Part shown: positions 1 through 64,000 of the stretch, in pieces
How the letters are laid out: the number at the start of each line of letters is the position of its first letter
Position numbering within the stretch: position 1 is the first letter of the stretch
Source of the DNA: Patescibacteria group bacterium
GTDB lineage: Bacteria > Patescibacteriota > Patescibacteriia > UBA9934
DNA length: 64,000 nucleotides
Assembly (NCBI GenBank): GCA_018062825.1
Contig: JAGORL010000003.1
Span: 72,333-136,332, forward strand
Direction: 5' to 3'
Translations under genes and position numbers: made by a program
Notes under the pieces: model-generated
Told to the model about the DNA's origin: nothing
Database searches by the model: none
The model's input: only the letters and a program-made list of their open reading frames with translations

Positions 1-873
1 TCCAATGGTTCAAGCTCTATGGGCTCAACCTGTGGTGCCTCTTTGGCACTTATGGATGCCGGTGTACCGATCAAGGCACCAGTAGCCGGTATTGCGATGG
101 GTGTTGCTAGCGATGGCAAAGGTAACTTCCAGGTTATTACTGACTTGCAGGACCTTGAGGACGGTAATGGCGGTATGGACTTTAAGATCACCGGTACGCG
201 TACTGGCGTTACCGCTATCCAGCTTGATACTAAGACCGATGGTTTGCCTCGCTTTGTTATTGAGGAGACGATCGCTCGCTCAAAGGAGGCTCGCATGAAG
301 GTACTGGACGTGATGGCAACCGCTATTGCAGAACCTCGTGCTGACCTTTCGCCAAATGCTCCACGTATTCTTACGCTCAACATTAGCGTTGATAAGATTC
401 GTGAAGTCATTGGTCCTGGCGGCAAGATGATCAACGAAATCATTGAAAAGACGGGTGTTAATTCGATCGATATCGAGCAGACCGGTCTTGTGATGATCAC
501 CGCTACTAACGGCGAGGCGGGTAAGAAGGCTTTTGATTGGATTCATAACCTTACTCGCGAAGTTCAGGTTGGTGAGATTTTTGACGGTGAGGTTGTGCGG
601 TTGATGGACTTTGGTGCGTTTGTGCAGGTTTTGCCGGGCAAAGACGGTATGGTGCACGTTTCAGAACTCGCCCCATGGCGCGTTGGCAAGGTCTCTGACA
701 TGGTTAAGGTTGGCGACAAAGTAAAGGTGAAAGTGATTGAAATTGATGAAAAGGGTCGCATTAACCTGTCTATGAAGCAGGCTCCGGGTAATACTTATAC
801 GGATGAAATGAAGGCTCGTTCGCAAGAATCACGCCCGAGCGCCCCTAAGACTTTTGCACCAAAGTCTGAATAG
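1..873 (+). CDS. pnp: Polynucleotide phosphorylase (PNPase), C-terminal part with KH and S1 domains; 5' end lies outside the window
   Basis: Open in frame from nt 1. The translation carries PNPase hallmarks (GVTAIQLDTKTDG, a KH motif VIGPGGKMINEI, and an S1 domain GEIFDGEVVRLMDFGAFVQV). Confidence 0.9.
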   Translation, partial: SNGSSSMGSTCGASLALMDAGVPIKAPVAGIAMGVASDGKGNFQVITDLQDLEDGNGGMDFKITGTRTGVTAIQLDTKTDGLPRFVIEETIARSKEARMKVLDVMATAIAEPRADLSPNAPRILTLNISVDKIREVIGPGGKMINEIIEKTGVNSIDIEQTGLVMITATNGEAGKKAFDWIHNLTREVQVGEIFDGEVVRLMDFGAFVQVLPGKDGMVHVSELAPWRVGKVSDMVKVGDKVKVKVIEIDEKGRINLSMKQAPGNTYTDEMKARSQESRPSAPKTFAPKSE

Positions 874-875
874 CT

Positions 876-2105
876 GTGGCGCATGATCGCCTGTTCATCC
901 CACTTACTCCAAACGTAACGTCACAAAAAGCCTGGCGCGTCCTTCGCGTCGGCTTTTTGTTTGGGGTAGGGGCACTTGTTGGCATGCTCTTCTTTCAAGC
1001 TTTGCGTCATTCTGAGCAGATCAGCGTAACAGGCTATCCGGATGATCTTGTCACGGTTCGTCTTTTTAAAACGCCACGCTCCCTGGCTTTTTTCTCTGGC
1101 ACGCCAGGAGCTTCAACTATATTTCCGGATGCGCCAATGACGGTTCTTGAGGCGCTACGTCAGAGCGAAAGTGGCATTTCTTTGTTTCTGAGTGATGGAA
1201 ACGTTGTCGGGTATCTGACTGATGCCCGTGTTACAAGCGATAACATTAGCCAGTTTGGCTATGTGGCGACGAATTTTGAAGATCATGCGCTTATTAGCGC
1301 GCCGCAGTACACGCCAACTGCTACGCGCTCTGTACGACCGCGCTTCTTATTGAAAACACGCATAGATGGCGAGATTGTCCAGGCTGGTGTTGAAAAATCT
1401 CTACCGATACATTTTAGCGATCAATCGATCATTGTGCGCGGCCTGCCGCTTCTGCAAGAGGCAGCGTCTACGCTGACGTTGCCAAAAAATGCTGAACCAT
1501 TAGCTGCGTTTACGGTCGAGCCGGAACTACTCTCCTTCATGCGGGAAGTGGAGGTGCCACTTGTTTATAGCAATGCATCTTTCATGGTTGACCACGTCAT
1601 CGAACATGGTTTTTCCGCTGTACTTGGCCAAGATTTGCAGGGCATCACCCTTCATATTTCAACCGCCGCTGGCACAATCACCTCAACACAGGCGGCAGCA
1701 TTTGGTAAGGAATTTGTTGAAATTGCAGACGTCACTCACGATGAAGATGATGAGCTACTCACTCTACGACCTAAATCTCCAGGCATGGTATCGGTAACAG
1801 CAGAGAAGGATCTTGCTTTTATAACAGCAAGTGGCGAGAAATCTACATTATCATTGGCGCTATCCTCAGAAACCTTGGCAGCAAACAATCGCTTACTTGA
1901 GGCGGGAAATATCGGCGCAATTGAGCAGGAACTGTGTGGCATCCGAACGTCTGCATACTTACGTCCTCGCGCTTTCACAAAGCTTCTCTTTCCGACCGGA
2001 AAACTTGAAGCAGCGACGATTACTACACTTCTTAATCGTGCCGAAGCCATTGTGACGAAGCGCGCCACCACCACTGTCTGCTTCTTTGGTGTGCAGGATG
2101 AGTAG
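876..2105 (+). CDS. Hypothetical protein with an N-terminal transmembrane anchor
   Basis: 409-aa ORF starting with a hydrophobic N-terminal segment; no recognisable family motif. Confidence 0.45.
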   Translation: MAHDRLFIPLTPNVTSQKAWRVLRVGFLFGVGALVGMLFFQALRHSEQISVTGYPDDLVTVRLFKTPRSLAFFSGTPGASTIFPDAPMTVLEALRQSESGISLFLSDGNVVGYLTDARVTSDNISQFGYVATNFEDHALISAPQYTPTATRSVRPRFLLKTRIDGEIVQAGVEKSLPIHFSDQSIIVRGLPLLQEAASTLTLPKNAEPLAAFTVEPELLSFMREVEVPLVYSNASFMVDHVIEHGFSAVLGQDLQGITLHISTAAGTITSTQAAAFGKEFVEIADVTHDEDDELLTLRPKSPGMVSVTAEKDLAFITASGEKSTLSLALSSETLAANNRLLEAGNIGAIEQELCGIRTSAYLRPRAFTKLLFPTGKLEAATITTLLNRAEAIVTKRATTTVCFFGVQDE

Positions 2106-2587
2106 GTGGATACTTTCAGTGTTCATAAAATTGGTAATCTGGATTTGGTGTTTGCAGATATCGGAAGTTTGCTGCAAATGCTCAATGAAATTGCATGTGT
2201 ACAAATTGTGTTCATGTTTTTTGGCTCGATGTATACTGATTCTGTAATCGTTCTTTATCCAATTCCGTTGCTTTGCTGTGATAGCGAAGCACGACCAGGG
2301 GAAGTATTCCAAAGGTCCCATTCTTTGGAACACCTCAACGCATAGCGAACTAATTTGCTTGCACGATCGTCATTGTGGCACTTGCCTGGTGATCGCGCGG
2401 CGGTTTGTGGGCTGTGTGGGTCGCCGTGGCTGACGGACGATGTTGAGCGTTGCGTTATTAGCAGAAGATATTTTGCTAATACCCCAGCGTTCAAGATCGC
2501 CAGTTCCCACTGCAACCGAGGCGTGTAGACAGGGCTTAATTATGTACCTGTTTCTACCGCCTCTTTTCTGTTTCACGAGCATAGGAT

Positions 2588-3010
2588 ATGCTTAGACAAA
2601 CTCAACAAGTAACGTCCTCTATGGCTAAGGTTAAAGCTCTTTCCGCGTCTTTCATTGAAGATATGAAGAACGCGCTCATCAGTGAACAGGCTAAGCTCGA
2701 AAAAGAGCTATCCAGCTTTGCGCATCGCAACCCAAAGAGCTCTGACGCGTTTGATGTTGATTATCCGGAAGTTGGTACCGATGAAGGCGAAAATGCTGCC
2801 GAGGTTGCTCAATTTAGCGATAATCTGTCACTCGAACAGGAGCTCGAAAGTGCCCTTAAAGATGTAAAGTCAGCACTTACCGCTCTTGAAAAAGGGGAGT
2901 ACGGCTCTTGCAAGTACTGCAAGCAACAGATCGACGAAGCTCGCTTGCGCATTCGCCCAACATCAACTTCTTGCGTTGCTTGTAAGAAAACCCTTACACA
3001 GGAGGTCTAA
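2588..3010 (+). CDS. DksA/TraR-family C4 zinc-finger protein
   Basis: Coiled-coil N-terminus followed by C-x2-C-x17-C-x2-C (CKYCKQQ...CVACKK), typical of DksA/TraR. Confidence 0.7.
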   Translation: MLRQTQQVTSSMAKVKALSASFIEDMKNALISEQAKLEKELSSFAHRNPKSSDAFDVDYPEVGTDEGENAAEVAQFSDNLSLEQELESALKDVKSALTALEKGEYGSCKYCKQQIDEARLRIRPTSTSCVACKKTLTQEV

Positions 3011-3012
3011 TT

Positions 3013-3468
3013 ATGACCTCGGCGACGCGCGCTCGCATACTCGCCGTCACCGTTTTTTTTGGCATTCTTGATGCAATCATGAAGATGCTCGCGCTTCGTT
3101 CTTTTCCTGACGATAGCCAAGCGCAGGGGATTGCCAGTCTTGCGCTCCATCACAATTACGGGATTGCATTTAATATCCCAGTGCCACTTTACGCAGTGAT
3201 TCCATTCACGATCGCAGTGCTCGTTTTTTTTGCAGGATTTGCTTATCATGATTGGTCGATGCACGTTGCACGCTCAATGGCATCATGCATGGTCATTATT
3301 GGAGCTTTAGGCAACCTTGTTGACCGCGTTGTCCATGGGTTTACTACTGATTGGCTGATTCTTCTTGAGCGCTCTGCGGTTAATATCTCTGATGGGATTA
3401 TATTAGTCGGTATTCTTTTGTTCTTGTGGTACAGTGAACATACTCCCCAGGTTAGTGATTCACATTAA
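3013..3468 (+). CDS. lspA: Lipoprotein signal peptidase II
   Basis: Four hydrophobic segments and conserved LspA motifs (NYGIAFNI, GNLVDRVVHG). Confidence 0.75.
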   Translation: MTSATRARILAVTVFFGILDAIMKMLALRSFPDDSQAQGIASLALHHNYGIAFNIPVPLYAVIPFTIAVLVFFAGFAYHDWSMHVARSMASCMVIIGALGNLVDRVVHGFTTDWLILLERSAVNISDGIILVGILLFLWYSEHTPQVSDSH

Positions 3469-3492
3469 TTTTTAGAACTCCCCGTATATTCT

Positions 3493-5010
3493 ATGGGGAG
3501 TTCTTTTATTTCGAGTGTTGCGATTATTGGGCTTACTGGCGTATCCGTGCAGATTGAGGCTGATCACGCGTTCGGACTACCGCGCACGACGATTGTTGGC
3601 CTACCTGATGCGGCCATCAGCGAAGCTCGAGACCGAGTAAAATCAGCAATTAAAAATAGTGGATTTTCTTATCCGCCACACGTCGTTACGATCAATCTTG
3701 CACCAGCTGATGTAAAAAAATACGGTCCGGGCTTTGATTTACCGATCGCGATTGCGATCCTCCTTGCGACCGGTGTCCTTGAGCCGGCGCATGTTGAAAA
3801 TATTGTTTTTCTTGGTGAACTTGGACTTCACGGCGACATTCGTCCGATACGGGGCGCTCTACTTGCAGCGCAGGTTGCGGCGCGAGCCGGTGGCAAGACA
3901 CTTGTTGTGCCGACAGCTAACGCCGACGAAGCGGCGGTGATTGCTGACGTACAGGTTCATGCTGCGCACTCGCTTCGGGATCTTATCTGCGCACTGCAGG
4001 GACGTACCCTCGCTATTTGTAAGCACACGCCATGGAATCCGACGTTCGTCGCTACGGGGCATAATAATTTTGCGGACATACGCGGTCAGCAAGCAACGAA
4101 GCGAGCGCTTGAAATCGCCGCAGCCGGCGGACATAATGCTCTTATTTTTGGCCCACCCGGGAGCGGAAAAACGCTCCTTGCTCGTGCGCTTCCTGGCATC
4201 TTGCCACCACTTAGCTATGACGAGTCACTGGCTGTGACCGGTATTCACTCACTCTATGCAGCCGCGGGTACATACCGGGGACTCATGACTGAGCGACCTT
4301 TTCGAGCTCCACATCATGGAGCCTCGGCGAGCGCGCTTGTTGGCGGAGGAACCATTCCTCGTCCGGGTGAAGTGTCACTTGCGCATCGAGGTATTCTTTT
4401 TCTTGATGAGCTGCCGGAGTTCTCAAAGCATGTTCTTGAAGCACTACGACAACCTCTTGAGGATGGCGTCGTCACCATTAGTCGAGCCGCGGGAAGTATT
4501 GAGTTTCCAGCACAAACAACACTGATTGCCGCACTTAATCCGTGCCCTTGTGGTTACTTTGGAACAGATCGTGCCTGCACCTGCACTGATCGCATGCGCA
4601 TGCTTTATTTACGCAAGATCTCAGGTCCACTTCTTGATCGTATTGACCTTGCAATTCATGCGCGAGCTCTGTCGCCACTGGAACTCACGCAAACACCGAC
4701 ATCTGAATCTTCCGAGGCTATTCGTGAGCGCGTCATTCAAGCTCAGGGCTTTTGTCATGAGCGTGGACAGAAGCGGCGCAACGCCGACCTGCAAGGCAAG
4801 GAGATTGTAGAGATCGTGAAACTGACACGTGAAGCTGAACAGATGCTGCAAGGAGCAATGACTCATCTGCAACTTAGCGGACGCGGCTATCACCGTACAC
4901 TTCGGGTAGCACGAACAATTGCTGACTTAGCGAAATCAGACGCTACAACTGAACTTCATGTTGCCGAAGCTCTGAGCTACCGACTTCCTAAAACACTTCT
5001 GACGCCCTAG
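3493..5010 (+). CDS. comM: YifB/ComM-family Mg-chelatase-like AAA+ ATPase
   Basis: N-terminal Lon-protease-like domain, Walker A GPPGSGKT, Walker B ILFLDEL and a C-terminal Mg-chelatase-like tail. Confidence 0.85.
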   Translation: MGSSFISSVAIIGLTGVSVQIEADHAFGLPRTTIVGLPDAAISEARDRVKSAIKNSGFSYPPHVVTINLAPADVKKYGPGFDLPIAIAILLATGVLEPAHVENIVFLGELGLHGDIRPIRGALLAAQVAARAGGKTLVVPTANADEAAVIADVQVHAAHSLRDLICALQGRTLAICKHTPWNPTFVATGHNNFADIRGQQATKRALEIAAAGGHNALIFGPPGSGKTLLARALPGILPPLSYDESLAVTGIHSLYAAAGTYRGLMTERPFRAPHHGASASALVGGGTIPRPGEVSLAHRGILFLDELPEFSKHVLEALRQPLEDGVVTISRAAGSIEFPAQTTLIAALNPCPCGYFGTDRACTCTDRMRMLYLRKISGPLLDRIDLAIHARALSPLELTQTPTSESSEAIRERVIQAQGFCHERGQKRRNADLQGKEIVEIVKLTREAEQMLQGAMTHLQLSGRGYHRTLRVARTIADLAKSDATTELHVAEALSYRLPKTLLTP

Positions 5011-6395
5011 CGCGCTAGATAATCACCCGGGTTCTTGAAGACACCATTTAAGAGAACCTCAAAGTGTAAGTGTGTTCCTGTTGAATTTCCGGTTGATCCA
5101 CAACGACCAAGAGGGGTTCCAGAGGTAACGCTGTCACCTGATTTAACGTAGAGACTGTTAAAGTGGCCGTAGCGCGTGACAAGACCATCACCGTGATTCA
5201 CCTCAACAGTAAGACCGTAACCCTTCTTGGTGCCGGAGAACTGAATGATACCGTCAGCGGCAGCGTAGTTATCGTTGGTACTTGTGCCGTCGGCATGGCC
5301 ATTGCAGTCGATATCGTATCCGGTATGGAACCAGCTCGTTTTACGTACGATATATTTCAGATCGGTTGGCCAAATCATGGACGCACCTTCAGCAAGAGCG
5401 ATGTCAGCATTTGAATCACTTGGCGCTGAAGTAAAGATTTCTTTTACGGCGACAGTAACCGGGCGGGAGACTGGGGTGGTTACCCGCTTTTCACCGCCAG
5501 GCACAATTAAACGTTGTCCGATTTTGAGGGCGTTCGCGCTTTCAATGTTGTTATAGGCCAAGATCTCTTCTGAGGAAACGCCGTAGGTGTTTGCGATTGC
5601 CGAAAGGGTGTCGCCGCTTCTGACAGCGTGCTCAACACCTGTTACCGGTAGGATGGATAGGGTATTTCCAGGTTTGATAATCGAACGAACCGTAAGACTA
5701 TTTGCCCAAAGCAACGTATCAAGAGAGATGCCAAACTGCTCCGCGATTGATGAGAGGGTATCGCCTGAGGCTACAGTATATGTTTCAACCTCAGTGCGCG
5801 TTCTTGGCGTTACCGGAGCATCAACTGCAACTGTTGCTGCTAGTGACGTATCGGTTGAAGTTGGGACGTCAGCTGCAACCGGCTGAGCTGTGAGTACTGC
5901 GCTACTTAAATATGACGATGGCACGTGCGTGATGGCGGCCATTGGATCAATATATTCTTCAACGATCTCTACATTTTCTGTGGAGACCATGGCGTAAAGA
6001 ATGCTTTTCTGCCCTACTGAATCACGTTCAGCACGGACTGTTCCAATTTGAATATTGCTTGCACCAGCTACAACAGCGATCATAATCGCAACTACGTGCA
6101 CTGCAAACCGATTGGAGAGAAAAAACATGAACCGGTTCTTTGCTGGCCGGTAGAGCGAGGCGAGTTGGTGACGAAATGAAAAGGCGATCTCGTAGAGCGG
6201 CAGGATAAATAGCGACAAGAATAGGCGCCCGAACGGTCTTGCGACAATTAAAAGAAAGCTAGCGACCTTGATGATTAGTCGTTTTAAGGCTACCAAACCA
6301 CGCACGAACATTAGACCAATTTTAGCTAATGTTGGAGAAATATTTGCCATAGGATCGGCAACGGGTAGCATAGCAAACTTCCCGCTCTTCGCCAA
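5007..6395 (-). CDS. M23-family metallopeptidase with LysM domains and an N-terminal membrane anchor
   Basis: Two LysM motifs (GDTLSSIAEQFG.., GDTLSAIANTYG..) and an M23 catalytic region (HxGxD..HLHFEV). The start codon is uncertain; internal Met codons are possible. Confidence 0.8.
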   Translation of the reverse strand: MAKSGKFAMLPVADPMANISPTLAKIGLMFVRGLVALKRLIIKVASFLLIVARPFGRLFLSLFILPLYEIAFSFRHQLASLYRPAKNRFMFFLSNRFAVHVVAIMIAVVAGASNIQIGTVRAERDSVGQKSILYAMVSTENVEIVEEYIDPMAAITHVPSSYLSSAVLTAQPVAADVPTSTDTSLAATVAVDAPVTPRTRTEVETYTVASGDTLSSIAEQFGISLDTLLWANSLTVRSIIKPGNTLSILPVTGVEHAVRSGDTLSAIANTYGVSSEEILAYNNIESANALKIGQRLIVPGGEKRVTTPVSRPVTVAVKEIFTSAPSDSNADIALAEGASMIWPTDLKYIVRKTSWFHTGYDIDCNGHADGTSTNDNYAAADGIIQFSGTKKGYGLTVEVNHGDGLVTRYGHFNSLYVKSGDSVTSGTPLGRCGSTGNSTGTHLHFEVLLNGVFKNPGDYLAR

Positions 6396-6484
6396 TTGCT
6401 TTTATCATAATTTGGCTAACTGTAGCTATTAATTGACGAAAGCTCTGACACTGCTATACTCCTTTCGTTTTAGATGAATATCTT

Positions 6485-7774
6485 ATGGCTTATCGCATTG
6501 AAAAAGTAGACAAGAATCGTGTCAAAATTCACGTTACCGTTCCTAAGGAGCAGGTTGATGCTGGTTTGACACATGCTGTTGAGCATATGGGCGAAGGGCT
6601 CACTATTCCTGGCTTCCGTCCAGGCAAGGCACCGGCGGACGTTGTTCGCAAGCGCATTGGTGAAGCGGCGCTCATGGAACATGCCGCTGAAGAGCTTATT
6701 CGCGCAGCCTTAACCGAGGCTTTGCTTGATGAAGATTTGAGCGTTGTTGGTCAGCCTTATTTTCAAGTAGAAAAGATGGCTCCAGGAAATGATCTTATCT
6801 TTACGGCAGAGATCTCACTCATGCCACAAATCACTAAGCTTGCTGACGTTACAAAGCTTGAAGTGAAGGCTGAAGACACCACACCAACCCCAGAGCTCAT
6901 CGCTGAAGCCAAGAAAGACTTGCAACGCATGCGCACCACCGAAAAGCGCGCTGAGACCGGTGCTGAACTTCAGAAAGGGGACAAGGCGGTTGTTGATCTT
7001 GCCATGACACAGGACAAGGTTTCCGTTGAAGGCGGTGACGCTAAAAATCATGGTGTCTTTACGGCTGACGAATACTACATTCCAGGATTTGTAGAAAAGA
7101 TTCTTGGCATGAAAGAAGGTGAGGAGCGATCGTTTACACTTCCGTTTCCAAAGGACCACTACCAGAAGCACTTAGCTGGAAAAGATGTAGCATTTACCGT
7201 GAAGCTCAATGAAATTTTCAACCTCGTTGTCCCTGAATTTAATGACGAATTTGCAAAAGGCTTTGGCTTTGCAGATCAGGCAGCACTTGAGGTAAAGCTA
7301 ACGACAAATATTGCCGAGGAACGCGTACGTGAAGAGGCGCGTCGCCAGGAAAAGGCGGTGCTTGAAATGGTTGCTGAAAAGAGCACGTTTGATGAGTTCT
7401 CTGAACTCCTTGTTAACCAAGAGATCGATAAGATGGTTCAAGAGCTCCGTGTTTGGGTTACCGACAACGGTATGGAGTTTGATGCGTACCTGAAGAGCAT
7501 CAACAAATCCATCGCCGACATGAAGCTCGACTTTACCCCACAGGCAATTTTGCGCCTCAAGGTAGCACTTATCCTTGATAAAGTGGCGGCTGATGAGAAG
7601 ATCACCGCTGACGCCGCTGAGGTAGATAAGGAGGTTGATGCGCTCGCTGCACAGATGGGTGATAATAAAGAGCTCAAGGAGCGCGTATACTCACCGCAGT
7701 ATCGTGATCGCATTGAGCACCAGTTGCGCAACCGCATGACCGTTGAACACTTGCGTAAAATCATTGTTAAGTAA
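6485..7774 (+). CDS. tig: Trigger factor
   Basis: N-terminal ribosome-binding region with the GFRPGKAP motif, and typical length. A TTGACG-16-TATACT promoter lies at 6433-6460. Confidence 0.85.
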   Translation: MAYRIEKVDKNRVKIHVTVPKEQVDAGLTHAVEHMGEGLTIPGFRPGKAPADVVRKRIGEAALMEHAAEELIRAALTEALLDEDLSVVGQPYFQVEKMAPGNDLIFTAEISLMPQITKLADVTKLEVKAEDTTPTPELIAEAKKDLQRMRTTEKRAETGAELQKGDKAVVDLAMTQDKVSVEGGDAKNHGVFTADEYYIPGFVEKILGMKEGEERSFTLPFPKDHYQKHLAGKDVAFTVKLNEIFNLVVPEFNDEFAKGFGFADQAALEVKLTTNIAEERVREEARRQEKAVLEMVAEKSTFDEFSELLVNQEIDKMVQELRVWVTDNGMEFDAYLKSINKSIADMKLDFTPQAILRLKVALILDKVAADEKITADAAEVDKEVDALAAQMGDNKELKERVYSPQYRDRIEHQLRNRMTVEHLRKIIVK

Positions 7775-7850
7775 AAGAGAAAACCACCCAGCTGACCCTG
7801 ACTCGACGTTCTCGAGACTTGGTCAACGGGTGGTTTTACGTTTGTAGCGC

Positions 7851-8144
7851 TTAGCGGGGCTTACAGCCCTGGCCGTGCGGACGATCACCCCCTTCGAAGG
7901 AGGTATTGATCTGCGGCGCGAGATGGCCCGCGCGCACCGCAGCGCGCTGCTCCGGCGTGGCCGCGTGGAAATCCTCGAGCGTTGGCTGTCCGCCATGGAA
8001 GAACGTGGCCGGGATCGTATCCTCAAGGTCATGCTGGTCGAGCTCGTGGATGATCTTGGTCGCGGGGTCTGCGGAAACATCGCGGCGAGGTGGTGGGGTG
8101 AAGCTGGACAAGATAGCCTCCAATTGGCCGCAAAATAGTAGCAA
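7851..8144. other. Short GC-rich fragment with antiparallel ORFs (87 aa on +, 97 aa on -); possible remnant of a foreign high-GC gene
   Basis: A ~300 bp stretch whose G+C is well above both flanks, with high-GC ORFs open on both strands. No start context is convincing for either frame. Confidence 0.35.
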
Positions 8145-8277
8145 AGGTTAGCGGAAATGTAAAGGATAGAGTAGGTCCACTTCGTCCCAGCGGACTACGT
8201 TAGGACTGGAGAGTAGTTAGTAGGGAGCAGGGTTAGGAGTGATGATTCTTTATTACTTTGTTACACTCAGGATATCT

Positions 8278-9129
8278 ATGCGATTTGGAGCCCATGTGTC
8301 AGCGTCAGGTGGTTTATGGAAGGCGAGCATCCCGGCAAAAGCTTTGGGATGTGAGGTTATTCAGATCTTTAGCCGTGCCCCGCAAGCTTGGGCGGCAAAA
8401 CCAATTACAGATGAAGATGCTGAAAAATTTAAAGCCGCTGTACAAGATGCAGGGGTTCAGGCGACCTATATTCACGCCCCATACCTCATCAATCTGGCAT
8501 CAATGAATAACCGTACGCGCCATGGCTCAATCTCGATGCTTCGCCAGGAACTTGAGCGCGGCACGCAGATTGGCGCTGCTGGCATGATGTTTCACCCGGG
8601 ATCTGCTAAAGATGCTGGGCGAGAAAAGGGGGTTGAGATGGTTGTTGAGGGAATTAACAAAATTCTTGATGGCTACACGGGAAGCTGCCAGCTATTGATT
8701 GAGATTTCGGCAGGCGCGGGCGAAATCATGGGCGATACCTTTGAAGAGATAGCGGCCTTTATTAACGGCGCCGAGCGAGGAGCGGAGGTTGGCGTTTGCT
8801 TTGATACGCAGCACGCCTTTGCGTCTGGATACGATCTGCGCACCAAAAAAGCGGTTGACGAGACTTTTGCTTTATTTGATAAGACTATCGGTCTTAAAAA
8901 ACTCGTTGCTAGCCACTGCAATGACTCAAAGGTAGAGTTTCAGGCCCATAAAGATCGCCACGAACATCTTGGCGAAGGCTTCATTGGAGCTGAGGGATTT
9001 AAATATATTGTTCAGCACCCTCAGCTGCAACATATTGATCTTATCCTTGAGACTCCGTATGACGACGCTGGGGCTGACGAAGGTCGCCAGAAGGATTTGG
9101 CACTACTTAAAAAATATCGAGGTGATTAA
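8278..9129 (+). CDS. nfo: Endonuclease IV (AP endonuclease, xylose-isomerase-like TIM barrel)
   Basis: The protein starts MRFGAHVSASGG and contains HAPYLINLAS, as in Nfo. The track ORF begins at a GTG at 8239, but the ATG at 8278 fits the family N-terminus. Confidence 0.85.
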   Translation: MRFGAHVSASGGLWKASIPAKALGCEVIQIFSRAPQAWAAKPITDEDAEKFKAAVQDAGVQATYIHAPYLINLASMNNRTRHGSISMLRQELERGTQIGAAGMMFHPGSAKDAGREKGVEMVVEGINKILDGYTGSCQLLIEISAGAGEIMGDTFEEIAAFINGAERGAEVGVCFDTQHAFASGYDLRTKKAVDETFALFDKTIGLKKLVASHCNDSKVEFQAHKDRHEHLGEGFIGAEGFKYIVQHPQLQHIDLILETPYDDAGADEGRQKDLALLKKYRGD

Positions 9130-9134
9130 TACCT

Positions 9135-9578
9135 ATGCTTTTCGCTGATCAGCCGGATAATTACTCGCCACGCTTCCGCGTTACCTCATGCTTTGTGGAG
9201 TTTAATGGCAAAGTTCTCTTTCTGCATCGGCAAGGCCATAAGCCGCAAGGAAATACCTGGGGCGTTCCAGCTGGGAAAATTGATGGCGACGAGGACATTG
9301 CAACAGCAACAGCGCGCGAAATCTTTGAAGAAACGGGACTAACGATTTCACCTGATCGGATAGCTGAACAAAAGAGAGCTTTTGTTCGGTTTCCGGACTA
9401 TGATTTCGACTACTTTATGCATAGAGTAGTTCTCGATGCCGAGCCTCATATTCTGTTAAGTGACGATGAACACAAGGCATATACCTGGAAAACGCCGCAA
9501 GAGGCGGTTGCAAGCTTGCCACTTATACTTGATGAAGACGCGTGCTTGGCTCTGTATTACAACACCCCTTCATGTTGA
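9135..9578 (+). CDS. NUDIX hydrolase
   Basis: Nudix box GKIDGDEDIATATAREIFEETGL. Confidence 0.75.
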   Translation: MLFADQPDNYSPRFRVTSCFVEFNGKVLFLHRQGHKPQGNTWGVPAGKIDGDEDIATATAREIFEETGLTISPDRIAEQKRAFVRFPDYDFDYFMHRVVLDAEPHILLSDDEHKAYTWKTPQEAVASLPLILDEDACLALYYNTPSC

Positions 9579-9823
9579 TCACCTGCTTTGTAAAACCAAA
9601 CGCTCGAAAAACGGCCATTCTCAAAAGACTTGATGAGTGGTCTTTTTCGATCGCAATACACGCGGCGCCGATCGATGGGGCGGCTAACGAAGAACTTATT
9701 CGATTTTTAGCTAAAGAGCTGCGAGTTCCACAAAATTCACTGATTCTTAAGCGAGGACATCGATCAAAACAAAAAGTCGTGGAGGCGCCAAGTTCGGCTG
9801 ATCTCTCACGACTTCTTTCCTAA
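9572..9823 (+). CDS. DUF167/YggU-family protein
   Basis: Pattern VKPNARK..I...APPIDGAANEELIRFLAKEL.VP.....I..G..S..K.V matches YggU. The start was chosen at the internal Met overlapping the upstream stop. Confidence 0.6.
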   Translation: MLITCFVKPNARKTAILKRLDEWSFSIAIHAAPIDGAANEELIRFLAKELRVPQNSLILKRGHRSKQKVVEAPSSADLSRLLS

Positions 9824-10122
9824 GGCTCGTCGATACCTGGTTCGTGCCAAGGGTTACAGCGCGTGATGCGCAAGACTCCTTTTACACTTCCATGTACTAC
9901 GCCGTGGAGCATAATTGATCGGCGACAGTACTCAGAGCAACTCGGATAAAAGCGACAAAATCCATAGGGATACAGCGCTTTCATTGGACCATGATCAAAC
10001 GACATGGTTTTTTGATACACCATTATTGGAAAAGTGATGATTGCTCGCAAAAGTTGCTTACGCTTTGGCACTAAGGCGAGCTTTTGCGAGTACGGCAAGG
10101 AATCGTTGCTGTTTGGCGTCAT
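9820..10122 (-). CDS. yidD: Membrane protein insertion efficiency factor YidD
   Basis: CRFYPSCSEY and ITRCNPWH motifs. Position after rnpA is canonical. The start codon is uncertain because the ORF overlaps the rnpA 3' end. Confidence 0.7.
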   Translation of the reverse strand: MTPNSNDSLPYSQKLALVPKRKQLLRAIITFPIMVYQKTMSFDHGPMKALYPYGFCRFYPSCSEYCRRSIMLHGVVHGSVKGVLRITRCNPWHEPGIDEP

Positions 10123-10405
10123 AGTCGAGTGTCAGGGCGGGCTTTTGTACCATGCACAATATATCGTATGGCAGATCGAGAATCTCCGGATGTAGCCTGA
10201 TTATTTCTTGATACTGGCGACGGAGGCGGTTGCGATCAACGGCGTTCTTACTGACCTTTGTTCCAACAACGACCGCGAAGCGTCCGTGATCAAGGCCGTT
10301 TGGGGCGTACTTGATTCCGCATGCGCTATCAAAGACGCCCTTTTTTGAACGAAGGACTTTGTTTATATCTGTCTCTTTTCGAAGTCGATGTTTGGCGGCG
10401 TACAT
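10058..10405 (-). CDS. rnpA: Ribonuclease P protein component
   Basis: Basic ~115-aa protein with RNR-like motifs (RNRLRRQYQE) in the rpmH-rnpA-yidD arrangement. Confidence 0.8.
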   Translation of the reverse strand: MYAAKHRLRKETDINKVLRSKKGVFDSACGIKYAPNGLDHGRFAVVVGTKVSKNAVDRNRLRRQYQEIIRLHPEILDLPYDILCMVQKPALTLDYDAKQQRFLAVLAKARLSAKA

Positions 10406-10454
10406 ATGACACCATTATAGGAACAAAAAATCCCGGATGTCCGGGATGATCTGT

Positions 10455-10607
10455 TTAACGCGGACGCGCAGTGACGGTAAGGCGCTTGCGGCCCTTGAGA
10501 CGGCGGCGTTTTAGAACATTGCGGCCATCTTTCGTCTTCATGCGTGCCCGGAACCCATGTACCTTAGCGCGACGGCGCTTCTTGGGTTGGTATGTTCGCT
10601 TGGGCAT
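10455..10607 (-). CDS. rpmH: 50S ribosomal protein L34
   Basis: Hand-translated 50-aa product [45 protein letters not shown]... It is absent from the ORF track because it is shorter than 60 aa. Confidence 0.9.
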
Positions 10608-10798
10608 ATCAGTGGGTAAATACTACTTCCACCCCTAAAAAAAGTCAAACCCTGGCGGAATTAGGTGAGGTGCGGGGTATTGGAGTTAGGGAATAGAGTA
10701 TAGGGTGTGGGGTGCAGGCCCACTTCGTCCTAGCGGACAACGTTGGGGGCGGGGGGGAGCAGTGAGCGTGATTGACAATTTTCAAGGTGGTGAAAAAG

Positions 10799-10876
10799 TT
10801 ATCCCCATTCTGTGCACTCTTATCCCCAATGTGGACAACTTTTCGCTAATCTTTGTCACATTGTTTGTTGTGGATA
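10799..10876. promoter_or_regulatory. oriC element 1: cluster of DnaA boxes upstream of dnaA
   Basis: TTATCCCCA (twice), TGTGGACAA and TGTGGATAT within ~80 bp, followed by an AT-rich tract, directly upstream of dnaA and downstream of rpmH. Confidence 0.7.
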
Positions 10877-10954
10877 TTTTGACTATGATGGCAGCGTCGT
10901 CACGAACAAAGCAGCAGCCGCTTTTGCGGTCGCGCACACGTTGGAATATCGCCT

Positions 10955-12346
10955 ATGAATACGCACGAGTTATGGCAGGCCGTTCTTGGTGAGTTGGAAC
11001 TTAAACTCAGCAAAGCCCACTTCACTACGTGGTTTCGAAATACCTTTATTGCCGAATATCGCACGAACGAGGTAACGATCGGCGTACCGAATAGCATTTC
11101 CCAATCTTGGCTTAAGAATAAGTACCAACGCGACATTCTTGAAGCGATGCAGAACGTTACCAATCAACCAGTACGCGTTCTTGTTTGCCGCATTGAAACA
11201 AAAATTGCTTCACCTCAGCCAATTTCTTTTGAATCTCCGAAGTCCTCAACTTTTTCGACGGAGGAATATGGATTCTCAACAACAAGCGACTCTGTTCCAA
11301 TGCCGCCGCCATCTGGAAATATCGCCATAAATCCAAACTACACATTTAATACCTTTGTTGTAGGTAAGCAGAACGAACTTGCTCACGCCGCAGCCCAGGC
11401 GGTAGCAGCGCAACCGGGCGGCACCTATAATCCGCTTTTTATCTACGGTGGCGTTGGACTTGGTAAAACCCACTTACTTCATGCTATCGCTAACGAAATT
11501 CGCAAGCGCTGGAATGGGGCCAAGATCATGTACGTAACCTGCGAACACTTCACTACAGATTTCATTCACTCGGTTCGCTCCGGTAAAGGAAAAGAGTTCA
11601 AGGATCGTTACCGCAATGTTGATCTTCTTTTGATCGACGATATTCAGTTTATTACCGGTAAAGAGGGTACTCAAGAGGAATTTTTCCATACCTTCAACGC
11701 GCTTCACCAGGATAACAAGCAGATTGTTATCTCTTCAGATCGACCACCGCGCTCGATTGCTGGTCTTGAAAAACGCCTTCAGTCTCGCCTTGAGTGGGGC
11801 ATGCTTGTTGACGTTGGCACTCCAGACCTTGAAACACGGGTAGCGATTCTTGAGCGTAAGTGTATCGAGAAGGGAATAAACCTCACTCGAGAGATCCTGC
11901 ACTATGTTGCCTCGACGATCATCTCGAATGTTCGAGAGCTTGAAGGAGCCCTGAATAAAATCGTAGCCGTACACCAGTTCCGCAACATGGAGCCAAGTTT
12001 GGAATCCGTTAAGCCAATAATCGCCAGCTTTGAGAGTGACAACGTGAAAAAGACCGTTACTCCACGCCAAGTTATTAATATTGTTGCTGAATACTTTGAC
12101 ATTCAGATTGATGACGTTCTTGGTAAGAGCCGTGAAAAGCGTCTTGCATTCCCTCGGCAGATCATCATGTATCTTCTGCGTGAAGAGATGGCGAGTTCAT
12201 ATCCAACGATCGGAACAGAGCTTGGTGGGCGAGATCACACCACTGCAATGCACGCGCACAATAAAATTTCGGGACTTGTTGATACGGATGAGAAGCTTCA
12301 AAAAGATCTTGAGCTTATTAAGCAACGTTTGTACGCTAGCGGTTAA
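10955..12346 (+). CDS. dnaA: Chromosomal replication initiator DnaA
   Basis: Full domain set: AAA+ Walker A GGVGLGKTHL, Walker B LLLIDDIQF, and a C-terminal DNA-binding domain. Confidence 0.95.
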   Translation: MNTHELWQAVLGELELKLSKAHFTTWFRNTFIAEYRTNEVTIGVPNSISQSWLKNKYQRDILEAMQNVTNQPVRVLVCRIETKIASPQPISFESPKSSTFSTEEYGFSTTSDSVPMPPPSGNIAINPNYTFNTFVVGKQNELAHAAAQAVAAQPGGTYNPLFIYGGVGLGKTHLLHAIANEIRKRWNGAKIMYVTCEHFTTDFIHSVRSGKGKEFKDRYRNVDLLLIDDIQFITGKEGTQEEFFHTFNALHQDNKQIVISSDRPPRSIAGLEKRLQSRLEWGMLVDVGTPDLETRVAILERKCIEKGINLTREILHYVASTIISNVRELEGALNKIVAVHQFRNMEPSLESVKPIIASFESDNVKKTVTPRQVINIVAEYFDIQIDDVLGKSREKRLAFPRQIIMYLLREEMASSYPTIGTELGGRDHTTAMHAHNKISGLVDTDEKLQKDLELIKQRLYASG

Positions 12347-12386
12347 TTCTCCCCAGGTGACTGTGGAAAAACTGCAGATATGTGTA

Positions 12387-12598
12387 CAGTGGATAGCTCG
12401 GGGATAAAGCAGTGGATGAGTGGATGGATAAGTATGGGGATGAGCGTGGGACGAACAAGGGACAAAGGCATGGGCTATGAAACAACTTTGTTTCATACAC
12501 AGGCGACTCCCGCGGTCTTCCCAAACTTCTCCACATCAGGGACAATGGAATCGCTCAATAGACAATGCTTGAAGTGGAGTTATCCATGTCATCCACAG
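12387..12598. promoter_or_regulatory. oriC element 2: DnaA-box-like cluster in the dnaA-dnaN spacer
   Basis: Repeated GTGGATAG, GTGGATGA, TGGATGGATAAG, TTATCCATG and CATCCACAG motifs in a 290-bp non-coding spacer. Confidence 0.55.
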
Positions 12599-12640
12599 AC
12601 TCACAGCTACTATCAGTTTAGTAAATAAATTTATCTCTCT

Positions 12641-13774
12641 GTGAAGATCTCCTGTACGAAAGAGAACTTGCACCAAGGTCTCGCAATCGTGAGTCATATA
12701 AGTGGTAAGAATGCTAACTTACCAATACTCAACAATGTTCTGTTAAAAGCGGATGTATCGGGATTGAAGCTTACGGCAACAAATCTTGATATGACGGTGT
12801 CGTGTCATGTTCGTGGCAAGGTTGAACAGCCAGGCGAATATACGGTTCCAGCTCGACTTATTGCGGATTACGTCAGTTTGCTTCCAGACGAGCGAATCGA
12901 TATTGATTTACTCGATAGTGCGATTGCGATTTCTTGTAAGTCATCAAAGACCAAAATGCATGGTCTTCCGGCGGGTGAGTTTCCACTTATTCCTCAGGTT
13001 CAGGGTGGAATCACTTTTTCTGTACCGGTTAAGGCGCTTGATGCTGCGCTTTCACAGACGCTTTTTTCCGTGGCAACAAACGAGGCACGCCAGGTGCTTA
13101 CAGGTGTTTATCTTTATTTTAATGGTGATGCTCGTACGGTGACGGTGGCTGCGACTGATAGTTATCGTTTAGGGGAGAAGGTTATTCCGCTTATTGGTGA
13201 GCAGCTTGGTGAGCGACGAGTTGTTGTTCCGGCTCGCACGCTTGGGGAGCTGCGTCGAGTTTTTAGCGTGCTTCGTGATAGTGTCGAGACTCCGGAAAAT
13301 GTTGATATCGAACTTACGGATAATCAAGTTGCGTTTCGATACGGTAACGTTGAATTATCTTCTCGGACAATCGATGGAGTTTATCCCGACTATCGTCAAA
13401 TTATCCCCAAGTTAGCCACAACTGAGGTGATTGTCCCCAGAAATGAGTTCATGCAGGCGGTGAAGCGCACATCGCTTTTTTCAAAGCAAGGGCTTTTTGA
13501 TGTGAAGCTCGACATGAAGCCGGACAGTAATGAAATCGTACTTTCTGCTAACGATGCTGGTCGTGGAGAACATACCGTAGCTGTCTCTGGTGATATGAAG
13601 GGGTCAGCTAATGCGGTAACGCTTAACTATCGGTATTTACTTGATGGCGTTAGTGCCATGACTTCTGAGAGTATCGTGGTTAAGATCATTGATTCTATGA
13701 ATCCATGTGTCGTTGTTCCACATGAGCAGAAGGATGAGCAGTATCTTTACATCGTGATGCCGATTCGGCAGTAA
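12641..13774 (+). CDS. dnaN: DNA polymerase III beta sliding clamp
   Basis: 377-aa three-domain clamp with typical N-terminus (MKISCTKENL...) located after dnaA. Confidence 0.9.
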   Translation: MKISCTKENLHQGLAIVSHISGKNANLPILNNVLLKADVSGLKLTATNLDMTVSCHVRGKVEQPGEYTVPARLIADYVSLLPDERIDIDLLDSAIAISCKSSKTKMHGLPAGEFPLIPQVQGGITFSVPVKALDAALSQTLFSVATNEARQVLTGVYLYFNGDARTVTVAATDSYRLGEKVIPLIGEQLGERRVVVPARTLGELRRVFSVLRDSVETPENVDIELTDNQVAFRYGNVELSSRTIDGVYPDYRQIIPKLATTEVIVPRNEFMQAVKRTSLFSKQGLFDVKLDMKPDSNEIVLSANDAGRGEHTVAVSGDMKGSANAVTLNYRYLLDGVSAMTSESIVVKIIDSMNPCVVVPHEQKDEQYLYIVMPIRQ

Positions 13775-13777
13775 ACA

Positions 13778-13815
13778 AAAATCCCCCGAGTTTCCAAGGG
13801 GGGATTTTTGTTTTA
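13778..13815. terminator. Bidirectional intrinsic terminator between convergent dnaN and the 3D-domain gene
   Basis: Hairpin AAAAATCCCCCGAG..GGGGGGATTTTTGTTTT with an A-run on the left and a T-run on the right. Confidence 0.7.
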
Positions 13816-13900
13816 GCGCTTGCGCTTTGCCTTTTTTACATGGCGGAGCAGATCGAAGATGTCGATCATACTGATGAGAGTACCGAGGGCTTCAAACATA

Positions 13901-14476
13901 TTATTTTTGCACCGGGTACACCTCGATCGTTACGGTTTTAAGACCGAATTCACGAGCATCAGGAATTTCCTCCATCCAGATGTCGATACGCTTGGTATAG
14001 CGTGGGTTCATGCGGTCTTCAACGATAAAGATTTGATCGCCGAATACCTCAGGAATACGAACGCGGGTACCGAAGGGAAGGAAGTTTGCAGCAATAACAC
14101 CAAAGCGAGTCTGGGTATTACTTGCGGTTGTAAAAGGCGTATCGTCGGTCTGCCAAGGAACGGAGTTATAAGCCGTTGCCTGCACCGTTACTGTGTAGGA
14201 TGGACCGCGAAGATCGGCCTCGGGAAAGGTTCCATACGGAAGTGATTGGTTCTGCATGGCAGCCACTTCAAGCGCCGTAGCCTTGTTTCCTGACAAGGTA
14301 GCGGCAATGGTGGTGCCAGCTGAGGCAGGAATAGCGGCAAAACCGAAGAGCACAAGAAGGGCAGTGAAGGCGGCGGTTTCCACCGGCGCGCTGCGAAGTG
14401 CTTTTGCGATTTGACGTAATGAGAGTAGCTTCATAGGGGAAACAAAAACTTCCGGAAGAACCGGAAGAAACGTCAT
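13901..14476 (-). CDS. 3D-domain (YuiC/MltA-like) cell-wall-binding protein with signal peptide
   Basis: C-terminal region resembles the 3D domain (TATAYNSVPWQTDDTP...GTRVRIPEVFGD..IVEDR..IDIW). The start may be the internal Met at 14434. Confidence 0.55.
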   Translation of the reverse strand: MTFLPVLPEVFVSPMKLLSLRQIAKALRSAPVETAAFTALLVLFGFAAIPASAGTTIAATLSGNKATALEVAAMQNQSLPYGTFPEADLRGPSYTVTVQATAYNSVPWQTDDTPFTTASNTQTRFGVIAANFLPFGTRVRIPEVFGDQIFIVEDRMNPRYTKRIDIWMEEIPDAREFGLKTVTIEVYPVQK

Positions 14477-14636
14477 TATAGCTTATTTTAGCCACTTTGT
14501 CAAGGAAAAATGCCTATAATTTGGCTAATATTAGCTAAATAGCTTTAATAAGCTTCGCTAGCATTAGCCATGTTTTAGTATTTGGGTAGAAAATTGCTTT
14601 ACATCCCTGATTTTTTGGTACACTTTAGATGAATAT

Positions 14637-17573
14637 ATGATCCGCTACTCCCAAGGACGCGATTCGCGCCAATTTTCGGTCAAAGCTATTGTTCGACGTT
14701 TAAAGCGCATGGATAAGCGTGAGCTTACCGTCACTTTACTCAAGAATGGCTTGCTTCTTGCTTTAGCGCTTGGGCTTTTGGGTACACTTTTTGTCGTTGG
14801 ACTGTTTGCATGGTTCTCACGTGATCTTCCGGACCCAAATGCACTTACTGATCGTGATATTGCTGAGACAACAAAGATCTATGATCGTACTGGAACGCAT
14901 GTTTTGTATGAGATTTTTGGTGAAGAGAACCGTACGCTTGTAAAACTCCAAGAGGGATTTTGTAAGGATGATCCTAGTTTTGAAACCGATCCGAACGGTA
15001 TTCCTAATTACGTTTCGCAGGCGGTGCTCACAGCAGAAGACCGAGCTTTTTGTTCGCACTACGGATTTACCGTGAAGGGTATTGCTCGTGCTGTTTTATT
15101 TGGCGGTAGTCGTGGTGGTGGTTCGACCCTCACACAGCAGCTTGTTAAGAATGCTATTTTGAGTAATGAACAGACCATTACGCGTAAGATTAAAGAGTTG
15201 ATGTTGTCTGTTGAGCTTGAGCGTCGTTATTCAAAGGATGAAATTTTGCAGATTTATTTTAACGAGATTCCGTACGGATCTACGTATTACGGTATTCAAG
15301 CAGCTGCACAGAATTTTTACGGTAAAGAGGTTAAGGATTTGACGCTTGCTGAAGCAGCGACGCTTGCCGGTTTACCGCAGTTGCCGACGTATTACATTAA
15401 TAATCCAGATAGTTTGAAGGAGCGACGTGATTGGATTTTGGATAGCATGGTGGAGTTTGGTCACATTACGCAAGAGGAGGCGGATGGAGCGAAGGCTCAG
15501 GATTCAGCTCTTCAAATTACCGTCAGTGACATTGTTGCCCCGCACTTTGTTTTTTACGTGAAGGAGCAGCTTGAGGCGACATATGGGCAGCGAACCGTTG
15601 AGGCTGGAGGTTTAAAAGTTATTACAACGCTTGATTACGACAAACAGTTAGTGGCAGAAACGGCGATTGATAATGGTGTTATTGCAAATGGTGAACGGTA
15701 CGGCTTTTCTGGTGCTGGTCTTGTTTCCGTTGATCCATCAAATGGTCAGGTGTTAGCCATGGTTGGCTCACCAGACTTTTTTAATGAAGAGGCGGCTGGA
15801 CAGGTGAACGTTACGCTTCGTCCGCTTCAGCCAGGATCGAGCATTAAGCCGCTTGTGTATGCTGCGGCCTTTGAGAAGGGTTACACGCCAAATACGACCG
15901 TGTGGGACGTTTTAACGACCTTCCCAACAGCGACTGGCCCATACATTCCAAAGAACTATGATCTTCTTGATCATGGACCGGTGACTTTTAGAAAAGCGTT
16001 ACAGGGATCGCTTAATATTCCTGCGGTTAAGGCGCTCTATCTAGTTGGAATTGATTATGCGCTTAATTTTGCGCAGCGTCTTGGCTATACAACGCTCAAC
16101 GATCCGTCGCGTGTGGGACTTTCTCTTGTGCTTGGAGGAGCTGAGGTTAAACTCATTGAACACACGATGGCGTATGCTGTTTTTGCAAACGGTGGAACGC
16201 TTTATCCAACAGTGAGTATTTTGAAAGTTGAGGATGCTGATGGAAAGGTTCTTGAAGAGGTGAAGGAGGCAAAAGGTGAGCGTGTACTTGATAGCAATAT
16301 TGCTGCCATGATTACGAACGTGCTTGCCGATAACGAAGCCCGATCATGGGTATTTGGTCCAAACAGTTACCTGCAGCTTGGTAATCGTCCGGCTGCGGCA
16401 AAGACCGGTACCACGAACAATTACAATGATGCTTGGACAATGGGTTATACGCCGCAGCTTGTTACTGGTGTTTGGGTTGGTAATGCTGACGGATCTGAGA
16501 TGATCGGTGCGGCTGATGGATCAAAGATCGCAGCCCCAATTTGGAATGAGTACATGAAGTTAGCGCTAAAGGATGCGCCAATCATGAATTTCCCAGCGGT
16601 TACTATTCCGGTTACAGGTAAGGCGATGCTTGATGGTCAGATTCCAGCAACGACGGTTGTTATCGATCGAGCTTCTGGCAAGCTTGCGACTGATCGTACC
16701 CCGGAGCGCATGCGTGAGGAGAAAGTGTGTGGTGAGTATCACTCTATTTTGCACTACGTTGATACCTCTGCGCCACTTGGAGACGTGCCGGCTGACCCAA
16801 CTCGAGATGCAATGTATACCGTCTGGGAGACAGCGATTTCAGATTATATTGTTCGACATAATGCAGAGCTTGCTGAAGGTGAGTTGCCGATTGAGCGTTG
16901 TGTAGTGCCAACTGAATCTGATGATGTTCACACTCGTGCTAATGAGCCGTCTGTTGAGATTACAGCGCCAAATAATCGTGAAGAAGTTGGTCGGGTTATT
17001 ACTGTTGCCCTTGAGGCGATGGTGAAGCGCAGTTTTGATCGCGTTGAATACTTTATCGATGGTTCGTTTGTGGCGGTTAGCGATGACATGGATGGGGCAA
17101 CTGTTATTTTGCCAGGATGGGTGAGTGAGGGGGAACATACGCTTAGTGTTCGTATTTATGATGACGTTGATAATAGTGCAGCGGATGAAGTTAAAGTTCG
17201 GGTAACAGAAGAGGGCAATTCTGCAAATTTCCGGATCGTCAATCCGTTTAACAATCAGGTGATTGAGCGATCACAAGCGACGTATTCCATGGCTATCGAG
17301 GTTCCGAATGTAGAGGATTTTGCAACCGTGAGTGCGAGTGCGCGGAATTTGTGGACGGGTGCGGATATTGCTATTAGTGACGTTAATAATCCGTCGGCTA
17401 TTGTGCAGATGACATGGACACTGCCGGAAGAGGGTGAATATATTATTACGGTTCGAGGTGTAACAATAGGGGGAGCGGTATCTGAAGCGCCGCCTATTAA
17501 GGTCTTTGTGAAGGATCCGGCTGCTTCCGGCGGCATTTCGCTTGAAGACGTTATTGCTGAGATAGATCTTTAG
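14637..17573 (+). CDS. Class A penicillin-binding protein (PBP1A-type transglycosylase/transpeptidase) with a long C-terminal extension
   Basis: GT51 motifs (EDRAFCSHYG, RGGSTLTQQL) and transpeptidase motifs (SSIKP, SLN, KTGT). Confidence 0.9.
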   Translation: MIRYSQGRDSRQFSVKAIVRRLKRMDKRELTVTLLKNGLLLALALGLLGTLFVVGLFAWFSRDLPDPNALTDRDIAETTKIYDRTGTHVLYEIFGEENRTLVKLQEGFCKDDPSFETDPNGIPNYVSQAVLTAEDRAFCSHYGFTVKGIARAVLFGGSRGGGSTLTQQLVKNAILSNEQTITRKIKELMLSVELERRYSKDEILQIYFNEIPYGSTYYGIQAAAQNFYGKEVKDLTLAEAATLAGLPQLPTYYINNPDSLKERRDWILDSMVEFGHITQEEADGAKAQDSALQITVSDIVAPHFVFYVKEQLEATYGQRTVEAGGLKVITTLDYDKQLVAETAIDNGVIANGERYGFSGAGLVSVDPSNGQVLAMVGSPDFFNEEAAGQVNVTLRPLQPGSSIKPLVYAAAFEKGYTPNTTVWDVLTTFPTATGPYIPKNYDLLDHGPVTFRKALQGSLNIPAVKALYLVGIDYALNFAQRLGYTTLNDPSRVGLSLVLGGAEVKLIEHTMAYAVFANGGTLYPTVSILKVEDADGKVLEEVKEAKGERVLDSNIAAMITNVLADNEARSWVFGPNSYLQLGNRPAAAKTGTTNNYNDAWTMGYTPQLVTGVWVGNADGSEMIGAADGSKIAAPIWNEYMKLALKDAPIMNFPAVTIPVTGKAMLDGQIPATTVVIDRASGKLATDRTPERMREEKVCGEYHSILHYVDTSAPLGDVPADPTRDAMYTVWETAISDYIVRHNAELAEGELPIERCVVPTESDDVHTRANEPSVEITAPNNREEVGRVITVALEAMVKRSFDRVEYFIDGSFVAVSDDMDGATVILPGWVSEGEHTLSVRIYDDVDNSAADEVKVRVTEEGNSANFRIVNPFNNQVIERSQATYSMAIEVPNVEDFATVSASARNLWTGADIAISDVNNPSAIVQMTWTLPEEGEYIITVRGVTIGGAVSEAPPIKVFVKDPAASGGISLEDVIAEIDL

Positions 17574-17600
17574 AAAAAAACGGCCAACTGGCCGTTTTTT
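17574..17600 (+). terminator. Intrinsic terminator after the PBP gene
   Basis: AAAAAAACGGCCAACTGGCCGTTTTTT. Confidence 0.7.
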
Positions 17601-17625
17601 CTTTGATGCGCTATTGTAGCTTTGT

Positions 17626-18183
17626 ATGAAACGATTTCTACTTGCTTTAGGAGTGTTGGTACTTTTTGGTGCTGGTTGTTTGTCAAAATCACAGGAGCCG
17701 GTTGAGGTTGTGGGTGATTGGCATCTTGTTTTTGACCTACCAAGTGGGTGGGTAGCAGCTGCGCCATATGATGCACCAGAAGATAAGATTGTCACACTGC
17801 AGCGAGATCTGTCCGCGGACATGAATGAAGTAGTTGTGCAAAATACAGATCGACCTGTTGTACTTGCTAGCGACGTTGATGACGTTGAAGAGTCAGTTCC
17901 GGTCGATTCTTATACCTCAAGTAATTACGTTAAGGTCTCTGTTTTGCAGCTTGACGCACGACGCAAGATTCCAAGCGAAGCCGAGGATCTTGGCAACGGG
18001 TATTTCCGCGTGAAGCTGTGTGAAGATGGAGGTGGCTGCACGACTGGTGGTAAGTGGAATTACGAGTGGTATCTCAAGACGGCAACGGCTTCGTACCGAT
18101 TTACTGCCGTAAGTGACGGTACGGACTTTAGTGCGGTGGAAGGAATTGTGCGCGGCGCAACTGAAGCGACACGTATTGAGTAA
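17626..18183 (+). CDS. Putative lipoprotein
   Basis: Signal peptide with lipobox LFGAGC; no family motif. Confidence 0.5.
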   Translation: MKRFLLALGVLVLFGAGCLSKSQEPVEVVGDWHLVFDLPSGWVAAAPYDAPEDKIVTLQRDLSADMNEVVVQNTDRPVVLASDVDDVEESVPVDSYTSSNYVKVSVLQLDARRKIPSEAEDLGNGYFRVKLCEDGGGCTTGGKWNYEWYLKTATASYRFTAVSDGTDFSAVEGIVRGATEATRIE

Positions 18184-18221
18184 GTAGCAAAAATCCCTCG
18201 CGTATAGCGGGGGATTTTTGA

Positions 18222-18298
18222 TGGAGGCCGTGGCCGGGCTTGAACCGGCGTATAGCGGTTTTGCAGACCGCCGCGTTAACCAGCTTCGCCACACGGCC
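18222..18298 (-). tRNA. tRNA-Cys (GCA)
   Basis: Reverse complement folds as a cloverleaf. Anticodon arm is GCGGT-CTGCAAA-ACCGC, T arm is GGTTCAAGCC, CCA is encoded. Confidence 0.85.
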
Positions 18299-18371
18299 GA
18301 ACAGCGCCGAGCTTAGCAGAATCCTCACTCGATCGCAAGAGTGAAGTGTTATACTTTGGGAAGTAGCTTTC

Positions 18372-20165
18372 ATGGAGGAAAAGAAATTACCGACACCTCG
18401 CCCGGCTATGTGGCGCGAGATTTTTCACTTCCTAGCCCCATCTTTTCGTGGAACGTTTTTTTCATACGCAACTTCGATTTTCTTCATTGTTTTGACGGCG
18501 GTTTCTCAGGTAGTTGAACCGGTACTTTATGGCGTTATCATTGATCGTCTGATTGCTGCTGTTGATCTTGTGGCGGCGGCAAAGGATATTTTTCTTATAC
18601 TCGGTATTTGGGCAGCGGCGGTTTTACTTAGTGGCTTAGCAAAGGAGCTTGGTCAGTGGTATAGCTGGCGAGGTGCATACTTGGTGTATCAACATTTTGC
18701 TGACTATACGCTACGTAATGTTTTGTACTGGGATCCTGATCGTTATGCGCGACAGTCACTTGGAGCGCTTGCCAAGCGCCTTGATACGGTTTGGACGGCA
18801 ACCTGGACGCTAGCCGGTCGAACGCTCACTGACGTCGTTCCGTCGTTTATCGGCTTCTTTGTTTTTACTGGTGTTGGTTTTTGGCTTGATTGGCGTTTGG
18901 CGCTTGCTACGCTTGCGTGTGTACCGTTTTTAGCGACGTTAACTTTGTTTGCGTATCGACAAGCTGATGAAAAGCAGGAGCATTTGAATGAGGCATGGGA
19001 GGGTACGGCTCGTAGGCTGTTTGAAATTATTTCAAACATCGTTCCGATTAAATCGTTTGGACGGGAAGACGCTATTGCTCACTCGTATGCAAAGGAAACA
19101 ATTCAGGTAACGGGAGGCCAGCGTGATCTTAATATTACTTGGACAACTTTGGATGTTGCTAGTGGTGTTATTAGGTTGTTTGGTCGTGTTGGTGTGTTTT
19201 TACTTGGTCTTGTTTTTATCATCCAGGGTACGTTATCGGTTGGTGGTTTAGTGACATTTCTTGGCATGATGAGTTTCATGTTGGCGCCGTTTGATTATCT
19301 GCTTGCTGACGTTATGCGACGTGCAAGTGAGGTTAAGAGCGCCTTTGGTCGTATTGTTCCAGATCTGACGGCGCAGAATCTTATTGAAGATCCAAAGAAA
19401 CCGGTTAAGGTTAAGCGTCTGAAGGGTTCGGTACGATTTTCTGGAGTGAGTTATCGGTATCCGAATAATAAGGGTTATACCTTATCGGATATTCATTTAT
19501 TTGTGCCGGCTGGTACTAGTCTTGCTATTGTTGGGCCATCCGGGGGTGGTAAGAGCACGCTTACTAAGTTTGTTAATCGGTTTCTTGATCCTACGGTCGG
19601 CACAGTGGCGCTTGATGATCATGACGTGCGATCATATCGAGTACAGGATTTGAGGCGTCAGGTTGGTGTTGTGCATCAAGAGACTGTACTTTTTCACGAC
19701 ACGATTTTTGCCAATGTGCAGTTTGCCCGACCTAGTGCAACAAAGCTGCAAGTAATTGCGGCATGTAAAAAAGCTCAGGCACACGAGTTTATTATGCAGT
19801 TGCCTGATCAGTACAACACGATGGTTGGTGAGCGTGGAGCTAAGCTTTCGGGAGGTGAGCGTCAGCGACTAGCTATTGCGCGCGCTATTCTTGCTGATCA
19901 GCCTGTGCTTGTTTTAGATGAATCGACAAGTGCGCTTGATTCAGAGACCGAGTTAAAGTTGCAGATGGCCTTGAAGACGGTGATGGAGAAGCGAACGACG
20001 ATTATCATTGCGCACCGGCTCTCTACGATTTACATGGCTGACCAGATTGCAGTTATTGAAAAAGGAAAACTCGTCGAGCTTGGAACGCATGACGAGCTTT
20101 TGCGTGAAGGTGGATTGTATGAAAAATTGTGGCGTTTGCAGTCTGGTGGATATTTTCCGAACTAG
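18372..20165 (+). CDS. ABC transporter, fused permease/ATPase (MsbA-like exporter)
   Basis: Six-TM N-terminal half, Walker A GPSGGGKST, ABC signature LSGGERQR, Walker B VLVLDESTSALD. Confidence 0.9.
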   Translation: MEEKKLPTPRPAMWREIFHFLAPSFRGTFFSYATSIFFIVLTAVSQVVEPVLYGVIIDRLIAAVDLVAAAKDIFLILGIWAAAVLLSGLAKELGQWYSWRGAYLVYQHFADYTLRNVLYWDPDRYARQSLGALAKRLDTVWTATWTLAGRTLTDVVPSFIGFFVFTGVGFWLDWRLALATLACVPFLATLTLFAYRQADEKQEHLNEAWEGTARRLFEIISNIVPIKSFGREDAIAHSYAKETIQVTGGQRDLNITWTTLDVASGVIRLFGRVGVFLLGLVFIIQGTLSVGGLVTFLGMMSFMLAPFDYLLADVMRRASEVKSAFGRIVPDLTAQNLIEDPKKPVKVKRLKGSVRFSGVSYRYPNNKGYTLSDIHLFVPAGTSLAIVGPSGGGKSTLTKFVNRFLDPTVGTVALDDHDVRSYRVQDLRRQVGVVHQETVLFHDTIFANVQFARPSATKLQVIAACKKAQAHEFIMQLPDQYNTMVGERGAKLSGGERQRLAIARAILADQPVLVLDESTSALDSETELKLQMALKTVMEKRTTIIIAHRLSTIYMADQIAVIEKGKLVELGTHDELLREGGLYEKLWRLQSGGYFPN

Positions 20166-20166
20166 T

Positions 20167-20607
20167 TTATCCCTCCATGAGGATGCGAACGATATTGTTT
20201 AGGTCCATGGAGGCAAGATTTTTAGGTACGGTATCAAGTAGGGCTTTTTTAACGTCAGCGTGTAGAGCGTCTATCAGGATGTTTTTATTGATTTCTGGAA
20301 CACAGATAAGCACTTCTTCAACTCCATCGTGATCAATCATGGTGCGCAGTTTTTCTGAGATCGCGCTATAGAGTGTGACGAGACGGTTGTCTTTCATGTC
20401 ATCAATATCTTTTTTTGTTGAAGCATGCGCAGCTGTGATTCTCTCGGCGTGTTCAAACTCAGGTGATGCTAAGCCTTCTACTTCTTCAATTTCGCGGTGG
20501 TGCGCAATAAGTAGCCGACACCGTTCGTTGTTGGTGAGTGCGATAACGGTCTTTTTCTCAAAGGCTTTGTAGTGATCCGAGATGCGCATATAGATAAAGT
20601 GTACCAT
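20167..20607 (-). CDS. Host_attach (PF10116)-like protein, eRF1-like fold
   Basis: C-terminal pattern LICVPEINKNILIDALHADVKKALLDTVPKNL parallels the family's conserved block (VVAPPKTLGELRK..HKEV....L..KDLT). Matched from memory, not by search. Confidence 0.45.
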   Translation of the reverse strand: MVHFIYMRISDHYKAFEKKTVIALTNNERCRLLIAHHREIEEVEGLASPEFEHAERITAAHASTKKDIDDMKDNRLVTLYSAISEKLRTMIDHDGVEEVLICVPEINKNILIDALHADVKKALLDTVPKNLASMDLNNIVRILMEG

Positions 20608-20645
20608 TTTTCGTTCAAATTGCGGAAGCTAAGCATGTTACAATA

Positions 20646-21365
20646 GTGAATATGGCACGTGGAGGTATTAAGGACCGCCTGTTTTCAAGTATTCGTGAGA
20701 TTGTTTTTGGTTTGGAGGATAGTTTTGTTTCGACACTTGGTACGGTGAGTGGTGTTGCGGTTGGTAGTGGCAATAAAGAGATCGTGCTATTAGCTGGTTT
20801 TGTGATTGTAGCGGTCGAGGCGCTTTCTATGGCAGCTGGTAGCTATCTTTCCTCCAAAGCAGCAGATGAACTTTATACGGAACGCATGCGGCAGGATGCT
20901 GCTCGCGTTTTAAGTGAGCGAGTTTCTGATAAAGAGTCGCTGAGAGAATTTTTTCACCGTAAGGGATTTTCTGCAGATGAAGTGGCAATTGCGGTGCGGG
21001 CAATTGGACGAGAGCGAAAGTTGTGGCTTGATGAACTGATGCGCGGGGAGTTTAAAATGTCGCCGGCAGCTAGTGGGTCGCCGCTTTTAGCTGGAGTTGT
21101 GATGGGAGTATTTTATTTAGTTGGCGGAGCGCTTGTCCTTGTTCCGTACTTGCTTTTTCCGCTTTCACTCGCACTTCCCATCGCTGTTGTAATGACGTGT
21201 ATTGCACTTTTCATTTTGGGAGCTTGGAAGGCTACGCTTGCGAGTGTTCCGCCTGTGCGAAGTGGGCTTGAGATGATGATGGTTTCACTTGGTGCTGCCC
21301 TTCTTGGCATGGGTATTGGTCAGGTGTTTTCTTTTGTGACAGGAATATCATCCTATGGTCTTTAA
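20646..21365 (+). CDS. VIT1/CCC1-family membrane protein
   Basis: N-terminal GLEDSFVSTLGTVSGVAVG motif and C-terminal TM helices, typical of VIT-family iron/manganese transporters. Confidence 0.6.
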   Translation: MNMARGGIKDRLFSSIREIVFGLEDSFVSTLGTVSGVAVGSGNKEIVLLAGFVIVAVEALSMAAGSYLSSKAADELYTERMRQDAARVLSERVSDKESLREFFHRKGFSADEVAIAVRAIGRERKLWLDELMRGEFKMSPAASGSPLLAGVVMGVFYLVGGALVLVPYLLFPLSLALPIAVVMTCIALFILGAWKATLASVPPVRSGLEMMMVSLGAALLGMGIGQVFSFVTGISSYGL

Positions 21366-22350
21366 GGCGTATACCACCGTGCGAGCACCTGATTTTCCAG
21401 CGGGATTGCGCTGGCTATCTTCTGAGCCGCTTTCACTTACCAAATTACGAGGCAAGCCGGTTTTGATCGATATTTTTACCTATTCGTGCATTAATTGTCG
21501 TCGCACTTTTTCTCATTTGAAGCGCTGGCACGAAACGTATGCGAAATACGGGTTAACAATTATTGGTGTTCATACGCCAGAATTTACTTTTGAAAAAGAT
21601 GAGGTCAAGGTGAAGCAGTCGCTTCGAGAGGCGGGAATTACGTACCCGGTTGTACTTGACCCTGACTATAAGATTTGGCATGCATACGCTAATCGTTATT
21701 GGCCACGAAAGTTTTTGATTGATCGGGAAGGTAAAGTTATTTATGACCATGCAGGGGAGGGGGCATATGCTGAGACAGAGTTTGCTATTCAGAAAGAATT
21801 AAAAGCGATGGGCGTGAAGGATTTGCCAGCGATTGGACCTGATGATTCTATTGGTGGCCGTGTTTGTTACCGTACAACCCCAGAGCTTTATTTAGGGTAC
21901 TTGCGCGGAAGATTGGGGAACGCAGAAGATTTTTACCCAGAAGCGGAAACGGCGTTTACTGATGTGGGGTCTTACGAAGATGATGTTGTGTATCTTCATG
22001 GTCACTTTAATGTACATGGTGAATATTTGGAGCATGCTCGGAAGCTCAGCGCTCCTCATGAATACTTGCGTTTCAAGTACAGTGCTTTTTCCGTGAATGC
22101 AGTTTTTGGTTCAGCGAATAGCGCGACATCTGTTATTGAACTTGAACTTGATGGCAAGCCACTTTCATCTGATTTTGCAGGCGATGATGTTGTTATCACC
22201 AAAGAAGGCAAGGCTGAGCTGTTGGTGCGCGATCACCGTTTGTATTCTCTTGTTCGAGCTGACGTTCATCATCGAGGTGTTTTAACGGTTCGAGTTTTAA
22301 GTGGCAACCTTCAGGCGTATTCACTTACTTTCGGAAGTTGCGAAGAGTAG
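21355..22350 (+). CDS. Thioredoxin-fold (redoxin/DipZ C-terminal-like) protein with an extra C-terminal domain
   Basis: CxxC (SCINC) in a thioredoxin-like context (GKPVLIDIFTYSC..C....L......YAKYGLTIIGVHTPEF). Confidence 0.55.
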   Translation: MVFKAYTTVRAPDFPAGLRWLSSEPLSLTKLRGKPVLIDIFTYSCINCRRTFSHLKRWHETYAKYGLTIIGVHTPEFTFEKDEVKVKQSLREAGITYPVVLDPDYKIWHAYANRYWPRKFLIDREGKVIYDHAGEGAYAETEFAIQKELKAMGVKDLPAIGPDDSIGGRVCYRTTPELYLGYLRGRLGNAEDFYPEAETAFTDVGSYEDDVVYLHGHFNVHGEYLEHARKLSAPHEYLRFKYSAFSVNAVFGSANSATSVIELELDGKPLSSDFAGDDVVITKEGKAELLVRDHRLYSLVRADVHHRGVLTVRVLSGNLQAYSLTFGSCEE

Positions 22351-22375
22351 TCAGGGTTTGTTAAGGTGTTTCCTT

Positions 22376-23503
22376 ATGAAGTCTCCAGGTATCTATTTGG
22401 ATTATGCAGCTGCAACCCCGGTTGATAGACGGGTGTTTGCAGCAATGAAACCTTACTTTTTTGATATTTTTGGCAACCCCTCAAGCGTGCACCGTATTGG
22501 GGTTCTGGCACGTGAGGCAGTGGAGGTGGCTAGAAAGTCGGTAGCTGGGCTTGTTGGTGCTCGAAGTGAGGGTGTTACTTTTACCGCAAGTACAACCGAG
22601 GCGGCGGCAGTTCTTTTTCATTCCATCGCGAAGCAGTTTCCAGGCAAGCGCCACGCGGTAGCGCTTTCGATTGAGCATAAGGCGATTATTGAGAGCCTGC
22701 GGCTAGCGGGTTATGAAGTAACTCTCGTGAAGGTGGATCGATATGGCGTAGCGCGCGCCGAGGACGTGTTGTCGGCGATTCGACCTGATACGGGCATAGT
22801 GAGTGTGCAGCTTGTAAATAACGAAACCGGGGTAGTACAACCTGTTACCGTGATTGGTAAGGCGATTGCGATGTTATCGACCGATAAACCGGTATTTCAT
22901 AGTGATGTTTCGCAAGCGATGGTGACTCAGGTTATTGATCTTTCTGGGATGCACCTTGATGCGGTGACGTTTTCAGCGGCCAAGATGTATGGACCAAAGG
23001 GTGTTGCAGCGCTTGTGGTGAGACACGGTGTGCCGCTAGCACCATTTTTTTCAGGTGGTGGGCAAGAGCGTGGAGTACGAGCCGGTACAGAGAATGTGCC
23101 TGGGATCGTGGGTTTTGGTGAGGCGGCTCGTTTGTGCGTGCTTGAGCGATCCATGCGGGTTAAGCATTTGCTTGCTGCGCGCGAAGTATTTCTTGAGCGG
23201 CTTTCAGGGAGTGGATGTGTTGACTGGGCATCGCAGGCTGAGCGATCCCCGCACATTGCGAGCATTCGGACGCCGAAAGACGCAGAGATGTTGATGGTTC
23301 GTTTGGAGAATGTGGGAGTTTTTGTGTCTGCTGCAAGCGCGTGCACACGTGGCGAGTCAAAATCGCACGTATTGCAGGCTATTGGTATTCCAGATGGTGA
23401 TCTACTTAGAACTATTCGTGTATCCTTTGGGACACCAACGACGCTCTTACAGGCGCGTCGAGCTGGTAAGCTTGTTGCGCAGGCTGCCATTGACCAACTT
23501 TAG
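22376..23503 (+). CDS. Cysteine desulfurase (class V aminotransferase, NifS/IscS-like)
   Basis: Opening YLDYAATTPVD, PLP region (SFSAAKMYGPKG) and catalytic Cys loop (SAASACTRG). Start taken at the ATG at 22376 after the upstream stop. Confidence 0.85.
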   Translation: MKSPGIYLDYAAATPVDRRVFAAMKPYFFDIFGNPSSVHRIGVLAREAVEVARKSVAGLVGARSEGVTFTASTTEAAAVLFHSIAKQFPGKRHAVALSIEHKAIIESLRLAGYEVTLVKVDRYGVARAEDVLSAIRPDTGIVSVQLVNNETGVVQPVTVIGKAIAMLSTDKPVFHSDVSQAMVTQVIDLSGMHLDAVTFSAAKMYGPKGVAALVVRHGVPLAPFFSGGGQERGVRAGTENVPGIVGFGEAARLCVLERSMRVKHLLAAREVFLERLSGSGCVDWASQAERSPHIASIRTPKDAEMLMVRLENVGVFVSAASACTRGESKSHVLQAIGIPDGDLLRTIRVSFGTPTTLLQARRAGKLVAQAAIDQL

Positions 23504-23526
23504 GTGATTTTCTATCCTTTGCCCGT

Positions 23527-23793
23527 ATGAAGCTTCGCATTGTTGTTGACCCGGATTTGTGTATTGGTGCAGCCAGTTGCGTTACGATTGATCCTCAGTC
23601 ATTTGTCATGAATCTTGAGAATAAAGCTGAGGTTCTTGATCATGGCATGGCAGCTGGCGGCCCAGCGTATGAGCGCACGGTTGAGGCAACGGAGAGTGAG
23701 AAGGAAACTATCATTATGGCAGCCCAATCTTGCCCAACCCTTGCGATTAGTATCTTTTTGGAAGATGGCACTCAGATTTACCCTGCTTTTTAG
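23527..23793 (+). CDS. Small [4Fe-4S] ferredoxin
   Basis: 88 aa with Cys at CIGAASC and a distal C (SCP), typical of monocluster ferredoxins. Confidence 0.6.
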   Translation: MKLRIVVDPDLCIGAASCVTIDPQSFVMNLENKAEVLDHGMAAGGPAYERTVEATESEKETIIMAAQSCPTLAISIFLEDGTQIYPAF

Positions 23794-23796
23794 CCT

Positions 23797-24975
23797 ATGG
23801 CACGCCACGTAATCATTGGAGGTGGCATTGCTGGCGTGAGCGCTGCCGAGGAGATTCGTAAGATTGATCCGGCGAGCGATATTACGCTTTTTGAGATTGA
23901 GGAGATCCCATGCTATTCACGGGTGCTTTTGCCGCATTACGTGAAGGGTATTGTGCCGCGAGAGAAGGTTTTTTTACGCGCACCTGATTGGTATGGTCGC
24001 CAAGGTATTGATTGGCGTCACGGTGTGCATGTTGAAGGCGTTGACGTTTCCAATAGCTTTGTCACTACAAGTGAAGGAAGAGAAGAGCCTTTTGATACGC
24101 TTCTTATAACAACTGGAACTGAGGTGACTACGCTTCCTGAGCAACCGCGGGGTGTTTCTTATCTGTCTGAACTCGGAGACGCTGATCATTTACGCGAGCT
24201 TTTAGCTGAGGTTCGCGCAAAGGGCGATGACGCAAGAGGTTTTATTTATGGCGGTGGGTTTATTGCTTTTGAGTATGCGAATATTTTTGCGCATTACAAA
24301 GTTCCATTTGCGATTGCTATGCGTGGATCAGGTTTTTGGTCTAAGGTCTTATCTTCAGCGAGTCAGGCTGTTTTAGCTCAGCACGCACAAGCAAAGGGCG
24401 TTCAGGTTTATTTTAATGAGCCGCAGCCAGAGATTCTTGGAGGCTTAACTCTTGAAGGGGTAAGGCTTTCAGGTGGGGTTTCACAATCAGTAGATATTTT
24501 AGGTATTGGTATTGGTTCTTTACCGCAGCATTCATTAGCAAAAGCTGCGGGACTGGGGGTAGATCGTGGCATTTTGGCGAATGAGTATTTAGAAACATCG
24601 CTTCCTCACGTGTATACTGCCGGAGACGTCTCACAGGCGTTTGATCTCAACGTACGGCGTAACGTGCAGTACGGCAATTGGATGAATGCTCAACGGCAAG
24701 GAATGACCGTTGGTAAAACAATGGCTGGCGAGCGAACGGCGTTCAAGCTTGTGTCCTCGTATGCAACGCAGTTTCTTGGCAAGCACGTTGTATTTATTGG
24801 CGACGTGAGTCGTGAAGCGGCGGATGAGGTTCGTCAGGTGGTTCTTGAGCAAGACGTCGCGCAAGAGATCTTTTTACGAAATGGTATGGTAGTGGGTGCA
24901 TCGCTTATTGGCGATACGTCTCAACGAGCCGCTTTGACCGCAAGTATTGGTCAGCGAGCAGATGATGTTTTATGA
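23797..24975 (+). CDS. FAD-dependent pyridine-nucleotide-disulfide oxidoreductase (ferredoxin/rubredoxin reductase-like)
   Basis: Two Rossmann dinucleotide motifs (VIIGGGIAGVSAA and a second GGGFIAFEYA region), adjacent to the ferredoxin gene. Confidence 0.7.
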   Translation: MARHVIIGGGIAGVSAAEEIRKIDPASDITLFEIEEIPCYSRVLLPHYVKGIVPREKVFLRAPDWYGRQGIDWRHGVHVEGVDVSNSFVTTSEGREEPFDTLLITTGTEVTTLPEQPRGVSYLSELGDADHLRELLAEVRAKGDDARGFIYGGGFIAFEYANIFAHYKVPFAIAMRGSGFWSKVLSSASQAVLAQHAQAKGVQVYFNEPQPEILGGLTLEGVRLSGGVSQSVDILGIGIGSLPQHSLAKAAGLGVDRGILANEYLETSLPHVYTAGDVSQAFDLNVRRNVQYGNWMNAQRQGMTVGKTMAGERTAFKLVSSYATQFLGKHVVFIGDVSREAADEVRQVVLEQDVAQEIFLRNGMVVGASLIGDTSQRAALTASIGQRADDVL

Positions 24976-26048
24976 GTCTAGACACTGGAGCGGTTTATAA
25001 AAAATTTGATCCCGAAGATGTTGGCTATGGCATTGAGCAGTTGCCAGAGCAGATTCGTTTAGCGTGGCATGACACACGTGAACTTGTTTTTCCAGCCGCG
25101 TATGGCCAGATTGATCGAGTGATTGTGGCTGGTATGGGAGGATCATCGCTTGGCGCGCATGCTGCACTTTCTGTTTTACATGATCGTTTGACTGTTCCGG
25201 TGACTATTTTGCGTGATTACGATCTTCCCAAGTGGGCTGACAAGCGTACGGCGGTTGTTCTTTCGAGTTTTTCCGGAACCACCGAAGAGGTGCTTGCGGT
25301 TGGTCAGGCGGCTAAGAAGCGCGGTTGTAAGCTCATTGTGAGCGCGACAGGTGGTGATTTAGAGTCATTTGCTTCCGCCCATAAGTTGCCGGCATACATT
25401 TTTCATCCAGGAGAACTTGCTAAGCAGCCTAGATTTGCAACGGGATTTTCTTTTGTTGGCATGCTCGGTATTTTTGAGCGCCTAGGTCTTTGCAAGATTA
25501 AAGAGGAAGAGATTATGCTCATGGCAAACGCTATGAGTGAGGTTATTGATTCGTGTGCGGTTGATGTTTCACTTGAAGATAACCCAGCGAAGCAGGTGGC
25601 AACAGCGCTCAAGGGTAAGCTCGTTATGATCGTTACCGGCGGGCATCTTGCTGGCGTTGCTCATACTTTGCAGAATCATTTCAATGAAACGAGTAAGCAG
25701 ATGTCGTTTTATGTTGAGCTACCTGAGATGAATCACCATTTACTTGAGTCATTTGTTTATCCAACGACAGCGGTTTCTGCGTCCTGTGCGCTCATGCTCA
25801 GATCAGCTTTGTATCATGAGCGTGTTCAGAAGCGTTTTGTGATTACTGCCGATCTTTTGGAGTCGGCGGGCTTAGAGGTGATTGATTACGAGGCTCATGG
25901 AGCAACACTTCTTGAAGAGGCTGGAGAGGTTTTGCAGTTTGGTAGTTATGTTGGTTGGTATCTTGCGATGCTCAACAAGGTTAATACGACAGAGATTCCG
26001 TACGTGAAGCTACTTAAGGAGCGCATGGGAGGTAGTAAAAAATCCTAG
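24972..26048 (+). CDS. Bifunctional phosphoglucose/phosphomannose isomerase (SIS-domain, PGI/PMI family)
   Basis: SIS-domain core VIVAGMGGSSLG and a second SIS repeat; length matches the archaeal-type PGI/PMI family. Confidence 0.6.
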   Translation: MSLDTGAVYKKFDPEDVGYGIEQLPEQIRLAWHDTRELVFPAAYGQIDRVIVAGMGGSSLGAHAALSVLHDRLTVPVTILRDYDLPKWADKRTAVVLSSFSGTTEEVLAVGQAAKKRGCKLIVSATGGDLESFASAHKLPAYIFHPGELAKQPRFATGFSFVGMLGIFERLGLCKIKEEEIMLMANAMSEVIDSCAVDVSLEDNPAKQVATALKGKLVMIVTGGHLAGVAHTLQNHFNETSKQMSFYVELPEMNHHLLESFVYPTTAVSASCALMLRSALYHERVQKRFVITADLLESAGLEVIDYEAHGATLLEEAGEVLQFGSYVGWYLAMLNKVNTTEIPYVKLLKERMGGSKKS

Positions 26049-26070
26049 CCACATGGCTAGGATTTTTTGA
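26043..26070. terminator. Bidirectional terminator shared by the convergent PGI/PMI and ribH genes
   Basis: AATCCTAGCCACATGGCTAGGATTTTTT overlaps both stop codons. Confidence 0.65.
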
Positions 26071-26584
26071 TGGCAAGTACGGTCTCAATGGCGCTCATGC
26101 CGGCTTCGTACCCTTTTTTCTGACCGCCGAGCGACCTTACCTCGGCTTGTTCTTTATTTTCTGTGGTCAGTACGCCAAAGACGACGGGAAGGTGGTAGGT
26201 AAGTGAAACGTTCGTGAGGCCATTAGCAACAGCGTCCGCAATATAGTGATCGTGCCGAGTATCGCCTTTTATAATGACGCCAAGACAGATGATGGCATCA
26301 AATTTTCCGGATTGCGCTAGGGCGTCAGCGGCGACAGGGAGCTCAAAAGATCCTGGCACGCGAAGTGTGTGTACGTTTGTAACGCTGGCGTCAGTGAGCG
26401 CTTGCTCGCAGTCTTGTACAAGCGCATCGGTGAGCTCTTGATTGAAGCGTGCGCCGATAATGGCGATGCGAAGTTTTGAGCCGTCGAGCGTTGAAAAGTT
26501 ATTTGATTTCATGTGAGGATTTACGGGATTTTTTAGAGCGGTGATCAGTAGCGTATTTTTCACCCCAAGCATGCATTTGCGCAA
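26057..26584 (-). CDS. ribH: 6,7-dimethyl-8-ribityllumazine synthase
   Basis: Clear RibH sequence (IAIIGARFN, LRVPGSFELP, ICLGVIIKGDTRH). The start is probably the internal Met at 26512. Confidence 0.85.
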   Translation of the reverse strand: MRKCMLGVKNTLLITALKNPVNPHMKSNNFSTLDGSKLRIAIIGARFNQELTDALVQDCEQALTDASVTNVHTLRVPGSFELPVAADALAQSGKFDAIICLGVIIKGDTRHDHYIADAVANGLTNVSLTYHLPVVFGVLTTENKEQAEVRSLGGQKKGYEAGMSAIETVLAIKKS

Positions 26585-26861
26585 TGATCGGTTCCAGATC
26601 TTTGCCCTTTTTTGTGAGCGTATATTCTACGCGCTGGGGGTTGTCTTTGAAGGTTGTCTTGATGACGACGCCCCATTTTTCAAGATCTGATAGGCGCTTG
26701 GAGAGGGTACGGGGGTTTATTCCACCTACAGCATCTTGCAATTGGCAAAAGCGCGCCGTGCCAGTTGTGAGGTGGGCTATTAAGCGCGGTGTCCATTTAT
26801 TGCCAAGAACAAGGGCGCTGATGGCAACGAGTTCTAGGGATGTAGAGGGGTTGTCCGACAT
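26499..26861 (-). CDS. HxlR-family winged-helix transcriptional regulator
   Basis: Pattern LGNKWTPRLIAHLTTGTARFCQLQDAVGGINPRTLSKRLSDLEKWGVV is diagnostic of HxlR. Confidence 0.75.
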   Translation of the reverse strand: MSDNPSTSLELVAISALVLGNKWTPRLIAHLTTGTARFCQLQDAVGGINPRTLSKRLSDLEKWGVVIKTTFKDNPQRVEYTLTKKGKDLEPIIAQMHAWGEKYATDHRSKKSRKSSHEIK

Positions 26862-26971
26862 AGTGCTTGACGCTTGTTCGCGTAAGTTACTATACTTTTT
26901 ATACTAGTTGATCTTTTTACTTTTCGCAACGGACTTTGTGATTATTTATATCGTAGCAGACCTATTTTTCT

Positions 26972-28195
26972 ATGCCTAATCCTTTTGAAAATGCTTTATC
27001 CCAGATTGACCGAGCGGCGGCTGTTGCTCCGGTTTCCGATGAGCTCCTAGCGCGTTTAAGAAAAGCCGAGCGTGAGATCTCTGTTTCCATTCCGGTTGTT
27101 ATGGATTCAGGTAAGGAGCGAGTTTTTGAAGGTTATCGAGTTCAGCACAATAGTTTACGTGGGCCGTACAAGGGGGGTATACGTTTTCATGAAGCGACTG
27201 ATATTGACGAGGTTCGGGCGCTTGCTCTTTGGATGACCATGAAAACGGCGGTTGCGGGAATTGGTATGGGCGGGGGCAAGGGCGGGGTAACGGTGAACCC
27301 AAAGGAATTTTCCGCTTTAGAGATTGAGCGATTAAGTAGGGGATTTGTGCGGGCGTTGTATCGTGATCTTGGTCCGCGGGTTGATGTGCCAGCGCCGGAC
27401 GTGAATACCACGCCGGAGATTATGGCAATCATGGTTGATGAGTATCAAAAATTGACGGGTGATACGACGGGTGCGACGTTTACGGGAAAGCCTCTTACTC
27501 ATGGTGGCTCGCAAGGGCGGGGAGCGGCCACTGGTCAGGGTGGTTTTGCAGTATTTTCTGCACTACGATCTGCTTATGGACTTGGCAATGGCTTGACTGT
27601 CGCGATTCAGGGCATGGGAAACGTGGGTGGTCATGCTGCGCGTATTTTTTCTGCAGCTGGGCATAAGATTGTGACCATGAGTGATTCAAAAGGTGGCGTT
27701 TATAACCCGCAAGGACTTGATGTGGCGGCTGTTGAGGCTTACAAGAAGGAACGCGGATCGCTTGAGGGCTTTAGTGGAGGAGAGGCTATTACAAACGCTG
27801 CTCTTCTTGAGGTAGCGTGTGACGTTCTTATTCCGGCGGCGCTCGAGAATCAGATTACTGCTGATAATGCTGCTAGAATTCAGGCAAAGATGGTGCTTGA
27901 ACTTGCGAATGGTCCAACGACTCCGGAGGCTGACGATATTTTATTTGCGAAGGGCATTGCAGTTGTGCCTGATATTTTGGCAAACGCTGGGGGAGTGGTT
28001 GTTTCTACTTTTGAATGGGAGCAGAATCTTAAGCATGAAGCTTGGAGTGAGGAGGATGTTTTGTTGCGGTTGACAGCGCTTCTTGAAGATTCGTCGCGTG
28101 AGGTCTTGGAGCGTGCTCAGCGTTATGGTACTGATTTGCGTCGTGCGGCATTTTTGCTTGCACTTGAGCGCTTAGAATTAGCACGTACCACGTAG
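26972..28195 (+). CDS. Glu/Leu/Phe/Val-family dehydrogenase (glutamate dehydrogenase-like)
   Basis: Motifs KGGIRFH, active-site lysine region GGGKGG and NAD Rossmann GMGNVGG. Confidence 0.85.
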   Translation: MPNPFENALSQIDRAAAVAPVSDELLARLRKAEREISVSIPVVMDSGKERVFEGYRVQHNSLRGPYKGGIRFHEATDIDEVRALALWMTMKTAVAGIGMGGGKGGVTVNPKEFSALEIERLSRGFVRALYRDLGPRVDVPAPDVNTTPEIMAIMVDEYQKLTGDTTGATFTGKPLTHGGSQGRGAATGQGGFAVFSALRSAYGLGNGLTVAIQGMGNVGGHAARIFSAAGHKIVTMSDSKGGVYNPQGLDVAAVEAYKKERGSLEGFSGGEAITNAALLEVACDVLIPAALENQITADNAARIQAKMVLELANGPTTPEADDILFAKGIAVVPDILANAGGVVVSTFEWEQNLKHEAWSEEDVLLRLTALLEDSSREVLERAQRYGTDLRRAAFLLALERLELARTT

Positions 28196-28196
28196 T

Positions 28197-29723
28197 ATGC
28201 GCATTCCACTTGTTGATCGTTTTCTTGATGGCATCACGATGTATCGTTTGATGCTTTATGGTTTGAGTTTGATTGCGTTTGCGGCGATTGTTTTTGGATT
28301 CTTGGGAGTTTTGTCGTATTCGGGGTTGGCGTTACTTGTGTCGCTTGGTGTTTTGTTTGTGAGCGCGTACGCAAGTAATTTTATTTTGGCGAAGTTGTAC
28401 GGAGTGACTACTAACGCCGAGTCTTCAGCGATCACTGCACTTATCTTGTTCTTCTTGTTCATGCCGGCGACAAGCGCAAAAGAATTTGCTGTGCTTGTGC
28501 TTGCAGCGGTGATCGCCATGGCTTCCAAGTACGTTTTAGCGTATCGCGGCCGTCATTTATTTAATCCAGTTGCCGTGGCGGCGGTTGTATTTGGTTTTAG
28601 CGCGACAAGTGCGGCGATATGGTGGGTAGCAACGCCGACGCTACTTCCTTACACGCTTTTGTTTGGCTTCTTAGTTGTTCGTAAGATTGAGCGATTTGCT
28701 CTTGTTGGTTCGTTTACCGCGCTAGCGCTTATTGGCGTTGGAGTGATGGGTGTTCAGGCGGGCATGACAGCTATGCAGATTGTGCAGTTGGCGTTTGTTT
28801 CGTGGCCAATCATTTTCTTCAGCACAGTCATGCTTACTGAGCCGATTACTACTCCGCCAAGACAAAAGTTGCAGGCAGCCTATGGAGCGATTGTTGGTGT
28901 TATTTTTTCATCACAGCTTCATATCGGGCCATTTTTCGCCACACCTGAACTAGCTCTTATCATTGGAAATATCTTTTCCTATGCGGTTAGCAGTAAGGAG
29001 CGTTTAACGCTTGTCTTTAAGGAGAAGCGTCGTTTAGCAAATGATATTTACGAGTTTGTTTTTACGCCGAATAGAAAGATGGCGTTTAAACCTGGTCAGT
29101 ATGCTGAGTGGACGCTTGCGCACAATCCATCTGACACACGAGGCAATCGACGATATTTTACGATAGCCTCATCGCCAACAGAGCACGAGATGCTTCTTGG
29201 TGTGCGTTTACTTGCAGAGGGTGGCAGTAGCTTTAAAAAGTCACTGTATGAGATGAAAAAAGGCGACACGTTGTATGCCGGTCAATTCGCTGGTGATTTT
29301 ACCCTTCCCGCTGATCCAATAAAGAAGCTTGTTTTTATCGCGGGTGGTATTGGGGTGACGCCGTTTCGTAGCATGCTCGCGTATTTACGTGACACAAAGC
29401 AGAAGCGCGATATTGTCATGCTTTACTCGTGTAAAACTCCGGAAGATGTGGCGTACGAAAAGTTTTTCCGTGATATATCAGAAGTTGTTGGATTGCAGCT
29501 TGTTTGTACCGTGACAGACGCTGGTACTTCGGGAACTTGGACTGGGGAACAGGGAATGATCGACGCGGGATTTGTAAAACGAGCCATTCCTGATTTTACT
29601 GAGCGCCACTTTTTCATTTCTGGTCCACCGATGATGGTTAAGGGCATTGATACTTCACTCAGGGCCATGGGAGTTACTCGAAATAAAATTACAACTGACT
29701 TTTTCCCAGGATTTGGTGGTTAA
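28197..29723 (+). CDS. Fusion protein: polytopic membrane domain (RnfD/NqrB-like?) joined to a ferredoxin-NADP-reductase-type FAD/NAD(P)-binding domain
   Basis: About 260 aa of TM helices (FNPVAVAAVVFGF) followed by an FNR-like module (RRYFTIASSP; GGIGVTPFRSML). Confidence 0.6.
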   Translation: MRIPLVDRFLDGITMYRLMLYGLSLIAFAAIVFGFLGVLSYSGLALLVSLGVLFVSAYASNFILAKLYGVTTNAESSAITALILFFLFMPATSAKEFAVLVLAAVIAMASKYVLAYRGRHLFNPVAVAAVVFGFSATSAAIWWVATPTLLPYTLLFGFLVVRKIERFALVGSFTALALIGVGVMGVQAGMTAMQIVQLAFVSWPIIFFSTVMLTEPITTPPRQKLQAAYGAIVGVIFSSQLHIGPFFATPELALIIGNIFSYAVSSKERLTLVFKEKRRLANDIYEFVFTPNRKMAFKPGQYAEWTLAHNPSDTRGNRRYFTIASSPTEHEMLLGVRLLAEGGSSFKKSLYEMKKGDTLYAGQFAGDFTLPADPIKKLVFIAGGIGVTPFRSMLAYLRDTKQKRDIVMLYSCKTPEDVAYEKFFRDISEVVGLQLVCTVTDAGTSGTWTGEQGMIDAGFVKRAIPDFTERHFFISGPPMMVKGIDTSLRAMGVTRNKITTDFFPGFGG

Positions 29724-30586
29724 GCGGTAAATAATTTAGCAGGGAAATTCGGCGAGCGTACTGCCTCGCCGTTTTCTTTTAGATAACAATAGGAAAATGG
29801 CGCAATGGCGAGTAGCTTTTCCGGGGAGGTGAAGAAAAGGGCTGTGGCTAGTCCGTCTGCGGTCATGGCGTCTTTGGCGATTACCCAGGTAGCGATAATC
29901 GCACTTGGTGAGGCAAGAGTGTGGGGATTGATTGTGTGATTAAAACGATCCCAGGTACGACGATTGCCGGCTGAACCGCAGAGGCTTTGATTTTGAATCG
30001 CCGCCACGCCGATAATCTCCTTAGTGTTGTTTGGATTTTCAAGACCAACAGAAATAGGTTTTTGACCGTGTTGCTTCATGTCGCCGCCGGCATCGACACA
30101 ATATTCATGAATATTAAAGCCTTCGATAATTTCACAGACAAGATCGACAAGGTACCCCTTGCCGGCTGCGCCAATATCTAACATGACCGGTTCATGCACG
30201 GTGAGGATGGGGTTTTTCCACGATAGGACTTCTGACCAGTCTTTTGGTCGACTTAAGACGGCTTTTGGTTTCAAGGAGTAGGTGGCATCGTAACCGGCAT
30301 CGATGAGGGTATTGCCGATTAGTGGTGTGACCGCGCCATTTGTCGCCTCGTAGAGTTTTTTATAAAAGGTGAAGAGTTTGTCCGCATCGCTTGGAAAGGT
30401 GTGTAATCCTTTATTTTGTGCGATGTGACTTACGAGTGAGTCATTGCGAAAGCGAGAGTAGACATGATCAAAATCCGCGATGCGTTCGCGGATTTTGATT
30501 TCGAGTGCGGTACGAATTGTGGTATCGAGCGTGTTTGGTAGATCGATTTCCCAGTGCGTACCAATGGCTTCAAACGACCAGGCCAT
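29720..30586 (-). CDS. apbE: FAD:protein FMN transferase (ApbE family)
   Basis: ApbE-family pattern (DIGAAGKGY, CGSAGN) and ~290 aa length. Confidence 0.7.
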   Translation of the reverse strand: MAWSFEAIGTHWEIDLPNTLDTTIRTALEIKIRERIADFDHVYSRFRNDSLVSHIAQNKGLHTFPSDADKLFTFYKKLYEATNGAVTPLIGNTLIDAGYDATYSLKPKAVLSRPKDWSEVLSWKNPILTVHEPVMLDIGAAGKGYLVDLVCEIIEGFNIHEYCVDAGGDMKQHGQKPISVGLENPNNTKEIIGVAAIQNQSLCGSAGNRRTWDRFNHTINPHTLASPSAIIATWVIAKDAMTADGLATALFFTSPEKLLAIAPFSYCYLKENGEAVRSPNFPAKLFTA

Positions 30587-31068
30587 TAGACTTTGGCCTC
30601 GGTTTTAATCTCGGCAACAGCTTCATTGAAGCCGCTAGGAGTAAGTGATGATCCGGAAACTTTATCAAGCTTTACTTCATCCAAGCTTTTGCCAACAACG
30701 GCGGCACTTAGTCCATTTGAGAACTGTGTCTGCCAGTTTACTGAGGCTGGAAGCGTTGCTTGCACCTCGGCGCTTGCCGCGGTTATGATTCCGTTTTCAA
30801 GGGTGAGCGTGATGCCAACGGTTTCTGGGCCGCCTGGAGAGATGTAGTCGCCAGTAGCTGAATACGTGCCATCTTTGTAAGAGTTGTTGGTAGTGTTTGT
30901 GCCATTTGCGTTTGTATCGGTACCGTTATTTGCAGTTTCTGGGGCAGGAGTTGTTTCGACCGCTGTTTTTTGCGACAGGGCGTAGACGCCGGCGCCGATT
31001 GCTAGTACGACCGCACCAGAGATAACGATTGTAGGAACGCTCACATTCTGCTGCTTTGCATCACTCAT
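30586..31068 (-). CDS. Secreted or membrane-anchored FMN-binding-domain protein, likely flavinylation substrate
   Basis: N-terminal TM/signal, low-complexity linker, C-terminal FMN_bind-like segment with a DKVSGSSLT motif resembling the S/TGAT flavinylation site. Start overlaps the apbE stop. Confidence 0.5.
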   Translation of the reverse strand: MSDAKQQNVSVPTIVISGAVVLAIGAGVYALSQKTAVETTPAPETANNGTDTNANGTNTTNNSYKDGTYSATGDYISPGGPETVGITLTLENGIITAASAEVQATLPASVNWQTQFSNGLSAAVVGKSLDEVKLDKVSGSSLTPSGFNEAVAEIKTEAKV

Positions 31069-31193
31069 ACCGAAGGGGAAATAGTTAAGTGCTATACATT
31101 ATATACTAACTCGTTTACATGCTTGTTACAAGCCTGCGTACACAGGAACGTTACCATTGAAGTAATACGTTACGCCTCGCAACTTCTTTCACG

Positions 31194-31625
31194 TTACTTG
31201 TCCTTAGCGTCAGTATTATTGATTACGATGTCGGCGTACGCTAAATCTGCACTGTGAAATGGGCGGTTTGGTCGCTTGATGAAGATCTTTATATCGACAT
31301 CACGAAAAGGAAGGCCCTCATTTTCCACGAAAATAACGGCGCCCTTTTTAGAGCTGTCGTTTAAAAAATAAGGTCGTCTTTCTTCGATGTCTTGAGTTGT
31401 ACTCATTGTGGCTACTTTGAATCCTTTGCTATGCAGTCCTTGGGAGAGATTTTTCAGTAAATGTGTTTTTCCGACGTTGACGCCACTTCCGTAGATTGCA
31501 ATAACAACCTCGTCTTGTTGGGTGAGTGCCTCCTTTATTTTTTCTAAACTTTGTTGCACCCCTCTTTCGAATGACAGCTCAACGTGTTCTTTGCGTAAGT
31601 CTCGTGTGGGTTCTTTTCGTTCCAT
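31194..31625 (-). CDS. Small P-loop NTPase/kinase-like protein
   Basis: Walker A GSGVNVGKTHLL. Start set at the internal Met (31625) because the longer ORF would run into tRNA-Ser. Confidence 0.45.
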   Translation of the reverse strand: MERKEPTRDLRKEHVELSFERGVQQSLEKIKEALTQQDEVVIAIYGSGVNVGKTHLLKNLSQGLHSKGFKVATMSTTQDIEERRPYFLNDSSKKGAVIFVENEGLPFRDVDIKIFIKRPNRPFHSADLAYADIVINNTDAKDK

Positions 31626-31737
31626 AGTGGTTGTAGTGTAACAAAACAACCCCATGAAGGGTTGTTTTTTGTCACATTGGTGCGACGTTGTTGATTCGTC
31701 GTTCGTGACGACGAGGGTACGTTGGTCGCGACCGACG

Positions 31738-31827
<90 letters not shown>

Positions 31828-31946
31828 AAAAACCTACCCAAGTTGGCTATCTACTGTGTCGTCGATATTCGACTCGGCCTCTTCGTACTTATCAGTACGA
31901 TTTGGCCTGCGTCGTATCGTCTCTTTGTATATAGCCAACTTAGTAG
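31828..31946. repeat. tRNA-abutting structured element, copy 1
   Basis: Begins AAAACCT immediately at the tRNA-Ser 5' boundary and ends AGGTTTTT. A ~22-bp imperfect terminal inverted repeat encloses a ~75-nt core that is ~70% identical to copy 2 at 49910-50040. Confidence 0.6.
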
Positions 31947-32113
31947 GTTTTTATCGTGCGTCATTACTGTTTCTGTTTCAAACTATAGCTATTTGCTATG
32001 TTGTGAATTGCTTGATGAACTTGCTTTTAAGCGACATTACTTTAGTGCAGGTGACGTAATTTCGCAACTATGGTTTTATGGTGAGGTTTCATTTGCGTTA
32101 TACTTTTACTACT

Positions 32114-32977
32114 ATGCAGATTCGCAAAGCGATTATTCCGGTAGCTGGTATGGGGACACGATTCCTGCCCGCAACCAAGGCTCAGCCAAAAGAAATGTTG
32201 CCGGTCGTTGATAAGCCTGTTATTCAATACATCGTTGAAGAGGCGGTGGCGGCTGGTATTGAGGAGATTATTTTCGTGACCGCCATGGGCAAGAGGGCGC
32301 TTGAAGATCATTTTGATCGTAACTTTGAACTTGAGTATCGCTTAGAGCAAAAGAAGAAGCTTAAGGAGCTTGAGAGTGTGCAGCGTATAGGTAAGCTTGC
32401 TCGTTTTGCTTTCGTTCGTCAGCAAAAGCCACTTGGGGATGGTCATGCAATTTTAGCGGCTGCGCCTTTTGTTGGGAAAGATGAAGCGGTAGCTGTGTTA
32501 TTTGGTGATGACATTATTACCGGGAAACAACCGGCTATTGGTCAACTTATTGATGTTTACAATAAGTATCAGGATCCCGTGGTAGCTATTCAGGAGGTGC
32601 CGAAACAAAGTGTTTCTAGTTATGGTGTTATTGACGGTACAAAATTGGATGCGCATACCTGGCAGGTTCAGGATTTTATGGAGAAGCCTGATCCGAAAGA
32701 CGCTCCATCAAACTTGGCTGCTGTCGGAAGATATGTGATTACGCCAGAGATCATGCAGATTTTGGTTGATCAAAAACCGGGTAAGGATGGCGAGATTCGT
32801 TTAGCTGATGCCTTCATGACGTTTTTGAAGGAGCGACCAATGTATGGCTGTAAGTTTGAAGGCAATCGATATGATTGCGGAAATAAGTTGCAGTTCATCA
32901 TTGCACAAATTGAACTTGGACTTGAGCACGGTGAGGTGAAGGCTGAGCTTGCTAAGTACTTGAAGAAGATGAAATAG
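32114..32977 (+). CDS. galU: UTP-glucose-1-phosphate uridylyltransferase
   Basis: N-terminal signature KAIIPVAGMGTRFLPATKAQPKEMLPVVDKPVIQY and the expected length. Confidence 0.85.
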   Translation: MQIRKAIIPVAGMGTRFLPATKAQPKEMLPVVDKPVIQYIVEEAVAAGIEEIIFVTAMGKRALEDHFDRNFELEYRLEQKKKLKELESVQRIGKLARFAFVRQQKPLGDGHAILAAAPFVGKDEAVAVLFGDDIITGKQPAIGQLIDVYNKYQDPVVAIQEVPKQSVSSYGVIDGTKLDAHTWQVQDFMEKPDPKDAPSNLAAVGRYVITPEIMQILVDQKPGKDGEIRLADAFMTFLKERPMYGCKFEGNRYDCGNKLQFIIAQIELGLEHGEVKAELAKYLKKMK

Positions 32978-33027
32978 GGTATAGAGAAGGGAGTAGGAAG
33001 TAGTTAGTAGGGGGGGGTAGTGCGAGG

Positions 33028-33062
33028 AAAAGAGCACGCGACGATGAGTCGGTGCTCTTTTG
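33028..33062 (+). terminator. Intrinsic terminator of galU
   Basis: AAAAGAGCACGCGACGATGAGTCGGTGCTCTTTTG. Confidence 0.6.
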
Positions 33063-33082
33063 ATTTCTGTTACAATACAATC

Positions 33083-34477
33083 ACTATGCGCATGCGAAGA
33101 ATTTTTGGCGCCGTCCTTCTTGGCGCAACACTTGTCATGGTAGGTGCTGGCTGTAGTGGTGATAGTGCAAGTACGGCAAATACCACTAAGCCGGTAACGC
33201 TTACCTATTGGCGAGTATTTGATGATGAAGATGCATTTACTGAGATCATTTCTTCTTATCGAGTTTTGCATCCGAACGTAAAGATTGAGTATCGCAAACT
33301 CCGTGCAGAAGAATATGAGGAAGAGCTTTTGAAGGCGCTCGCAAAAGGTGAGGGGCCAGATATTTTTTCTGTACACAATTCACGTGTAGCTGAGTTCCAG
33401 GATCTTTTGCAGCCAATGCCGGCATCCGTACAGATTTCTACGCTTGAAGTTCAGGGATCGCTTCGTAAAGAGACGGTCTATGTACCAAAGACTGTTACGT
33501 TGTATACGCAAAAGCAATTGGAACAGCAATTTGTTGATGTTGTAGCTGAGGACGCGGTATTGCCGTATCAGCCTGATGAAGATACGCCTGCTACTGACCG
33601 TATTTACGGTTTGCCACTTTCGGTAGACACAATGGCGCTTTATTACAATCAGGATCTTCTTAACGCGGCTGGCATTGCCGAGCCACCAACTACTTGGGAT
33701 GCGTTTCAAGAGGCAGTGATTAAGCTTACAAAGATTGATGCCAATGGTCAGGTTACGCAGTCCGGTGCCGCGCTTGGTACATCTGAGAACGTTGAGCGAT
33801 CAAGTGATATTTTGGCACTTCTCATGATGCAGAATGGCACGCAGATGACTGATGATCGGGGGCGGGTTGCCTTTCAGACTATTCCGGTAGGAACGGAGCG
33901 CGGTGTTTTTCCAGCGCTTGATGCTACGCGTTTCTATACTGATTTTGCCAACCCAGCTAAAGAAACATATACCTGGAACGATAGCTTCCCGAATTCGTTT
34001 GATGCTTTTACTCGTGGTCAAACGGCTTTTTTCCTTGGTTATAGTTATCATGCGCCACTTATTACCGCGGCTAATCCGAAATTACGTTTTGAAGTTAGTG
34101 CGGCGCCACAGATTTCCGGTGGTCGACAGGTTAATTATGCTAACTACTGGATAGAAGGCGTTTCTAAGAATACAGATGCGAGTAACTATGCTTGGGATTT
34201 TCTCGCGTACGCTGCTAAGGCTGAGAATGTAGCTTCATATCTTGAGGAGGCCCAAAAACCTACGGCGCTTAGGAGCGTGATCAATGCGCAGCTTGAGGAT
34301 GATTTTCTAGGTGTATTTGCTTCCCAGATTCTTCTTGCAGATTCTTGGTATCACGGAAAGGATGCGCTTGCAGCTGAACAGGCGTTCTATGATCTTATTG
34401 ATGCGATTTTGAACGGCTCAGCTGAACCGGAAGATGAGGTAGAGTCAGCGGCTCGTATTATTTCGCAGACGTATTAG
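33083..34477 (+). CDS. ABC transporter extracellular solute-binding lipoprotein (family 1, sugar-type)
   Basis: Lipoprotein signal peptide (LVMVGAGCSG) followed by an SBP_bac_1-like fold. Start placed at a Met preceding the signal peptide. Confidence 0.7.
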   Translation, partial: TMRMRRIFGAVLLGATLVMVGAGCSGDSASTANTTKPVTLTYWRVFDDEDAFTEIISSYRVLHPNVKIEYRKLRAEEYEEELLKALAKGEGPDIFSVHNSRVAEFQDLLQPMPASVQISTLEVQGSLRKETVYVPKTVTLYTQKQLEQQFVDVVAEDAVLPYQPDEDTPATDRIYGLPLSVDTMALYYNQDLLNAAGIAEPPTTWDAFQEAVIKLTKIDANGQVTQSGAALGTSENVERSSDILALLMMQNGTQMTDDRGRVAFQTIPVGTERGVFPALDATRFYTDFANPAKETYTWNDSFPNSFDAFTRGQTAFFLGYSYHAPLITAANPKLRFEVSAAPQISGGRQVNYANYWIEGVSKNTDASNYAWDFLAYAAKAENVASYLEEAQKPTALRSVINAQLEDDFLGVFASQILLADSWYHGKDALAAEQAFYDLIDAILNGSAEPEDEVESAARIISQTY

Positions 34478-34501
34478 GAAGTAGTTAGTAGGGAGTATTT
34501 G

Positions 34502-34527
34502 CAAAAAAGCCCTGACGGGCTTTTTTG
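34502..34527 (+). terminator. Intrinsic terminator of the solute-binding-protein gene
   Basis: AAAAAAGCCCTGACGGGCTTTTTTG. Confidence 0.65.
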
Positions 34528-34548
34528 CTTGGTGTATACTTTTTGTAT

Positions 34549-35067
34549 ATGCAGGGTCGACGCGCCTTTTTTTTCATCCCGATTGTTCTTGGCTTGTTCT
34601 TTAGTTTTGTACCGGTGCAAGTTCAAGCGCAGGGTGAGGTTGAATCAGAATTTCAGGATATTTTAAGTCAGGGAATTGTCTTTGCCGGCATCTGTGATAG
34701 CGCCACGGCTCCATGTGCGTGTCGGGATGTTGGCCAGTGTCAGTTGGATGATATTTTGCAGTTATTTGTGAATGTGAGCATTCTGATTCTTGGTATCAGC
34801 GGATCGATCGTGCTTCTCATGTTTGTATGGGGTGGCTTGCAGTGGATTTTATCGCAAGGCAATCCAAGCATGATTGAAAGTGGTAAAAATACCATGATTA
34901 ATGCTGCTATTGGTCTGGCGATTATTTTCGGCTCGTACGCTATGATCAATATTCTTATTTCTGTAGCGACCGGGCAAGGTCCGGCAGCTTCGCCAACGAT
35001 TGAGGGCACTATTGAAGGCGCGGTTCCTGGTAGTAATCCTGGTGCGGTAGTTAATACCGTTGAATAA
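34549..35067 (+). CDS. TrbC/VirB2-like pilin-family protein, paralog 1 of 6
   Basis: Signal peptide, Cys-containing variable region, then conserved TM1-(WGGLQWILSQGNP)-basic loop-TM2, shared with the next five genes. Confidence 0.6.
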   Translation: MQGRRAFFFIPIVLGLFFSFVPVQVQAQGEVESEFQDILSQGIVFAGICDSATAPCACRDVGQCQLDDILQLFVNVSILILGISGSIVLLMFVWGGLQWILSQGNPSMIESGKNTMINAAIGLAIIFGSYAMINILISVATGQGPAASPTIEGTIEGAVPGSNPGAVVNTVE

Positions 35068-35071
35068 ACAT

Positions 35072-35434
35072 ATGATGCTTTTAAAACGTATTTCACAAAT
35101 TGGCGTTTCCATTGGATTGTTTCTGTTCCCATTTTTTGTTCACGCTCAGGCGGTGACACTCATTAACCCACTTGGTGAAGGGAGCAATGATCCACGTTTA
35201 CTTATTGGACGTTTGATTGCGGCGGTTCTTTCGATTGTTGGTTCTTTGGCATTACTTATGTTCCTGTATGGTGGTCTTATTTGGATTACCTCAATGGGTG
35301 AGAGTGATAAGGTTATGAAGGGTAAGAAGATCCTTATTTGGGCTACCCTTGGCCTGGTTATTGTGGCGAGCGCCTACGTAATTGTGAATGCCATTATTCT
35401 TGGTTTGACGACGGGAAATGTAACCACCACTTAG
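35072..35434 (+). CDS. TrbC/VirB2-like pilin-family protein, paralog 2
   Basis: LLMFLYGGLIWITSMGESDKVMKGKKILIWATLGLVIVASAY; same architecture. Confidence 0.6.
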   Translation: MMLLKRISQIGVSIGLFLFPFFVHAQAVTLINPLGEGSNDPRLLIGRLIAAVLSIVGSLALLMFLYGGLIWITSMGESDKVMKGKKILIWATLGLVIVASAYVIVNAIILGLTTGNVTTT

Positions 35435-35505
35435 CAGCAATGAGGAATCATACACACCTACCGTCAGAGTCTAGGAATTCATGTATAATATAAAAAAATT
35501 AACCT

Positions 35506-35928
35506 ATGCCTATGATCAAGTCTTTGGTACGTCTCGGGATGAGTGTTGCGCTCGGTTTGGCACTTGCTCTTCCGTTCCTCCGTTTGGCTCCATCAGCAAT
35601 CTCGGTTGCTCATGCTCAGCCACTTGATTCGGGAGATTTCTTGTCAGATGACTTTTCTGACTCTACGGGCCTTGGTCAGAGTGACTTGCAGACGACAATT
35701 GGTAATTTGATCCGCGTTGCCCTTGGTTTTCTTGGTGTGATCGCGGTATGTATCATCTTGTTCGGTGGTTTTAAGTGGATGGTAGCAGGTGGTAATGATG
35801 AGAAGGTTGCCGAGGCTAAGCGCTTGCTCATTGCTGGCGTTATCGGTCTAGCCATTATTTTGTCCGCTTACGCAATTGCTTCGTTCCTACTCACTTCAAT
35901 CTTGAACGCCTCAACCGATTCGCTCTAG
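35506..35928 (+). CDS. TrbC/VirB2-like pilin-family protein, paralog 3
   Basis: ILFGGFKWMVAGGNDEKVAEAKRLLIAGVIGLAIILSAYAI. A TATAAT box lies upstream, so it may have its own promoter. Confidence 0.6.
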   Translation: MPMIKSLVRLGMSVALGLALALPFLRLAPSAISVAHAQPLDSGDFLSDDFSDSTGLGQSDLQTTIGNLIRVALGFLGVIAVCIILFGGFKWMVAGGNDEKVAEAKRLLIAGVIGLAIILSAYAIASFLLTSILNASTDSL

Positions 35929-35974
35929 GTTTTTTACTAACGGTTCTCCTGAACAAATGTTCAGGGGTTCCGCT

Positions 35975-36388
35975 ATGAAGAAACTCGCTGTTGCAGCACT
36001 ATTTTCGATCGGCTTTTTGCTGCCGGGTATTTCTTTGGCACAGCTTTCTCCAGGTGATAACTATGGTTTGAATGATACGGCGCAGGCCGGATACGGTGAG
36101 GGCGTGACCAGCAATAGCAATATCGGCACTTATCTTGGTACTTATATTATTCAGCCAGTACTTGGTTTGATGGGTATTTTGTTTCTTTTACTGACAGTGT
36201 ATGCGGGATTTTTGTGGATGACAGCCCAAGGTGATGATAGCAAGGTTAAGAAAGCAAAAGATATTTTGGTGGCGGCGGTTATTGGGGCGGTGATCATGGC
36301 TTCAGCTTATGTTCTGACTGCGGCAGTTTTTAACGCCTTGAGCACGGGTAGTATTACAGCTGCGGCAACTACTTCTACCCAAGAATAG
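35975..36388 (+). CDS. TrbC/VirB2-like pilin-family protein, paralog 4
   Basis: LLLTVYAGFLWMTAQGDDSKVKKAKDILVAAVIGAVIMASAYVL. Confidence 0.6.
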   Translation: MKKLAVAALFSIGFLLPGISLAQLSPGDNYGLNDTAQAGYGEGVTSNSNIGTYLGTYIIQPVLGLMGILFLLLTVYAGFLWMTAQGDDSKVKKAKDILVAAVIGAVIMASAYVLTAAVFNALSTGSITAAATTSTQE

Positions 36389-36391
36389 TGT

Positions 36392-36787
36392 ATGAAAATT
36401 TCCCGCTCACTTATTTTGACACTTATTTTATCAGTTGTTTTATTTATTCCAGCCGTTGTTTTTGGGCAGTTTACTGACGGACTACCTGACGTCGCTGACG
36501 CCACTCAAGGTGGTTATAATGCAAATTCTAGCTTAGCCGGTACGATTGGTTTACTTATTCAAGCATTTTTGGGAATTTTGGGAGTAATTTTTTTACTCCT
36601 TACTATTTATGCTGGCTTCCTTTGGATGACGGCAGCTGGTGATGATGGCAAGGTCAAGCAGGCCAAAGAAACGCTCGTGCGAGCAGTGATAGGTATGGTG
36701 ATCGTGCTCGCTGCCTACAGTATTACTTTCTTTGTGCTGGGTTATGTTGCAGCTGCCACGTCACAGACGATTATTGGAGGTGTTTAA
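36392..36787 (+). CDS. TrbC/VirB2-like pilin-family protein, paralog 5
   Basis: LLLTIYAGFLWMTAAGDDGKVKQAKETLVRAVIGMVIVLAAYSI. Confidence 0.6.
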   Translation: MKISRSLILTLILSVVLFIPAVVFGQFTDGLPDVADATQGGYNANSSLAGTIGLLIQAFLGILGVIFLLLTIYAGFLWMTAAGDDGKVKQAKETLVRAVIGMVIVLAAYSITFFVLGYVAAATSQTIIGGV

Positions 36788-36822
36788 TAATGTGATACAC
36801 TATATTCATAATTAAAAGCACT

Positions 36823-37215
36823 ATGATTTCTACTTTAAAGAAGGTGTTCGTAGCTGGTGCGCTTGCTCTTTTGCCGTTTGGCGTTGCCGCTGTTCCTAGC
36901 GTGCACGCACAAAGTGCACTTGAGTCTACTTTGGATGATGTTCAGGCAGAATCAGGATTAGGTGATCAGGATTTGACTACCACCCTTGGTATGCTTATCC
37001 AGGCCATGCTTGGACTCCTGGGTGTTATTTTCCTGGTACTTATCATCTACGCTGGTTTCCTTTGGATGACAGCGGGTGGTGATGAGGGCAAGGTTAGCAC
37101 GGCTAAGGACATCATGATCCGTTCGGTGGTGGGCTTGGTGATCTTGCTCTCAGCGTACGCGATCAGTAGCTTCGTTATTGATGCGCTTATCGAGGCGACC
37201 GGTTCCGGTTCCTAA
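36823..37215 (+). CDS. TrbC/VirB2-like pilin-family protein, paralog 6
   Basis: LVLIIYAGFLWMTAGGDEGKVSTAKDIMIRSVVGLVILLSAYAI. Confidence 0.6.
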   Translation: MISTLKKVFVAGALALLPFGVAAVPSVHAQSALESTLDDVQAESGLGDQDLTTTLGMLIQAMLGLLGVIFLVLIIYAGFLWMTAGGDEGKVSTAKDIMIRSVVGLVILLSAYAISSFVIDALIEATGSGS

Positions 37216-37222
37216 TCAATTT

Positions 37223-37254
37223 AAAAAGACCTGCGGAAACCGCGGGTCTTTTTT
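37223..37254 (+). terminator. Intrinsic terminator closing the pilin array
   Basis: AAAAAGACCTGCGGAAACCGCGGGTCTTTTTT. It is nearly identical to the terminator at 50054-50085. Confidence 0.7.
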
Positions 37255-37305
37255 GTTTTATAAATAGCGAACGCCCCAGTTCTCCGAAGAGAATGGGGCG
37301 TGAGA

Positions 37306-37911
37306 TCACCGAGTGGGACACCGGCCGAGATTGAACTCGGAGCGGCGGCTCCACAGAGTGCTGTCCTTCATGATGTGGGCGAGGCTGTTGCAGCTCCCGA
37401 CCTTGTTGCCGGCAACCGTGGCGGGGCCAGCAGCGGTAACGGCCATGGAGTTCAGTGCGAACACTGCGATCCCGTTGTATACGCTGATGGTCTTAGAGCT
37501 TTCCGGCACAGCGCCACCGTAGGTGGAACCGGACAGTTGGACGCGCGGCGTGGACAGGATGGTCCAGGCCGAGCGACCGCTCGGAATGCAACTCACGAAT
37601 TCGGTGGGTGACACCCAGAGGCCGATGGCGATCCGGGTTTCGATCCCGCTTTGTTCGGTGAGGGTCATGACGGCGCTCGGATTTCCCGATCCGTCGAGGT
37701 TCGGGCGCAGACACCACTGGGTGGTGTTGCGCACCTCGAGACACAGCGGGTTGCTGTCGCAGCCCGCGGGCGGCGAGAGCACCCACTCGTTCTGGACGGT
37801 GGGGATGAACAACACCTGCGCGTTGTTCGTGCTTCCGGCACCCGCCAGGGCCGCCGTGGGGGCGAAGAAGGCGAGGACGAGGGTGAACAACGCGATGAGG
37901 GTGCGGATCAT
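37306..37911 (-). CDS. Secreted Cys-containing protein A of the GC-rich island
   Basis: Signal peptide MIRTLIALFTLVLAFFAPTAALA, six Cys, GC3-rich codons, and a GGAGG Shine-Dalgarno before the ATG at 37911. The track ORF extends further to 37962. Confidence 0.6.
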   Translation of the reverse strand: MIRTLIALFTLVLAFFAPTAALAGAGSTNNAQVLFIPTVQNEWVLSPPAGCDSNPLCLEVRNTTQWCLRPNLDGSGNPSAVMTLTEQSGIETRIAIGLWVSPTEFVSCIPSGRSAWTILSTPRVQLSGSTYGGAVPESSKTISVYNGIAVFALNSMAVTAAGPATVAGNKVGSCNSLAHIMKDSTLWSRRSEFNLGRCPTR

Positions 37912-38006
37912 GGGAACCTCCGAACTTGAAAGGGCGAGTGAACTCTGAGGCCTCGGCATCATGATTGATGCTGGTGCCAGTGGAGTGCCCTTCTTGCGAA
38001 AGGCGA

Positions 38007-38090
38007 GTTAGCTAGTTGCGAACGTCCAGGCTCCGTAGAGCATGATGGCTGCGATGGCGAAGAAGAAGATTGTGACGATTGACGCGGTCA
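38007..38090 (-). CDS. 27-aa single-TM hydrophobic peptide (MTASIVTIFFFAIAAIMLYGAWTFATS)
   Basis: Hand-found ORF between island genes B and A on the same strand, preceded by an AAGGAA Shine-Dalgarno 5 nt upstream. Below the ORF-track size cutoff. Confidence 0.35.
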
Positions 38091-38193
38091 TGTGGTTCCT
38101 TAGGTGTGTAACCCGCAGACAGCTCATCTTGAGTGATGAACGGTCAGTAGGGTGCCCGTTCGGACTTCTTGGAAGAAGCCGAACGGGACGTAG

Positions 38194-38826
38194 TCACTCT
38201 GCGAGCGCGTCGTTCGCGGCGCGGAGCGAGACCACTTCGCTCTCGAGCTCGCGGACGCGGGCGTCCGTGGCGGAGGAGGTGGTGGTCGACGGCGCGGGCG
38301 AGGCGGGCGGCGGGGTGATCTGGCCCATCGAGGCGGACTGGAACGCGAGCGTTCCCATCTGGCCGAGACCCGGCATGGCCATGCCGGGCATGAACATGCC
38401 GCCGTTGCCAACCGAGATGGCGGCGTACGGGGCGGCCTGGCCGGTGGCGATGAGGTCGCCGTCGGCGTAGGTCGCGACGTTCGCTTCGATGCCCGCGAGG
38501 GAGACGTCACGGCGGGTGCCGGCGTCGACCTGGCGCGTCGCGGCGTCGATGCAGCCGACGCCTTGCCCCATCATCTCGATGGTGTTCTTGGCGCTGACGT
38601 GCTCGGCGTCGATCGTGACACCGCACGCGTTGACCGACACCGTGGGGCGTCCGGTCAGCTGCGTGTTGCTCGTGGCGTCGACTCGGCCGCTGGTCTGCGT
38701 GCGGGGTGCAGCGGGGCTGCGCTCGGCGACCGTTGCGGTCGGGCGGCTGGTCGCGTTCGGGTTGCCACCGGCGAGGGCCGGGGTGGCGAAGGCGACGAGG
38801 GCGGCGAGGGTGATGAAGCGGATCAT
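38194..38826 (-). CDS. Secreted low-complexity protein B of the GC-rich island
   Basis: Signal peptide MIRFITLAALVAFATPALAGG, a Pro/Ala/Thr-rich region, and a C-terminal coiled-coil-like tail. GAGG Shine-Dalgarno before the ATG at 38826. Confidence 0.55.
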   Translation of the reverse strand: MIRFITLAALVAFATPALAGGNPNATSRPTATVAERSPAAPRTQTSGRVDATSNTQLTGRPTVSVNACGVTIDAEHVSAKNTIEMMGQGVGCIDAATRQVDAGTRRDVSLAGIEANVATYADGDLIATGQAAPYAAISVGNGGMFMPGMAMPGLGQMGTLAFQSASMGQITPPPASPAPSTTTSSATDARVRELESEVVSLRAANDALAE

Positions 38827-39203
38827 GGATGACCTCACAGTGGAAGGAGCGGATACTTTACCTGGCAGGTATTAGCCAGTTCAAGTAACACATATTTATA
38901 GCACAAATTTTGGAAAAAGTCAAGGGGGTTAGTGAGATAATTTGGCTAATATTAGAAGAAAATGTGAAATCGGAGATCGGGGATCGGAGATGGATTGAAA
39001 TGCTTTTTTGTGATTGCTACACGGAGATTTCTCAACTCGGCATTCAGACTCGTTCGGGATCGCAAGACGATACATGTAATTGTTTGTTGAGACCTTCCCG
39101 AACGAAAGTTAGGGATCTTGGTTATGTGTTGGCTCTTGGCACGAAGGCTAGACCCCTCACTTGCGTTCGGGGAAGTTTTCAATACTTTTAATAATGGCAT
39201 TTT

Positions 39204-39221
39204 ATAGCTAATATTAGCTAT
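39204..39221. promoter_or_regulatory. 18-bp perfect palindrome ATAGCTAATATTAGCTAT (candidate operator) upstream of the island gene C promoter
   Basis: Perfect dyad. Related sites occur at 14521-14537 (TTGGCTAATATTAGCTA), 38941-38955 (half-site) and 6411-6430, all in divergent promoter regions. Confidence 0.5.
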
Positions 39222-39239
39222 TTTTGTTTACTTATCCCA

Positions 39240-39268
39240 TTGACAAAACGTCGATTTTATGCTACTAT
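39240..39268 (+). promoter_or_regulatory. Sigma70-type promoter TTGACA-17-TACTAT for island gene C
   Basis: Consensus -35 and near-consensus -10 with a 17-nt spacer, ~85 nt upstream of the ATG at 39354. The hexamers match the rRNA promoter at 57222-57250. Confidence 0.6.
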
Positions 39269-39353
39269 ATAGTGTTCGCAAGTGCGGCACATCGCCCATT
39301 TCGCGAAAGCAACTTCACAATCTGCAGTCACAAAGTGACAATCGGAGATCGCC

Positions 39354-41384
39354 ATGGCCACGGAGTCTACTGGAGACAATCGTCGTATCGTTGAGCAGAC
39401 GCTTGGCGAGATCGGAGAAGAGTGGCTCGAGACGATCGGTAAGGGGATCAATCCCATGCCGTTCCTCGCGACGCCCCACTTCTGGGGTCCGCCGGCGCGA
39501 GCAATCGCGAAGCGCGTGGCTAAGCATCCGAACACGATCCTGGGCGGCTTTTCTTTTCTGGGCGCTGTTGCGCAGGAAAAGTTGCCCTTCGGTCGGGATG
39601 TCAACCTCATCGTCGCCACGATCTTGCGCGGTATCCCGCGTCTCGCTGAGAATTCGTTGGCGGCACATGGTGTGACCGCTGACAACATCGAACAGAAGAT
39701 TGTCGAGTGGGCTGTGCAGCTCGCGAAGGAGACCCCCATGACGACGACCATCGAGTCGAAGCCGGAGGCTCCCGCGACGCCCTCGGCACCCGCGTTCGAG
39801 CTCACGCAGGAGCAGGGCGATGCCCTCGGGCTTCTGCACCGCATCCTTGAGGTTCGCCTCACGGATGCGTTCAACTTCCCGACCGAGCCGCGGCGGTACC
39901 AGGCGCTGTTGCGCCGGCTGTCGGCGAGCCCGATCGCGGTTCAGTTCCTCCCGAAGCTCAAGAAGAAGGAGATCGATGCCACCCTCGCGCACTTGCGCAC
40001 CCTCCAGACCTGGACGGCGCCCAACGTGAGCGAGGACCGGCCGACCGACGAGATGGCCGCGCAGGCGCGGATCGAGGTGGAGAAGGTGCTCTGGCGCTAC
40101 ATGCGCTTCGAGGCCGCCCTCTTCGCCCATGATCACCACCTGAACGGCGCCTATTCGATCGTCATCGGGGCGCTCGATCGTCTCGATGCGAACGTGACGG
40201 ACGAACAGCGTCGCCAGTTCCGGGAGTTTTGGGAGCGTCAGCTCCAGAACCTCTCGGAGGCCGGCATCCCCGGCATGACCCGTGACTTCGCCGAGAACTC
40301 GGCGCGAGTCATCCGGGAACAGGCGGAGCGGCTGTTCGGCTTCACGGTCGACGTCGGCCGACAGGTGTTCGAGTTTGCGGCCTGGGCGTTTGTGGGGGTC
40401 AATAGCCTCCTCATCGCCGGGATCGCGCTCTGCCTCATGGGTATCACCATGGTGGCCGAGCAGACGTTCGTGGCTCCGGCGCTTCTCGGACTCCTCTTCG
40501 TGATCCAGGTCGGAATCGCTGGGCGTCTCCTCACGAGCTCTCTGAGCACGGCGTGGAAGGCGGCCATCGTCATCGCGGCGGCAGCGCTCCTCGTGTTCCA
40601 GGTGTCGTTCGTGTCTGCGCTTCTTGCGCACCCGAGCGTTCTCCTCTTCCAGGTGGGGATCTGCCTCATGTGGATCTGGTACTTCTTCGTCGGACTGTTC
40701 GACGCGGTCGTCAACGGCTTTGCGGCCTTGACGCGCGGAGAGCGGTTCGGCCGGGATGCCGGAACGATCACGAGGGCGTGGATCGCGACGCGCAATGCCA
40801 TCATCGGCCGCACGGTCGAGGGGCAGGGCACGGCGGATGTGCCGGTACAGTTCCGGTGGTTCCGCAATTGGTCGCCGACCGTCGTCATCATCGTCTCCCT
40901 CGTGGGTGGTGTTGGTAGCGCGACGCAGGCGTTCTGGTTCGGTGCTTCGGGCGGCTTGTTCTCGGCGCTCATGTTGCTTGGCTCCGGCTGGCTCACGGGC
41001 GGTTCCGCGATCATGTACACCCGTGGCAATCGGCAGTTGACGGCAGCGGACAAGGATAACTTCTGGTCGCTCGACTTGCGGCAGAAGTACGCCAAGCGGG
41101 CGTTCCTCGTTCCCGGTGTCCTCGGCCAGGTGATGCTCGTCGTTGGCCTTGCGACCCTCTTCGTTCCTTGGTTCAAGGGCGAGGCTCTCGGTCAGCAGGT
41201 CACGGTGGCGCAGCACGTAGTGGTCGAGCCCGCAGCTAAGCAGGAAGCGACGCCCGTCATCTCGACGAGCGACGCGGCCTGCGAGAAGGTCGAGCGAATG
41301 CTCCAGGCGTCTCCGGACGTTTGCACGCTCTCGCCCGGCCTCAAGAGCTGCGCCACTGCCAAGCGGTGCGGACTGCTGAAGTAA
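39354..41384 (+). CDS. 676-aa polytopic membrane protein of the GC-rich island (soluble N-terminal ~330 aa plus ~8 TM helices)
   Basis: Strong GC3 codon bias (ctc/gcg/acg/atc/gag) unlike the flanks, GGAGA Shine-Dalgarno, and no family motif recognised. The antisense 690-aa ORF is a high-GC artefact. Confidence 0.65.
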   Translation: MATESTGDNRRIVEQTLGEIGEEWLETIGKGINPMPFLATPHFWGPPARAIAKRVAKHPNTILGGFSFLGAVAQEKLPFGRDVNLIVATILRGIPRLAENSLAAHGVTADNIEQKIVEWAVQLAKETPMTTTIESKPEAPATPSAPAFELTQEQGDALGLLHRILEVRLTDAFNFPTEPRRYQALLRRLSASPIAVQFLPKLKKKEIDATLAHLRTLQTWTAPNVSEDRPTDEMAAQARIEVEKVLWRYMRFEAALFAHDHHLNGAYSIVIGALDRLDANVTDEQRRQFREFWERQLQNLSEAGIPGMTRDFAENSARVIREQAERLFGFTVDVGRQVFEFAAWAFVGVNSLLIAGIALCLMGITMVAEQTFVAPALLGLLFVIQVGIAGRLLTSSLSTAWKAAIVIAAAALLVFQVSFVSALLAHPSVLLFQVGICLMWIWYFFVGLFDAVVNGFAALTRGERFGRDAGTITRAWIATRNAIIGRTVEGQGTADVPVQFRWFRNWSPTVVIIVSLVGGVGSATQAFWFGASGGLFSALMLLGSGWLTGGSAIMYTRGNRQLTAADKDNFWSLDLRQKYAKRAFLVPGVLGQVMLVVGLATLFVPWFKGEALGQQVTVAQHVVVEPAAKQEATPVISTSDAACEKVERMLQASPDVCTLSPGLKSCATAKRCGLLK

Positions 41385-41388
41385 CAAA

Positions 41389-41419
41389 TACCTCCTTGCC
41401 CACGCGGGGCGAGGAGGTA
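41389..41419 (+). terminator. Terminator-like hairpin after gene C
   Basis: TACCTCCTTGCCCACGCGGGGCGAGGAGGTA, GC-rich with a weak U-tract. Confidence 0.4.
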
Positions 41420-41506
41420 CTCATCCCCTGATTCGAGCACTCGCTCGGGTCGGGGGATTCTCTTTTTAGGGAGTAGGAAGTAGTTAGTAGAAAGTAGGCC
41501 AGGTCA

Positions 41507-42736
41507 TCACTTACGTTCGGGAAGGGGAGTTGATTGAGCGCGACTTAACATCATTGCAAAGAGTAGTGCGCCGATGATTGCGAGATCATTTTTCATTAAT
41601 GGGACGTCTACCAAGCCGTGAATACAAAGTGTGCACAAGGCAGCAAAAGCGGCTAAGGTTAGTGGATCATGATTGCTTGACCTGACGACTTTTGCGGTTG
41701 CGAGCATAAATGCGATGAGCGCGATGAGGCCAAGAGCACCGAGCTCGACCCAGACGTTTAGGATGATGTTGTGCGGGTATTGGAAGGTCTCAAATAGAGT
41801 TGCATCATGGTATGGAGTAATGGCGATTGGGAAGCCGTTTAAGCCAGCACCTTTGAGCGGGTGATCTTTGAGAAGTTCAAAGGTTTCTTGCCAGGTATGG
41901 AGGCGCGCTTGGCCTGACCAGTCACGGAGCAGGATTTTTTCTCGAGTGATTGGGATGAGTAAAGCAGTGACGCCAAGAAGACAGGTCGCTCCAATAAGGG
42001 CGATTTTTTGTTTGCTTGAAATGTTGGCGCATAGGAGGGAGCACAGCATGCCGATTGGAATGGCGATGAGTGCGGCTTCGGTTTGGGCAAGAAGAATTGC
42101 GAGTATGCCGATGGCGCTCAAGCTAAGAAGCGACTTTCGATGCTTTTTTGTGAGGATGGCAAGAGTAGTAGTTAGCGCGACGATGGGCGCTACAAAAAGG
42201 CCAAGTGCGTTTGGATACTCAAAGAAGCCGGTAGCACGACGCTCGATATCCCACGGGAGCGGAATTCCGAATCCGGTTGTCACTTGAAATAAGGCAAAGA
42301 CGGTCATGATGCCGACACTTGCCCCAAGAGCGCCAATGGCCTCTAGATAGTCATTTTTTGCTTTCCACGTGACGCGCATCATTATGAGTACGGCCATTGG
42401 TTCTAGGTAAAATGCTTTCCAAATGCCGAGTGCGGAAAAGATGTCGGGAGCGAGGGCGGCGCTGACTGAGGCTGCGGCAATAAGTAGTAGGAGAGGGGTG
42501 CGATATGGACCAAGAATCTGCAAGGGAAAGAGTTTCCAGGCTTGGTACTTGATCGTAAAAATGATGATGCTAGCAATAACGAGGAGCTCAAGCAGGGTTG
42601 TTGGGATTGGACCAATGTTAAAACGCAGGAGATATGTAGGTAGTAGCGCCATGAGTACCTTGAGGGCCAGTGGAAAATCACGCCAAGCAATAATGGCGTA
42701 TCCAATGACGATCAGTGCGGCCAAGATGAGCAACAT
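41507..42736 (-). CDS. O-antigen ligase/Wzy-like polytopic membrane protein
   Basis: ~10 TM helices and a periplasmic loop with YPHNIILNVWVELGALG, typical of the Wzy_C/O-antigen ligase family. Confidence 0.55.
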   Translation of the reverse strand: MLLILAALIVIGYAIIAWRDFPLALKVLMALLPTYLLRFNIGPIPTTLLELLVIASIIIFTIKYQAWKLFPLQILGPYRTPLLLLIAAASVSAALAPDIFSALGIWKAFYLEPMAVLIMMRVTWKAKNDYLEAIGALGASVGIMTVFALFQVTTGFGIPLPWDIERRATGFFEYPNALGLFVAPIVALTTTLAILTKKHRKSLLSLSAIGILAILLAQTEAALIAIPIGMLCSLLCANISSKQKIALIGATCLLGVTALLIPITREKILLRDWSGQARLHTWQETFELLKDHPLKGAGLNGFPIAITPYHDATLFETFQYPHNIILNVWVELGALGLIALIAFMLATAKVVRSSNHDPLTLAAFAALCTLCIHGLVDVPLMKNDLAIIGALLFAMMLSRAQSTPLPERK

Positions 42737-42739
42737 AGA

Positions 42740-44176
42740 TTAGCTGGTTCCGGGCGTTGTCGGGAGAAAGAGGAGCTTGATATCTCTTGGCTTAGGTCCG
42801 CCGACAAGAATGAGTGTGCAGCCGTACACGATGACGCCGAGGGCCACTGACATAATGGGGTTTGGCATTGGGAGGAAGAAGATTGCAGTACTCATCGTTA
42901 TGGTGGCAATTAGCGCTCGTAACGCCATGCCAATTTTAGGGAGGGAGCCGGTGGTCTTTGTTACGTAAGTGAAGGCAATAGCAGTAATGAGCACTTCTGA
43001 TACGAGCGTAACGAGGGCGGCTGCCCAGGCACCATACGTTGGAATGAAGGTGATGTATCCAATGATTGAGAGGAGCGCAACGACAAGATAGCCAAGCACC
43101 ATCTGTTTTTGTTTGTTGATCGCGACAATGGCGTGACCGTAGAGGGTATTAAAGAAGACGATAGCGGTTACCGGGCCCATGATCCACTGCAAATGACCGG
43201 CAAGAATGAGGTCTGGTTTTACAAACGTCATTAAGGATGTGCCAACAAGCGCGGCACCGGCGGCAATAGGTAGAGCAAAAATAACAAAGAAATCAAAGGC
43301 GTCTTGCAGGCGCTTATGAAAGAGTTCTTTATTTTTTTGCGTCCATGCTGCCACAAGTAGGGGGAGAATGAGGCCCATAAACGTGATCGGGATCATGGTC
43401 ACTACATCAATTACTTTGTAGGCGGCGCCGTACTGACCAATTTCTTCAGAGGTTCGATTAAAGATCCACATGAAGAAGATGTCGCCTTTGAGATAGATGA
43501 GATTGAAGAGGATAGAGAGTCCGATTGGCCAGCTGCGGGTAATGATTTCTTTCCAGATTTTTAGTTCCATTCGTGGAGTGAAGCGTACGGCATGGATTGC
43601 GAAGCCAACCATGATGACGAGCTGTGCTAGCGCTCCAACAAAAAAGCCGATGGTTGAAAAGATGATCGGTAATTGCCAAAAGCCGGCAAGAGCAATAACG
43701 CCGAGGGCCAGTGAGCGATTTGCGAGTTCAGCGGCAACAGGAATTACGAGTGTGAGGCGTTTTTGAAAGACCCCGATGAAGGTTTGCGCCACGGCTGAAC
43801 AGAAGTACGAACCGGTTGCTACAAAGATGAGCGGCAGGATGTTTTCGCTTGGAAGAAAGAGAGCGCCGATCGGGGCAAGTCCCATGAAAATAAGGGCGCT
43901 TATGACACGAAGTGAGAGTAGGTTGCCGAGAATTCGTTTTTCATCTGCTTTATGCTCAGAAATCATCTGTGCGGTGGTGAGCGTGAGTCCGAAATCGACG
44001 ATGATCGCAAAGATGGAGACGTAGGTGGTGGCGGTTGTTATTTCTCCGTATCCGCTCGTGCCAAAGATATGCAATAGGAGATAGAAGGTGGCTAGTCCAA
44101 ATATGGTACTGATCACTTTGCCCGCAACTTGAAGGGCGGTGCTTTTGGCGAGAGCATTTGTTACTTGGTGCGACAT
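42740..44176 (-). CDS. Polysaccharide biosynthesis flippase (MOP/Wzx-like)
   Basis: ~12-14 TM helices, Polysacc_synt-like N-terminus. Confidence 0.6.
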   Translation of the reverse strand: MSHQVTNALAKSTALQVAGKVISTIFGLATFYLLLHIFGTSGYGEITTATTYVSIFAIIVDFGLTLTTAQMISEHKADEKRILGNLLSLRVISALIFMGLAPIGALFLPSENILPLIFVATGSYFCSAVAQTFIGVFQKRLTLVIPVAAELANRSLALGVIALAGFWQLPIIFSTIGFFVGALAQLVIMVGFAIHAVRFTPRMELKIWKEIITRSWPIGLSILFNLIYLKGDIFFMWIFNRTSEEIGQYGAAYKVIDVVTMIPITFMGLILPLLVAAWTQKNKELFHKRLQDAFDFFVIFALPIAAGAALVGTSLMTFVKPDLILAGHLQWIMGPVTAIVFFNTLYGHAIVAINKQKQMVLGYLVVALLSIIGYITFIPTYGAWAAALVTLVSEVLITAIAFTYVTKTTGSLPKIGMALRALIATITMSTAIFFLPMPNPIMSVALGVIVYGCTLILVGGPKPRDIKLLFLPTTPGTS

Positions 44177-44233
44177 ATTGGCTGTGAACGTTTAGCGTGC
44201 AACTCTTTCCATACATTGTATACTCAAATTCAT

Positions 44234-46054
44234 ATGCGCGCTTTTTTGAGAACGCTGTTTTTCGCCGTTTTGATCGCGATCAGCCTACCGTCTTTACCAC
44301 TAGCTACCCAAGCTGCCCCTCTTTCGTTTGAGGCGATTCGTGTTACCACCACTGGAAGTGGCGTTTTATCCATGAATCCTGGTGACGTGAAGAAGGTCAC
44401 GGTTAGTTTCCAGAATGCTGGTAGTAGTACGTGGAAGAATGATGGTTATGGTTATATTTCGCTTTATACCTATGGACCAAAGTATCGCAAGAGCGCATTT
44501 GATCCTGGTACGTGGCTGTCTGCACAGCAGGTGCGCCGTTTGAGTGAAGTTAGTGTTGCGCCAGGGGCAGTTGGAAGCGTAACTTTTGAACTGCGTGCGC
44601 CGCAGACCGAAGGTGCTTATAAAGAGACTTTTCATTTGGCGGCTGAGGATTTGTCATGGGTGCCGGGCGGTGAATTTACCTTGACTGTAAACGTTAGCAA
44701 GCAAGCTGTTTCGACAGCGCCTGTGGTCGCGGTGAATCCATCTGAAGGACTTGATGCAGATTTGTTGGCAGTGAGCGCCAACAGTTTGGCAATGAAAGCC
44801 GGAAAATCGATCGTGCTTTCGGCGGCTTTTACAAATACGGGCACAAAGACTTGGTCGTCTTATGGTCTACAAACGGGAGATTATGGCATGGCGTCAGCGA
44901 CCTCTTCCTCTTTTGCGCACTCTTCTTGGAAGGGAACGAAGTTGGCGGTCGTTGATGGCGCTAGCGTGGCGCCTGGAGCTAAGGCTGAGCTGTCGTTTTT
45001 TCTGACAGCTCCGCAGCAGAATGGCCAACACAGCGTGAAGTTGCAGCTGACGGCAAACGGCAACCCGGTTCCTGAGGCTTTTATTGAGTTGCCGGTTACG
45101 GTGACGGGTGGATCGGGGGAGATTGTGCAGGCGCCGCTTCGTGAGGATATTGAACCGACGGTTGCTTATATTGAAGAGCCCATCATGCGCGTTGGGGTTT
45201 TGATCGTTGACGAGGAGACTAATAACGAGGTGGCGATTACGTCTGAAACAAGTGCATTTACGCTTACCAATGAGGCAGGTGATGTTCTTGGTTCTTATGA
45301 TGCTGGTGACATTGTGTGGGCGGCCTATGTAAGCGGTAAGTATGTGTACGGCACAACGGCGGAAGCTAAGGCACAATCAAGCACTACGCCACTACGCTTT
45401 GTGCCTGAGGTTGATCATGCTGTTATGACGATTGTTAACTTTGATCGTCGAGTCACTCGAGGCACGAGTTTTGCTAATAATACCTTTAGAAATGTTCTTG
45501 AGTTTCGTTACAATGATGATAATGATCGGTCATGGATTATCAATGAGATTGCCATGGAGTACTATTTGCGAGGCTTGGCGGAAACGTCTAATAGCTCGCC
45601 AATGGAGTACCAGAAAGCCATTCTTACCGCTGCTCGTACGTATGCGTATTTTCACTTAACGCGTCAGAATAAGCATGCGGATGAAGGGTTTGATGTCGAT
45701 GCTTATCGGGATCAGGTGTACTGGGGTTATGATCAAGAGGCGAGAAATCCACTCATCACAAAAGCGGTTGAGGATACGAGAGGTAGGGTAGTGACGATTG
45801 CGGGCGAGATAGTTATTACTCCGTATTTTTCTCGTTCAGATGGCATGACTCGAGACTGGGATGATGTTTGGGCAGGCAAGCAAGATCACTTGCGGTCAGT
45901 TGTCGTGCCTTGTGATCAGGGTCGTACGCTTTGGGGACATGGGGTTGGTATCTCGGCATCCGGGGCAATTTGTATGGCTAATGACGGTCAGACGTTTGAG
46001 CAGATTCTGACGTATTTTTATCAAGGGATTGCAATCGAGAAGAAGTGGGAGTAG
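44234..46054 (+). CDS. SpoIID/LytB-domain protein with N-terminal tandem Ig-like domains and signal peptide
   Basis: C-terminal ~250 aa matches the SpoIID/LytB amidase-enhancer domain (YYLRGLAE, ARTYAYFHL, PYFSRSDGMTRDW). Start at the ATG at 44234 gives the signal peptide MRAFLRTLFFAVLIAISLPSLPLA. Confidence 0.7.
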   Translation: MRAFLRTLFFAVLIAISLPSLPLATQAAPLSFEAIRVTTTGSGVLSMNPGDVKKVTVSFQNAGSSTWKNDGYGYISLYTYGPKYRKSAFDPGTWLSAQQVRRLSEVSVAPGAVGSVTFELRAPQTEGAYKETFHLAAEDLSWVPGGEFTLTVNVSKQAVSTAPVVAVNPSEGLDADLLAVSANSLAMKAGKSIVLSAAFTNTGTKTWSSYGLQTGDYGMASATSSSFAHSSWKGTKLAVVDGASVAPGAKAELSFFLTAPQQNGQHSVKLQLTANGNPVPEAFIELPVTVTGGSGEIVQAPLREDIEPTVAYIEEPIMRVGVLIVDEETNNEVAITSETSAFTLTNEAGDVLGSYDAGDIVWAAYVSGKYVYGTTAEAKAQSSTTPLRFVPEVDHAVMTIVNFDRRVTRGTSFANNTFRNVLEFRYNDDNDRSWIINEIAMEYYLRGLAETSNSSPMEYQKAILTAARTYAYFHLTRQNKHADEGFDVDAYRDQVYWGYDQEARNPLITKAVEDTRGRVVTIAGEIVITPYFSRSDGMTRDWDDVWAGKQDHLRSVVVPCDQGRTLWGHGVGISASGAICMANDGQTFEQILTYFYQGIAIEKKWE

Positions 46055-46066
46055 GGCGTAGGAAAT

Positions 46067-46095
46067 AAAAAGATGGCTGATTCAGCCATCTTTTT
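46067..46095 (+). terminator. Intrinsic terminator of the SpoIID-domain gene
   Basis: AAAAAGATGGCTGATTCAGCCATCTTTTT. Confidence 0.65.
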
Positions 46096-46180
46096 GGTAC
46101 CGCGGGCGGGAGTCGAACCCGCACGACCTTTCGGTCAGGGGATTTTAAGTCCCCGCTGTCTACCATTCCATCACCGCGGC
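46096..46180 (-). tRNA. tRNA-Leu (TAA)
   Basis: Class II tRNA on the minus strand with anticodon arm GGGGA-CTTAAAA-TCCCC, a long variable arm, T arm GGTTCGACTCC, and CCA encoded. Confidence 0.85.
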
Positions 46181-46272
46181 GTACCGTGAGATATTTTGTC
46201 TGAAAAACAAAGTTTCTACAAGCCACAGGTGGCCTTTCCCAAAAAACCGCATCCTTCGTACACTAGGTGCGT

Positions 46273-47295
46273 ATGATTGAGGAGAATGACTTTACTCCAC
46301 CTAAGCGTGACATTGCCCCGCAAGCCGGGGAAGAGGAGCGGGTAATTGAGGTCGGGCTTCGTCCGCAGCGACTTTCGGATTTCATCGGTCAGCCGGACCT
46401 GAAGGCTAATTTAGATATTTTTTTATCGGCCGCAAAGGCGCGTGGTGAGGCTTTGGAGCACCTGCTTTTTTACGGCAATCCTGGACTTGGCAAGACGACA
46501 CTTGCGCATATTATTGCAAACGAAATGGGTGCGAATGTGCGAGTTACGAGCGGTCCGGCGCTGGAGCGCGTGGGTGATTTGGCGGCAATTTTGTCCAATT
46601 TAGCAAAAGGTGACATTTTATTTATTGATGAGATTCATCGTTTGCCAAAAGCGATTGAGGAAGTGTTGTATCCAGCGATGGAGGATTATGCACTTGATCT
46701 TGTTGTTGGTAAGGGGCCATCCGCGCGTACGCTGCGATTAGCACTTGAGCCGTTTACGATTATTGGTGCTACGACCCGGCTTTCGCTTTTATCCGCTCCG
46801 CTTCGTGATCGATTTGGTACCATTTTTCATCTCGATTTTTATGGCGATGAAGATATGGCGGCGATTGTTGAGCGTAGTGCCGGTCTTTTGAAGATCGATC
46901 TTGCCGAAGGCGCTTCCGGCGCAGTTGCTAGTAGATCCCGCAAGACGCCGCGCATTGCCAACCGACTCCTTAAGCGCGTGCGAGATTACGCGCAGATGAA
47001 AAATAATGGGATAGTTACACATGACGTTGCTCATGCGGCGCTTACCATGCTTTCTATTGACCCACTTGGTTTAGATACTGTTGATCGACGTTTACTTGAA
47101 ACGATTATTGAGAAGTTTCGTGGGGGACCGGTTGGACTTACCACGCTTGCAGCCGCTACGCAGGAAGAGATGGAGACTTTAGAAGATGTTGTTGAGCCAT
47201 TTTTGATTCAGCTTGGGTTCTTAGAGCGAACGCCGCGAGGTCGTATGGCGACATCGCGTGCTTATGCTCATCTTGGTCGTGAGCAACAGGGATAG
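46273..47295 (+). CDS. ruvB: Holliday junction branch migration ATPase RuvB
   Basis: RuvB signature ([31 protein letters not shown], sensor and winged-helix C-terminus). Confidence 0.9.
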
Positions 47296-47332
47296 GTTTT
47301 GTTTTTGTTAGGGGTGATACAATAGAGGTGCT

Positions 47333-47599
47333 ATGCCTTTGTGGTACCTCATTTTGCCATTTGTTATCGTGAGCCTATTTGCCCTTTTGTTTTTGTTTTT
47401 TAATATTTTTCACTTAAAGCGTTACGCGATTACTGGCTGGAAGACTGAGGCGCTCATGGGGCTTTATGTTGTCGGCTTTTTGATTATCTTTGGAATTGGC
47501 GCTGCGATTTTGAGTTCGTATGATTGGTTTTTGGTTGTTGATGCTGCTGATTTATTGCCGGCTATGTTTAACGGTGGCGCGTCTCAATACGGTTTATGA
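47333..47599 (+). CDS. Small membrane protein (3 TM helices)
   Basis: Hydrophobic 88-aa ORF; 4-bp overlap with the next gene suggests an operon. Confidence 0.4.
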   Translation: MPLWYLILPFVIVSLFALLFLFFNIFHLKRYAITGWKTEALMGLYVVGFLIIFGIGAAILSSYDWFLVVDAADLLPAMFNGGASQYGL

Positions 47600-48186
47600 T
47601 GCATCTTGATAAGCTTCCTAATAGTCAACCAGGCGAGCGCGTTGTACTTGTGCTTCGTCGCCATTGGATTGATTTACTTCGTATTTTAGCTTTTTCCGCA
47701 GTGTTAGCACTCGTGCCGGCAGCGGTTTTTGGGATTATTTTTGTCGTGCAGGTGGATGTATTGTCACATCCGGTTTATGCGCCACTTTCCATTTCACTGC
47801 TGTTTTCTTACGCATTTCTTCTTTTCACCTTAACGATTACTGAGATTACTGATTACTGGCTTGATGTGTGGATCGTGACAACGGAGCGTATTATCAATAC
47901 TGAACAGCACGGATTATTTAATCGTTTAGTTTCCGAGGTGCGTTTGGAGCAGATTCAGGATGTCACTAGTGAAACGTTGGGATTCTTGGAGACTTTCCTT
48001 ACGTATGGAGATGTATACATTCAGACTGCCGGTGAAAAAATGCGTTTTCGTTTCAAGAATGTTGATAATCCAGATGAGGTGAAGATTTCGATCATTCAGC
48101 TTTCGACTGAATGTCAGGATCACCATCACCATACGCCGCCTGCACAGCGTCAGCGACCGCCCCAGGCTCCACAACCCACAGTATAA
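47596..48186 (+). CDS. Membrane protein with bacterial PH (bPH_2/YdbT-like) domain
   Basis: Two TM helices followed by a YdbS/YdbT-like bPH fold (WIVTTERIINTEQHGLFNR..E..L..IQDV). The C-terminus is His/Pro/Gln-rich. Confidence 0.5.
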   Translation: MMHLDKLPNSQPGERVVLVLRRHWIDLLRILAFSAVLALVPAAVFGIIFVVQVDVLSHPVYAPLSISLLFSYAFLLFTLTITEITDYWLDVWIVTTERIINTEQHGLFNRLVSEVRLEQIQDVTSETLGFLETFLTYGDVYIQTAGEKMRFRFKNVDNPDEVKISIIQLSTECQDHHHHTPPAQRQRPPQAPQPTV

Positions 48187-48233
48187 GAAAAGAGGACTTT
48201 CCTCTTTTTTGTTTTAGAGTAAACTCATTTAGT

Positions 48234-48719
48234 ATGTCTGAAGTTTATCGACCAAATGCGGCAGTTATTGTGACCGATGGCAAAGGACGTGTTTTGTTAT
48301 GTCAGCGCATTGAAGACACGTTGAAGCAGCATTGGCAGGTTGTACAAGGCGGGATTGATGAGGGTGAGACCGCACGCCAAGCAGCGGAGCGTGAATTGCA
48401 AGAAGAACTTGGCATCGCCCCAGACTCTTTTCAGATACTAGCTGAATCGCGTGAGGTTTATCGGTATACGTGGACACCTGAGTATTTAGCGTCTCTCCCG
48501 CCTCGACCTATTTCTGAGCAGTACGTTGGCCAAGAGCAGCGTTATTTTTTAGCTCAGTACACCGGTGACTTGGCCGACCTTGATCTCGACGCTCACGGAC
48601 GAGAGTTTGCTGAAGTTCGTTGGGGCACACCTCAAGAACTCGTTGATGGAGCCTGGGAAGGGAAGCGGCCAGGTATTTTGGCGGCACTTACGGAGTTTGG
48701 ACTACTGGCCGCGGAATAG
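48234..48719 (+). CDS. NUDIX hydrolase (RppH-like)
   Basis: Nudix box GGIDEGETARQAAERELQEELGI. Start at the ATG at 48234, after the upstream terminator at 48187-48212. Confidence 0.75.
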   Translation: MSEVYRPNAAVIVTDGKGRVLLCQRIEDTLKQHWQVVQGGIDEGETARQAAERELQEELGIAPDSFQILAESREVYRYTWTPEYLASLPPRPISEQYVGQEQRYFLAQYTGDLADLDLDAHGREFAEVRWGTPQELVDGAWEGKRPGILAALTEFGLLAAE

Positions 48720-49755
48720 TCAGAACAAGATTGTCGATATTCAAGGCAGCTTGCGCTTCATCGTTCCATGAGTCATCAAAGAGTACTTGCCTATAGACGA
48801 TGCGAATGGGGAGGAACTCGATTTTGATTTCCCTTGTTGTTATTTCGAGTACCGCGACTAGGCCCGTCTTTGTCTCTTCAGAAAAATCCTGATCAAATAA
48901 AAAGTTTCCAAGTGAATAGATAACAGGAACGCCGTCTATCTCTTCATATTGCTGTATGACGTGAGGATGTGCGCCGATGATAAGGTCGGCACCGGCTTTT
49001 ATAAATCGTTTTGCGGCTTCTTGCTGGTAGATTGATGGCGTATTGACGTACTCGGTTCCCCAGTGCGGATAGATGATAATAAAACGCCCCGCTTCTTGTT
49101 CGGCTTTAATCGCATCTTCAATATCAATAACGTATTCATTGAAGGCGTGAAAGCCGATGAGACTAATGTTTTGATCGCCTAATGTAAAGCGCTCGATGTA
49201 CTTTCCACTTTCAGTTGCATCGCCAAAGGGGATGATCCCGTATTCTTCGACGGCGGATCGAGTTTCGATTGTTACTTCTTGGCCAAAGTCGTCGGTGTGG
49301 TTGTTGGCTAATGATAGGTGGGTGAAGCCGGCGTCTTTGAGTATTTTTATGTTTTTAGGAATGGTATCGAAGTTAAGTACGTTTTCCTCTTCAATCTGTT
49401 CCGTTTCTCTTACGGTGGTTTCTAAGTTGCCAACAATCACGCTCGCAAGGCTTGGGAGCTCTGGAGTGAGTTGCATGAATGGCCAGTCGGCACCGCGATT
49501 TTTAATCGTTCGCTCAACGTCTCGAGCCAGCATGATGTCGCCTACGAAAAGAAGTTTGGTTGAGGTTGGCGCTATGGGTGTTTCTAGGGTTGGGGTGTCG
49601 GTTGTTGGCTCGGTTATTTCAGGTTCAGGCTGGGGCGTTTGTACGATTGGGGATGAAGGAGCGAGAATTGGAAATGCTATCGCCAGACCAAAGGAAATGA
49701 GGCCTATGCTTGCTGGGATAATGTAGGGGAAGGATGAGCGTTTGCTGATAGCCAT
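48688..49755 (-). CDS. CapA/PgsA-family metallophosphatase
   Basis: Metallophosphatase motifs (GNLE, GFTHLSLANNH, HWGTEY, GAHPHVIQ) and an N-terminal signal/TM. Confidence 0.7.
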   Translation of the reverse strand: MAISKRSSFPYIIPASIGLISFGLAIAFPILAPSSPIVQTPQPEPEITEPTTDTPTLETPIAPTSTKLLFVGDIMLARDVERTIKNRGADWPFMQLTPELPSLASVIVGNLETTVRETEQIEEENVLNFDTIPKNIKILKDAGFTHLSLANNHTDDFGQEVTIETRSAVEEYGIIPFGDATESGKYIERFTLGDQNISLIGFHAFNEYVIDIEDAIKAEQEAGRFIIIYPHWGTEYVNTPSIYQQEAAKRFIKAGADLIIGAHPHVIQQYEEIDGVPVIYSLGNFLFDQDFSEETKTGLVAVLEITTREIKIEFLPIRIVYRQVLFDDSWNDEAQAALNIDNLVLTIPRPVVQTP

Positions 49756-49834
49756 AGGTGATTCTTGGCTTAGTATACAGGTGCGTTGACGACTTTTTGA
49801 AAAACCGTTATATTGCCACTCGTTCAGACTACCG

Positions 49835-49909
49835 GCGGCGGTAGTTCAGTGGTAGAACATCTCCTTGCCAAGGAGAGGGTCGAGGGTTCGAGTCCCTTCC
49901 GCCGCTCCA
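49835..49909 (+). tRNA. tRNA-Gly (GCC)
   Basis: GCGGCGGTAGTTCAGTGGTAGAAC..TCTCC-TTGCCAA-GGAGA..GGTTCGAGTCCC..CCGCCGCTCCA. Confidence 0.9.
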
Positions 49910-50040
49910 CAAAAAACCTCATATAATTTCCCCTGGCTGTGTCGTCGGCCCTAGGCTCGGACTCGTCGTACTTTCTTAGTACGCCTCGTCCTGCGCCGGG
50001 CCATCTCCTTGCCAGAGAAAATTATCTGAGGTTTTTTATT
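49910..50040. repeat. tRNA-abutting structured element, copy 2
   Basis: Starts AAAAACCT directly after the tRNA-Gly CCA and ends AGGTTTTTT. A ~25-bp terminal inverted repeat (sequence differs from copy 1) encloses a core homologous to copy 1 (shared CTGTGTCGTCG, CTCGG, CGTACTT-loop-AGTACG hairpin, CCTGCG). Confidence 0.6.
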
Positions 50041-50053
50041 TACTCATATTTCA

Positions 50054-50085
50054 AGACCCACGGAAAACCGCGGGTCTTTTGTTTT
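50054..50085 (+). terminator. Intrinsic terminator after tRNA-Gly and the element
   Basis: AGACCCACGGAAAACCGCGGGTCTTTTGTTTT; near-copy of the terminator at 37223. Confidence 0.7.
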
Positions 50086-50305
50086 ATGCTGAGGTTGGCA
50101 CTGGCGCTGCTGCTCCGGCCATCTGTTTGCGAATCCAGGAGATTCCGGAGCGATTACCCGCTCGGTACTGGTCTTTAGCGATTGAGACTACGAACTGCTG
50201 AAGTTCCCATTCGATATCTTCCGGCATGTCGTACTTGCGCATGAGGGCTTGGAATTTATCAGTGAGTTCAGTGAACCAGCGACCGGTTGTTTTTTCATCG
50301 GACAT
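50084..50305 (-). CDS. Small hypothetical protein (73 aa) translationally coupled to the upstream LTD protein gene
   Basis: ATG overlaps the stop of the 800-aa gene by 11 nt; charged soluble product, no motif recognised. Confidence 0.45.
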   Translation of the reverse strand: MSDEKTTGRWFTELTDKFQALMRKYDMPEDIEWELQQFVVSIAKDQYRAGNRSGISWIRKQMAGAAAPVPTSA

Positions 50306-52634
50306 ATGTTTCTAGGTGAGAGGTAAGTGAAGTAAGTAATTCAGGTTTTGTTTTTAAGAGCCAGTAACTCATCAGTCCCAGCGCGACTGCGCCAAGCGAT
50401 ATTCCGGCTGCAGTAACAGGAACGGCGCTATTTGTTGGCGCTATTGTGCCTAGCGGTACGGACGTTGAGGGTACGGTTTTTGTTGCAGTATCCTGCTTCA
50501 AATCCTCAAACGATCGCGGATAGACTTCATAGGCGCCAGCCTTATTTTTTACGAGCACGCCTGTTACCGTTATAGCTCCAGTAGTCAGCTTGGCGCTTGT
50601 TACATCGCTTGCAGCTTTGACGTTTACTGCGATATCGCCGGTTTTTGTTTTCAAGGTAAAGCCGGTTTTTGTCAGCAGGCTAAGATCACCAGAGATTGTG
50701 ACAAGGCGTCCGCTGCCAATGGCGGCAAGATCAGCTACTGATGCGATCATGGGAGGCGTTTCCTCGTTTGTGCCATGTAAGACAATATCCTCTGCATTGG
50801 CTACTTTTATGCGGCTATTTGTGCTTTCATGATCTACGATCCCAGTTATAGTTACACTGCTTCCTACGGGAAGCTTTGACCAATCGGCGGCATGAAAATA
50901 GATTTCAAGTCCTTCAAGATACATGACTTGTTTTGCTATTTTCATCGGCTCCATAATCACTATTCCGGTTACTGAGACTTTGTCGCCGTGGTTCATTTTT
51001 GCTATTTCAGTTGTTGTCATTTGCGGCACGCTTTCCTCATTTTTCGTTGTCACTTTGGTGCTACTAGTAGAGCTTTTTACACCTTCTTCGATTACCGGTT
51101 GCGCAATGGCGATAATCCGGCGAATACCATTGGTGGCATCGGTGGTCGTCGCAAGCTTCGACTCTTCCAATTGAGGAGCACTGGTGTCAGAATCCACTTT
51201 AGTGGTGTGAGTGTTGTTGTCTTGCGCATAGATTAGCTCGTCAGTCGAGCTTATATTTTCAATAGATGGCTCGATAGTGGGTTCTGTATTCATCTGATTT
51301 GGAGATGGAGTTCCCGTGAGCCAGCCGTTTGTGGTGTAGTTGAGGCTTTGATCTTTTTCTGGAGCGACTATTTCATCCGTTCCGTAAGTAAGAGTGTCGA
51401 TAACGTCCGCGTACTCATTTCTTATTGTTAGTTCATCGCCGTCATTATTTAGTTTTCCTGCAGGGTTCTTGATAATGAGATAGCTATTTCCTGCAATATC
51501 TCCAGAGAGTACAGTTGCTTTTCCGGAAGCATCCGTAATTGTCCAACCGTCGAGCGTGAACGTTTCCTGCGTTGTGTTATAGATCTCTATCCACTCATCG
51601 CCAGTACTTGGCGCGCTTACGATTTCGTTGATACGGATTTCGCCAGCTTTTCCAGTTCTCTTTGGTGTTACATGTGGGCTCTCTTGCTCTTCTTGTTCGA
51701 TGTCTTCAGGAGTTTCATTCTCCGGTATTTCAACGATATGTGTGGTTGATTCGACCGTCTGATTCGTGTCAGTTTGGGTAATGATATTCTGAACACTATC
51801 TGTATCCACGGCTTCTGATTCGGTCGTTTCCACGTACGGTTCCTCCTCGATTATTTCTACGAATTCATACGAGCTTTCTTCGCTTATGTTAGTAGAATTT
51901 TCCGCATCATCTGCGGTATTTTCTTCGGTAGATATTTGTGTGTCGATTTGAGGTGGTGACACTTCGTTTTGTGACGTACTTTCTGTGTTCACCGTTTGTA
52001 TCTCCGGCGTTTGCATTTCCGGTGGTATATCGTTTTCTGATTGTTGGCTTTCTTCCTCATTTTCTGTCAGCGCTGTGAATATTACGTGGCCCGGCGTTCC
52101 GAATTGTGTTTCAACTGTTAGCCCAAGGGTTGTCACGCTATTTTGCCAAGCCTTGGTGACGATATCTCGTTCAATGCTTGCAATAGGTGATGTGTTGCCA
52201 AAGTCCGGAGTGCCCGTATCTTCATACGAATCGTGCACGAGACCGTGCGGATCCGTAAGAAATACGTGGAGACTAGAGTTAGCGAGCGATAGGGCGGTTG
52301 TAACAAGGTTCGGTTCGGTGCTTAGCGTTGATTTTTCGTCGCTGCTTTTGTAGTTTGCTATGAGTAACGTCTGCTGTGGTTGAAGGATAGTGGCGTCGGG
52401 TAAGGCGATTGCGTCGCCGCCGGTTGCAGCTCCTACGAGCAGCCAACCGGAAATATCCGTAGCGGTATCTTTCGTGTTTACGAGTTCGATCCATTCATCC
52501 GCTTGGCTTTTTTCCGACCCCGCCCAATTGATTTCCGAGATGAGAATCCCGGATGATCCTTGCGCGTTCGTGGGTACAAGAGGCACAGCGGACACGAGGA
52601 TTGCGATTCCTGCGAGCCCATACAGTAGCTTCAT
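50295..52634 (-). CDS. Large surface protein with two lamin-tail-domain (LTD) modules, an acidic low-complexity region and a C-terminal TM anchor
   Basis: Signal peptide MKLLYGLAGIAILVSAVP. LTD-like blocks ILISEINW..DEWIELVNT..DISGWLL and IRINEIVS..DEWIEIYNT..LDGWTITD. Track ORF extends to 52697. Confidence 0.65.
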   Translation of the reverse strand: MKLLYGLAGIAILVSAVPLVPTNAQGSSGILISEINWAGSEKSQADEWIELVNTKDTATDISGWLLVGAATGGDAIALPDATILQPQQTLLIANYKSSDEKSTLSTEPNLVTTALSLANSSLHVFLTDPHGLVHDSYEDTGTPDFGNTSPIASIERDIVTKAWQNSVTTLGLTVETQFGTPGHVIFTALTENEEESQQSENDIPPEMQTPEIQTVNTESTSQNEVSPPQIDTQISTEENTADDAENSTNISEESSYEFVEIIEEEPYVETTESEAVDTDSVQNIITQTDTNQTVESTTHIVEIPENETPEDIEQEEQESPHVTPKRTGKAGEIRINEIVSAPSTGDEWIEIYNTTQETFTLDGWTITDASGKATVLSGDIAGNSYLIIKNPAGKLNNDGDELTIRNEYADVIDTLTYGTDEIVAPEKDQSLNYTTNGWLTGTPSPNQMNTEPTIEPSIENISSTDELIYAQDNNTHTTKVDSDTSAPQLEESKLATTTDATNGIRRIIAIAQPVIEEGVKSSTSSTKVTTKNEESVPQMTTTEIAKMNHGDKVSVTGIVIMEPMKIAKQVMYLEGLEIYFHAADWSKLPVGSSVTITGIVDHESTNSRIKVANAEDIVLHGTNEETPPMIASVADLAAIGSGRLVTISGDLSLLTKTGFTLKTKTGDIAVNVKAASDVTSAKLTTGAITVTGVLVKNKAGAYEVYPRSFEDLKQDTATKTVPSTSVPLGTIAPTNSAVPVTAAGISLGAVALGLMSYWLLKTKPELLTSLTSHLETYVR

Positions 52635-52839
52635 AGAAAGACGGTGTCTTTCTTGACGATTGAAGTGAGGTGATCGATCAAAGTCCCGGCGCCACAAACG
52701 AAAAACCCCACCAGCCTTGCCGAAGCCTCGGAAGGAAGGTGGGGAGTTCGTTTGTTATTTCTATTAAGCGTTACCTAGCTGTGATCGACAAGATATAGAT
52801 GTGGACAACTGAGAAACTTTCAATGTTTTATTGTGCTTT

Positions 52840-52924
52840 TGGTGGGCGAGGAGGGACTCGAACCCTCATGGATTGCTCCACATGTTCCTAAGACATGCGC
52901 GTATACCAATTCCGCCACTCGCCC
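52840..52924 (-). tRNA. tRNA-Leu (TAG)
   Basis: Class II tRNA GGGCGAGTGGCGGAATTGGTA..CATGT-CTTAGGA-ACATG..GGTTCGAGTCCC..CTCGCCCACCA. Confidence 0.85.
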
Positions 52925-52986
52925 ATACCGGAGAGTATTGAACTCTATTTTCAAACTCTTGAAAAGTCACTTGCACCCTGTACTGT

Positions 52987-54162
52987 ATGGACTACACTGT
53001 TTTTAGTTTATTTTTTACCATCTTTATTATGGTACAGGTAGTCACCACTACGGGGTATTTTCAACGGATTATGCAATCCGTTGGCGGCGTTTTACTCGGT
53101 ATAGTGTTGTTTTTTTCCTCTTTTGGAGTTTTGTTTTGGAATGAAGGCCGAGTTGATTTGTCTAAAATTGCTAAGAAAGCAGAAGTTGTTTCAGCTGGTC
53201 AGGTAGATGCCAATAAGAATGGCGTTTTTGCTTCTGTTTCTGGTGAGGTCACTACTGATAGCACCCTTGGTGATGGTTTGTATCTTGCTCCGGGCATGTA
53301 CTTAAGCATTTCCCGCATTGCCGAGATTTACGCTTGGGAAGAGGATTCAAAGTCTGAAACAACCACTAATACCGGTGGATCGGAAACCACAACTACAACG
53401 TATACCTACGAGAAGGCTTGGACTTCAGATCCTCAGGATTCCTCAGAGTTCCAGGAGGTTACTGGTCATGAGAATCAAGTTCAAACGCAGACTGAAACTT
53501 CACTACAGACTGAATCTATCAATGTTGGCGCCTGGGCTGTTGATGGACGTTCTGTTGATCTGCCTGGAGGTGAGCAGCTCACGCTTAACGAGGAGCGCGT
53601 TACACTTCCGGCTGGCGCCCAGATTTCCGGCGGTTACGTTTACTTAAATGGTGCAGATCCTGCGCTTCCTGACATTGGTGATGAGCGAGTGAAATATACG
53701 GCGCTTATGCCGGGTTTTGATGGCACAATCTTTGGTGAGGTTGATGGGGCAAATGGTCAGATTGCACGTTATACGGATAAGAACGGCAATGCTTTTTACC
53801 GTATCTTTGAAGGTGGTCGTGATGAGGCGCTTGCTACCATGCATGGCGAGTATGTTATGGCCTTGTGGATCTTCCGCTTTGTTGGTTTCTTGATGATGTG
53901 GATCGGCTTGTCCATGGTTTTTGGTCCAATATCAGCTCTTCTTGATATCTTGCCAATTTTTGGTCGGTTATCACGTACGCTTATTGGCGGTGTTACTTTC
54001 TTGATTGCGGGGCTCTTGTCTATCGTGACGATCCTCGTATCCATGATCTTGCATTCACTTGTTGCACTTATCATCGCTGTACTTCTTATAATCGGTGGCA
54101 TTATCGGTGGTTTATACTGGTATAAGAACAATAAAATGCAGCCAGTTGTTACTAGCGCTTAG
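52987..54162 (+). CDS. Membrane protein (N-terminal TM, ~270-aa exposed region, C-terminal 3-4 TM; possibly TMEM43/DUF1625-like)
   Basis: Topology from hydrophobicity only; family assignment is weak. Confidence 0.35.
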   Translation: MDYTVFSLFFTIFIMVQVVTTTGYFQRIMQSVGGVLLGIVLFFSSFGVLFWNEGRVDLSKIAKKAEVVSAGQVDANKNGVFASVSGEVTTDSTLGDGLYLAPGMYLSISRIAEIYAWEEDSKSETTTNTGGSETTTTTYTYEKAWTSDPQDSSEFQEVTGHENQVQTQTETSLQTESINVGAWAVDGRSVDLPGGEQLTLNEERVTLPAGAQISGGYVYLNGADPALPDIGDERVKYTALMPGFDGTIFGEVDGANGQIARYTDKNGNAFYRIFEGGRDEALATMHGEYVMALWIFRFVGFLMMWIGLSMVFGPISALLDILPIFGRLSRTLIGGVTFLIAGLLSIVTILVSMILHSLVALIIAVLLIIGGIIGGLYWYKNNKMQPVVTSA

Positions 54163-54233
54163 TAACCTGCACTCACAAAACAAGGCCTCAGGGCCTTGTT
54201 TTGATTTGTGAACGTGTTATCTTTTCTTATGCT

Positions 54234-54584
54234 ATGTCTAGCGAATTTGATATTCGACCCTGGGGGCGCTTTGACGTCTTACAAGATCACGATTATTGCA
54301 AGGTGAAGCGTTTGACGATTGATCCGGGGAAGCGTATTTCCTATCAGCGTCATCAACGCCGAACTGAACATTGGATCATTGTGAGTGGTGTTGCTCAAGT
54401 GACGCGTAATGAAGAAGTGACGCTTCATGAAGTCGGCTCTACTGTTGTTATTGAGCGCCAGATGAAGCACCGTTTACATAATCCAGGAGAGGTGCCGCTT
54501 ATTGTTATTGAGGTGCAGCTTGGTGATTATTTTGGCGAGGATGATATTGAGCGTTTTGATGATGATTTTGGTCGTATTGCTTAG
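54234..54584 (+). CDS. Cupin-domain protein (mannose-6-phosphate isomerase type II C-terminal-like)
   Basis: RPWG..F.VL......KVKRLTIDPG...SYQ.H..R.EHWI.V.G pattern of ManC-type cupins. Confidence 0.55.
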   Translation: MSSEFDIRPWGRFDVLQDHDYCKVKRLTIDPGKRISYQRHQRRTEHWIIVSGVAQVTRNEEVTLHEVGSTVVIERQMKHRLHNPGEVPLIVIEVQLGDYFGEDDIERFDDDFGRIA

Positions 54585-54589
54585 CTTTT

Positions 54590-55183
54590 ATGCGTGTTAT
54601 CGGTATTCATGGTTACAAATCAGCTCCGGGTAAGAATTTTTGGCCGTGGCTTGAGCGAGAATTGCGTGGCCGCGGATTTGAGGTTGTTATTCCTGAGCTT
54701 CCTAATCCAGCCGAACCTGATCGCGACCTTTGGACTCAGGCGCTACTAGATGCAGTAGCCCCGCTTTCTGATAAGGATATTATTGTCGGTCATAGCTTAG
54801 GTGGGGCTGCAGCACTTCGTTTTTTGGAGGCGGCGGAGGCGCGTACCACGCCGCATGCGTGTGTTTTAATTTCGACACCGTGGATGATTCGAGACGAGCG
54901 ATTTTCCGGATTCTTTTTAACCGAACTCGATCACGATGTTTTGATGTGGCGAGCAAGTAAGTTTGTAGTTCTTCATGCTAAGGATGACTCCGTTATTCCG
55001 GTTTCATCCGCGCAGCGCTACGCTGATATTTTTCATGCCCGTCTTGTAACTCCAGAACTTGGAGGTCATTTTGATGGCGAATCGTATCCAGATATTTTGA
55101 ATGAAATTTTGCGTATTGCTCAAGAGCCGATTGTGTACGCCCCAGGGCAGTCGCTTGATGATGAGTATGTCGACGTCCGCTAA
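54590..55183 (+). CDS. Alpha/beta hydrolase (RBBP9/YdeN-like serine hydrolase)
   Basis: Nucleophile elbow GHSLGG, ~190-aa single domain. Confidence 0.6.
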   Translation: MRVIGIHGYKSAPGKNFWPWLERELRGRGFEVVIPELPNPAEPDRDLWTQALLDAVAPLSDKDIIVGHSLGGAAALRFLEAAEARTTPHACVLISTPWMIRDERFSGFFLTELDHDVLMWRASKFVVLHAKDDSVIPVSSAQRYADIFHARLVTPELGGHFDGESYPDILNEILRIAQEPIVYAPGQSLDDEYVDVR

Positions 55184-55838
55184 GCGCGGCTCAGTGTATC
55201 TAGATTTTGATCGAACATTGTTTGATGTAGACGCCATGATGCGGCCGGTTCGGGAGTTTCTTCTTTCATATATTGATGAAGCGATATACCAGCAAGCATA
55301 TTTAGAGGCTAAGCGTGGCGGGTATTCTTTTGAGCGACATGTAGGTGCACTAGGTCTTTCTCAAGAAAAGCAGCAACAGGCACGCATACTTTTTACTTCT
55401 CGAACTGAGCTTGGTGACGAGCTGCTTTTTTCTGACGTAGCTTCGACCCTTTTGCAGTTGCAAGAAGATTTTGACCTTTTTCTTCTTACTTTTGGCGCTC
55501 CGGAGCTTCAGCAACGTAAGTTTCTGGCATGTCGTTTAATCACTGGAATGTTTACTGATTCCTATTACGTGCATGGTTTGCAAACAAAAGGTCAAGTTTT
55601 AGCTGAGGCGGCGACCGGTGGCGGCGTGAGTTACTTTCTTGACGATAGTGCTTTTGAGCTACAAGATGTTCGTAAGCAGGCGCCGAAGGTCGGCGTTGTG
55701 CAGATTGCTCGTCAGGGTTTATCGGTAAAGGTGGGGGAGATCTTGTTGGACAATGATTGGCCGATTGTCCCGGATCTATCATCTTTTCAGGCTTACCTTT
55801 ATGAATCTCTTGAATCCAAATCACGCACCTCAACTTGA
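55158..55838 (+). CDS. HAD-superfamily hydrolase-like protein
   Basis: Motif I (VYLDFDRTLFD). Start codon is ambiguous (ATGs at 55158/55161/55167) and overlaps the upstream gene. Confidence 0.45.
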   Translation: MMSMSTSAKRGSVYLDFDRTLFDVDAMMRPVREFLLSYIDEAIYQQAYLEAKRGGYSFERHVGALGLSQEKQQQARILFTSRTELGDELLFSDVASTLLQLQEDFDLFLLTFGAPELQQRKFLACRLITGMFTDSYYVHGLQTKGQVLAEAATGGGVSYFLDDSAFELQDVRKQAPKVGVVQIARQGLSVKVGEILLDNDWPIVPDLSSFQAYLYESLESKSRTST

Positions 55839-56694
55839 AGTGCCTGAAGAACCTGTTGTGTATATGCGTCGACCACTGTTTGATCGCAAGAGTGTGAGCG
55901 CGGGTGTGTTAGGTCTTTTAGGGGTGATACTTTTTATTGTCTTTGTTTTCCCGCCATTTACGATTGTTTCCGCAGGTCACCGTGGAGTTGCGGTACTTTT
56001 TGGAGCTGTTCAGGACCAGGTTTACGGTGAGGGTTTGCACTGGAAAAATCCGCTCATGAGCGTGGTTGCTATGGATGTTCGCACGCAGATTCTTCAGGCT
56101 GAGGCTGATAGTGCAAGCAAGGATCTTCAAAGCGTGACCGCCACTATTGCTGTGAACTATCGTATTGATACTGCTGACGTGCAGACTCTTTATCAAGAAG
56201 TCGGTCTTGATTACGAGATGACGGTTATTGCGCCAGCTATTCAGGAGTCAGTGAAGGCTGCGACCGCTCAGTTTACCGCGGAGGAACTTATTACTAAGCG
56301 ACCAGAGGTTCGAGCGGCAATTCACGCCAATCTTGAGAATCGTTTAGATGATCGCTCCTTGATTATTGAAGATGTTTCCATTGTTAACTTCCAGTTTTCT
56401 GATCAGTTTGATGCAGCCATTGAGGCTAAACAGACAGCAGAGCAGCAGGCATTGAAAGCAGCGAATGATTTGAGGCGTATTGAGCTTGAGGCCCAGCAGA
56501 CGGTAGTGCGTGCGCAGGCTGAGGCTGAGAGCATTCGCATTCAGTCGCAGGCGCTCACTACAAGTAACTCGCTCATTAATCTTGAAGCTGTACGCCGTTG
56601 GGACGGTGAATTGCCGGTGTATTACTCGGGTGATACATTGCCATTCTTTACGACCTCAACGCCTTCACTTACTACGCAAATTTCCGGAGAGTAA
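55801..56694 (+). CDS. SPFH/band-7 (prohibitin/HflC-like) membrane protein
   Basis: TM helix followed by an SPFH core (SAGHRGVAVLFG...LHWKNPLMSV...) and a C-terminal coiled coil. Confidence 0.7.
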   Translation: MNLLNPNHAPQLEVPEEPVVYMRRPLFDRKSVSAGVLGLLGVILFIVFVFPPFTIVSAGHRGVAVLFGAVQDQVYGEGLHWKNPLMSVVAMDVRTQILQAEADSASKDLQSVTATIAVNYRIDTADVQTLYQEVGLDYEMTVIAPAIQESVKAATAQFTAEELITKRPEVRAAIHANLENRLDDRSLIIEDVSIVNFQFSDQFDAAIEAKQTAEQQALKAANDLRRIELEAQQTVVRAQAEAESIRIQSQALTTSNSLINLEAVRRWDGELPVYYSGDTLPFFTTSTPSLTTQISGE

Positions 56695-56695
56695 A

Positions 56696-56731
56696 TAAAA
56701 AATCCCGCCATCAATATGTGGCGGGATTTTT
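56696..56731. terminator. Bidirectional terminator between the SPFH gene and rlmH
   Basis: AAAAAATCCCGCCATCAATATGTGGCGGGATTTTTG. Confidence 0.65.
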
Positions 56732-56733
56732 GT

Positions 56734-57156
56734 TTAATAGTGATATTTCATGCCTTTTACTATAGAGCAGGCACGGTAGAGCTGTTCTAAGTAGAAGATG
56801 TGCGCAAGATCATGGGTTGTTGTCATTGGGGAGAGGGAGAGGCGTAGATGGGCACGTTTTTTTAGTTCGTCTGACAGGCCATGTGGACCACCAAGAACAA
56901 TAGCAACATGGAGACCGGTGTCTTCCCAGCGTCCAACTTCTTTTGCGAATCCTTCAGAATTGAAGGATTTACCATCTGCATCTAATACGACAAGAAAAGC
57001 GTCTTTAGGCAGGCTTTCTGTGAGGGTCGCTTCGTTCTTGTAGGTACGATGATCAAACCGGGCAAATTTTTTGAGATGCAGCTTTAAATTAGTCGCAATT
57101 TCCAAAAATGGTCCGCGGGGAGTTTCGCCAATGGTCATGGAGGTTATTCGCAGCAT
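56734..57156 (-). CDS. rlmH: 23S rRNA (pseudouridine1915-N3)-methyltransferase RlmH-like SPOUT protein
   Basis: C-terminal knot motif LSLSPMTTTHDLAHIFYLEQLYRACSIVKGMKYH matches RlmH. Confidence 0.6.
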   Translation of the reverse strand: MLRITSMTIGETPRGPFLEIATNLKLHLKKFARFDHRTYKNEATLTESLPKDAFLVVLDADGKSFNSEGFAKEVGRWEDTGLHVAIVLGGPHGLSDELKKRAHLRLSLSPMTTTHDLAHIFYLEQLYRACSIVKGMKYHY

Positions 57157-57221
57157 AACGGCGTATCTTAGCCCAATTTTTTCTTTCTGGCAACGGTGGA
57201 TAACTGGGGATGAGGTAATCC

Positions 57222-57250
57222 TTGACAGGCTTATAAAGCTTTTGTACTAT
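57222..57250 (+). promoter_or_regulatory. rRNA promoter TTGACA-17-TACTAT
   Basis: Consensus hexamers ~160 nt upstream of the 23S processing stem. Confidence 0.65.
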
Positions 57251-57408
57251 TCCGCCGCACTGTTCGTGAACAAAAGTTCACTTCAGAAGAGCTTTTTGGA
57301 CGAAAGTCCAGCGCGCCCTTCTGAACGTTTACAACTAAATATTCTACGAAGAAAAAGCAAACGCACTGATATCATGACCAAAAGGTCATGCGTACTCAGT
57401 GAATGGAG

Positions 57409-60418
<3,010 letters not shown>

Positions 60419-60480
60419 TCCATTCACTGAGTGCGTTAAATCGCACGCGTTTGCTAAACGAATAAAAAAACATTTCATTG

Positions 60481-60590
60481 TCTTGGTGGCATTTCCAGCG
60501 GGGACACACCCGTTCCCTTCCCGAACACGGAAGTTAAGCCCGTTTGGGCCGATGGTAGCCAAGTGTGGCGAGAGTAGGTGGCCGCCAGGA
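60481..60590 (+). rRNA. rrf: 5S ribosomal RNA
   Basis: TCTTGGTGGC..CCGAACACGGAAGTTAAGCCCG..GATGGTAGC..GAGAGTAGGTGGCCGCCAGGA; ends pair. Confidence 0.9.
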
Positions 60591-60604
60591 CAATGCAATG
60601 TTTT

Positions 60605-60629
60605 CCGAACCGTATGGTTCGGTTTTTTG
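60605..60629 (+). terminator. Intrinsic terminator of the 23S-5S transcript
   Basis: CCGAACCGTATGGTTCGGTTTTTTG. Confidence 0.75.
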
Positions 60630-60667
60630 TTTGCCAAAGAGTCTCCGGTCTTTTACCATGGTCTAGT

Positions 60668-61417
60668 ATGCAATCCACTCAAGTCGTTATATTAGCGGCA
60701 GGTAAGGGGAAACGAATGGGCAGCTCTGTTCCTAAGCCACTAGTTTCTATTTCTGGTAAGCCAATGCTTGCGCATTTACTTGAGAATTTACAGAAAGCAG
60801 CTATCGATCCACGTCCGATTGTGGTTGTTCATCCGGATTATCAGGAGCTTTTTCAAAAGGCACTTCATGCTGATGTTATTTTTGCTCATCAGATTGAGCA
60901 GCTTGGCACAGGGCACGCTGTTATGTCGGCATTTTCAGTTATTCGTGAGGGAGCGACGCATGTTATGGTTTTGTACGGTGACCATCCGTTTTTGAGCGCT
61001 GCGCTTCTTCAGTCGCTTCCTGCGATGGCACAAGAGAAGCCGGAAGCGCTTGTCATGCTTACCGCAAAGGTTCCACATTTTACTAATGAGTACGCAGGCT
61101 TTATTTCTTGGGGGAGAATTGTGCGTGATGATCAAGGCAAGGTTATTGCTATTCGTGAGGCAAAGGACGCTACTGATGAAGAGAAAACGATCACAGAGTT
61201 GAATCCAGCAATTTATTGTTTTCCACTTTCGCTTTTGCGAAGAGCACTTCCTCAGTTGTCGAATGCGAATGCTTCTGGTGAGTACTATTTAACCGATGTC
61301 ATTGCTTTTGCGATGCGTGAAGGGATTGAGATTGTTACTCAGTCGGTTGATGCTCTTGAGGTTATTGGTGTGAATACACCTGACGAACTTAAGGTTGCTG
61401 AGTCCATTCACGGATAA
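60668..61417 (+). CDS. Sugar-phosphate nucleotidyltransferase (GlmU N-terminal-domain-like, no acetyltransferase domain)
   Basis: VVILAAGKGKRMGSSVPKPL..G.PML and the GT-A-like NTP-transferase fold, only 249 aa. The track ORF start at 60578 overlaps the 5S gene, so start is taken at the ATG at 60668. Confidence 0.65.
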   Translation: MQSTQVVILAAGKGKRMGSSVPKPLVSISGKPMLAHLLENLQKAAIDPRPIVVVHPDYQELFQKALHADVIFAHQIEQLGTGHAVMSAFSVIREGATHVMVLYGDHPFLSAALLQSLPAMAQEKPEALVMLTAKVPHFTNEYAGFISWGRIVRDDQGKVIAIREAKDATDEEKTITELNPAIYCFPLSLLRRALPQLSNANASGEYYLTDVIAFAMREGIEIVTQSVDALEVIGVNTPDELKVAESIHG

Positions 61418-61425
61418 TTTGTTTT

Positions 61426-62064
61426 ATGGAGGTGCATACTCATTTTCGTCACCCGGCCTACATGCTTATCGCTTCTTTCAAAGATTACGCACGCGATCTT
61501 GGAAAGACATTGCAGGCTTTGGGTGTTTTTGGACCACTATTCTTATTACTTGCGGTAGCTGAGGGTGTGTTTCCTGTTCTGACTCTTCATGCCCTAGGTG
61601 TGTGGTTTGATGCAGTGCTTGGTGCGCGGGCTGTTGGTGCTGTTACGAGTGATTTAACTGATGCTACGCGCATGGTGATTGGGTACTTTGCGGTTAGCGC
61701 TGTCACAACAGGAGTTTCTGAGGTGCTCTTAGGGGGTAGAGCGCGGGAAGTTTTGCGTGCTTTGGCACTTGCAGCATCGATTTTTGTGGTTTTGGTTTTG
61801 ACGGCTCCTGTACTTCTTTTTCTTTTATTAGGATTAGCGCTTATTGTTCTTGCTGTGCTTAGCATTGCTCACGTTAAGGCTCGATCAGCCATGGTGCTTG
61901 TTTTTGCTACACTCTTCATGTCGCAGATTTTTTGGCACATGAGCAAGCTTGTTATGGTGCGTGCGTATACCGCGGGAGAGTCATTGAGCATTCTTTTGCT
62001 TTCTTGTGGGGTATTTATTGTAGGGGTGTTTTTGACTCTGCCAACATATGAAAATCGTCGCTGA
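61426..62064 (+). CDS. Hypothetical polytopic membrane protein
   Basis: ~6 hydrophobic helices, no motif. Confidence 0.4.
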   Translation: MEVHTHFRHPAYMLIASFKDYARDLGKTLQALGVFGPLFLLLAVAEGVFPVLTLHALGVWFDAVLGARAVGAVTSDLTDATRMVIGYFAVSAVTTGVSEVLLGGRAREVLRALALAASIFVVLVLTAPVLLFLLLGLALIVLAVLSIAHVKARSAMVLVFATLFMSQIFWHMSKLVMVRAYTAGESLSILLLSCGVFIVGVFLTLPTYENRR

Positions 62065-63316
62065 TCTGCATGTTCACTCAAAGTACTCCCGAGCTTGTTC
62101 TCAGGAACTGACGCTTCATAATAACGCCGCGGCCTGCATGAAGAAGGGTGTTAATCTGCTTGGTACAGGCGATTTTACTCACCCAGATTGGTTTAAGGAA
62201 ATTGAAACACATCTTGACGAGCGTGAGCCTGGTCTTTTTGGGTTGAAAGATGGATCACATGCGCAGATGCGTTTCATGATTACAACTGAGGTGGCGCAAA
62301 TTTATAAAAAAGGTGGGAAGACACGCCGCATTCACAACCTTCTTTTTGTACCGAGTATTTCCTCTGCGAAAAAAGTGATAGCTTGGCTTACTGATCGTGG
62401 CCATAATTTGAAATCTGATGGCAGGCCGATTCTTGGCATTGATTCTGAAGAGCTGTATAAGCACCTACGAGACATTGATGAGCGTATTGTACTTACACCT
62501 GCTCATGCGTGGACACCGTGGTTTTCTGTTTTTGGATCAAAGTCTGGCTTTGATTCACTTGAGGAATGCTTTGGATCAATGACGCCTTATGTGTACGCTA
62601 TTGAGACTGGCCTCTCGAGTGATCCGATTATGAATCGATCACTTTCTTTACTTGATGGTGTATCGCTTATTTCAAATTCTGATGCACATGGTCCTGCGAA
62701 TTTTGGCAGGGAAGCAAATGTATTTGAAGTTGAAGCATCCAAGTATTCTTTTGATGAAATGATTCGTATTTTGCGAGAGCGAGATAGAAAAGCTTTCTTG
62801 TATACGATTGAGTTTTTTCCTGAAGAAGGAAAGTATCACATTGATGGACACCTGGCGTGTAATTTTTCTTGTGAACCAGATGAGACTAAACGTCTGGGTG
62901 GGAAGTGTCCGACATGCGGTAAGCCTATTACCGTCGGCGTTCTTTCGCGCGTGAATGATCTTGCAGATAGGCTGCGTACGCCTGAGGTGATGCAGGGTCA
63001 CGTGCCGTTTAAATCGATCGTACCGCTACCGATGCTTATTGCTGACGCATGCCACGTGAGAACGACAACTGGAAAGAAAGTTTCAGCGTACTATGAAAAG
63101 TTGGTCTCCGAACTTGGTAGTGAGTTTTACATTTTGTTAGAGGCATCGATTGCTGATATCGCTCATGCTAGTACTGCAAAAATTGCGGAAGCAGTACGTA
63201 GAATGCGTGTACATGATGTGCAGATTTCTCCAGGATTTGATGGTAAATTTGGTGTTGTTCGAGTTTTTACTGACAAGGAACAGAAAAACTCTTTTCAAGG
63301 ATCACTCCTTGAGTAA
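62048..63316 (+). CDS. Endonuclease Q-like protein (PHP-family hydrolase with C-terminal zinc ribbon; TIGR00375 family)
   Basis: DLHVHSKYSRACS, GVNLLGTGDFTHPDW, HNLLFVP, TPAHAWTPW, SNSDAHGPANFGREANVFEV, GKYH and CPTCGKP match the EndoQ motif order. Matched from memory, not by search. Confidence 0.7.
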   Translation: MKIVADLHVHSKYSRACSQELTLHNNAAACMKKGVNLLGTGDFTHPDWFKEIETHLDEREPGLFGLKDGSHAQMRFMITTEVAQIYKKGGKTRRIHNLLFVPSISSAKKVIAWLTDRGHNLKSDGRPILGIDSEELYKHLRDIDERIVLTPAHAWTPWFSVFGSKSGFDSLEECFGSMTPYVYAIETGLSSDPIMNRSLSLLDGVSLISNSDAHGPANFGREANVFEVEASKYSFDEMIRILRERDRKAFLYTIEFFPEEGKYHIDGHLACNFSCEPDETKRLGGKCPTCGKPITVGVLSRVNDLADRLRTPEVMQGHVPFKSIVPLPMLIADACHVRTTTGKKVSAYYEKLVSELGSEFYILLEASIADIAHASTAKIAEAVRRMRVHDVQISPGFDGKFGVVRVFTDKEQKNSFQGSLLE

Positions 63317-63390
63317 AACAAAAAATTCGCTCGGTGACGAGAACCTCCTCCAGGAGTACATCCTCGTTACGCGTGCGAATTTTTTTGTGC

Positions 63391-63531
63391 TTAGCGCTTC
63401 TTGGAAGCTTTTCGCTTTGCCGCTTTACGCTTGGCTGGTGCCTTGCGCTTTGCTGGTGCCTTCTTAGCTACCTTGCGCTTTGCTGGGCGCTTGGCAACTT
63501 TCTTCTTGGCGGCTTTTTTCTTCATCGCCAT
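63391..63531 (-). CDS. Small lysine/alanine-rich basic protein (histone H1-like AKRK/PAKRK repeats), 46 aa
   Basis: Hand-translated MAMKKKAAKKKVAKRPAKRKVAKKAPAKRKAPAKRKAAKRKASKKR; below the ORF-track cutoff. The antisense 79-aa track ORF is an artefact. Confidence 0.4.
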   Translation of the reverse strand: MAMKKKAAKKKVAKRPAKRKVAKKAPAKRKAPAKRKAAKRKASKKR

Positions 63532-63632
63532 AATTTCGCCTGTGTTAACGCCGCGTTAATTGTCACGGCCTAGGAAAATGATAGCAAATTTTTTGCACTC
63601 TTATGAGTTTTTAGTGTGTTGGTGTGCATAAC

Positions 63633-64000
63633 TTACGGTGTAATTTCTACAACAGCACCAACATTTGCCCAGTTGAAAATCCATTCTGCATTTTCCATGT
63701 TGAGATTTACACAACCGTGACTGACACGACGACCGAAATTGTTGTGCCAGTATGCGGAATGAATGTAGTAATGCTTTCTAAATCGTAAATTCCATTTTAC
63801 TCCTGCGAGTGAGTAGTTGCGTGGATCATTTTCTCCGTATGACCATGTATAGGTGTGTACCGGAAGTTTATCAGTAACGGTTGTTGTACCTAGCGGAGTG
63901 TTGTGCCCATCTTTTCCGGTTGAGACGAGAAAAGAGTTTACTAGAATTCCGTTTTCGTAAGCATAGAGTTTCTGATCAGAGATATCGATTTTGATATATT
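63633..64000 (-). CDS. L,D-transpeptidase (YkuD) catalytic domain, C-terminal part; gene continues beyond the window end
   Basis: Reverse translation gives ...RRVSHGCVNLNMENAEWIFNWANVGAVVEITP* with the YkuD active-site motif SHGC(V/I)(R/N)L. Confidence 0.6.
   Translation of the reverse strand, partial: YIKIDISDQKLYAYENGILVNSFLVSTGKDGHNTPLGTTTVTDKLPVHTYTWSYGENDPRNYSLAGVKWNLRFRKHYYIHSAYWHNNFGRRVSHGCVNLNMENAEWIFNWANVGAVVEITP

Follow-up and report, generated by a model that had tools for sequence, protein, structure and literature searches.

The 5′ leaders of bacterial tRNAs are usually short and unconserved, and they are discarded. 6S RNA has a length of 150–200 nt and a large single-stranded central bubble between long helices, binds the sigma-70 holoenzyme and templates a product RNA, and bacterial Y RNAs (YrlA-like) are composed of a terminal Ro-binding stem and a tRNA-like domain and are encoded beside rsr. 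In the eukaryotic MALAT1/mascRNA system, the 3′ end of the upstream RNA is made by RNase P cleavage of the downstream tRNA-like fold. Functional RNAs that are cut from tRNA precursors are known from E. coli, in which external transcribed spacers act as sponges (PMC8166272, PMC7815308). Correia (CREE) and ERIC elements reside in transcribed intergenic DNA, give rise to RNA hairpins that are cut by RNase III, and are variably present among strains (PMC2649163). The element described here, a rod-shaped RNA that we refer to as the rod, appears to work most like the RNAs cut from tRNA precursors and to look most like the Correia/ERIC palindromes. Like the 3′ external transcribed spacer of E. coli glyW-cysT-leuZ, which is a sponge of small RNAs, the rod is predicted to be part of a tRNA primary transcript, and the two are alike in their release by tRNA-processing nucleases (proposed for the rod) and in the coupling of their output to tRNA transcription (PMC8166272, PMC7815308). 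However, tRNA-precursor RNAs are short, largely unstructured spacers that function by base pairing with Hfq, whereas the rod is 125 nt, covaries and contains conserved non-canonical loops, and unlike the glyW-cysT-leuZ spacer it occupies the 5′ leader and precedes several different tRNAs. With Correia and ERIC elements the rod shares a size of about 100–150 bp and long terminal inverted repeats around a core.

We analysed a 64-kb stretch of DNA (the window) in which ARAGORN identifies five tRNA genes. The initial annotation had reported two copies of a novel element, each directly beside a tRNA gene end, and both copies are real: they adjoin tRNA genes and fold into long hairpins (table 1). 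The start of the first copy at the 5′ boundary of the minus-strand tRNA-Ser (31828, the tRNA ending at 31827) stands as given, as does the placement of the second copy one nucleotide past the CCA of tRNA-Gly, the gap being a single C (49910). The proposed end of c1 at 31946 is 6 nt short of 31952, where the T-run stops, and the boundaries of c2 had to be moved from 49910–50040 to 49911–50037. Both copies have AAAAACCT at the start and AGGTTTTT at the end. Their terminal inverted repeats are confirmed but are longer than the 22–25 bp first estimated, with 27 nt that are 89% complementary in c2 and 26 nt that are 77% complementary in c1. The core, described before as ~70% identical, is 72% identical between c1 and c2, whereas the closing stem is only 42% identical, and the CGTACT-loop-AGTACG hairpin that had been noticed is present in both. 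Compared with shuffled sequences, the two copies fold with z scores from −7.8 to −10, and 0 of 200 shuffles folded as well. A covariance model scores c1 and c2 at 117–134 bits and detects no third copy in the 64 kb, with nothing else reaching 20 bits or more. An identical copy of c2 is present in a second sample of the same species (L101).

Table 1. Features of the window and copies of the rod in related contigs; positions of copies are given in the element's own orientation, which corresponds to the minus strand of the window.
Feature	Contig	Position	Strand	Remarks
c1, rod element (copy 1)	window	31828–31952	−	125 nt; 3′ end (U5) abuts G+1 of tRNA-Ser(cga); 0 nt upstream of this tRNA
c2, rod element (copy 2)	window	49911–50037	−	127 nt; convergent with tRNA-Gly, 1 nt from its CCA
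tRNA-Ser(cga)	window	31738–31827	−	Directly downstream of c1 on the same strand; ARAGORN; Rfam tRNA model 60.5 bits
tRNA-Gly(gcc)	window	49835–49909	+	3′ end faces c2; ARAGORN and Rfam tRNA model
Promoter-like site of tRNA-Gly, TTGACG-17-TATATT	window	49786–49814	+	Sequence identical in relative L100
c1 internal loop J1, 5′ strand AAAGAGAC	window	31919–31926	−	Holds GA of the tandem G.A module
c1 internal loop J1, 3′ strand GACGACACA	window	31855–31863	−	Family consensus G-CGAC-A(A/C)C
c2 internal loop J1, 3′ strand GACGACACA	window	49938–49946	−	From alignments
c1 apical hairpin P5, UCGUACU-GAUA-AGUACGA	window	31883–31899	−	Pair table, columns 60-68 and 61-67
c2 apical hairpin P5	window	49966–49983	−	From fold
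Short G+C-rich hairpin between c2 and 73-aa ORF	window	50053–50079		Both strands considered
c3	L102	2833–2956		Ortholog of c2; 3 nt from CCA of tRNA-Gly
c4	L099	46–168		11 nt upstream of tRNA-Ser, the tRNA cut by the contig end
c5	L103	3443–3563		4–5 nt upstream of tRNA-Gly, sense
c6	L103	51–174		About 9 nt upstream of tRNA-Leu(tag)
c7	L107	3195–3315		2 nt upstream of tRNA-Leu(taa)
c8	L108	2882–3003		5 nt upstream of tRNA-Leu(tag); a 5′ half copy lies before c8

Related contigs were fetched by exact-protein look-up through homologs of GalU, a CapA-like protein, and a lamin-tail-domain (LTD) protein, and about 250 kb from seven related organisms were searched with covariance models with filters off. 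In the relative represented by contig L102, the flanking proteins are 61–65% identical to those of the window and the orthologous copy c3 lies right after tRNA-Gly. Model R1, a covariance model built from c1–c3, found five more copies. The loci with related flanking proteins thereby yielded six full copies and one half copy beyond the window, resulting in a family of eight full copies and one half copy from four Uhrbacteria-like organisms of the candidate phyla radiation (CPR; c4–c6 derive from one sample and are assumed to represent one organism). Homologs of GalU place the organism of the window among Uhrbacteria-like Patescibacteria, and arrays of T4SS-pilin genes are consistent with this affiliation. 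Every copy is located 0–12 nt from a tRNA gene for Ser-CGA, Gly-GCC, Leu-UAG, or Leu-UAA, and no copies away from tRNA genes were detected in the about 250 kb searched. The link to tRNA gene ends first seen for two copies is therefore general (8/8 full copies), and inspection of other tRNA ends in the relatives revealed empty orthologous sites in addition to the further copies. Synteny on the galU side is not conserved, with three relatives lacking either tRNA-Ser or the element at this position.

No family in Rfam 15 covers any of the copies at the gathering threshold, and no family was obtained at E values up to 10 for c1 and c2 or up to 1 for contigs L099, L103, L107, and L108; the Rfam matches that overlap copies are chance matches with E values above 1 or correspond to the neighbouring tRNA or terminator. 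Exact-pattern scans based on c1 and c2 (genome_contigs, metagenome_contigs, and viral_contigs) returned only chance matches in high-G+C genomes, the pattern being too strict because the copies found later differ in CTCGG, CCTGCG, and TCTC. A family-wide motif gave 0 matches in one viral scan, and a second such scan gave seven loci, all of them without a match to model R2 and without a tRNA. Literature searches on 6S RNA, non-coding RNAs, and RNase P with leaders in CPR/Patescibacteria found nothing relevant and, as far as these searches show, the architecture and genomic habit of the rod were previously undescribed.

The element belongs to a new family of ~121–127-nt rod-shaped structured RNAs encoded on the minus strand of the window. 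The eight copies measure 121–127 nt, and the structure is an unbranched rod with 0 branch points. In the alignment of the eight copies, which was fitted to the covariance model, 89% of the pair cells are paired and 36 of the 47 pairs have changed on both sides, bearing out the earlier suggestion of a structured RNA whose closing stem covaries and whose core is conserved. In controls, 0 of 500 shuffles reached the observed values, and sliding the partners by 1–3 columns left 34–44% paired. The model-independent combination of MAFFT and RNAalifold arrives at the same rod, in which 23 of 38 pairs have double changes. The closing stem is 21–27 bp in length and, in c1, c4, c5, c6, and c8, includes a conserved U.G pair with a bulged G after it (CUAAGUUUG/CAAACUUGGG). 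The asymmetric internal loop J1 has 5′-GGAG facing 5′-CGAC as G-C, G.A, A.G, and G-C, with two and three unpaired bases on its outer side; RNAalifold independently predicts the flanking G-C pairs (columns 31-99 and 34-96), and the 5′ strand reads UAGGAGC or AAGGAGA in other copies. The inner helices covary among the eight copies, seven of which have a second tandem G.A step beside the fourth helix as judged by reading the sequences and folds. In the apical hairpin (CGUAnn/nnUACG), the top two pairs covary, with CGUAUG/CAUACG and CGUAGG/CCUACG found elsewhere in the family. The half copy in L108 does not fold alone.

A series of measures distinguishes the strand that folds. Across the eight copies, G.U combinations outnumber A.C combinations within pairs by 24 to 4 in the minus-strand orientation, and minimum-free-energy folds contain 23 G.U pairs in sense versus 3 in the opposite orientation. 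All eight copies are more stable in the minus-strand orientation, by 2.4–18.2 kcal/mol, and the model-independent consensus fold has an energy of −34.3 kcal/mol in sense versus −21.2 kcal/mol in antisense. Model R2 scores the copies at 88–119 bits in sense versus 22–40 bits in antisense. For c1, the minus strand folds at −57.8 versus −55.4 kcal/mol for the plus strand and scores 119 versus 40 bits with R2; for c2, the corresponding values are −66.2 versus −54.4 kcal/mol and 117 versus 36 bits, with 3 versus 0 G.U pairs. The folded strand is therefore the minus strand of the window. This favours the minus strand as the functional one, opposite to the initial annotation, which had taken the plus strand of c2 to be functional, an assumption that every strand test speaks against.

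In six of the eight copies, the folded strand runs in the sense of a tRNA that follows within 0–12 nt, and the element is therefore typically a 5′ leader rather than the 3′ trailer that had been suggested. Four of these copies (c1, c4, c7, and c8) are 0–11 nt from the 5′ end of their tRNA and leave no room for an intervening promoter. Contigs L103 and L107 have a common tRNA-Gly promoter (TTGACG-17-TACTCT), and c5 lies between promoter and tRNA in L103 only; in L107, tRNA-Gly starts about 11 nt after the promoter with no element between them. A tool-called promoter (TTGTCA-17-TAAAGT) is located 60 nt upstream of c6, and the remaining upstream promoters were seen by eye only and are weak by the criteria of the tool. 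Copies c5, c6, c1, c4, c7, and c8 thus map within a tRNA primary transcript, whereas c2 and c3 do not. From this arrangement, the typical setting is a sigma-70-type promoter followed by the element and the tRNA, in which the element is predicted to be transcribed as the tRNA 5′ leader.

A leader that is located past the promoter, in the sense of the tRNA and 0–12 nt upstream of it in six of eight copies is what would be expected of a cis-acting element that controls the downstream tRNA. Such an element could function as an attenuator, in which a factor bound to the G.A loops sets the read-through past the closing stem and U-tract, could set the rate of RNase P/RNase III processing, or could protect the untranslated transcript against Rho or 5′-exonucleases. 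U-tracts follow the closing stem in most copies, with U5–U6 in c1, c2, and c3, U4 in c5 and c6, UGUUUGUU in c8, UUUCU in c4, and none in c7. The U-rich tracts right after the 21–26-bp stem in c1, c5, c6, and c8 are consistent with cis control, and the closing stem of ~26 bp would have the right length for an RNase III substrate. In c1, c5, and c6, the closing stem with U4–U5 before the tRNA resembles a terminator, which would reduce the output of tRNA and agrees with a cis-regulatory role at least as well as with a role in trans. However, a usable U-tract is missing from c4 and c7, the distance between element and tRNA ranges from 0 to 12 nt, close relatives have orthologous tRNA genes that lack the element, and c2 and c3 retain the core and loops without a sense tRNA downstream. 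We regard cis control as possible but rather doubtful.

Copies c2 and c3 are convergent with tRNA-Gly. On the minus strand they follow the LTD/73-aa operon and have a U6 or U5 at their end next to the CCA, the U6 of c2 ending 1 nt from the CCA of the plus-strand tRNA-Gly, and no convincing minus-strand promoter was found at c2 or c3. The hairpin between c2 and the 73-aa ORF had been described as a strong plus-strand terminator. The hairpin is real and is kept in the relative as well as in the second sample of the same species (a strain variant), and its plus strand runs into TTTTGTTTT/UUUUGUUUU, as in a terminator; a single A.C mismatch on this strand kept the simple terminator scan from calling it. 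Below threshold, Rfam aligns the hairpin with the terminator portions of sRNA families. On the minus strand, the same hairpin is a perfect 11-bp stem without a U-tract, and minus-strand transcripts of the LTD/73-aa operon can therefore read into c2. The hairpin upstream of c3 in the relative (L102) is a good terminator on the minus strand.

The plus strand of c2 deserves separate consideration. The promoter-like site of tRNA-Gly, with no terminator before the element, shows that the plus strand is probably transcribed through c2, and the plus-strand hairpin with U6 is positioned exactly where other tRNAs of this genome carry A-run/stem/U-run terminators; from its sequence, it may also act as the terminator of tRNA-Gly. 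That c2 is by nature a plus-strand 3′ trailer of tRNA-Gly, serving as an intrinsic terminator or processing signal, nevertheless seems improbable, given that the plus-strand fold is 11–12 kcal/mol weaker in c2 and c3, that a conserved core is needless for termination, that a second terminator is present downstream, and that all six remaining copies are leaders with the opposite sense. A trailer role may be secondary at the c2 locus and does not explain the family. The bidirectional intrinsic terminators after tRNA-Cys and tRNA-Leu in the window do resemble c1–c3 in having A5–6 and U5–6 flanks. Unlike ordinary terminators, however, the rod has a hairpin that is 4–5 times longer and a conserved core, lacks the tracts in c4 and c7, and is found upstream of the tRNA in most copies. 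The simple terminator scan called 0 of the copies; its loop limit of 3–8 nt excludes such long hairpins.

The conserved loops of c2 and c3 outside a leader argue for a role of the rod beyond cis action on the tRNA that follows it. Because these two copies keep the core outside the leader, we consider it most likely, with a probability of about one half, that the rod is a leader-encoded RNA that is released and probably protein bound. RNase P cleavage at the tRNA 5′ end would release the rod as a discrete RNA, and the long closing stem would shield it, rendering it resistant to exonucleases and stable. The released rod would probably be bound by a protein at its G.A loops and bulged G and could then act in trans, its output being coupled one-to-one to tRNA transcription. 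At c2 and c3, transcripts of the upstream operon would read through into the rod and end at the rod's own stem-plus-U6 terminator, which would also stop transcription of tRNA-Gly from the other side. The missing minus-strand promoter at both copies and the minus-strand terminator upstream of c3 speak against the released-RNA reading. Release by RNase P would parallel MALAT1/mascRNA in mechanism only, the rod being bacterial and its downstream partner a true tRNA.

Occupancy at orthologous tRNA genes is patchy. At tRNA-Gly, a leader copy is present in L103, no copy is found in L107 and L104, and a downstream convergent copy is present in the window and L102, so that side and orientation vary between lineages. 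At tRNA-Leu(tag), the element is present in L103 and L108 and absent in the window; at tRNA-Leu(taa), it is present in L107 and absent in the window, L100, and L104; and at tRNA-Ser, it is present in the window and L099 and absent in L094. The eight copies are 46–70% identical in pairwise comparisons, with closing-stem identities of 31–81%, and their similarity is a mosaic in which the outer stem is common to c1, c5, and c6 across organisms and tRNAs and the core is common to c5, c7, and c8. The patchy occupancy at orthologous tRNAs suggests that the element occasionally spreads between tRNA leaders and, together with the half copy that adjoins the full one in L108, fits a spreading element better than a housekeeping RNA.

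These patterns are also those expected if the rod were selfish palindromic DNA, MITE-like or moving as single-stranded DNA, that settles in harmless tRNA flanks and forms an RNA fold as a by-product. Its size and shape resemble those of Correia and ERIC elements, with which it shares presence/absence polymorphism at orthologous sites (PMC2649163). Unlike these elements, however, the rod has no TA or other target duplication, with no direct repeat at the junctions of any of the eight copies, and no high-copy, near-identical set in the about 250 kb sampled. Its stems covary rather than keep their sequence, and it has a strong strand and orientation bias and is exclusively linked to tRNAs. The G.U excess and the fixed tRNA orientation in six of eight copies are unexpected for a double-stranded palindrome. 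Dead insertions would decay, yet in the orthologous pairs c2/c3 and c1/c4 the fold is kept through many compensatory changes while the neighbouring spacers are unalignable, and in c2/c3 it is kept although the flanking proteins have diverged as far as noted above; the retention of the fold in both pairs argues for selection on structure. No transposase is encoded near the window copies, and the phage and plasmid BLAST collections contain no match. Selfish DNA of this kind is therefore unlikely, and the plain MITE considered in the initial annotation is disfavoured.

6S RNA (Rfam RF00013 and relatives) is likewise rod-like, with an internal loop between its closing stem and an inner stem, and can occur twice in a genome. 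This shared layout would suit a miniature 6S-like RNA that mimics an open promoter and is bound by RNA polymerase. This reading draws mainly on the 3′ loop strand CGACGACACA of c1 and c2, which we take to match a 10-mer in the 3′ bubble of the 6S RNA in E. coli and which is absent from the other copies, where GCGACAAC or GCAACAAA is found in its place. The Rfam 6S models have no match even at E = 10, the rod is one third shorter (~125 nt versus 150–200 nt), its loop is small (about 7 × 8 nt) and predicted to be closed by G-C and G.A pairs, and the element is multi-copy, variable in location, and found in tRNA leaders. We consider a 6S-like function very improbable.

Several further candidates were rejected. 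A Y RNA (YrlA-like), an architecture proposed for the element at first, does not agree with an unbranched rod that has no Rfam match and no tRNA-like domain, and no TROVE/Rsr domain was found in the 10 flanking ORFs scanned. The minus strand of c2 contains AAGGAGAUGG followed by a 17-codon basic ORF, as in a small peptide gene, but an indel breaks the frame in c1 and the conserved positions follow no codon pattern. SRP RNA would require a GNRA apical loop with AGCA/CAGG loops, and an integron attC or other folded single-stranded DNA recombination site would require R′/R″ (GTTRRRY) ends; neither is present. A self-cleaving ribozyme that makes the tRNA 5′ end is contradicted by the spacing of 0 to 12 nt, the unbranched rod, and the lack of an Rfam ribozyme match. 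A promoter inside the element (GCGACA ... TAGGTT) would have a 20-nt spacer and would imply a start site inside the tRNA for c1.

Returning to the released, leader-encoded RNA, a more specific and tentative view is that the rod is a protein-binding RNA that lives in, and occasionally spreads between, CPR tRNA 5′ leaders and whose 3′ end is matured by the host RNase P, or in the case of c2 by its own terminator. The rod would then be either a CPR-specific ribonucleoprotein RNA tied to tRNA transcription or an RNA-level hitchhiker that uses the tRNA leader as a "safe harbour." A tRNA-adjacent safe-harbour strategy is known from eukaryotic tRNA-targeting retroelements; we know of no such use of tRNA leaders in bacteria.

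A 125-nt leader module that undergoes compensatory evolution upstream of at least four different tRNAs would show that tRNA leaders can carry conserved structured RNA. RNase P as the maker of the 3′ end of an upstream RNA would be a testable route of biogenesis. The rod family also explains spurious ORF calls in these intergenic regions, such as a 104-aa "gene" called over copy 1 in L055. The rod is located on the border between gene and mobile element, being patchy and relocating, yet structurally constrained. To our knowledge, almost nothing is known about non-coding RNA in the CPR, which are uncultured bacteria with small genomes and poor Rfam coverage, and the rod would add a family-level RNA to the biology of this group.

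The segment at window 49770-49864, which spans the promoter and leader of tRNA-Gly and extends 30 nt into the tRNA sequence, is identical over ~95 nt to positions 1-95 of L100, a contig from a relative, and the flanking proteins of these two genomes are only 61-65% identical. Beyond copy 2 of the rod, the covarying structured RNA element that lies convergent with this tRNA gene, there is a small hairpin with a stem that is perfect on one strand only by virtue of a G.U pair (-20.4 kcal/mol on the minus strand versus -15.9 kcal/mol on the plus strand), and its U-tract is on the opposite, plus strand. The counterpart of this stem is perfect on both strands in the second sample of the same species (L101) as well as in the relative.

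Features in the window and in fetched contig L108
Feature	Location	Strand	Description
Inverted repeat	window 39092-39176		27 nt, 81% complementary, arms 31 nt apart
23S and 5S rRNA genes	window 57404-60590		
Inverted repeat around 5S rRNA	window 60467-60490 and 60581-60604		24 nt, 88% complementary
Small hairpin after copy 2	window 50053-50079	minus	perfect 11-bp stem on this strand only
5' half copy of rod	L108 ~3015-3080	minus	GAAAACCTATTAAGTTTCGTCAGTTACGAGGCGGAGGCGAGTAAGGCCGAAG; just upstream of full copy c8
T4SS_pilin array	window 34525 to ~37000		run of six small genes, each carrying the T4SS_pilin domain (PF18895), annotated in L055

The half copy in L108 is similar to c6, the full rod at the orthologous tRNA-Leu(tag), and shows no independent fold (z -0.1). 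Gene-caller output and ORF lists contain spurious ORFs across rod elements (L055 1-315; window 31843-32211 and 49939-50178), as exemplified by the 104-aa "gene" called over copy 1 in Logan contig L055.

The inverted repeat with arms 31 nt apart matches the covariance model of the rod weakly and nonspecifically (16.5 bits). The repeat that brackets the 5S rRNA has A-run/T-run ends and is presumably a processing stem. Compared with the bacterial model, the window 23S rRNA contains several insertions, including insertions of 59 nt and ~57 nt near the 5' end, and no 16S gene is found in the 57 kb upstream of the 23S and 5S genes. The T4SS_pilin array, which is located after galU and a gene for a solute-binding protein, is kept in all relatives fetched.

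The tRNA-Ser(cga) gene of GCA_049296775.1 (L094) has no rod. Directly after this gene, at L094 9041-9210, we observed a different hairpin-forming unit of ~95 nt in two tandem copies (TTCGACTCACTTCGT...ACGAAGTGAGTCGAA). This unit scores only 21.5 bits against the rod covariance model R2 and may represent another family of tRNA-flanking hairpins.

What the first reader, a model, noticed from the sequence alone, without database searches (positions are those of the whole stretch)
34549..37215. Tandem array of six paralogous TrbC/VirB2-like pilin genes with hypervariable N-terminal regions and a conserved two-helix C-terminal core
Six consecutive ~125-170-aa genes each encode a signal peptide, a divergent exposed segment, then a near-identical TM1-YAGFLWMTAxGDDxKVxxAK-TM2 module. 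This architecture resembles VirB2/TrbC conjugative pilins and the CPR T4SS_pilin family (recalled from memory, unverified). No VirB4/VirB6-type genes lie in the window. Diversification concentrated in the exposed part fits surface or antigenic variation or host-specific adhesion. The array ends exactly where the GC-rich island begins.
Basis: partly seen in the sequence, partly recalled or inferred. Interest (0 to 1): 0.75.

Follow-up and report, generated by a model that had tools for sequence, protein, structure and literature searches.

The report
Six-gene VirB2-like pilin array, Patescibacteria
Six neighbouring genes in an ultrasmall (Patescibacteria) bacterium encode related but distinct small pilin-like membrane proteins; such arrays are already described in this phylum, and here the six look like a fixed set of specialised parts, not a surface-variation repertoire.

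Summary
The six genes are real (34549-37215, + strand). All six pass Pfam's cut-off for PF18895 T4SS_pilin. Each has a signal peptide ending [A/G]|Q, a divergent exposed segment, a two-helix hydrophobic hairpin and a short tail. The window is chromosomal DNA of a Patescibacteria MAG (KBC55_03570), about 22 kb from dnaA.

Tandem arrays of sequence-divergent VirB2-like pilins are published for this phylum: 441 arrays of 2-11 genes, and an essential pilin series in Southlakia epibionticum, described in a later review as six pilins. This is a new member of a known kind.

- The "near-identical" core holds only for genes 4-6. Core identity is 26-62%, and synonymous sites between paralogs are saturated.
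- Antigenic variation is not supported. Orthologous arrays keep the same six genes in the same order. dN/dS is 0.04-0.10 in the core and the exposed segment. Each paralog keeps its own conserved exposed motif.

Additional results:
- No VirB4 or VirD4 was found in the window, or among large Walker-A ORFs within 10 kb of 79 related arrays.
- A galU-solute-binding-protein pair lies directly upstream in 39 of 54 relatives.
- The GC-rich "island" is a conserved, fast-evolving three-gene block with GC3 of 0.83-0.92. It remains unexplained.

The parts
32078..32977 (+). galU (UTP-glucose-1-phosphate uridylyltransferase); conserved upstream neighbour of the SBP-pilin unit
   Evidence: NCBIfam TIGR01099 scores 353 bits against a cut-off of 326.8. 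Pfam NTP_transferase also matches. A homolog lies about 1.4 kb upstream of the array in most related loci.
33020..34477 (+). Orphan carbohydrate-type solute-binding protein (SBP_bac_1) with a lipoprotein-like signal, directly upstream of the array
   Evidence: Pfam PF01547, E 2.5e-25. There are only weak NCBIfam matches to carbohydrate SBPs. An SBP homolog ends within 1 kb of the first pilin gene, on the same strand, in 39 of 54 related loci. No ABC importer permease was found in the window.
34549..35067 (+). Pilin paralog p1 (172 aa): long exposed segment with four Cys and a 32-aa C-terminal tail
   Evidence: PF18895, 38.4 bits. The orthologs keep the motif C...CxCRDxGxC and a C-terminal T-T-E. 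The p1 type is the best hit to p1 in 17 of 23 other six-gene arrays.
35072..35434 (+). Pilin paralog p2 (120 aa; alternative TTG start at 35060)
   Evidence: PF18895, 41.2 bits. The motif VTLINPLG, directly after the signal peptide, is conserved in orthologs.
35512..35928 (+). Pilin paralog p3 (138 aa; alternative ATG at 35506); the most conserved paralog
   Evidence: PF18895, 41.8 bits. TrbC PF04956 scores 20.1 bits, below its cut-off. p3 is 99% identical to its L004 ortholog, with dN 0.003. The motif DFGDxTGLGQxDL is conserved.
35975..36388 (+). Pilin paralog p4 (137 aa; alternative ATG at 35957)
   Evidence: PF18895, 32.1 bits. It carries the YAGFLWMTAQGDDSKVKKAK core. It is 76-77% identical to its L004 ortholog, with the differences in the signal, exposed segment and tail.
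36392..36787 (+). Pilin paralog p5 (131 aa) = MBP9828208.1 / KBC55_03570
   Evidence: PF18895, 39.1 bits. NCBIfam NF045849 scores 41.4 bits against a cut-off of 40. It is an exact match to the NCBI protein. The AF2 model of the mature part has pLDDT 79.7, with helices 23-55 and 60-103.
36823..37215 (+). Pilin paralog p6 (130 aa) = MBP9828209.1 / KBC55_03575
   Evidence: PF18895, 41.7 bits. NF045849 scores 39.6 bits. It is 95% identical to its L004 ortholog.
37223..37253 (.). Bidirectional intrinsic terminator that closes the pilin transcription unit and the convergent isl1 gene
   Evidence: It has a 14-bp stem with 7 G-C pairs and a 3-nt loop, with an A-run before and a T-run after.
37306..37911 (-). 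isl1: secreted protein of unknown function; first gene of the GC3-rich companion block
   Evidence: GC3 is 0.84. No Pfam, NCBIfam, PHROG or PADLOC match. It is present in independent assemblies L001-L005. Ortholog dN/dS is 0.14-0.35. It is 28% identical over 92 aa to the gene at the same position in L007.
38194..38826 (-). isl2: secreted Ala/Pro/Thr-rich protein of unknown function, GC3-rich
   Evidence: GC3 is 0.92. No family match. Ortholog dN/dS is 0.67.
39354..41384 (+). isl3: 676-aa all-helical protein whose C-terminal half is rich in hydrophobic, TM-like stretches; lineage-restricted, GC3-rich (KBC55_03590)
   Evidence: GC3 is 0.83. Only itself was found among 5.8 billion proteins. Two weak relatives were found among 1.84 billion representatives. 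The single-sequence AF2 model is unusable, pLDDT 42.5. A protein of similar size sits at the same position in L007, L016, L019, L026 and the 586-kb JGI contig.

Best explanation
This is a chromosomal, origin-proximal operon of six ancient, non-redundant VirB2-like pilin paralogs (Pfam PF18895) in a Patescibacteria bacterium whose nearest named relatives are labelled Uhrbacteria and Magasanikbacteria.

Proposed mechanism:
- Each product is exported by Sec and cleaved by signal peptidase I after [A/G], leaving an N-terminal Gln (inferred).
- The product sits in the membrane as a two-helix hairpin, with its paralog-specific N-terminal segment and short tail outside (inferred).
- The six subunits then build one pilus-like or conduit-like surface structure, in the way major and minor pilins do (inferred). 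They are not alternative antigenic versions.
- Assembly is presumably driven by the phylum's monoderm-type type IV secretion system, encoded elsewhere in the genome (inferred).
- The structure serves contact with, or uptake from, a host cell (inferred). The tightly linked galU and carbohydrate-type binding protein point towards sugar capture or envelope glycan chemistry.

Shown here: family membership, topology features, operon layout, age of the duplications, positional orthology, purifying selection and conserved neighbours.
For: - Family: all six proteins pass the PF18895 cut-off. p5 passes NF045849 'pilin-like conjugal transfer protein', and p6, p3 and p4 fall just below it. Profile-profile alignment to authentic VirB2 is in register, with pairwise E 0.002.
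- Topology: each protein has a signal-like segment plus two TM segments. The AF2 model shows a hairpin, helices 23-55 and 60-103, pLDDT above 90 in the core. The [A/G]-Q junction is invariant in the six, and A-Q is also invariant in authentic VirB2.
- One transcription unit: gaps between genes range from an 8-bp overlap (with the TTG start of p2) to 71 bp, with a strong terminator only after p6.
- Old, fixed set: pS between paralogs is 0.53-0.98, and no DNA repeat exceeds 26 nt. The same six genes occur in the same order in L004 and, as far as that short contig reaches (p2-p6), L005. Five- to six-gene arrays with the same flanks occur in more distant genomes. The positional best-hit matrix is strongly diagonal.
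- Purifying selection: pooled ortholog dN/dS is 0.04-0.05 in the core and 0.06-0.10 in the exposed segment. The exposed motifs are paralog-specific and conserved.
- Precedent: an essential series of predicted pilins lies inside the Southlakia epibionticum T4SS cluster (PMC10633639), described in a later review as six VirB2-like pilins (PMC12857230). 441 arrays of 2-11 genes, with mean identity 25%, are reported across the phylum (PMC12102498).
- Linkage: the galU-SBP pair lies directly upstream in 39 of 54 relatives.
Against: - No T4SS machinery gene lies in the 64-kb window.
- None was found among large Walker-A ORFs within 10 kb of 79 related arrays. The link to a T4SS therefore rests on homology and on other lineages.
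- The rest of this genome could not be inspected.
- TrbC/VirB2 (PF04956) is below its cut-off, best 20.1 bits against 27.9. The hhalign probability is only 13.6%.
- Fold searches cannot tell this hairpin from any other helical hairpin.
- No pilus made of such proteins has been seen in any Patescibacteria (reviews).
- dS between the orthologs used is high (0.4-1.6), so dN/dS values are approximate.
Confidence: 0.6

Rival explanations
1. Variation repertoire. The six paralogs are alternative surface variants, used for antigenic variation, evasion of phage or host defences, or matching different host strains. This is what has been proposed for VirB2 paralogs of Bartonella and Anaplasma, and speculated for Patescibacteria arrays.
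For: The exposed segment, signal peptide and tail differ more between paralogs (12-42% identity) than the core does (26-62%). Between orthologs, dN in the exposed segment is 2-4 times that of the core. p4 and p5 differ at 24-33% of their exposed-segment positions between strains in four of six comparisons. The idea is voiced in PMC12102498.
Against: Pooled dN/dS in the exposed segment is 0.06-0.10, which is purifying selection. p2 and p3 exposed segments are identical or nearly so across three strains. Paralog-specific motifs are conserved across genomes whose orthologs share only 40-70% identity. Gene number and order are conserved. There are no silent cassettes, repeats or recombination substrates. 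The genes form a single operon with one terminator.
Confidence: 0.12
2. A T4SS-independent membrane or envelope module. In this clade the pilin-like hairpins work with the co-transcribed solute-binding lipoprotein and GalU. They would act as small membrane subunits of an uptake or envelope-glycan system, not as a secretion-system pilus.
For: galU-SBP adjacency is the most conserved feature of the locus, seen in 39 of 54 loci and often with overlapping or abutting stop and start codons. The SBP has no ABC permease partner in the window or in the three Pfam-annotated related loci. No VirB4 or VirD4 lies within 10 kb of 79 related arrays. A Wzx-type flippase and a Wzy_C protein are nearby in part of the clade.
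Against: The family's only named relatives are conjugation pilin-like proteins. In Saccharibacteria the arrays lie inside the T4SS cluster. In the published survey 1135 of 1948 assemblies have the pilin gene near virB4. Gene adjacency alone does not show a physical or functional link.
Confidence: 0.2
3. Degenerating or redundant duplicates with no distinct roles, retained by chance.
For: The only support is that the proteins are small, hydrophobic and easily duplicated.
Against: All six reading frames are intact. They are under strong purifying selection. They are retained in order across many reduced genomes.
Confidence: 0.02

Closest known systems
VirB2-like pilin arrays of Patescibacteria: the Southlakia epibionticum ML1 series of predicted pilins (Wang et al. 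2023, PMC10633639; counted as six in the review PMC12857230), and the 441 arrays of 2-11 genes surveyed by Quinonero-Coronel et al. 2025 (PMC12102498)
   Same: It is from the same phylum and matches the same Pfam profile (PF18895). The genes are tandem and there are six of them. Pairwise identity is low: 24-45% here, against a mean of 25% and maximum of 54% in the survey. The architecture is structurally conserved, the location is chromosomal and origin-proximal, and no relaxase is nearby.
   Different: The array is not embedded in a T4SS cluster. No VirB4, VirB6 or VirD4 lies in 64 kb, nor among large Walker-A ORFs within 10 kb in 79 relatives. It comes from a different lineage, with relatives labelled Uhrbacteria or Magasanikbacteria, whereas the survey found arrays most abundant in Microgenomatia and Saccharimonadia. 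It is preceded by galU and an orphan SBP and followed by a GC3-rich block. I did not find either neighbourhood mentioned in the parts of those papers that I read.
TrbC/VirB2 conjugative pilins of diderm T4SS (Pfam PF04956; Agrobacterium VirB2)
   Same: The size and layout match: a long signal peptide, cleavage that leaves Gln at the new N-terminus (A-Q), then two hydrophobic helices joined by a short polar loop. Remote profile similarity is weak but in register.
   Different: The proteins score below the PF04956 cut-off. The genes are not next to virB1, virB3 or virB4. The loop is longer and charged (GDDxKVxxAK). There are six paralogs where a classical system has one. The host is a monoderm. 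Cyclisation and pilus formation are untested.
Mbov_0395 family pilin-like conjugal transfer proteins of Mycoplasma ICEs (NCBIfam NF045849)
   Same: The 70-80-aa hairpin core matches. p5 scores above the curated cut-off, and p6, p3 and p4 score below it. Both occur in wall-poor or monoderm lineages whose T4SS are of the MPF-FATA type.
   Different: Those proteins are carried on mobile conjugative elements. The genes here form a chromosomal six-gene array with housekeeping neighbours. Five of the six proteins do not reach the cut-off.
Major plus minor pilin sets of type IV pili and type II secretion (for example pilA with fimU-pilVWXE); a functional analogy only
   Same: Several distinct, individually conserved pilin-like subunits are encoded together and needed together to build one filament.
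   Different: The protein family and assembly machine are unrelated. The analogy is an inference and was not tested.
VirB2 paralog families of Bartonella and Anaplasma, and pilE/pilS-type antigenic variation
   Same: There are multiple pilin paralogs in tandem, with the greatest difference in the exposed parts.
   Different: The paralogs here are ancient, fixed in order and under purifying selection. They have no recombination substrates.

Membership tests
Pfam PF18895 T4SS_pilin | Whole-protein score at or above the curated gathering score (26.6 bits) | tested here: met
   The six proteins score 38.4, 41.2, 41.8, 32.1, 39.1 and 41.7 bits. Precomputed PF18895 hits are also on record for nearly all 102 homologs.
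Pfam PF18895 T4SS_pilin | A core of about 70 aa made of two hydrophobic helices joined by a short polar loop, preceded by a secretion signal | tested here: met
   The Kyte-Doolittle profile shows three hydrophobic segments per protein. AF2 gives helices 23-55 and 60-103 with pLDDT above 90. The signal peptide was judged from its n/h/c regions and the [VS]x[AG]|Q junction. No dedicated predictor was available.
TrbC/VirB2 conjugative pilin (Pfam PF04956) | Score at or above the gathering score (27.9 bits) | tested here: not met
   The best scores are 20.1 bits (p3) and 17.9 bits (p5). The other four proteins give no hit.
TrbC/VirB2 conjugative pilin (Pfam PF04956) | Profile-level homology to authentic VirB2 proteins | tested here: inconclusive
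   hhalign of the 51-sequence family alignment against seven plasmid VirB2/TrbC proteins gave E 0.002 and probability 13.6%. Sixty columns aligned in the expected register.
TrbC/VirB2 conjugative pilin (Pfam PF04956) | Gene embedded in a virB/trb operon, next to virB1, virB3 and virB4 | tested here: not met
   No T4SS family is present in the window. None was found among the large Walker-A ORFs within 10 kb of 79 related arrays.
TrbC/VirB2 conjugative pilin (Pfam PF04956) | Fold match to solved conjugative pilins | tested here: inconclusive
TrbC/VirB2 conjugative pilin (Pfam PF04956) | Processing, membrane extraction and polymerisation into an extracellular pilus | not testable with these tools
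   This needs biochemistry or imaging. It has not been shown for any Patescibacteria.
Patescibacteria VirB2-like pilin array (as defined in PMC12102498) | Two or more VirB2-like genes in tandem, or separated by one gene, in a Patescibacteria genome, with low mutual identity | tested here: met
   There are six tandem genes with 24-45% identity. The NCBI source name is 'Patescibacteria group bacterium'.
Patescibacteria VirB2-like pilin array (as defined in PMC12102498) | A VirB4-type T4SS present in the same genome (near the array in about 58% of published cases) | not testable with these tools
   Only 64 kb of a 197.6-kb contig is available, and virB4 is absent from it. The accession was not found in the stored, truncated supplement.
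NCBIfam NF045849 Mbov_0395 pilin-like conjugal transfer protein | Score at or above the curated cut-off (40 bits) | tested here: inconclusive
   p5 scores 41.4 bits and meets the cut-off. p6 (39.6), p3 (31.1), p4 (26.0) and p2 (17.6) do not, and p1 gives no hit.
Antigenic-variation pilin repertoire | Recent duplication or gene conversion, recombination substrates, and diversifying selection on exposed parts | tested here: not met
   pS between paralogs is 0.53-0.98. No repeat exceeds 26 nt. Ortholog dN/dS is 0.06-0.10 in the exposed segment. Positional orthology and conserved paralog-specific motifs are present.

The most novel reading that the evidence does not exclude
In this Uhrbacteria/Magasanikbacteria-like clade, the conserved unit galU - orphan carbohydrate-binding lipoprotein - six fixed pilin paralogs encodes a heteromeric surface filament or conduit. 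This structure would be dedicated to capturing or importing host-derived sugars. It would be genetically uncoupled from the core T4SS genes. It would be partnered by a fast-evolving three-gene block kept at extreme GC3 (0.83-0.92 in a genome of about 0.45) by some codon-level selection. That would be a new functional class for VirB2-like proteins.
Probability: 0.12. Interest if true: 0.75.

Novelty: new member of a known kind. Interest (0 to 1): 0.35.

Why it matters
VirB2-like pilin arrays are one of the oddest features of Patescibacteria. They sit in a monoderm lineage whose T4SS relatives have no pilus. They are essential in the one species tested, and their role is unknown. This locus does not change the category, but comparing it with relatives narrows the options.

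- The six paralogs behave as a conserved, ordered set under purifying selection. This favours one multi-subunit structure over a variation repertoire.
- The recurrent galU-SBP partner gives the 'uptake conduit' idea a concrete, testable handle.
- The GC3-rich companion block is a separate compositional puzzle that may be worth its own study.

Tried and rejected
I replaced it with ortholog comparisons.
- Exact look-up of p4 with the long start: not on record, because gene callers use a later ATG.
- Profile search of PDB sequences: only spurious hits to designed 'Pizza' repeat proteins, through a 20-residue motif.
- isl3 as a possible VirB6-like channel: no Pfam, PHROG or PADLOC hit, essentially no homologs, and a single-sequence AF2 model at pLDDT 42.5. 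It could be neither supported nor excluded.
- Looking for this genome in the supplement of PMC12102498: accession not found, and the file was truncated when stored.
- The GC-rich island as an assembly chimera or recent foreign insertion: rejected. It occurs in five independent assemblies and at the same position in distant relatives, with dS similar to its neighbours.
- Regional mutational bias as the cause of the high GC: unlikely. The spacer between isl2 and isl3 is only 40% GC, and the excess is concentrated in third codon positions.
Full report
**Observation**

The region 34549-37215 holds six consecutive + strand ORFs of 120-172 aa. The same genes were called in independent assemblies of the same strain. 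A multiple alignment gives each protein the same plan:
- an N-terminal hydrophobic signal-like segment that ends in a small residue followed by an invariant Gln ([VS]x[AG]|Q);
- a divergent polar segment of 17-43 residues;
- two TM-length hydrophobic helices joined by a short charged loop;
- a tail of 8-32 residues.

An AlphaFold2 model of mature p5, built on 51 sequences, gives a long helical hairpin. Its helices span residues 23-55 and 60-103, the mean pLDDT is 79.7, and the core is above 90.

**Family**

All six proteins exceed Pfam's curated cut-off for PF18895 T4SS_pilin, scoring 32.1-41.8 bits against 26.6. The classical TrbC/VirB2 family PF04956 appears only below threshold, at 20.1 and 17.9 bits against 27.9.

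NCBIfam adds a second, independent link. For NF045849, 'Mbov_0395 family pilin-like conjugal transfer protein' of Mycoplasma ICEs, p5 scores 41.4 bits against a cut-off of 40. p6, p3 and p4 score 39.6, 31.1 and 26.0.

I fetched seven authentic VirB2/TrbC genes from plasmids. The profile-profile comparison with them gave a weak alignment in the correct register: E 0.002, probability 13.6%, 60 columns. Authentic VirB2 also has an invariant A-Q at its signal junction. This is a resemblance, not a test.

Sequence and fold searches against solved structures were not diagnostic. Membership of PF18895 is therefore shown. Membership of the classical VirB2 family is not. A remote relationship is plausible.

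**Where it comes from**

p5 is identical to MBP9828208.1 (KBC55_03570) of a 'Patescibacteria group bacterium' MAG, on a 197.6-kb contig. The window is ordinary chromosome. It carries:
- dnaA and dnaN at 10955-13774;
- a 23S-5S rRNA pair and five tRNAs;
- PBP1, RuvB, trigger factor and glutamate dehydrogenase.

The array lies about 22 kb from dnaA, on the strand with positive GC skew. No VirB4, VirD4, TrbL/VirB6 or relaxase family was found in any substantial ORF of the window.

**What is already known**

Tandem arrays of divergent VirB2-like pilins in this phylum are published.
- Wang et al. 2023 describe an essential series of predicted pilins inside the Southlakia epibionticum T4SS cluster (PMC10633639).
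- Quinonero-Coronel et al. 2025 used this same Pfam profile and counted 441 arrays of 2-11 genes in 383 assemblies. Mean identity was 25% and the maximum 54%. The pilin gene lay near virB4 in 1135 of 1948 assemblies (PMC12102498).

My own scan of species-representative genomes returned 79 related loci. Together with the window and the eight loci fetched earlier, 75 of 88 sources carry at least four tandem pilin ORFs, and six is the commonest number. The finding is therefore a new member of a known kind.

Pairwise identity is 24-45% overall and 26-62% in the hairpin core. The YAGFLWMTA...KVxxAK motif is shared only by p4-p6. Synonymous differences between paralogs are saturated (pS 0.53-0.98), and no DNA repeat longer than 26 nt links them. 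These are old duplicates held similar by protein-level selection, not by gene conversion.

**Test of the variation hypothesis**

Two related strains carry orthologous arrays in the same order: L004 with all six genes, and L005, a short contig that begins inside p2, with p2-p6. Amino-acid identity to the L004 orthologs, by paralog:

| Paralog | Identity |
|---|---|
| p1 | 87% |
| p2 | 89% |
| p3 | 99% |
| p4 | 77% |
| p5 | 79% |
| p6 | 95% |

Pooled Nei-Gojobori estimates of dN/dS, by region:

| Region | dN/dS |
|---|---|
| Hairpin core | 0.04-0.05 |
| Exposed segment | 0.06-0.10 |
| Tail | 0.09-0.25 |
| Signal peptide | 0.15-0.30 |

The exposed part does evolve 2-4 times faster than the core, but under clear purifying selection. 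dS is high (0.4-1.6), so these values are approximate.

Across 24 complete six-gene arrays, the best cross-genome hit of each protein falls mostly on the same position in the array. Within the window's subclade this holds almost without exception for p1-p4 and p6.

Each position also keeps its own motif in the 'variable' segment, across genomes whose orthologs share only 40-70% identity:
- p1: C...CxCRDxGxC, plus a C-terminal TTE;
- p2: VTLINPLG;
- p3: DFGDxTGLGQxDL;
- p4: TGLxxT.

The genes are tightly packed and end in a single strong bidirectional terminator. Together this argues for six non-redundant subunits made together, and against a repertoire of alternatives.

**Neighbourhood**

Three points came out of the comparison.

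1. No VirB4/VirD4-like ATPase was found among the ORFs of 450-1200 aa with a Walker A motif within 10 kb of the 79 related arrays. Those ORFs proved to be DnaA, FtsH, SMC, ABC, GTPases and one T2SSE. In this clade the array is genetically separate from the core T4SS genes. The genome as a whole could not be checked.

2. A galU gene (TIGR01099 above cut-off) and an SBP_bac_1 solute-binding protein with a lipoprotein-like signal lie directly upstream.
   - An SBP homolog ends within 1 kb of the first pilin gene, usually within a few tens of bases, on the same strand, in 39 of 54 loci with enough upstream sequence.
   - This holds across genomes of 31-64% GC and arrays of 4-12 genes.
   - No ABC importer permease is in the window or in the three Pfam-annotated relatives.
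   - I did not find this linkage mentioned in the passages of the three papers that I read. It was not checked further.

3. The 'GC-rich island' is a conserved companion block.
   - It consists of two convergent secreted proteins (isl1, isl2) and a divergently transcribed 676-aa helical protein whose C-terminal half has many hydrophobic, TM-like stretches (isl3).
   - Their GC3 is 0.84, 0.92 and 0.83, against 0.36-0.55 in all neighbours. The spacer between isl2 and isl3 is only 40% GC.
   - The same arrangement, with the same GC3 excess (0.76-0.87), sits at the same place in L007. Its pilins are about 50-70% identical to their window orthologs.
   - A GC jump of at least 0.08 follows the array in 14 of 57 loci.
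   - The proteins diverge fast. isl1 is 72% identical where pilins are 77-99%. dN/dS is 0.14-0.67, with dS comparable to neighbours. They are barely alignable between subclades.
   - They have no family or homolog assignments.
   - The block is not an assembly artefact or a recent insertion. What keeps its synonymous sites GC-rich is unexplained.

**Mechanism**

Shown:
- family membership, topology features and operon structure;
- ancient duplication, positional orthology and purifying selection;
- conserved galU-SBP linkage.

Inferred from the family and from published work on Saccharibacteria:
- Sec export and signal-peptidase cleavage to an N-terminal Gln;
- membrane insertion as a hairpin with the specific segment outside;
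- extraction and assembly of the six subunits into one pilus- or conduit-like structure by a T4SS encoded elsewhere;
- a role in host contact or uptake.

The main rival for this clade is that the hairpins work with the SBP independently of any T4SS. The variation repertoire is a weaker rival.

**Verdict**

The kind is already described, and the antigenic-variation reading is not supported. The finding as given is of modest interest. The galU-SBP linkage and the GC3-rich companion block are the parts that merit follow-up.

Noticed in passing
window 37300-41400; also L007 10503-14093: A three-gene block directly after the array has GC3 of 0.83-0.92 in a genome where GC3 is about 0.45. The excess is confined to the coding sequences, since the spacer at 38900-39300 is 40% GC. 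The same block, position and bias recur in a distant relative, and a GC jump follows the array in 14 of 57 related loci. The proteins evolve fast and have no known family. The cause is unknown.
   Followed up: partly
window 32078-34477; related loci L007-L087: galU and an orphan, carbohydrate-type solute-binding lipoprotein sit directly upstream of the pilin array in 39 of 54 related loci. The stop and start codons often abut. No ABC permease is nearby.
   Followed up: partly
window 41507-44176 (- strand): A Wzy_C (O-antigen-ligase-like) protein and a Wzx-type flippase lie 4-7 kb downstream. From memory, the Wzy_C family includes pilin O-oligosaccharyltransferases, and several pilin tails here are Ser/Thr-rich. 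Pilin glycosylation is therefore possible. These genes lie downstream in only 7-8 of 31 relatives.
   Followed up: no
L064 7770-9908; also L029 9818-11623, L035 9848-11665, L042 5252-7069, L052 4555-6411, L062 2468-8218: Some relatives encode large proteins (600-1900 aa) that match the pilin profile. The one scanned with Pfam (L064, 712 aa) has an N-terminal T4SS_pilin hairpin (41.8 bits) followed by a Big_5 Ig-like domain. This suggests pilin-anchored surface proteins.
   Followed up: partly
window 10955-13774: dnaA and dnaN lie about 22 kb upstream of the array, and GC skew is positive from about 12 kb onward. In L048 a DnaA gene lies only about 6 kb from the array. This echoes the published note that T4SS components sit near the origin in some Patescibacteria.
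   Followed up: partly
window 57404-60590: A 23S-5S rRNA pair has no 16S gene in the window. The 23S match spans 3021 nt against a 2925-position model, so it may carry a small insertion.
   Followed up: no
L009, L010, L013, L016 and many other loci: Many species-representative MAGs whose loci look like Patescibacteria (pilin arrays with the same synteny) are titled 'uncultured Gammaproteobacteria bacterium'. One is titled Acutalibacteraceae and one Kapaibacterium. These are probably placeholder or mis-binned labels.
   Followed up: no
L004 3205-3837: The gene caller on record placed the isl1 ortholog on the wrong strand. GC-rich DNA here gives long ORFs on both strands, as also seen at window 39315-41387 (-) against 39354-41384 (+).
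   Followed up: yes
window 50295-52697 (-) and 20167-20607 (-): There is an 800-aa protein with two Lamin Tail Domains, and a small baeRF-family (release-factor-like) protein. Both are unusual but were not studied.
   Followed up: no

Follow-up and report, generated by a model that had tools for sequence, protein, structure and literature searches.

Passages of a study of Patescibacteria (Microb Genom 2025, PMC12102498) describe arrays of 2-11 genes for VirB2-like pilins (T4SS_pilin, PF18895) near the replication origin, and mention duplicated virB2 pilin genes in Bartonella and Anaplasma. The term 'GC content' is absent from those passages and they do not mention a GC-rich cassette beside the arrays. 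The locus studied here lies in a 64,000-nucleotide stretch of DNA from a Patescibacteria group bacterium, which we call the window, and is like the arrays of those passages in having six divergent pilin genes in tandem, some 26 kb away from dnaA. Directly after them comes a GC-rich cassette of three genes, A, B and C, with a candidate small ORF. VirB5- and VirB6-type proteins serve type IV secretion pili as accessory components, and the cassette, in which small secreted proteins and a polytopic one sit beside pilin genes, resembles both such accessory genes and the variable surface genes next to duplicated virB2. The features are listed in window coordinates.

34525-37215, plus strand: six-gene array for VirB2-like pilins (Pfam T4SS_pilin, PF18895), directly upstream of the cassette
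37223-37253, plus strand: intrinsic terminator closing the pilin array (14-bp stem, then a T-run)
37272-37300, minus strand: terminator-like hairpin after gene A (CGCCCCA...TGGGGCG), read from the sequence and identical in the relative L001
37306-37911, minus strand: gene A, a Sec-type secreted protein of 201 aa with six cysteines, predicted to be beta-rich
38008-38091, minus strand: candidate small hydrophobic ORF of 27 aa between B and A, unannotated
38194-38826, minus strand: gene B, a Sec-type secreted protein of 210 aa
38895-38956, minus strand: predicted promoter of the unit B-(small ORF)-A with an upstream palindrome, read from the sequence
39207-39268, plus strand: predicted promoter for C, bearing the palindrome of the B unit, from a promoter scan (10/12 matches plus TG)
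39354-41384, plus strand: gene C, a membrane protein of 676 aa
41423-41468, plus strand: intrinsic terminator of C, a 16-bp stem followed by a T-run, at the right edge of the GC-rich stretch
41507-42736, minus strand: Wzy_C (O-antigen ligase-like) gene, assigned by Pfam, the conserved right-hand neighbour

Between positions 37262 and 41466 the G+C content was 0.619, and in the coding sequences of A, B and C it was 0.658. Outside this stretch it averaged 0.476 +/- 0.030 with a maximum of 0.556 (119 500-bp windows), and six of the seven 500-bp windows inside lay 4.4-6.0 SD above that mean, confirming the G+C island of the preliminary description. GC1/GC2/GC3 was 0.54/0.56/0.84 for A, 0.64/0.60/0.92 for B and 0.64/0.46/0.83 for C, with codon usage of the CTC/GCG/GCC type. 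Native genes in the window had a GC3 of 0.40-0.55, against 0.82-0.92 in the cassette, and the third-position bias is indeed foreign to its neighbours. The same composition was found nowhere else in the 64-kb window; native genes sharing it, which the preliminary description held would refute its reading, were not seen there. The rise in G+C was limited to coding sequences, and the 514-bp region between B and C had only 41% G+C. The cassette, at G+C 0.62 against 0.48, thus deviates sharply in G+C and codon usage and consists of orphan genes, as do horizontally acquired genomic islands.

The gene coordinates proposed earlier hold for A, B, C and the small ORF, and for the three larger genes they agree with the NCBI gene calls (KBC55_03580 for A, KBC55_03585 for B and KBC55_03590 for C). 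The signal peptides ascribed to A and B were borne out as Sec type in both, that of A being MIRTLIALFTLVLAFFAPTAALA followed by G. A GGAGG Shine-Dalgarno motif precedes the start of A, and a longer upstream reading frame is disrupted by indels in L001. The L001 homologue of A (P0004) is 76% identical with a dN/dS of 0.25, and gene B compared with L001 gave 0.38; these ratios indicate that A and B are coding and under selection. Protein B is mostly of low complexity and abundant in Ala, Thr, Pro and Gly; besides a core with two cysteines it has a stretch rich in Met and Gly and, at the C terminus, an amphipathic helix. The AlphaFold2 model of A (pLDDT 35) was too low in confidence for a fold search; the beta-rich prediction, itself of low confidence, would set A apart from a helical type IV accessory component. 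The small ORF, found in this lineage and L001 only, has an AAGGA Shine-Dalgarno motif and one transmembrane-like segment. It is kept in L001 (79% over a 39-aa version), but dN/dS was 0.8 over 39 codons, which leaves it a candidate coding sequence only.

Gene C was proposed to encode a polytopic membrane protein and to be transcribed divergently from the B-A unit, and both points stand. Its N-terminal domain, of about 335 aa, is soluble and helical. About seven transmembrane helices follow, whose loops on the side of the N terminus are rich in Arg and Lys, and the C-terminal 70 aa or so form a tail that has four cysteines and the family motif C...C.L.P..PC.C. Its AlphaFold2 model was all-helical, but with a pLDDT of 41, which is insufficient for fold searching. 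An envelope location of A, B and C is suggested by signal peptides, hydropathy and the placement of positive charges. In C, the helical domain would be cytoplasmic and the cysteine-bearing tail extracellular.

In line with the earlier view that the three proteins belong to no known family, A, B and C matched no model in Pfam, NCBIfam, PHROG or PADLOC. For A this covered all four collections, and C was also without a match in PDB, Pfam and PADLOC. They are thus unlike the pilins of the described arrays, matching no pilin or other model in those collections, and unlike VirB5, VirB6/TrbL and PrgH, since neither the proteins nor an eight-member C profile (alignment A5) found a Pfam, NCBIfam or PDB match. 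Against 5.8 billion protein clusters, A, B and C retrieved themselves and one close relative of A only. A full HMMER scan of 1.84 billion representative proteins with C gave only two matches, P0006 and P0005, both distant relatives in the C family; P0006 is encoded at the same locus type, in L005. No high-GC organism with a homologue appeared in either search (clusters for A, B and C; representatives for C), and homologues in a plausible donor lineage, expected of a genomic island, were apparently lacking among these proteins. Among the models searched, the cassette genes match no described family and probably form an uncharacterised envelope module.

The low-GC region between B and C appears to hold two sigma-70-type promoters of native type, each with a putative palindromic operator, and is conserved. 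At B the predicted order is GCTAATATTAGa (38945-38956), 21 nt, TTGACT (38918-38923), 17 nt ending in TGC, and TATAAA (38895-38900). At C it is GCTAATATTAGC (39207-39218), 21 nt, TTGACA (39240-39245), 17 nt and TG-TACTAT. Because the two share this layout, 38919-38955 and 39208-39244 form a 37-nt inverted repeat. The palindrome occurred three times in the window, against 0.14 expected, and promoter plus palindrome are common to B, C, one other window gene and gene B5 of L005, where the layout of the B promoter is repeated. The C promoter segment is also found again where G+C dips within the islands of L012, L035, L026, L049 and L020. Spacers were 95-100% conserved relative to L001 (the A-to-pilin spacer was identical at 90/90 positions), and synonymous sites differed by 23-46%. 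The leftward promoter would drive B, the small ORF and A, and the rightward one C.

Next, the locus was compared with its relatives. L001 was 84.5% identical in nucleotides over the last pilin gene, A, the small ORF and B, beside the same pilin gene, whose product matched at 57/58 aa. The more distant L005 has the order GalU-SBP-six pilins-A5-B5-C5-wzy, with identities of 80% for GalU, 55% for SBP, 50-72% for the pilins and 47% for the Wzy_C orthologue beside C5. An IS1595-family transposase lies inside the L005 cassette. In the window, Pfam T4SS_pilin matched the first and last array genes and a pilin profile matched all six; a six-gene array also precedes the cassette in L005, L008, L017, L020 and others. 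Members of the A, B or C families directly follow the array in L006, L008, L012 (where the whole unit is inverted), L014/L049, L017, L020 and L024. Some nine more lineages have homologues of A, B or C, and these are GC-rich in every case, against backgrounds of 46-56% G+C. Very divergent proteins occupy the position of A at nine other loci, and the roughly nine members of the B family (alignment A7) all share one locus position. In every lineage found, the cassette lies directly downstream of the T4SS_pilin array; for the window genes, signal peptides and about seven transmembrane helices place the products in the envelope.

A GC-rich island followed the array in 16 of 39 sequences (38 fetched loci and this window, each extending 2 kb or more beyond the array). 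Relatives with a six-pilin array and enough downstream sequence all had the island, except the more distant L052 and L083. We did not observe the patchy presence and empty sites in close relatives that mark genomic islands; unlike them, the cassette keeps a single syntenic position in lineages that diverged deeply. More distant arrays (7-15 genes, low-GC genomes) mostly lacked a GC-rich island. GC-rich orphan genes without detectable homology follow the arrays in L026, L035, L082 and L031, and the high-GC Patescibacteria loci sampled (L034, L036 and L050) had no homologues of A, B or C.

Composition was maintained over these distances. The GC3 of A5, B5 and C5 in L005 was 0.83, 0.92 and 0.86, almost equal gene for gene to the window, and synonymous sites in the flanking orthologues of this pair were saturated (pS 0.74-0.83). 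Across eight lineages cassette genes had a GC3 of 0.71-0.94, against 0.40-0.58 in the flanks, and their third-position spectra were almost the same (C 0.41-0.54, G 0.34-0.39, T 0.04-0.15, A 0.04-0.10). The same GC-rich cassette is thus present in many distantly related Patescibacteria, and something must therefore keep its genes GC-rich. Unlike that of genomic islands, the G+C shows no drift towards the host genome; it is a locus-specific steady state in every lineage, not a donor leftover. Such stable GC-rich genes at one site in distant lineages mean that deviant G+C is here no signature of recent import.

Taken together, we consider it probable, if well short of certain, that A, B and C, possibly with the small ORF, are a native, vertically retained and fast-evolving envelope cassette of one Patescibacteria clade, tied to the six-gene VirB2-like array and with its coding G+C enrichment maintained. 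A cell-surface role by the pilin array, as suggested earlier, is still the most plausible guess, and location and anatomy are what any function of A, B and C is judged from. The proteins may make up an envelope or surface module and act together with the pilin array when other cells are contacted; minor or tip components and a membrane platform are examples of what they could contribute. Their very fast evolution, with dN 2-5 times that of flanking genes, fits such contact and is a point of likeness to the variable surface genes in Bartonella and Anaplasma. Unlike type IV secretion clusters, the cassette has no virB4-like ORF nearby, and the 64-kb window held neither VirB4 nor any other type IV secretion gene besides the pilins.

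For the enrichment itself, we would guess first at a fixation bias that favours G+C in coding sequence under weak constraint. It could stem from biased gene conversion linked to recombination, or from selection on the mRNA or at synonymous sites; strongly conserved AT-rich regulatory spacers would resist it. To our knowledge, no process described so far, other than biased conversion or selection, raises local G+C in the absence of import. The cassette is like loci under such processes in that its GC3 is above the genome level and stable over time, and its genes may be ones that often recombine. In bacteria, work by Lassalle et al. in 2015 and Hildebrand et al. in 2010 reportedly put GC-biased gene conversion or selection for G+C at a few percent across many genes. 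The shift here is about +0.4 GC3 and is confined to three neighbouring genes, ending where they end, which counts against conversion as the cause. A regional mutational process explains the sharp fall of G+C in the spacers no better than selection on coding sequence or mRNA does.

The best surviving alternative, though an unlikely one, is that the clade ancestor acquired the cassette from a high-GC source and passed it on vertically, its G+C upheld by selection or biased fixation. The cassette is unlike every other window gene in composition, and the scarcity of islands after the distant, low-GC arrays of 7-15 genes suggests it may have had a point of origin. However, no donor family was detectable with C among the 1.84 billion representatives, and the non-homologous GC-rich orphans in L026, L035, L082 and L031 suggest that the position, not an imported cassette, is special. 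Ancient acquisition also adds an event whilst still needing the same maintenance process, leaving the main oddity in place.

It is quite improbable that a circulating GC-rich cassette has been swapped repeatedly through the conserved pilin and wzy flanks, divergent alleles replacing one another. Cassette proteins far more divergent than their flanks, the inverted unit of L012 and the transposase within the L005 cassette would all suit such replacement. Against it, no native high-G+C reservoir was found, L034, L036 and L050 being without homologues, and in the sole close pair, L001 and the window, the cassette has diverged in step with its flank and the spacers are conserved. The lineages carrying the genes are about equally distant from one another, so their comparison gives no contrast between vertical descent and repeated replacement.

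Recent import as the source of the G+C was rejected, the cassette being equally GC-rich across distant Patescibacteria. The preliminary description had preferred acquisition from a high-GC donor, for instance an actinobacterial host, whose signature had not yet worn down. The strong contrast in GC3 and codon usage and the orphan status of A, B and C agree with that reading, but we now regard it as very improbable indeed. Relatives with flanks saturated at synonymous sites carry the cassette at the same site and with unchanged GC3, and no homologue outside this locus type emerged from the cluster and HMMER searches. Mobility genes and insertion scars were likewise not observed: scanned window ORFs included no integrase, recombinase or reverse transcriptase, no flanking direct or attachment repeats of credible length were found at the cassette, and the closest tRNAs lie at distances of 5.4 kb and 4.6 kb. 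The intergenic region is native in composition, with a conserved, apparently native promoter and putative operator. As for host-to-symbiont transfer, nothing in the data points to a Saccharibacterium or an actinobacterial host.

Agrobacterium T-DNA is delivered to and expressed in a host cell, and a cassette with codon usage tuned to a high-GC host might act in that manner. Proximity to type IV secretion-like pilins and foreign-looking codon usage are all that would favour this, and it is barely credible: the window yielded neither a relaxase nor a transfer origin nor border repeats, the predicted promoters and putative operator are shared with an ordinary chromosomal gene, and A and B carry ordinary Sec signal peptides. 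Despite the abrupt change in composition and the unrelated high-GC fragment at one end of the public contig L003, a chimeric or contaminated assembly is excluded for practical purposes, as independent per-run assemblies and diverged relatives from other samples span both junctions, whose validation the preliminary description had called for.

The left junction was present in three other assemblies (L002, L003 and L004) and the right one, where Wzy_C adjoins C, in two independent assemblies (L086 and L087); near-identical contigs differed by one SNP. Shadow ORFs, as first reported, open on both strands of the GC-rich stretch, one of them being a 690-aa antisense ORF that spans all of C (39315-41387). 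It stays open because C has no TTA, CTA or TCA codons and A occupies only 4% of its third positions.

The region at 37262-41466, which the preliminary description had singled out as strongly GC-rich, was confirmed as such. Whole-window G+C is 48.6%, and 500-bp windows outside the region average 0.476 (SD 0.030, maximum 0.556). Inside it, six of the seven 500-bp windows reached 0.61-0.66, which is 4.4-6.0 SD above the outside mean. The gene boundaries proposed for A, B and C were also correct, matching NCBI gene calls KBC55_03580, 03585 and 03590 on a 197.6-kb contig of 'Patescibacteria group bacterium'. The cassette is laid out as follows:

37306-37911, minus strand: A, a Sec-type secreted protein
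37912-38007: transcribed spacer between the small ORF and A
38008-38091, minus strand: small ORF
38092-38193: transcribed spacer between B and the small ORF
38194-38826, minus strand: B, a Sec-type secreted protein
39354-41384, plus strand: C, a polytopic membrane protein

The rise was steepest at third codon positions, with GC3 of 0.84 in A, 0.92 in B and 0.83 in C against 0.40-0.55 in thirteen native genes, the adjacent pilin, wzy and flippase genes among them. Only coding sequence was enriched, the 514-bp spacer between B and C having just 41% G+C. GC1 and GC2 were also raised, as was the combined share of Gly, Ala, Arg and Pro (highest in B, at 40% versus 20-29% elsewhere), indicating that in these proteins, which are weakly constrained, the bias extends to amino-acid composition. 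Long shadow ORFs run along both strands, and an antisense one of 690 aa spans all of C. It stays open because C has no TTA, CTA or TCA codons and only 4% A at third positions. It was rejected as a gene, given its wrong codon-position pattern (GC1 0.82) and its disruption in L005, a distant syntenic relative.

We also checked whether the cassette could be an assembly artefact, and it is not, as both junctions are spanned in other assemblies. Exact look-up found the left junction, between the pilin array and A, in three of them (the Logan per-run assemblies L002 and L004 and the NCBI metagenome L003), and the right junction, between C and wzy, in two more (L086/L088 and L087). In addition, L001, a contig of a close relative from a different sample, was 84.5% identical across the last pilin gene, A, the small ORF and B. 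The final 180 bases of L003 (3756-3937; GCA_020054605.1, JAHZTR010121538.1) do not resemble the window, the contig being otherwise 99.97% identical to it. This end fragment, which has 70% G+C and encodes a P-loop motif (...GPPGAGKSM...), probably reflects a chimeric join at the contig end of the public assembly.

The window is ordinary core chromosome. The genes dnaA and dnaN lie at 10955-13774, and the left side also carries a class A penicillin-binding protein, an ABC transporter, glutamate dehydrogenase, GalU and a solute-binding protein. Six T4SS_pilin (PF18895) genes and then the cassette follow, with Wzy_C, a polysaccharide flippase, SpoIID, RuvB and the 23S and 5S rRNA genes to the right. 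The pilin array is ~21 kb downstream of dnaA/dnaN, so array and cassette are near the replication origin; the searched passages of one study place type IV secretion genes there in some Patescibacteria (PMC12102498). No integrase, relaxase, reverse transcriptase or VirB4 was found among the scanned ORFs of the 64-kb window. The cassette has no credible flanking direct repeats, no adjoining tRNA and no Rfam family.

A (201 aa) and B (210 aa) each begin with a typical Sec signal peptide that ends in ALA. A contains six cysteines and is predicted to be beta-rich. In B, Ala, Thr, Pro and Gly are abundant, and the protein combines a two-cysteine core with a Met/Gly-rich stretch and an amphipathic helix at its C-terminus. 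C (676 aa) has an N-terminal soluble helical domain of ~335 residues followed by about seven membrane helices, with two Arg/Lys-rich loops on the side of the N-terminus. From these loop charges, its 70-residue C-terminal tail, which contains four cysteines, would be extracellular.

None of A, B, C and the small ORF matched Pfam, NCBIfam, PHROGs or PADLOC. Eight members of the C family likewise gave no match in Pfam or in a PDB profile search. Among 5.8 billion protein clusters B and C matched only themselves and A a single relative (76%). When C was run with HMMER against all 1.84 billion representatives, only two distant matches came back, P0005 (E = 8e-6) and P0006 (E = 3e-5). Both are similar to C in length and collinear with it, sharing the motifs LALFWRILExRLxD...P..P and FAPFE and a C-terminal cysteine motif. 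Scans of viral contigs and JGI metagenomes and a first scan of genomes, all with C-family alignments, found nothing, in part because the most divergent member served as the confirmation reference. AlphaFold2 models built from shallow alignments were unusable (pLDDT 41 for C, 35 for A).

P0006 is encoded on L005, part of a metagenome-assembled genome, in the same gene order as the window: GalU (80% amino acid identity), solute-binding protein (55%), six pilins (50-72%), an A-like gene, a B-like gene, the C homolog and wzy (47%). The L005 record (CAZXUX010000002.1) is titled 'uncultured Gammaproteobacteria bacterium'; judged by its gene-for-gene synteny with the Patescibacteria window, this bin label looks wrong. 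GC3 of its A-, B- and C-like genes was 0.83, 0.92 and 0.86, essentially the window's values gene for gene, over a background of 0.49-0.62. Synonymous sites of the flanking orthologs are saturated between the two (pS 0.74-0.83). A donor-derived composition would thus have been erased, indicating that cassette GC3 is a locus-specific equilibrium.

Scanning JGI metagenomes with the conserved third pilin gave 80 pilin-array loci. A GC-rich island follows the array in 16 of the 39 sequences with at least 2 kb downstream, the window included, and begins no more than a few hundred bases from the final pilin gene; the beginning of the rise is visible in five truncated loci. Profile searches detected A/B/C family members in L001, L005, L006, L008, L012, L014/L049, L017, L020 and L024, all at the post-array position. 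In L012 the entire unit is inverted and its G+C still high. Across eight lineages, cassette-gene GC3 was 0.71-0.94 against 0.40-0.58 in the flanks, with a near-constant third-position spectrum (C 0.41-0.54, G 0.34-0.39, T 0.04-0.15, A 0.04-0.10). The lower-GC genomes L060, L067 and L031 have islands of lower G+C; within the clade, island GC3 was not significantly correlated with background GC3 (r = 0.28, p = 0.21), and we do not claim that one tracks the other. No homologs of A, B or C were found in the sampled high-GC Patescibacteria loci.

GC-rich orphan genes also follow the pilin arrays of further lineages (L026, L035, L082, L031, L040, L060 and L067), among them:

L026, 4561-8004: post-array GC-rich orphans
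L035, 10841-14571: post-array GC-rich orphans
L082, 11300-15034: post-array GC-rich orphans
L060, 11101-15200: post-array GC-rich orphans
L067, 11401-12900: post-array GC-rich orphans

Here secreted and membrane proteins are encoded in a similar divergent arrangement, but homology to A, B or C is undetectable and Pfam gives no match. They may represent this module after divergence has erased all recognizable similarity, or genes recruited independently to one position.

The cassette proteins evolve quickly. Compared with L001, dN/dS was 0.25 for A (dS 0.72) and 0.38 for B (dS 0.28), which marks both as coding and under purifying selection, though with loose constraint. The neighboring pilin retained 57 of 58 amino acids, and 15 of its 16 nucleotide differences fell at third positions. 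Against L005, dN was 0.86-0.93 for B and C and 0.18-0.49 for the flanks. Pairwise identities of pilins, B and C, compared with vertical descent and replacement in mind, placed all lineages about equally distant. Non-coding spacers were more conserved than synonymous sites, with 91 of 96, 93 of 96 and 90 of 90 positions identical to L001. The two transcribed spacers were 95-97% identical, whilst synonymous sites of the genes beside them differed by 23-46%. The spacer between B and the small ORF holds a strong hairpin (CCCGTTCGG...CCGAACGGG), and both spacers may be conserved RNA regulatory or processing elements.

A 37-nt 'inverted repeat' between B and C proved to be two divergent promoters of identical design: GCTAATATTAG(C/a), 21 nt, TTGAC(A/T), and a 17-nt spacer with TGn before TACTAT or TATAAA. 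A MITE was rejected, the arms being divergent promoters with a shared operator and having no other copy in the window. The palindrome GCTAATATTAGC has three matches in the window, against 0.14 expected:

window 14524-14535: GCTAATATTAGC, upstream of ORF 13901-14476 (minus strand)
window 38945-38956: GCTAATATTAGC, between B and C
window 39207-39218: GCTAATATTAGC, between B and C
L005 8851-8862: GCTAATATTAGC, upstream of the B homolog

At all three window promoters it lies 20-21 nt upstream of a TTGAC(A/T) -35 box, and the promoter at this distance from the copy before ORF 13901-14476 is a consensus one (TTGACA-17-TATAAT). The B gene of L005 is preceded by this design too, and several other islands repeat the C promoter segment within their low-GC dip. 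A promoter and operator common to B, C, the L005 B gene and ORF 13901-14476 indicate that the cassette is wired into native regulation. GCTAATATTAGC probably serves a dimeric transcription factor as operator, in a small regulon that includes this ORF. A suspected resemblance of the ORF to a cell-wall hydrolase domain was dropped when Pfam did not confirm it. In L005 the low-GC spacer that separates the B and C homologs contains an inserted IS1595-family transposase gene (8965-9804; DDE_Tnp_IS1595 plus zinc ribbon) of host-like G+C (0.47), which parts the C promoter from the palindrome.

The cassette is a real, conserved and native unit of fast-evolving envelope proteins tied to a VirB2-like pilin array, its coding sequence held far above genome G+C in all lineages. 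We infer that it works with the array at the cell surface. A GC-favoring fixation bias would keep it GC-rich, through gene conversion or through selection on synonymous sites or mRNA. The sharp boundary in G+C between coding sequence and spacers favors selection on coding sequence or mRNA; with the spacers under such strong constraint, a regional bias is also possible.

An ancient foreign origin of the cassette is possible, as is the swapping of cassettes among Patescibacteria, but under either a process maintaining its composition is still needed. Recent transfer from a high-GC host, the explanation first proposed, is contradicted on every testable point and largely wrong, as the window and L005 share cassette GC3 despite saturated flanks and no donor homologs turned up in the protein collections searched. 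A conserved, locally GC-enriched, hyper-evolving orphan module beside a pilin array is more unusual than simple transfer. A more far-reaching reading seems to us rather doubtful: that this Patescibacteria clade carries a hyper-evolving surface module on its VirB2-like array in which a locus-specific GC-driving process, confined to precisely these genes, has held GC3 at ~85-90% across deep time. A hot spot of recombination or gene conversion could be responsible, as could targeted mutagenesis or strong selection on mRNA. If true, the locus would be a localized, heritable compositional hot spot and a marker for cell-contact genes. We know of no precedent in bacteria for such a strongly localized, heritable hot spot.

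Unlike a classical genomic island, the cassette lacks mobility scars, patchy distribution and donor homologs, and it has no sequence similarity to known type IV secretion accessory families. Among processes known in bacteria, those nearest to its G+C are biased gene conversion and selection for G+C. The effects described by Lassalle et al. 2015 and Hildebrand et al. 2010 are reportedly much weaker and not confined to three genes. Deviant G+C is routinely taken as a sign of horizontal transfer, and the cassette is a counter-example: a deviation kept at one locus across synonymously saturated lineages requires a different explanation, one based on a locally acting fixation bias or on selection for coding G+C.

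A search for 'pilin array' with Saccharibacteria found nothing besides PMC12102498 and a type IV secretion systems review. In its searched passages, PMC12102498 describes 441 VirB2-like arrays, each with 2-11 genes and frequently close to the origin, and cites the array as essential in a cultivated Saccharibacterium; those passages, searched by keyword, mention neither a GC-rich neighboring cassette nor 'GC content'. As orphan secreted and membrane proteins always beside an array cited as essential, A, B and C are testable candidates for the surface machinery with which ultrasmall bacteria contact other cells. The GC3 contrast also offers an easy computational route to equivalent cassettes of unrelated sequence in other lineages.

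Further along the window, the 23S and 5S rRNA genes occupy 57404-60590. The ~57 kb of the window upstream of them contain no 16S rRNA gene, and the rRNA operon therefore appears unlinked. Two Lamin Tail Domain (LTD) matches occur in an 800-aa protein that is encoded close to a TMEM43-family protein (50295-52697 and 52987-54162), with the two genes on either side of tRNA-Leu, an unusual pairing.
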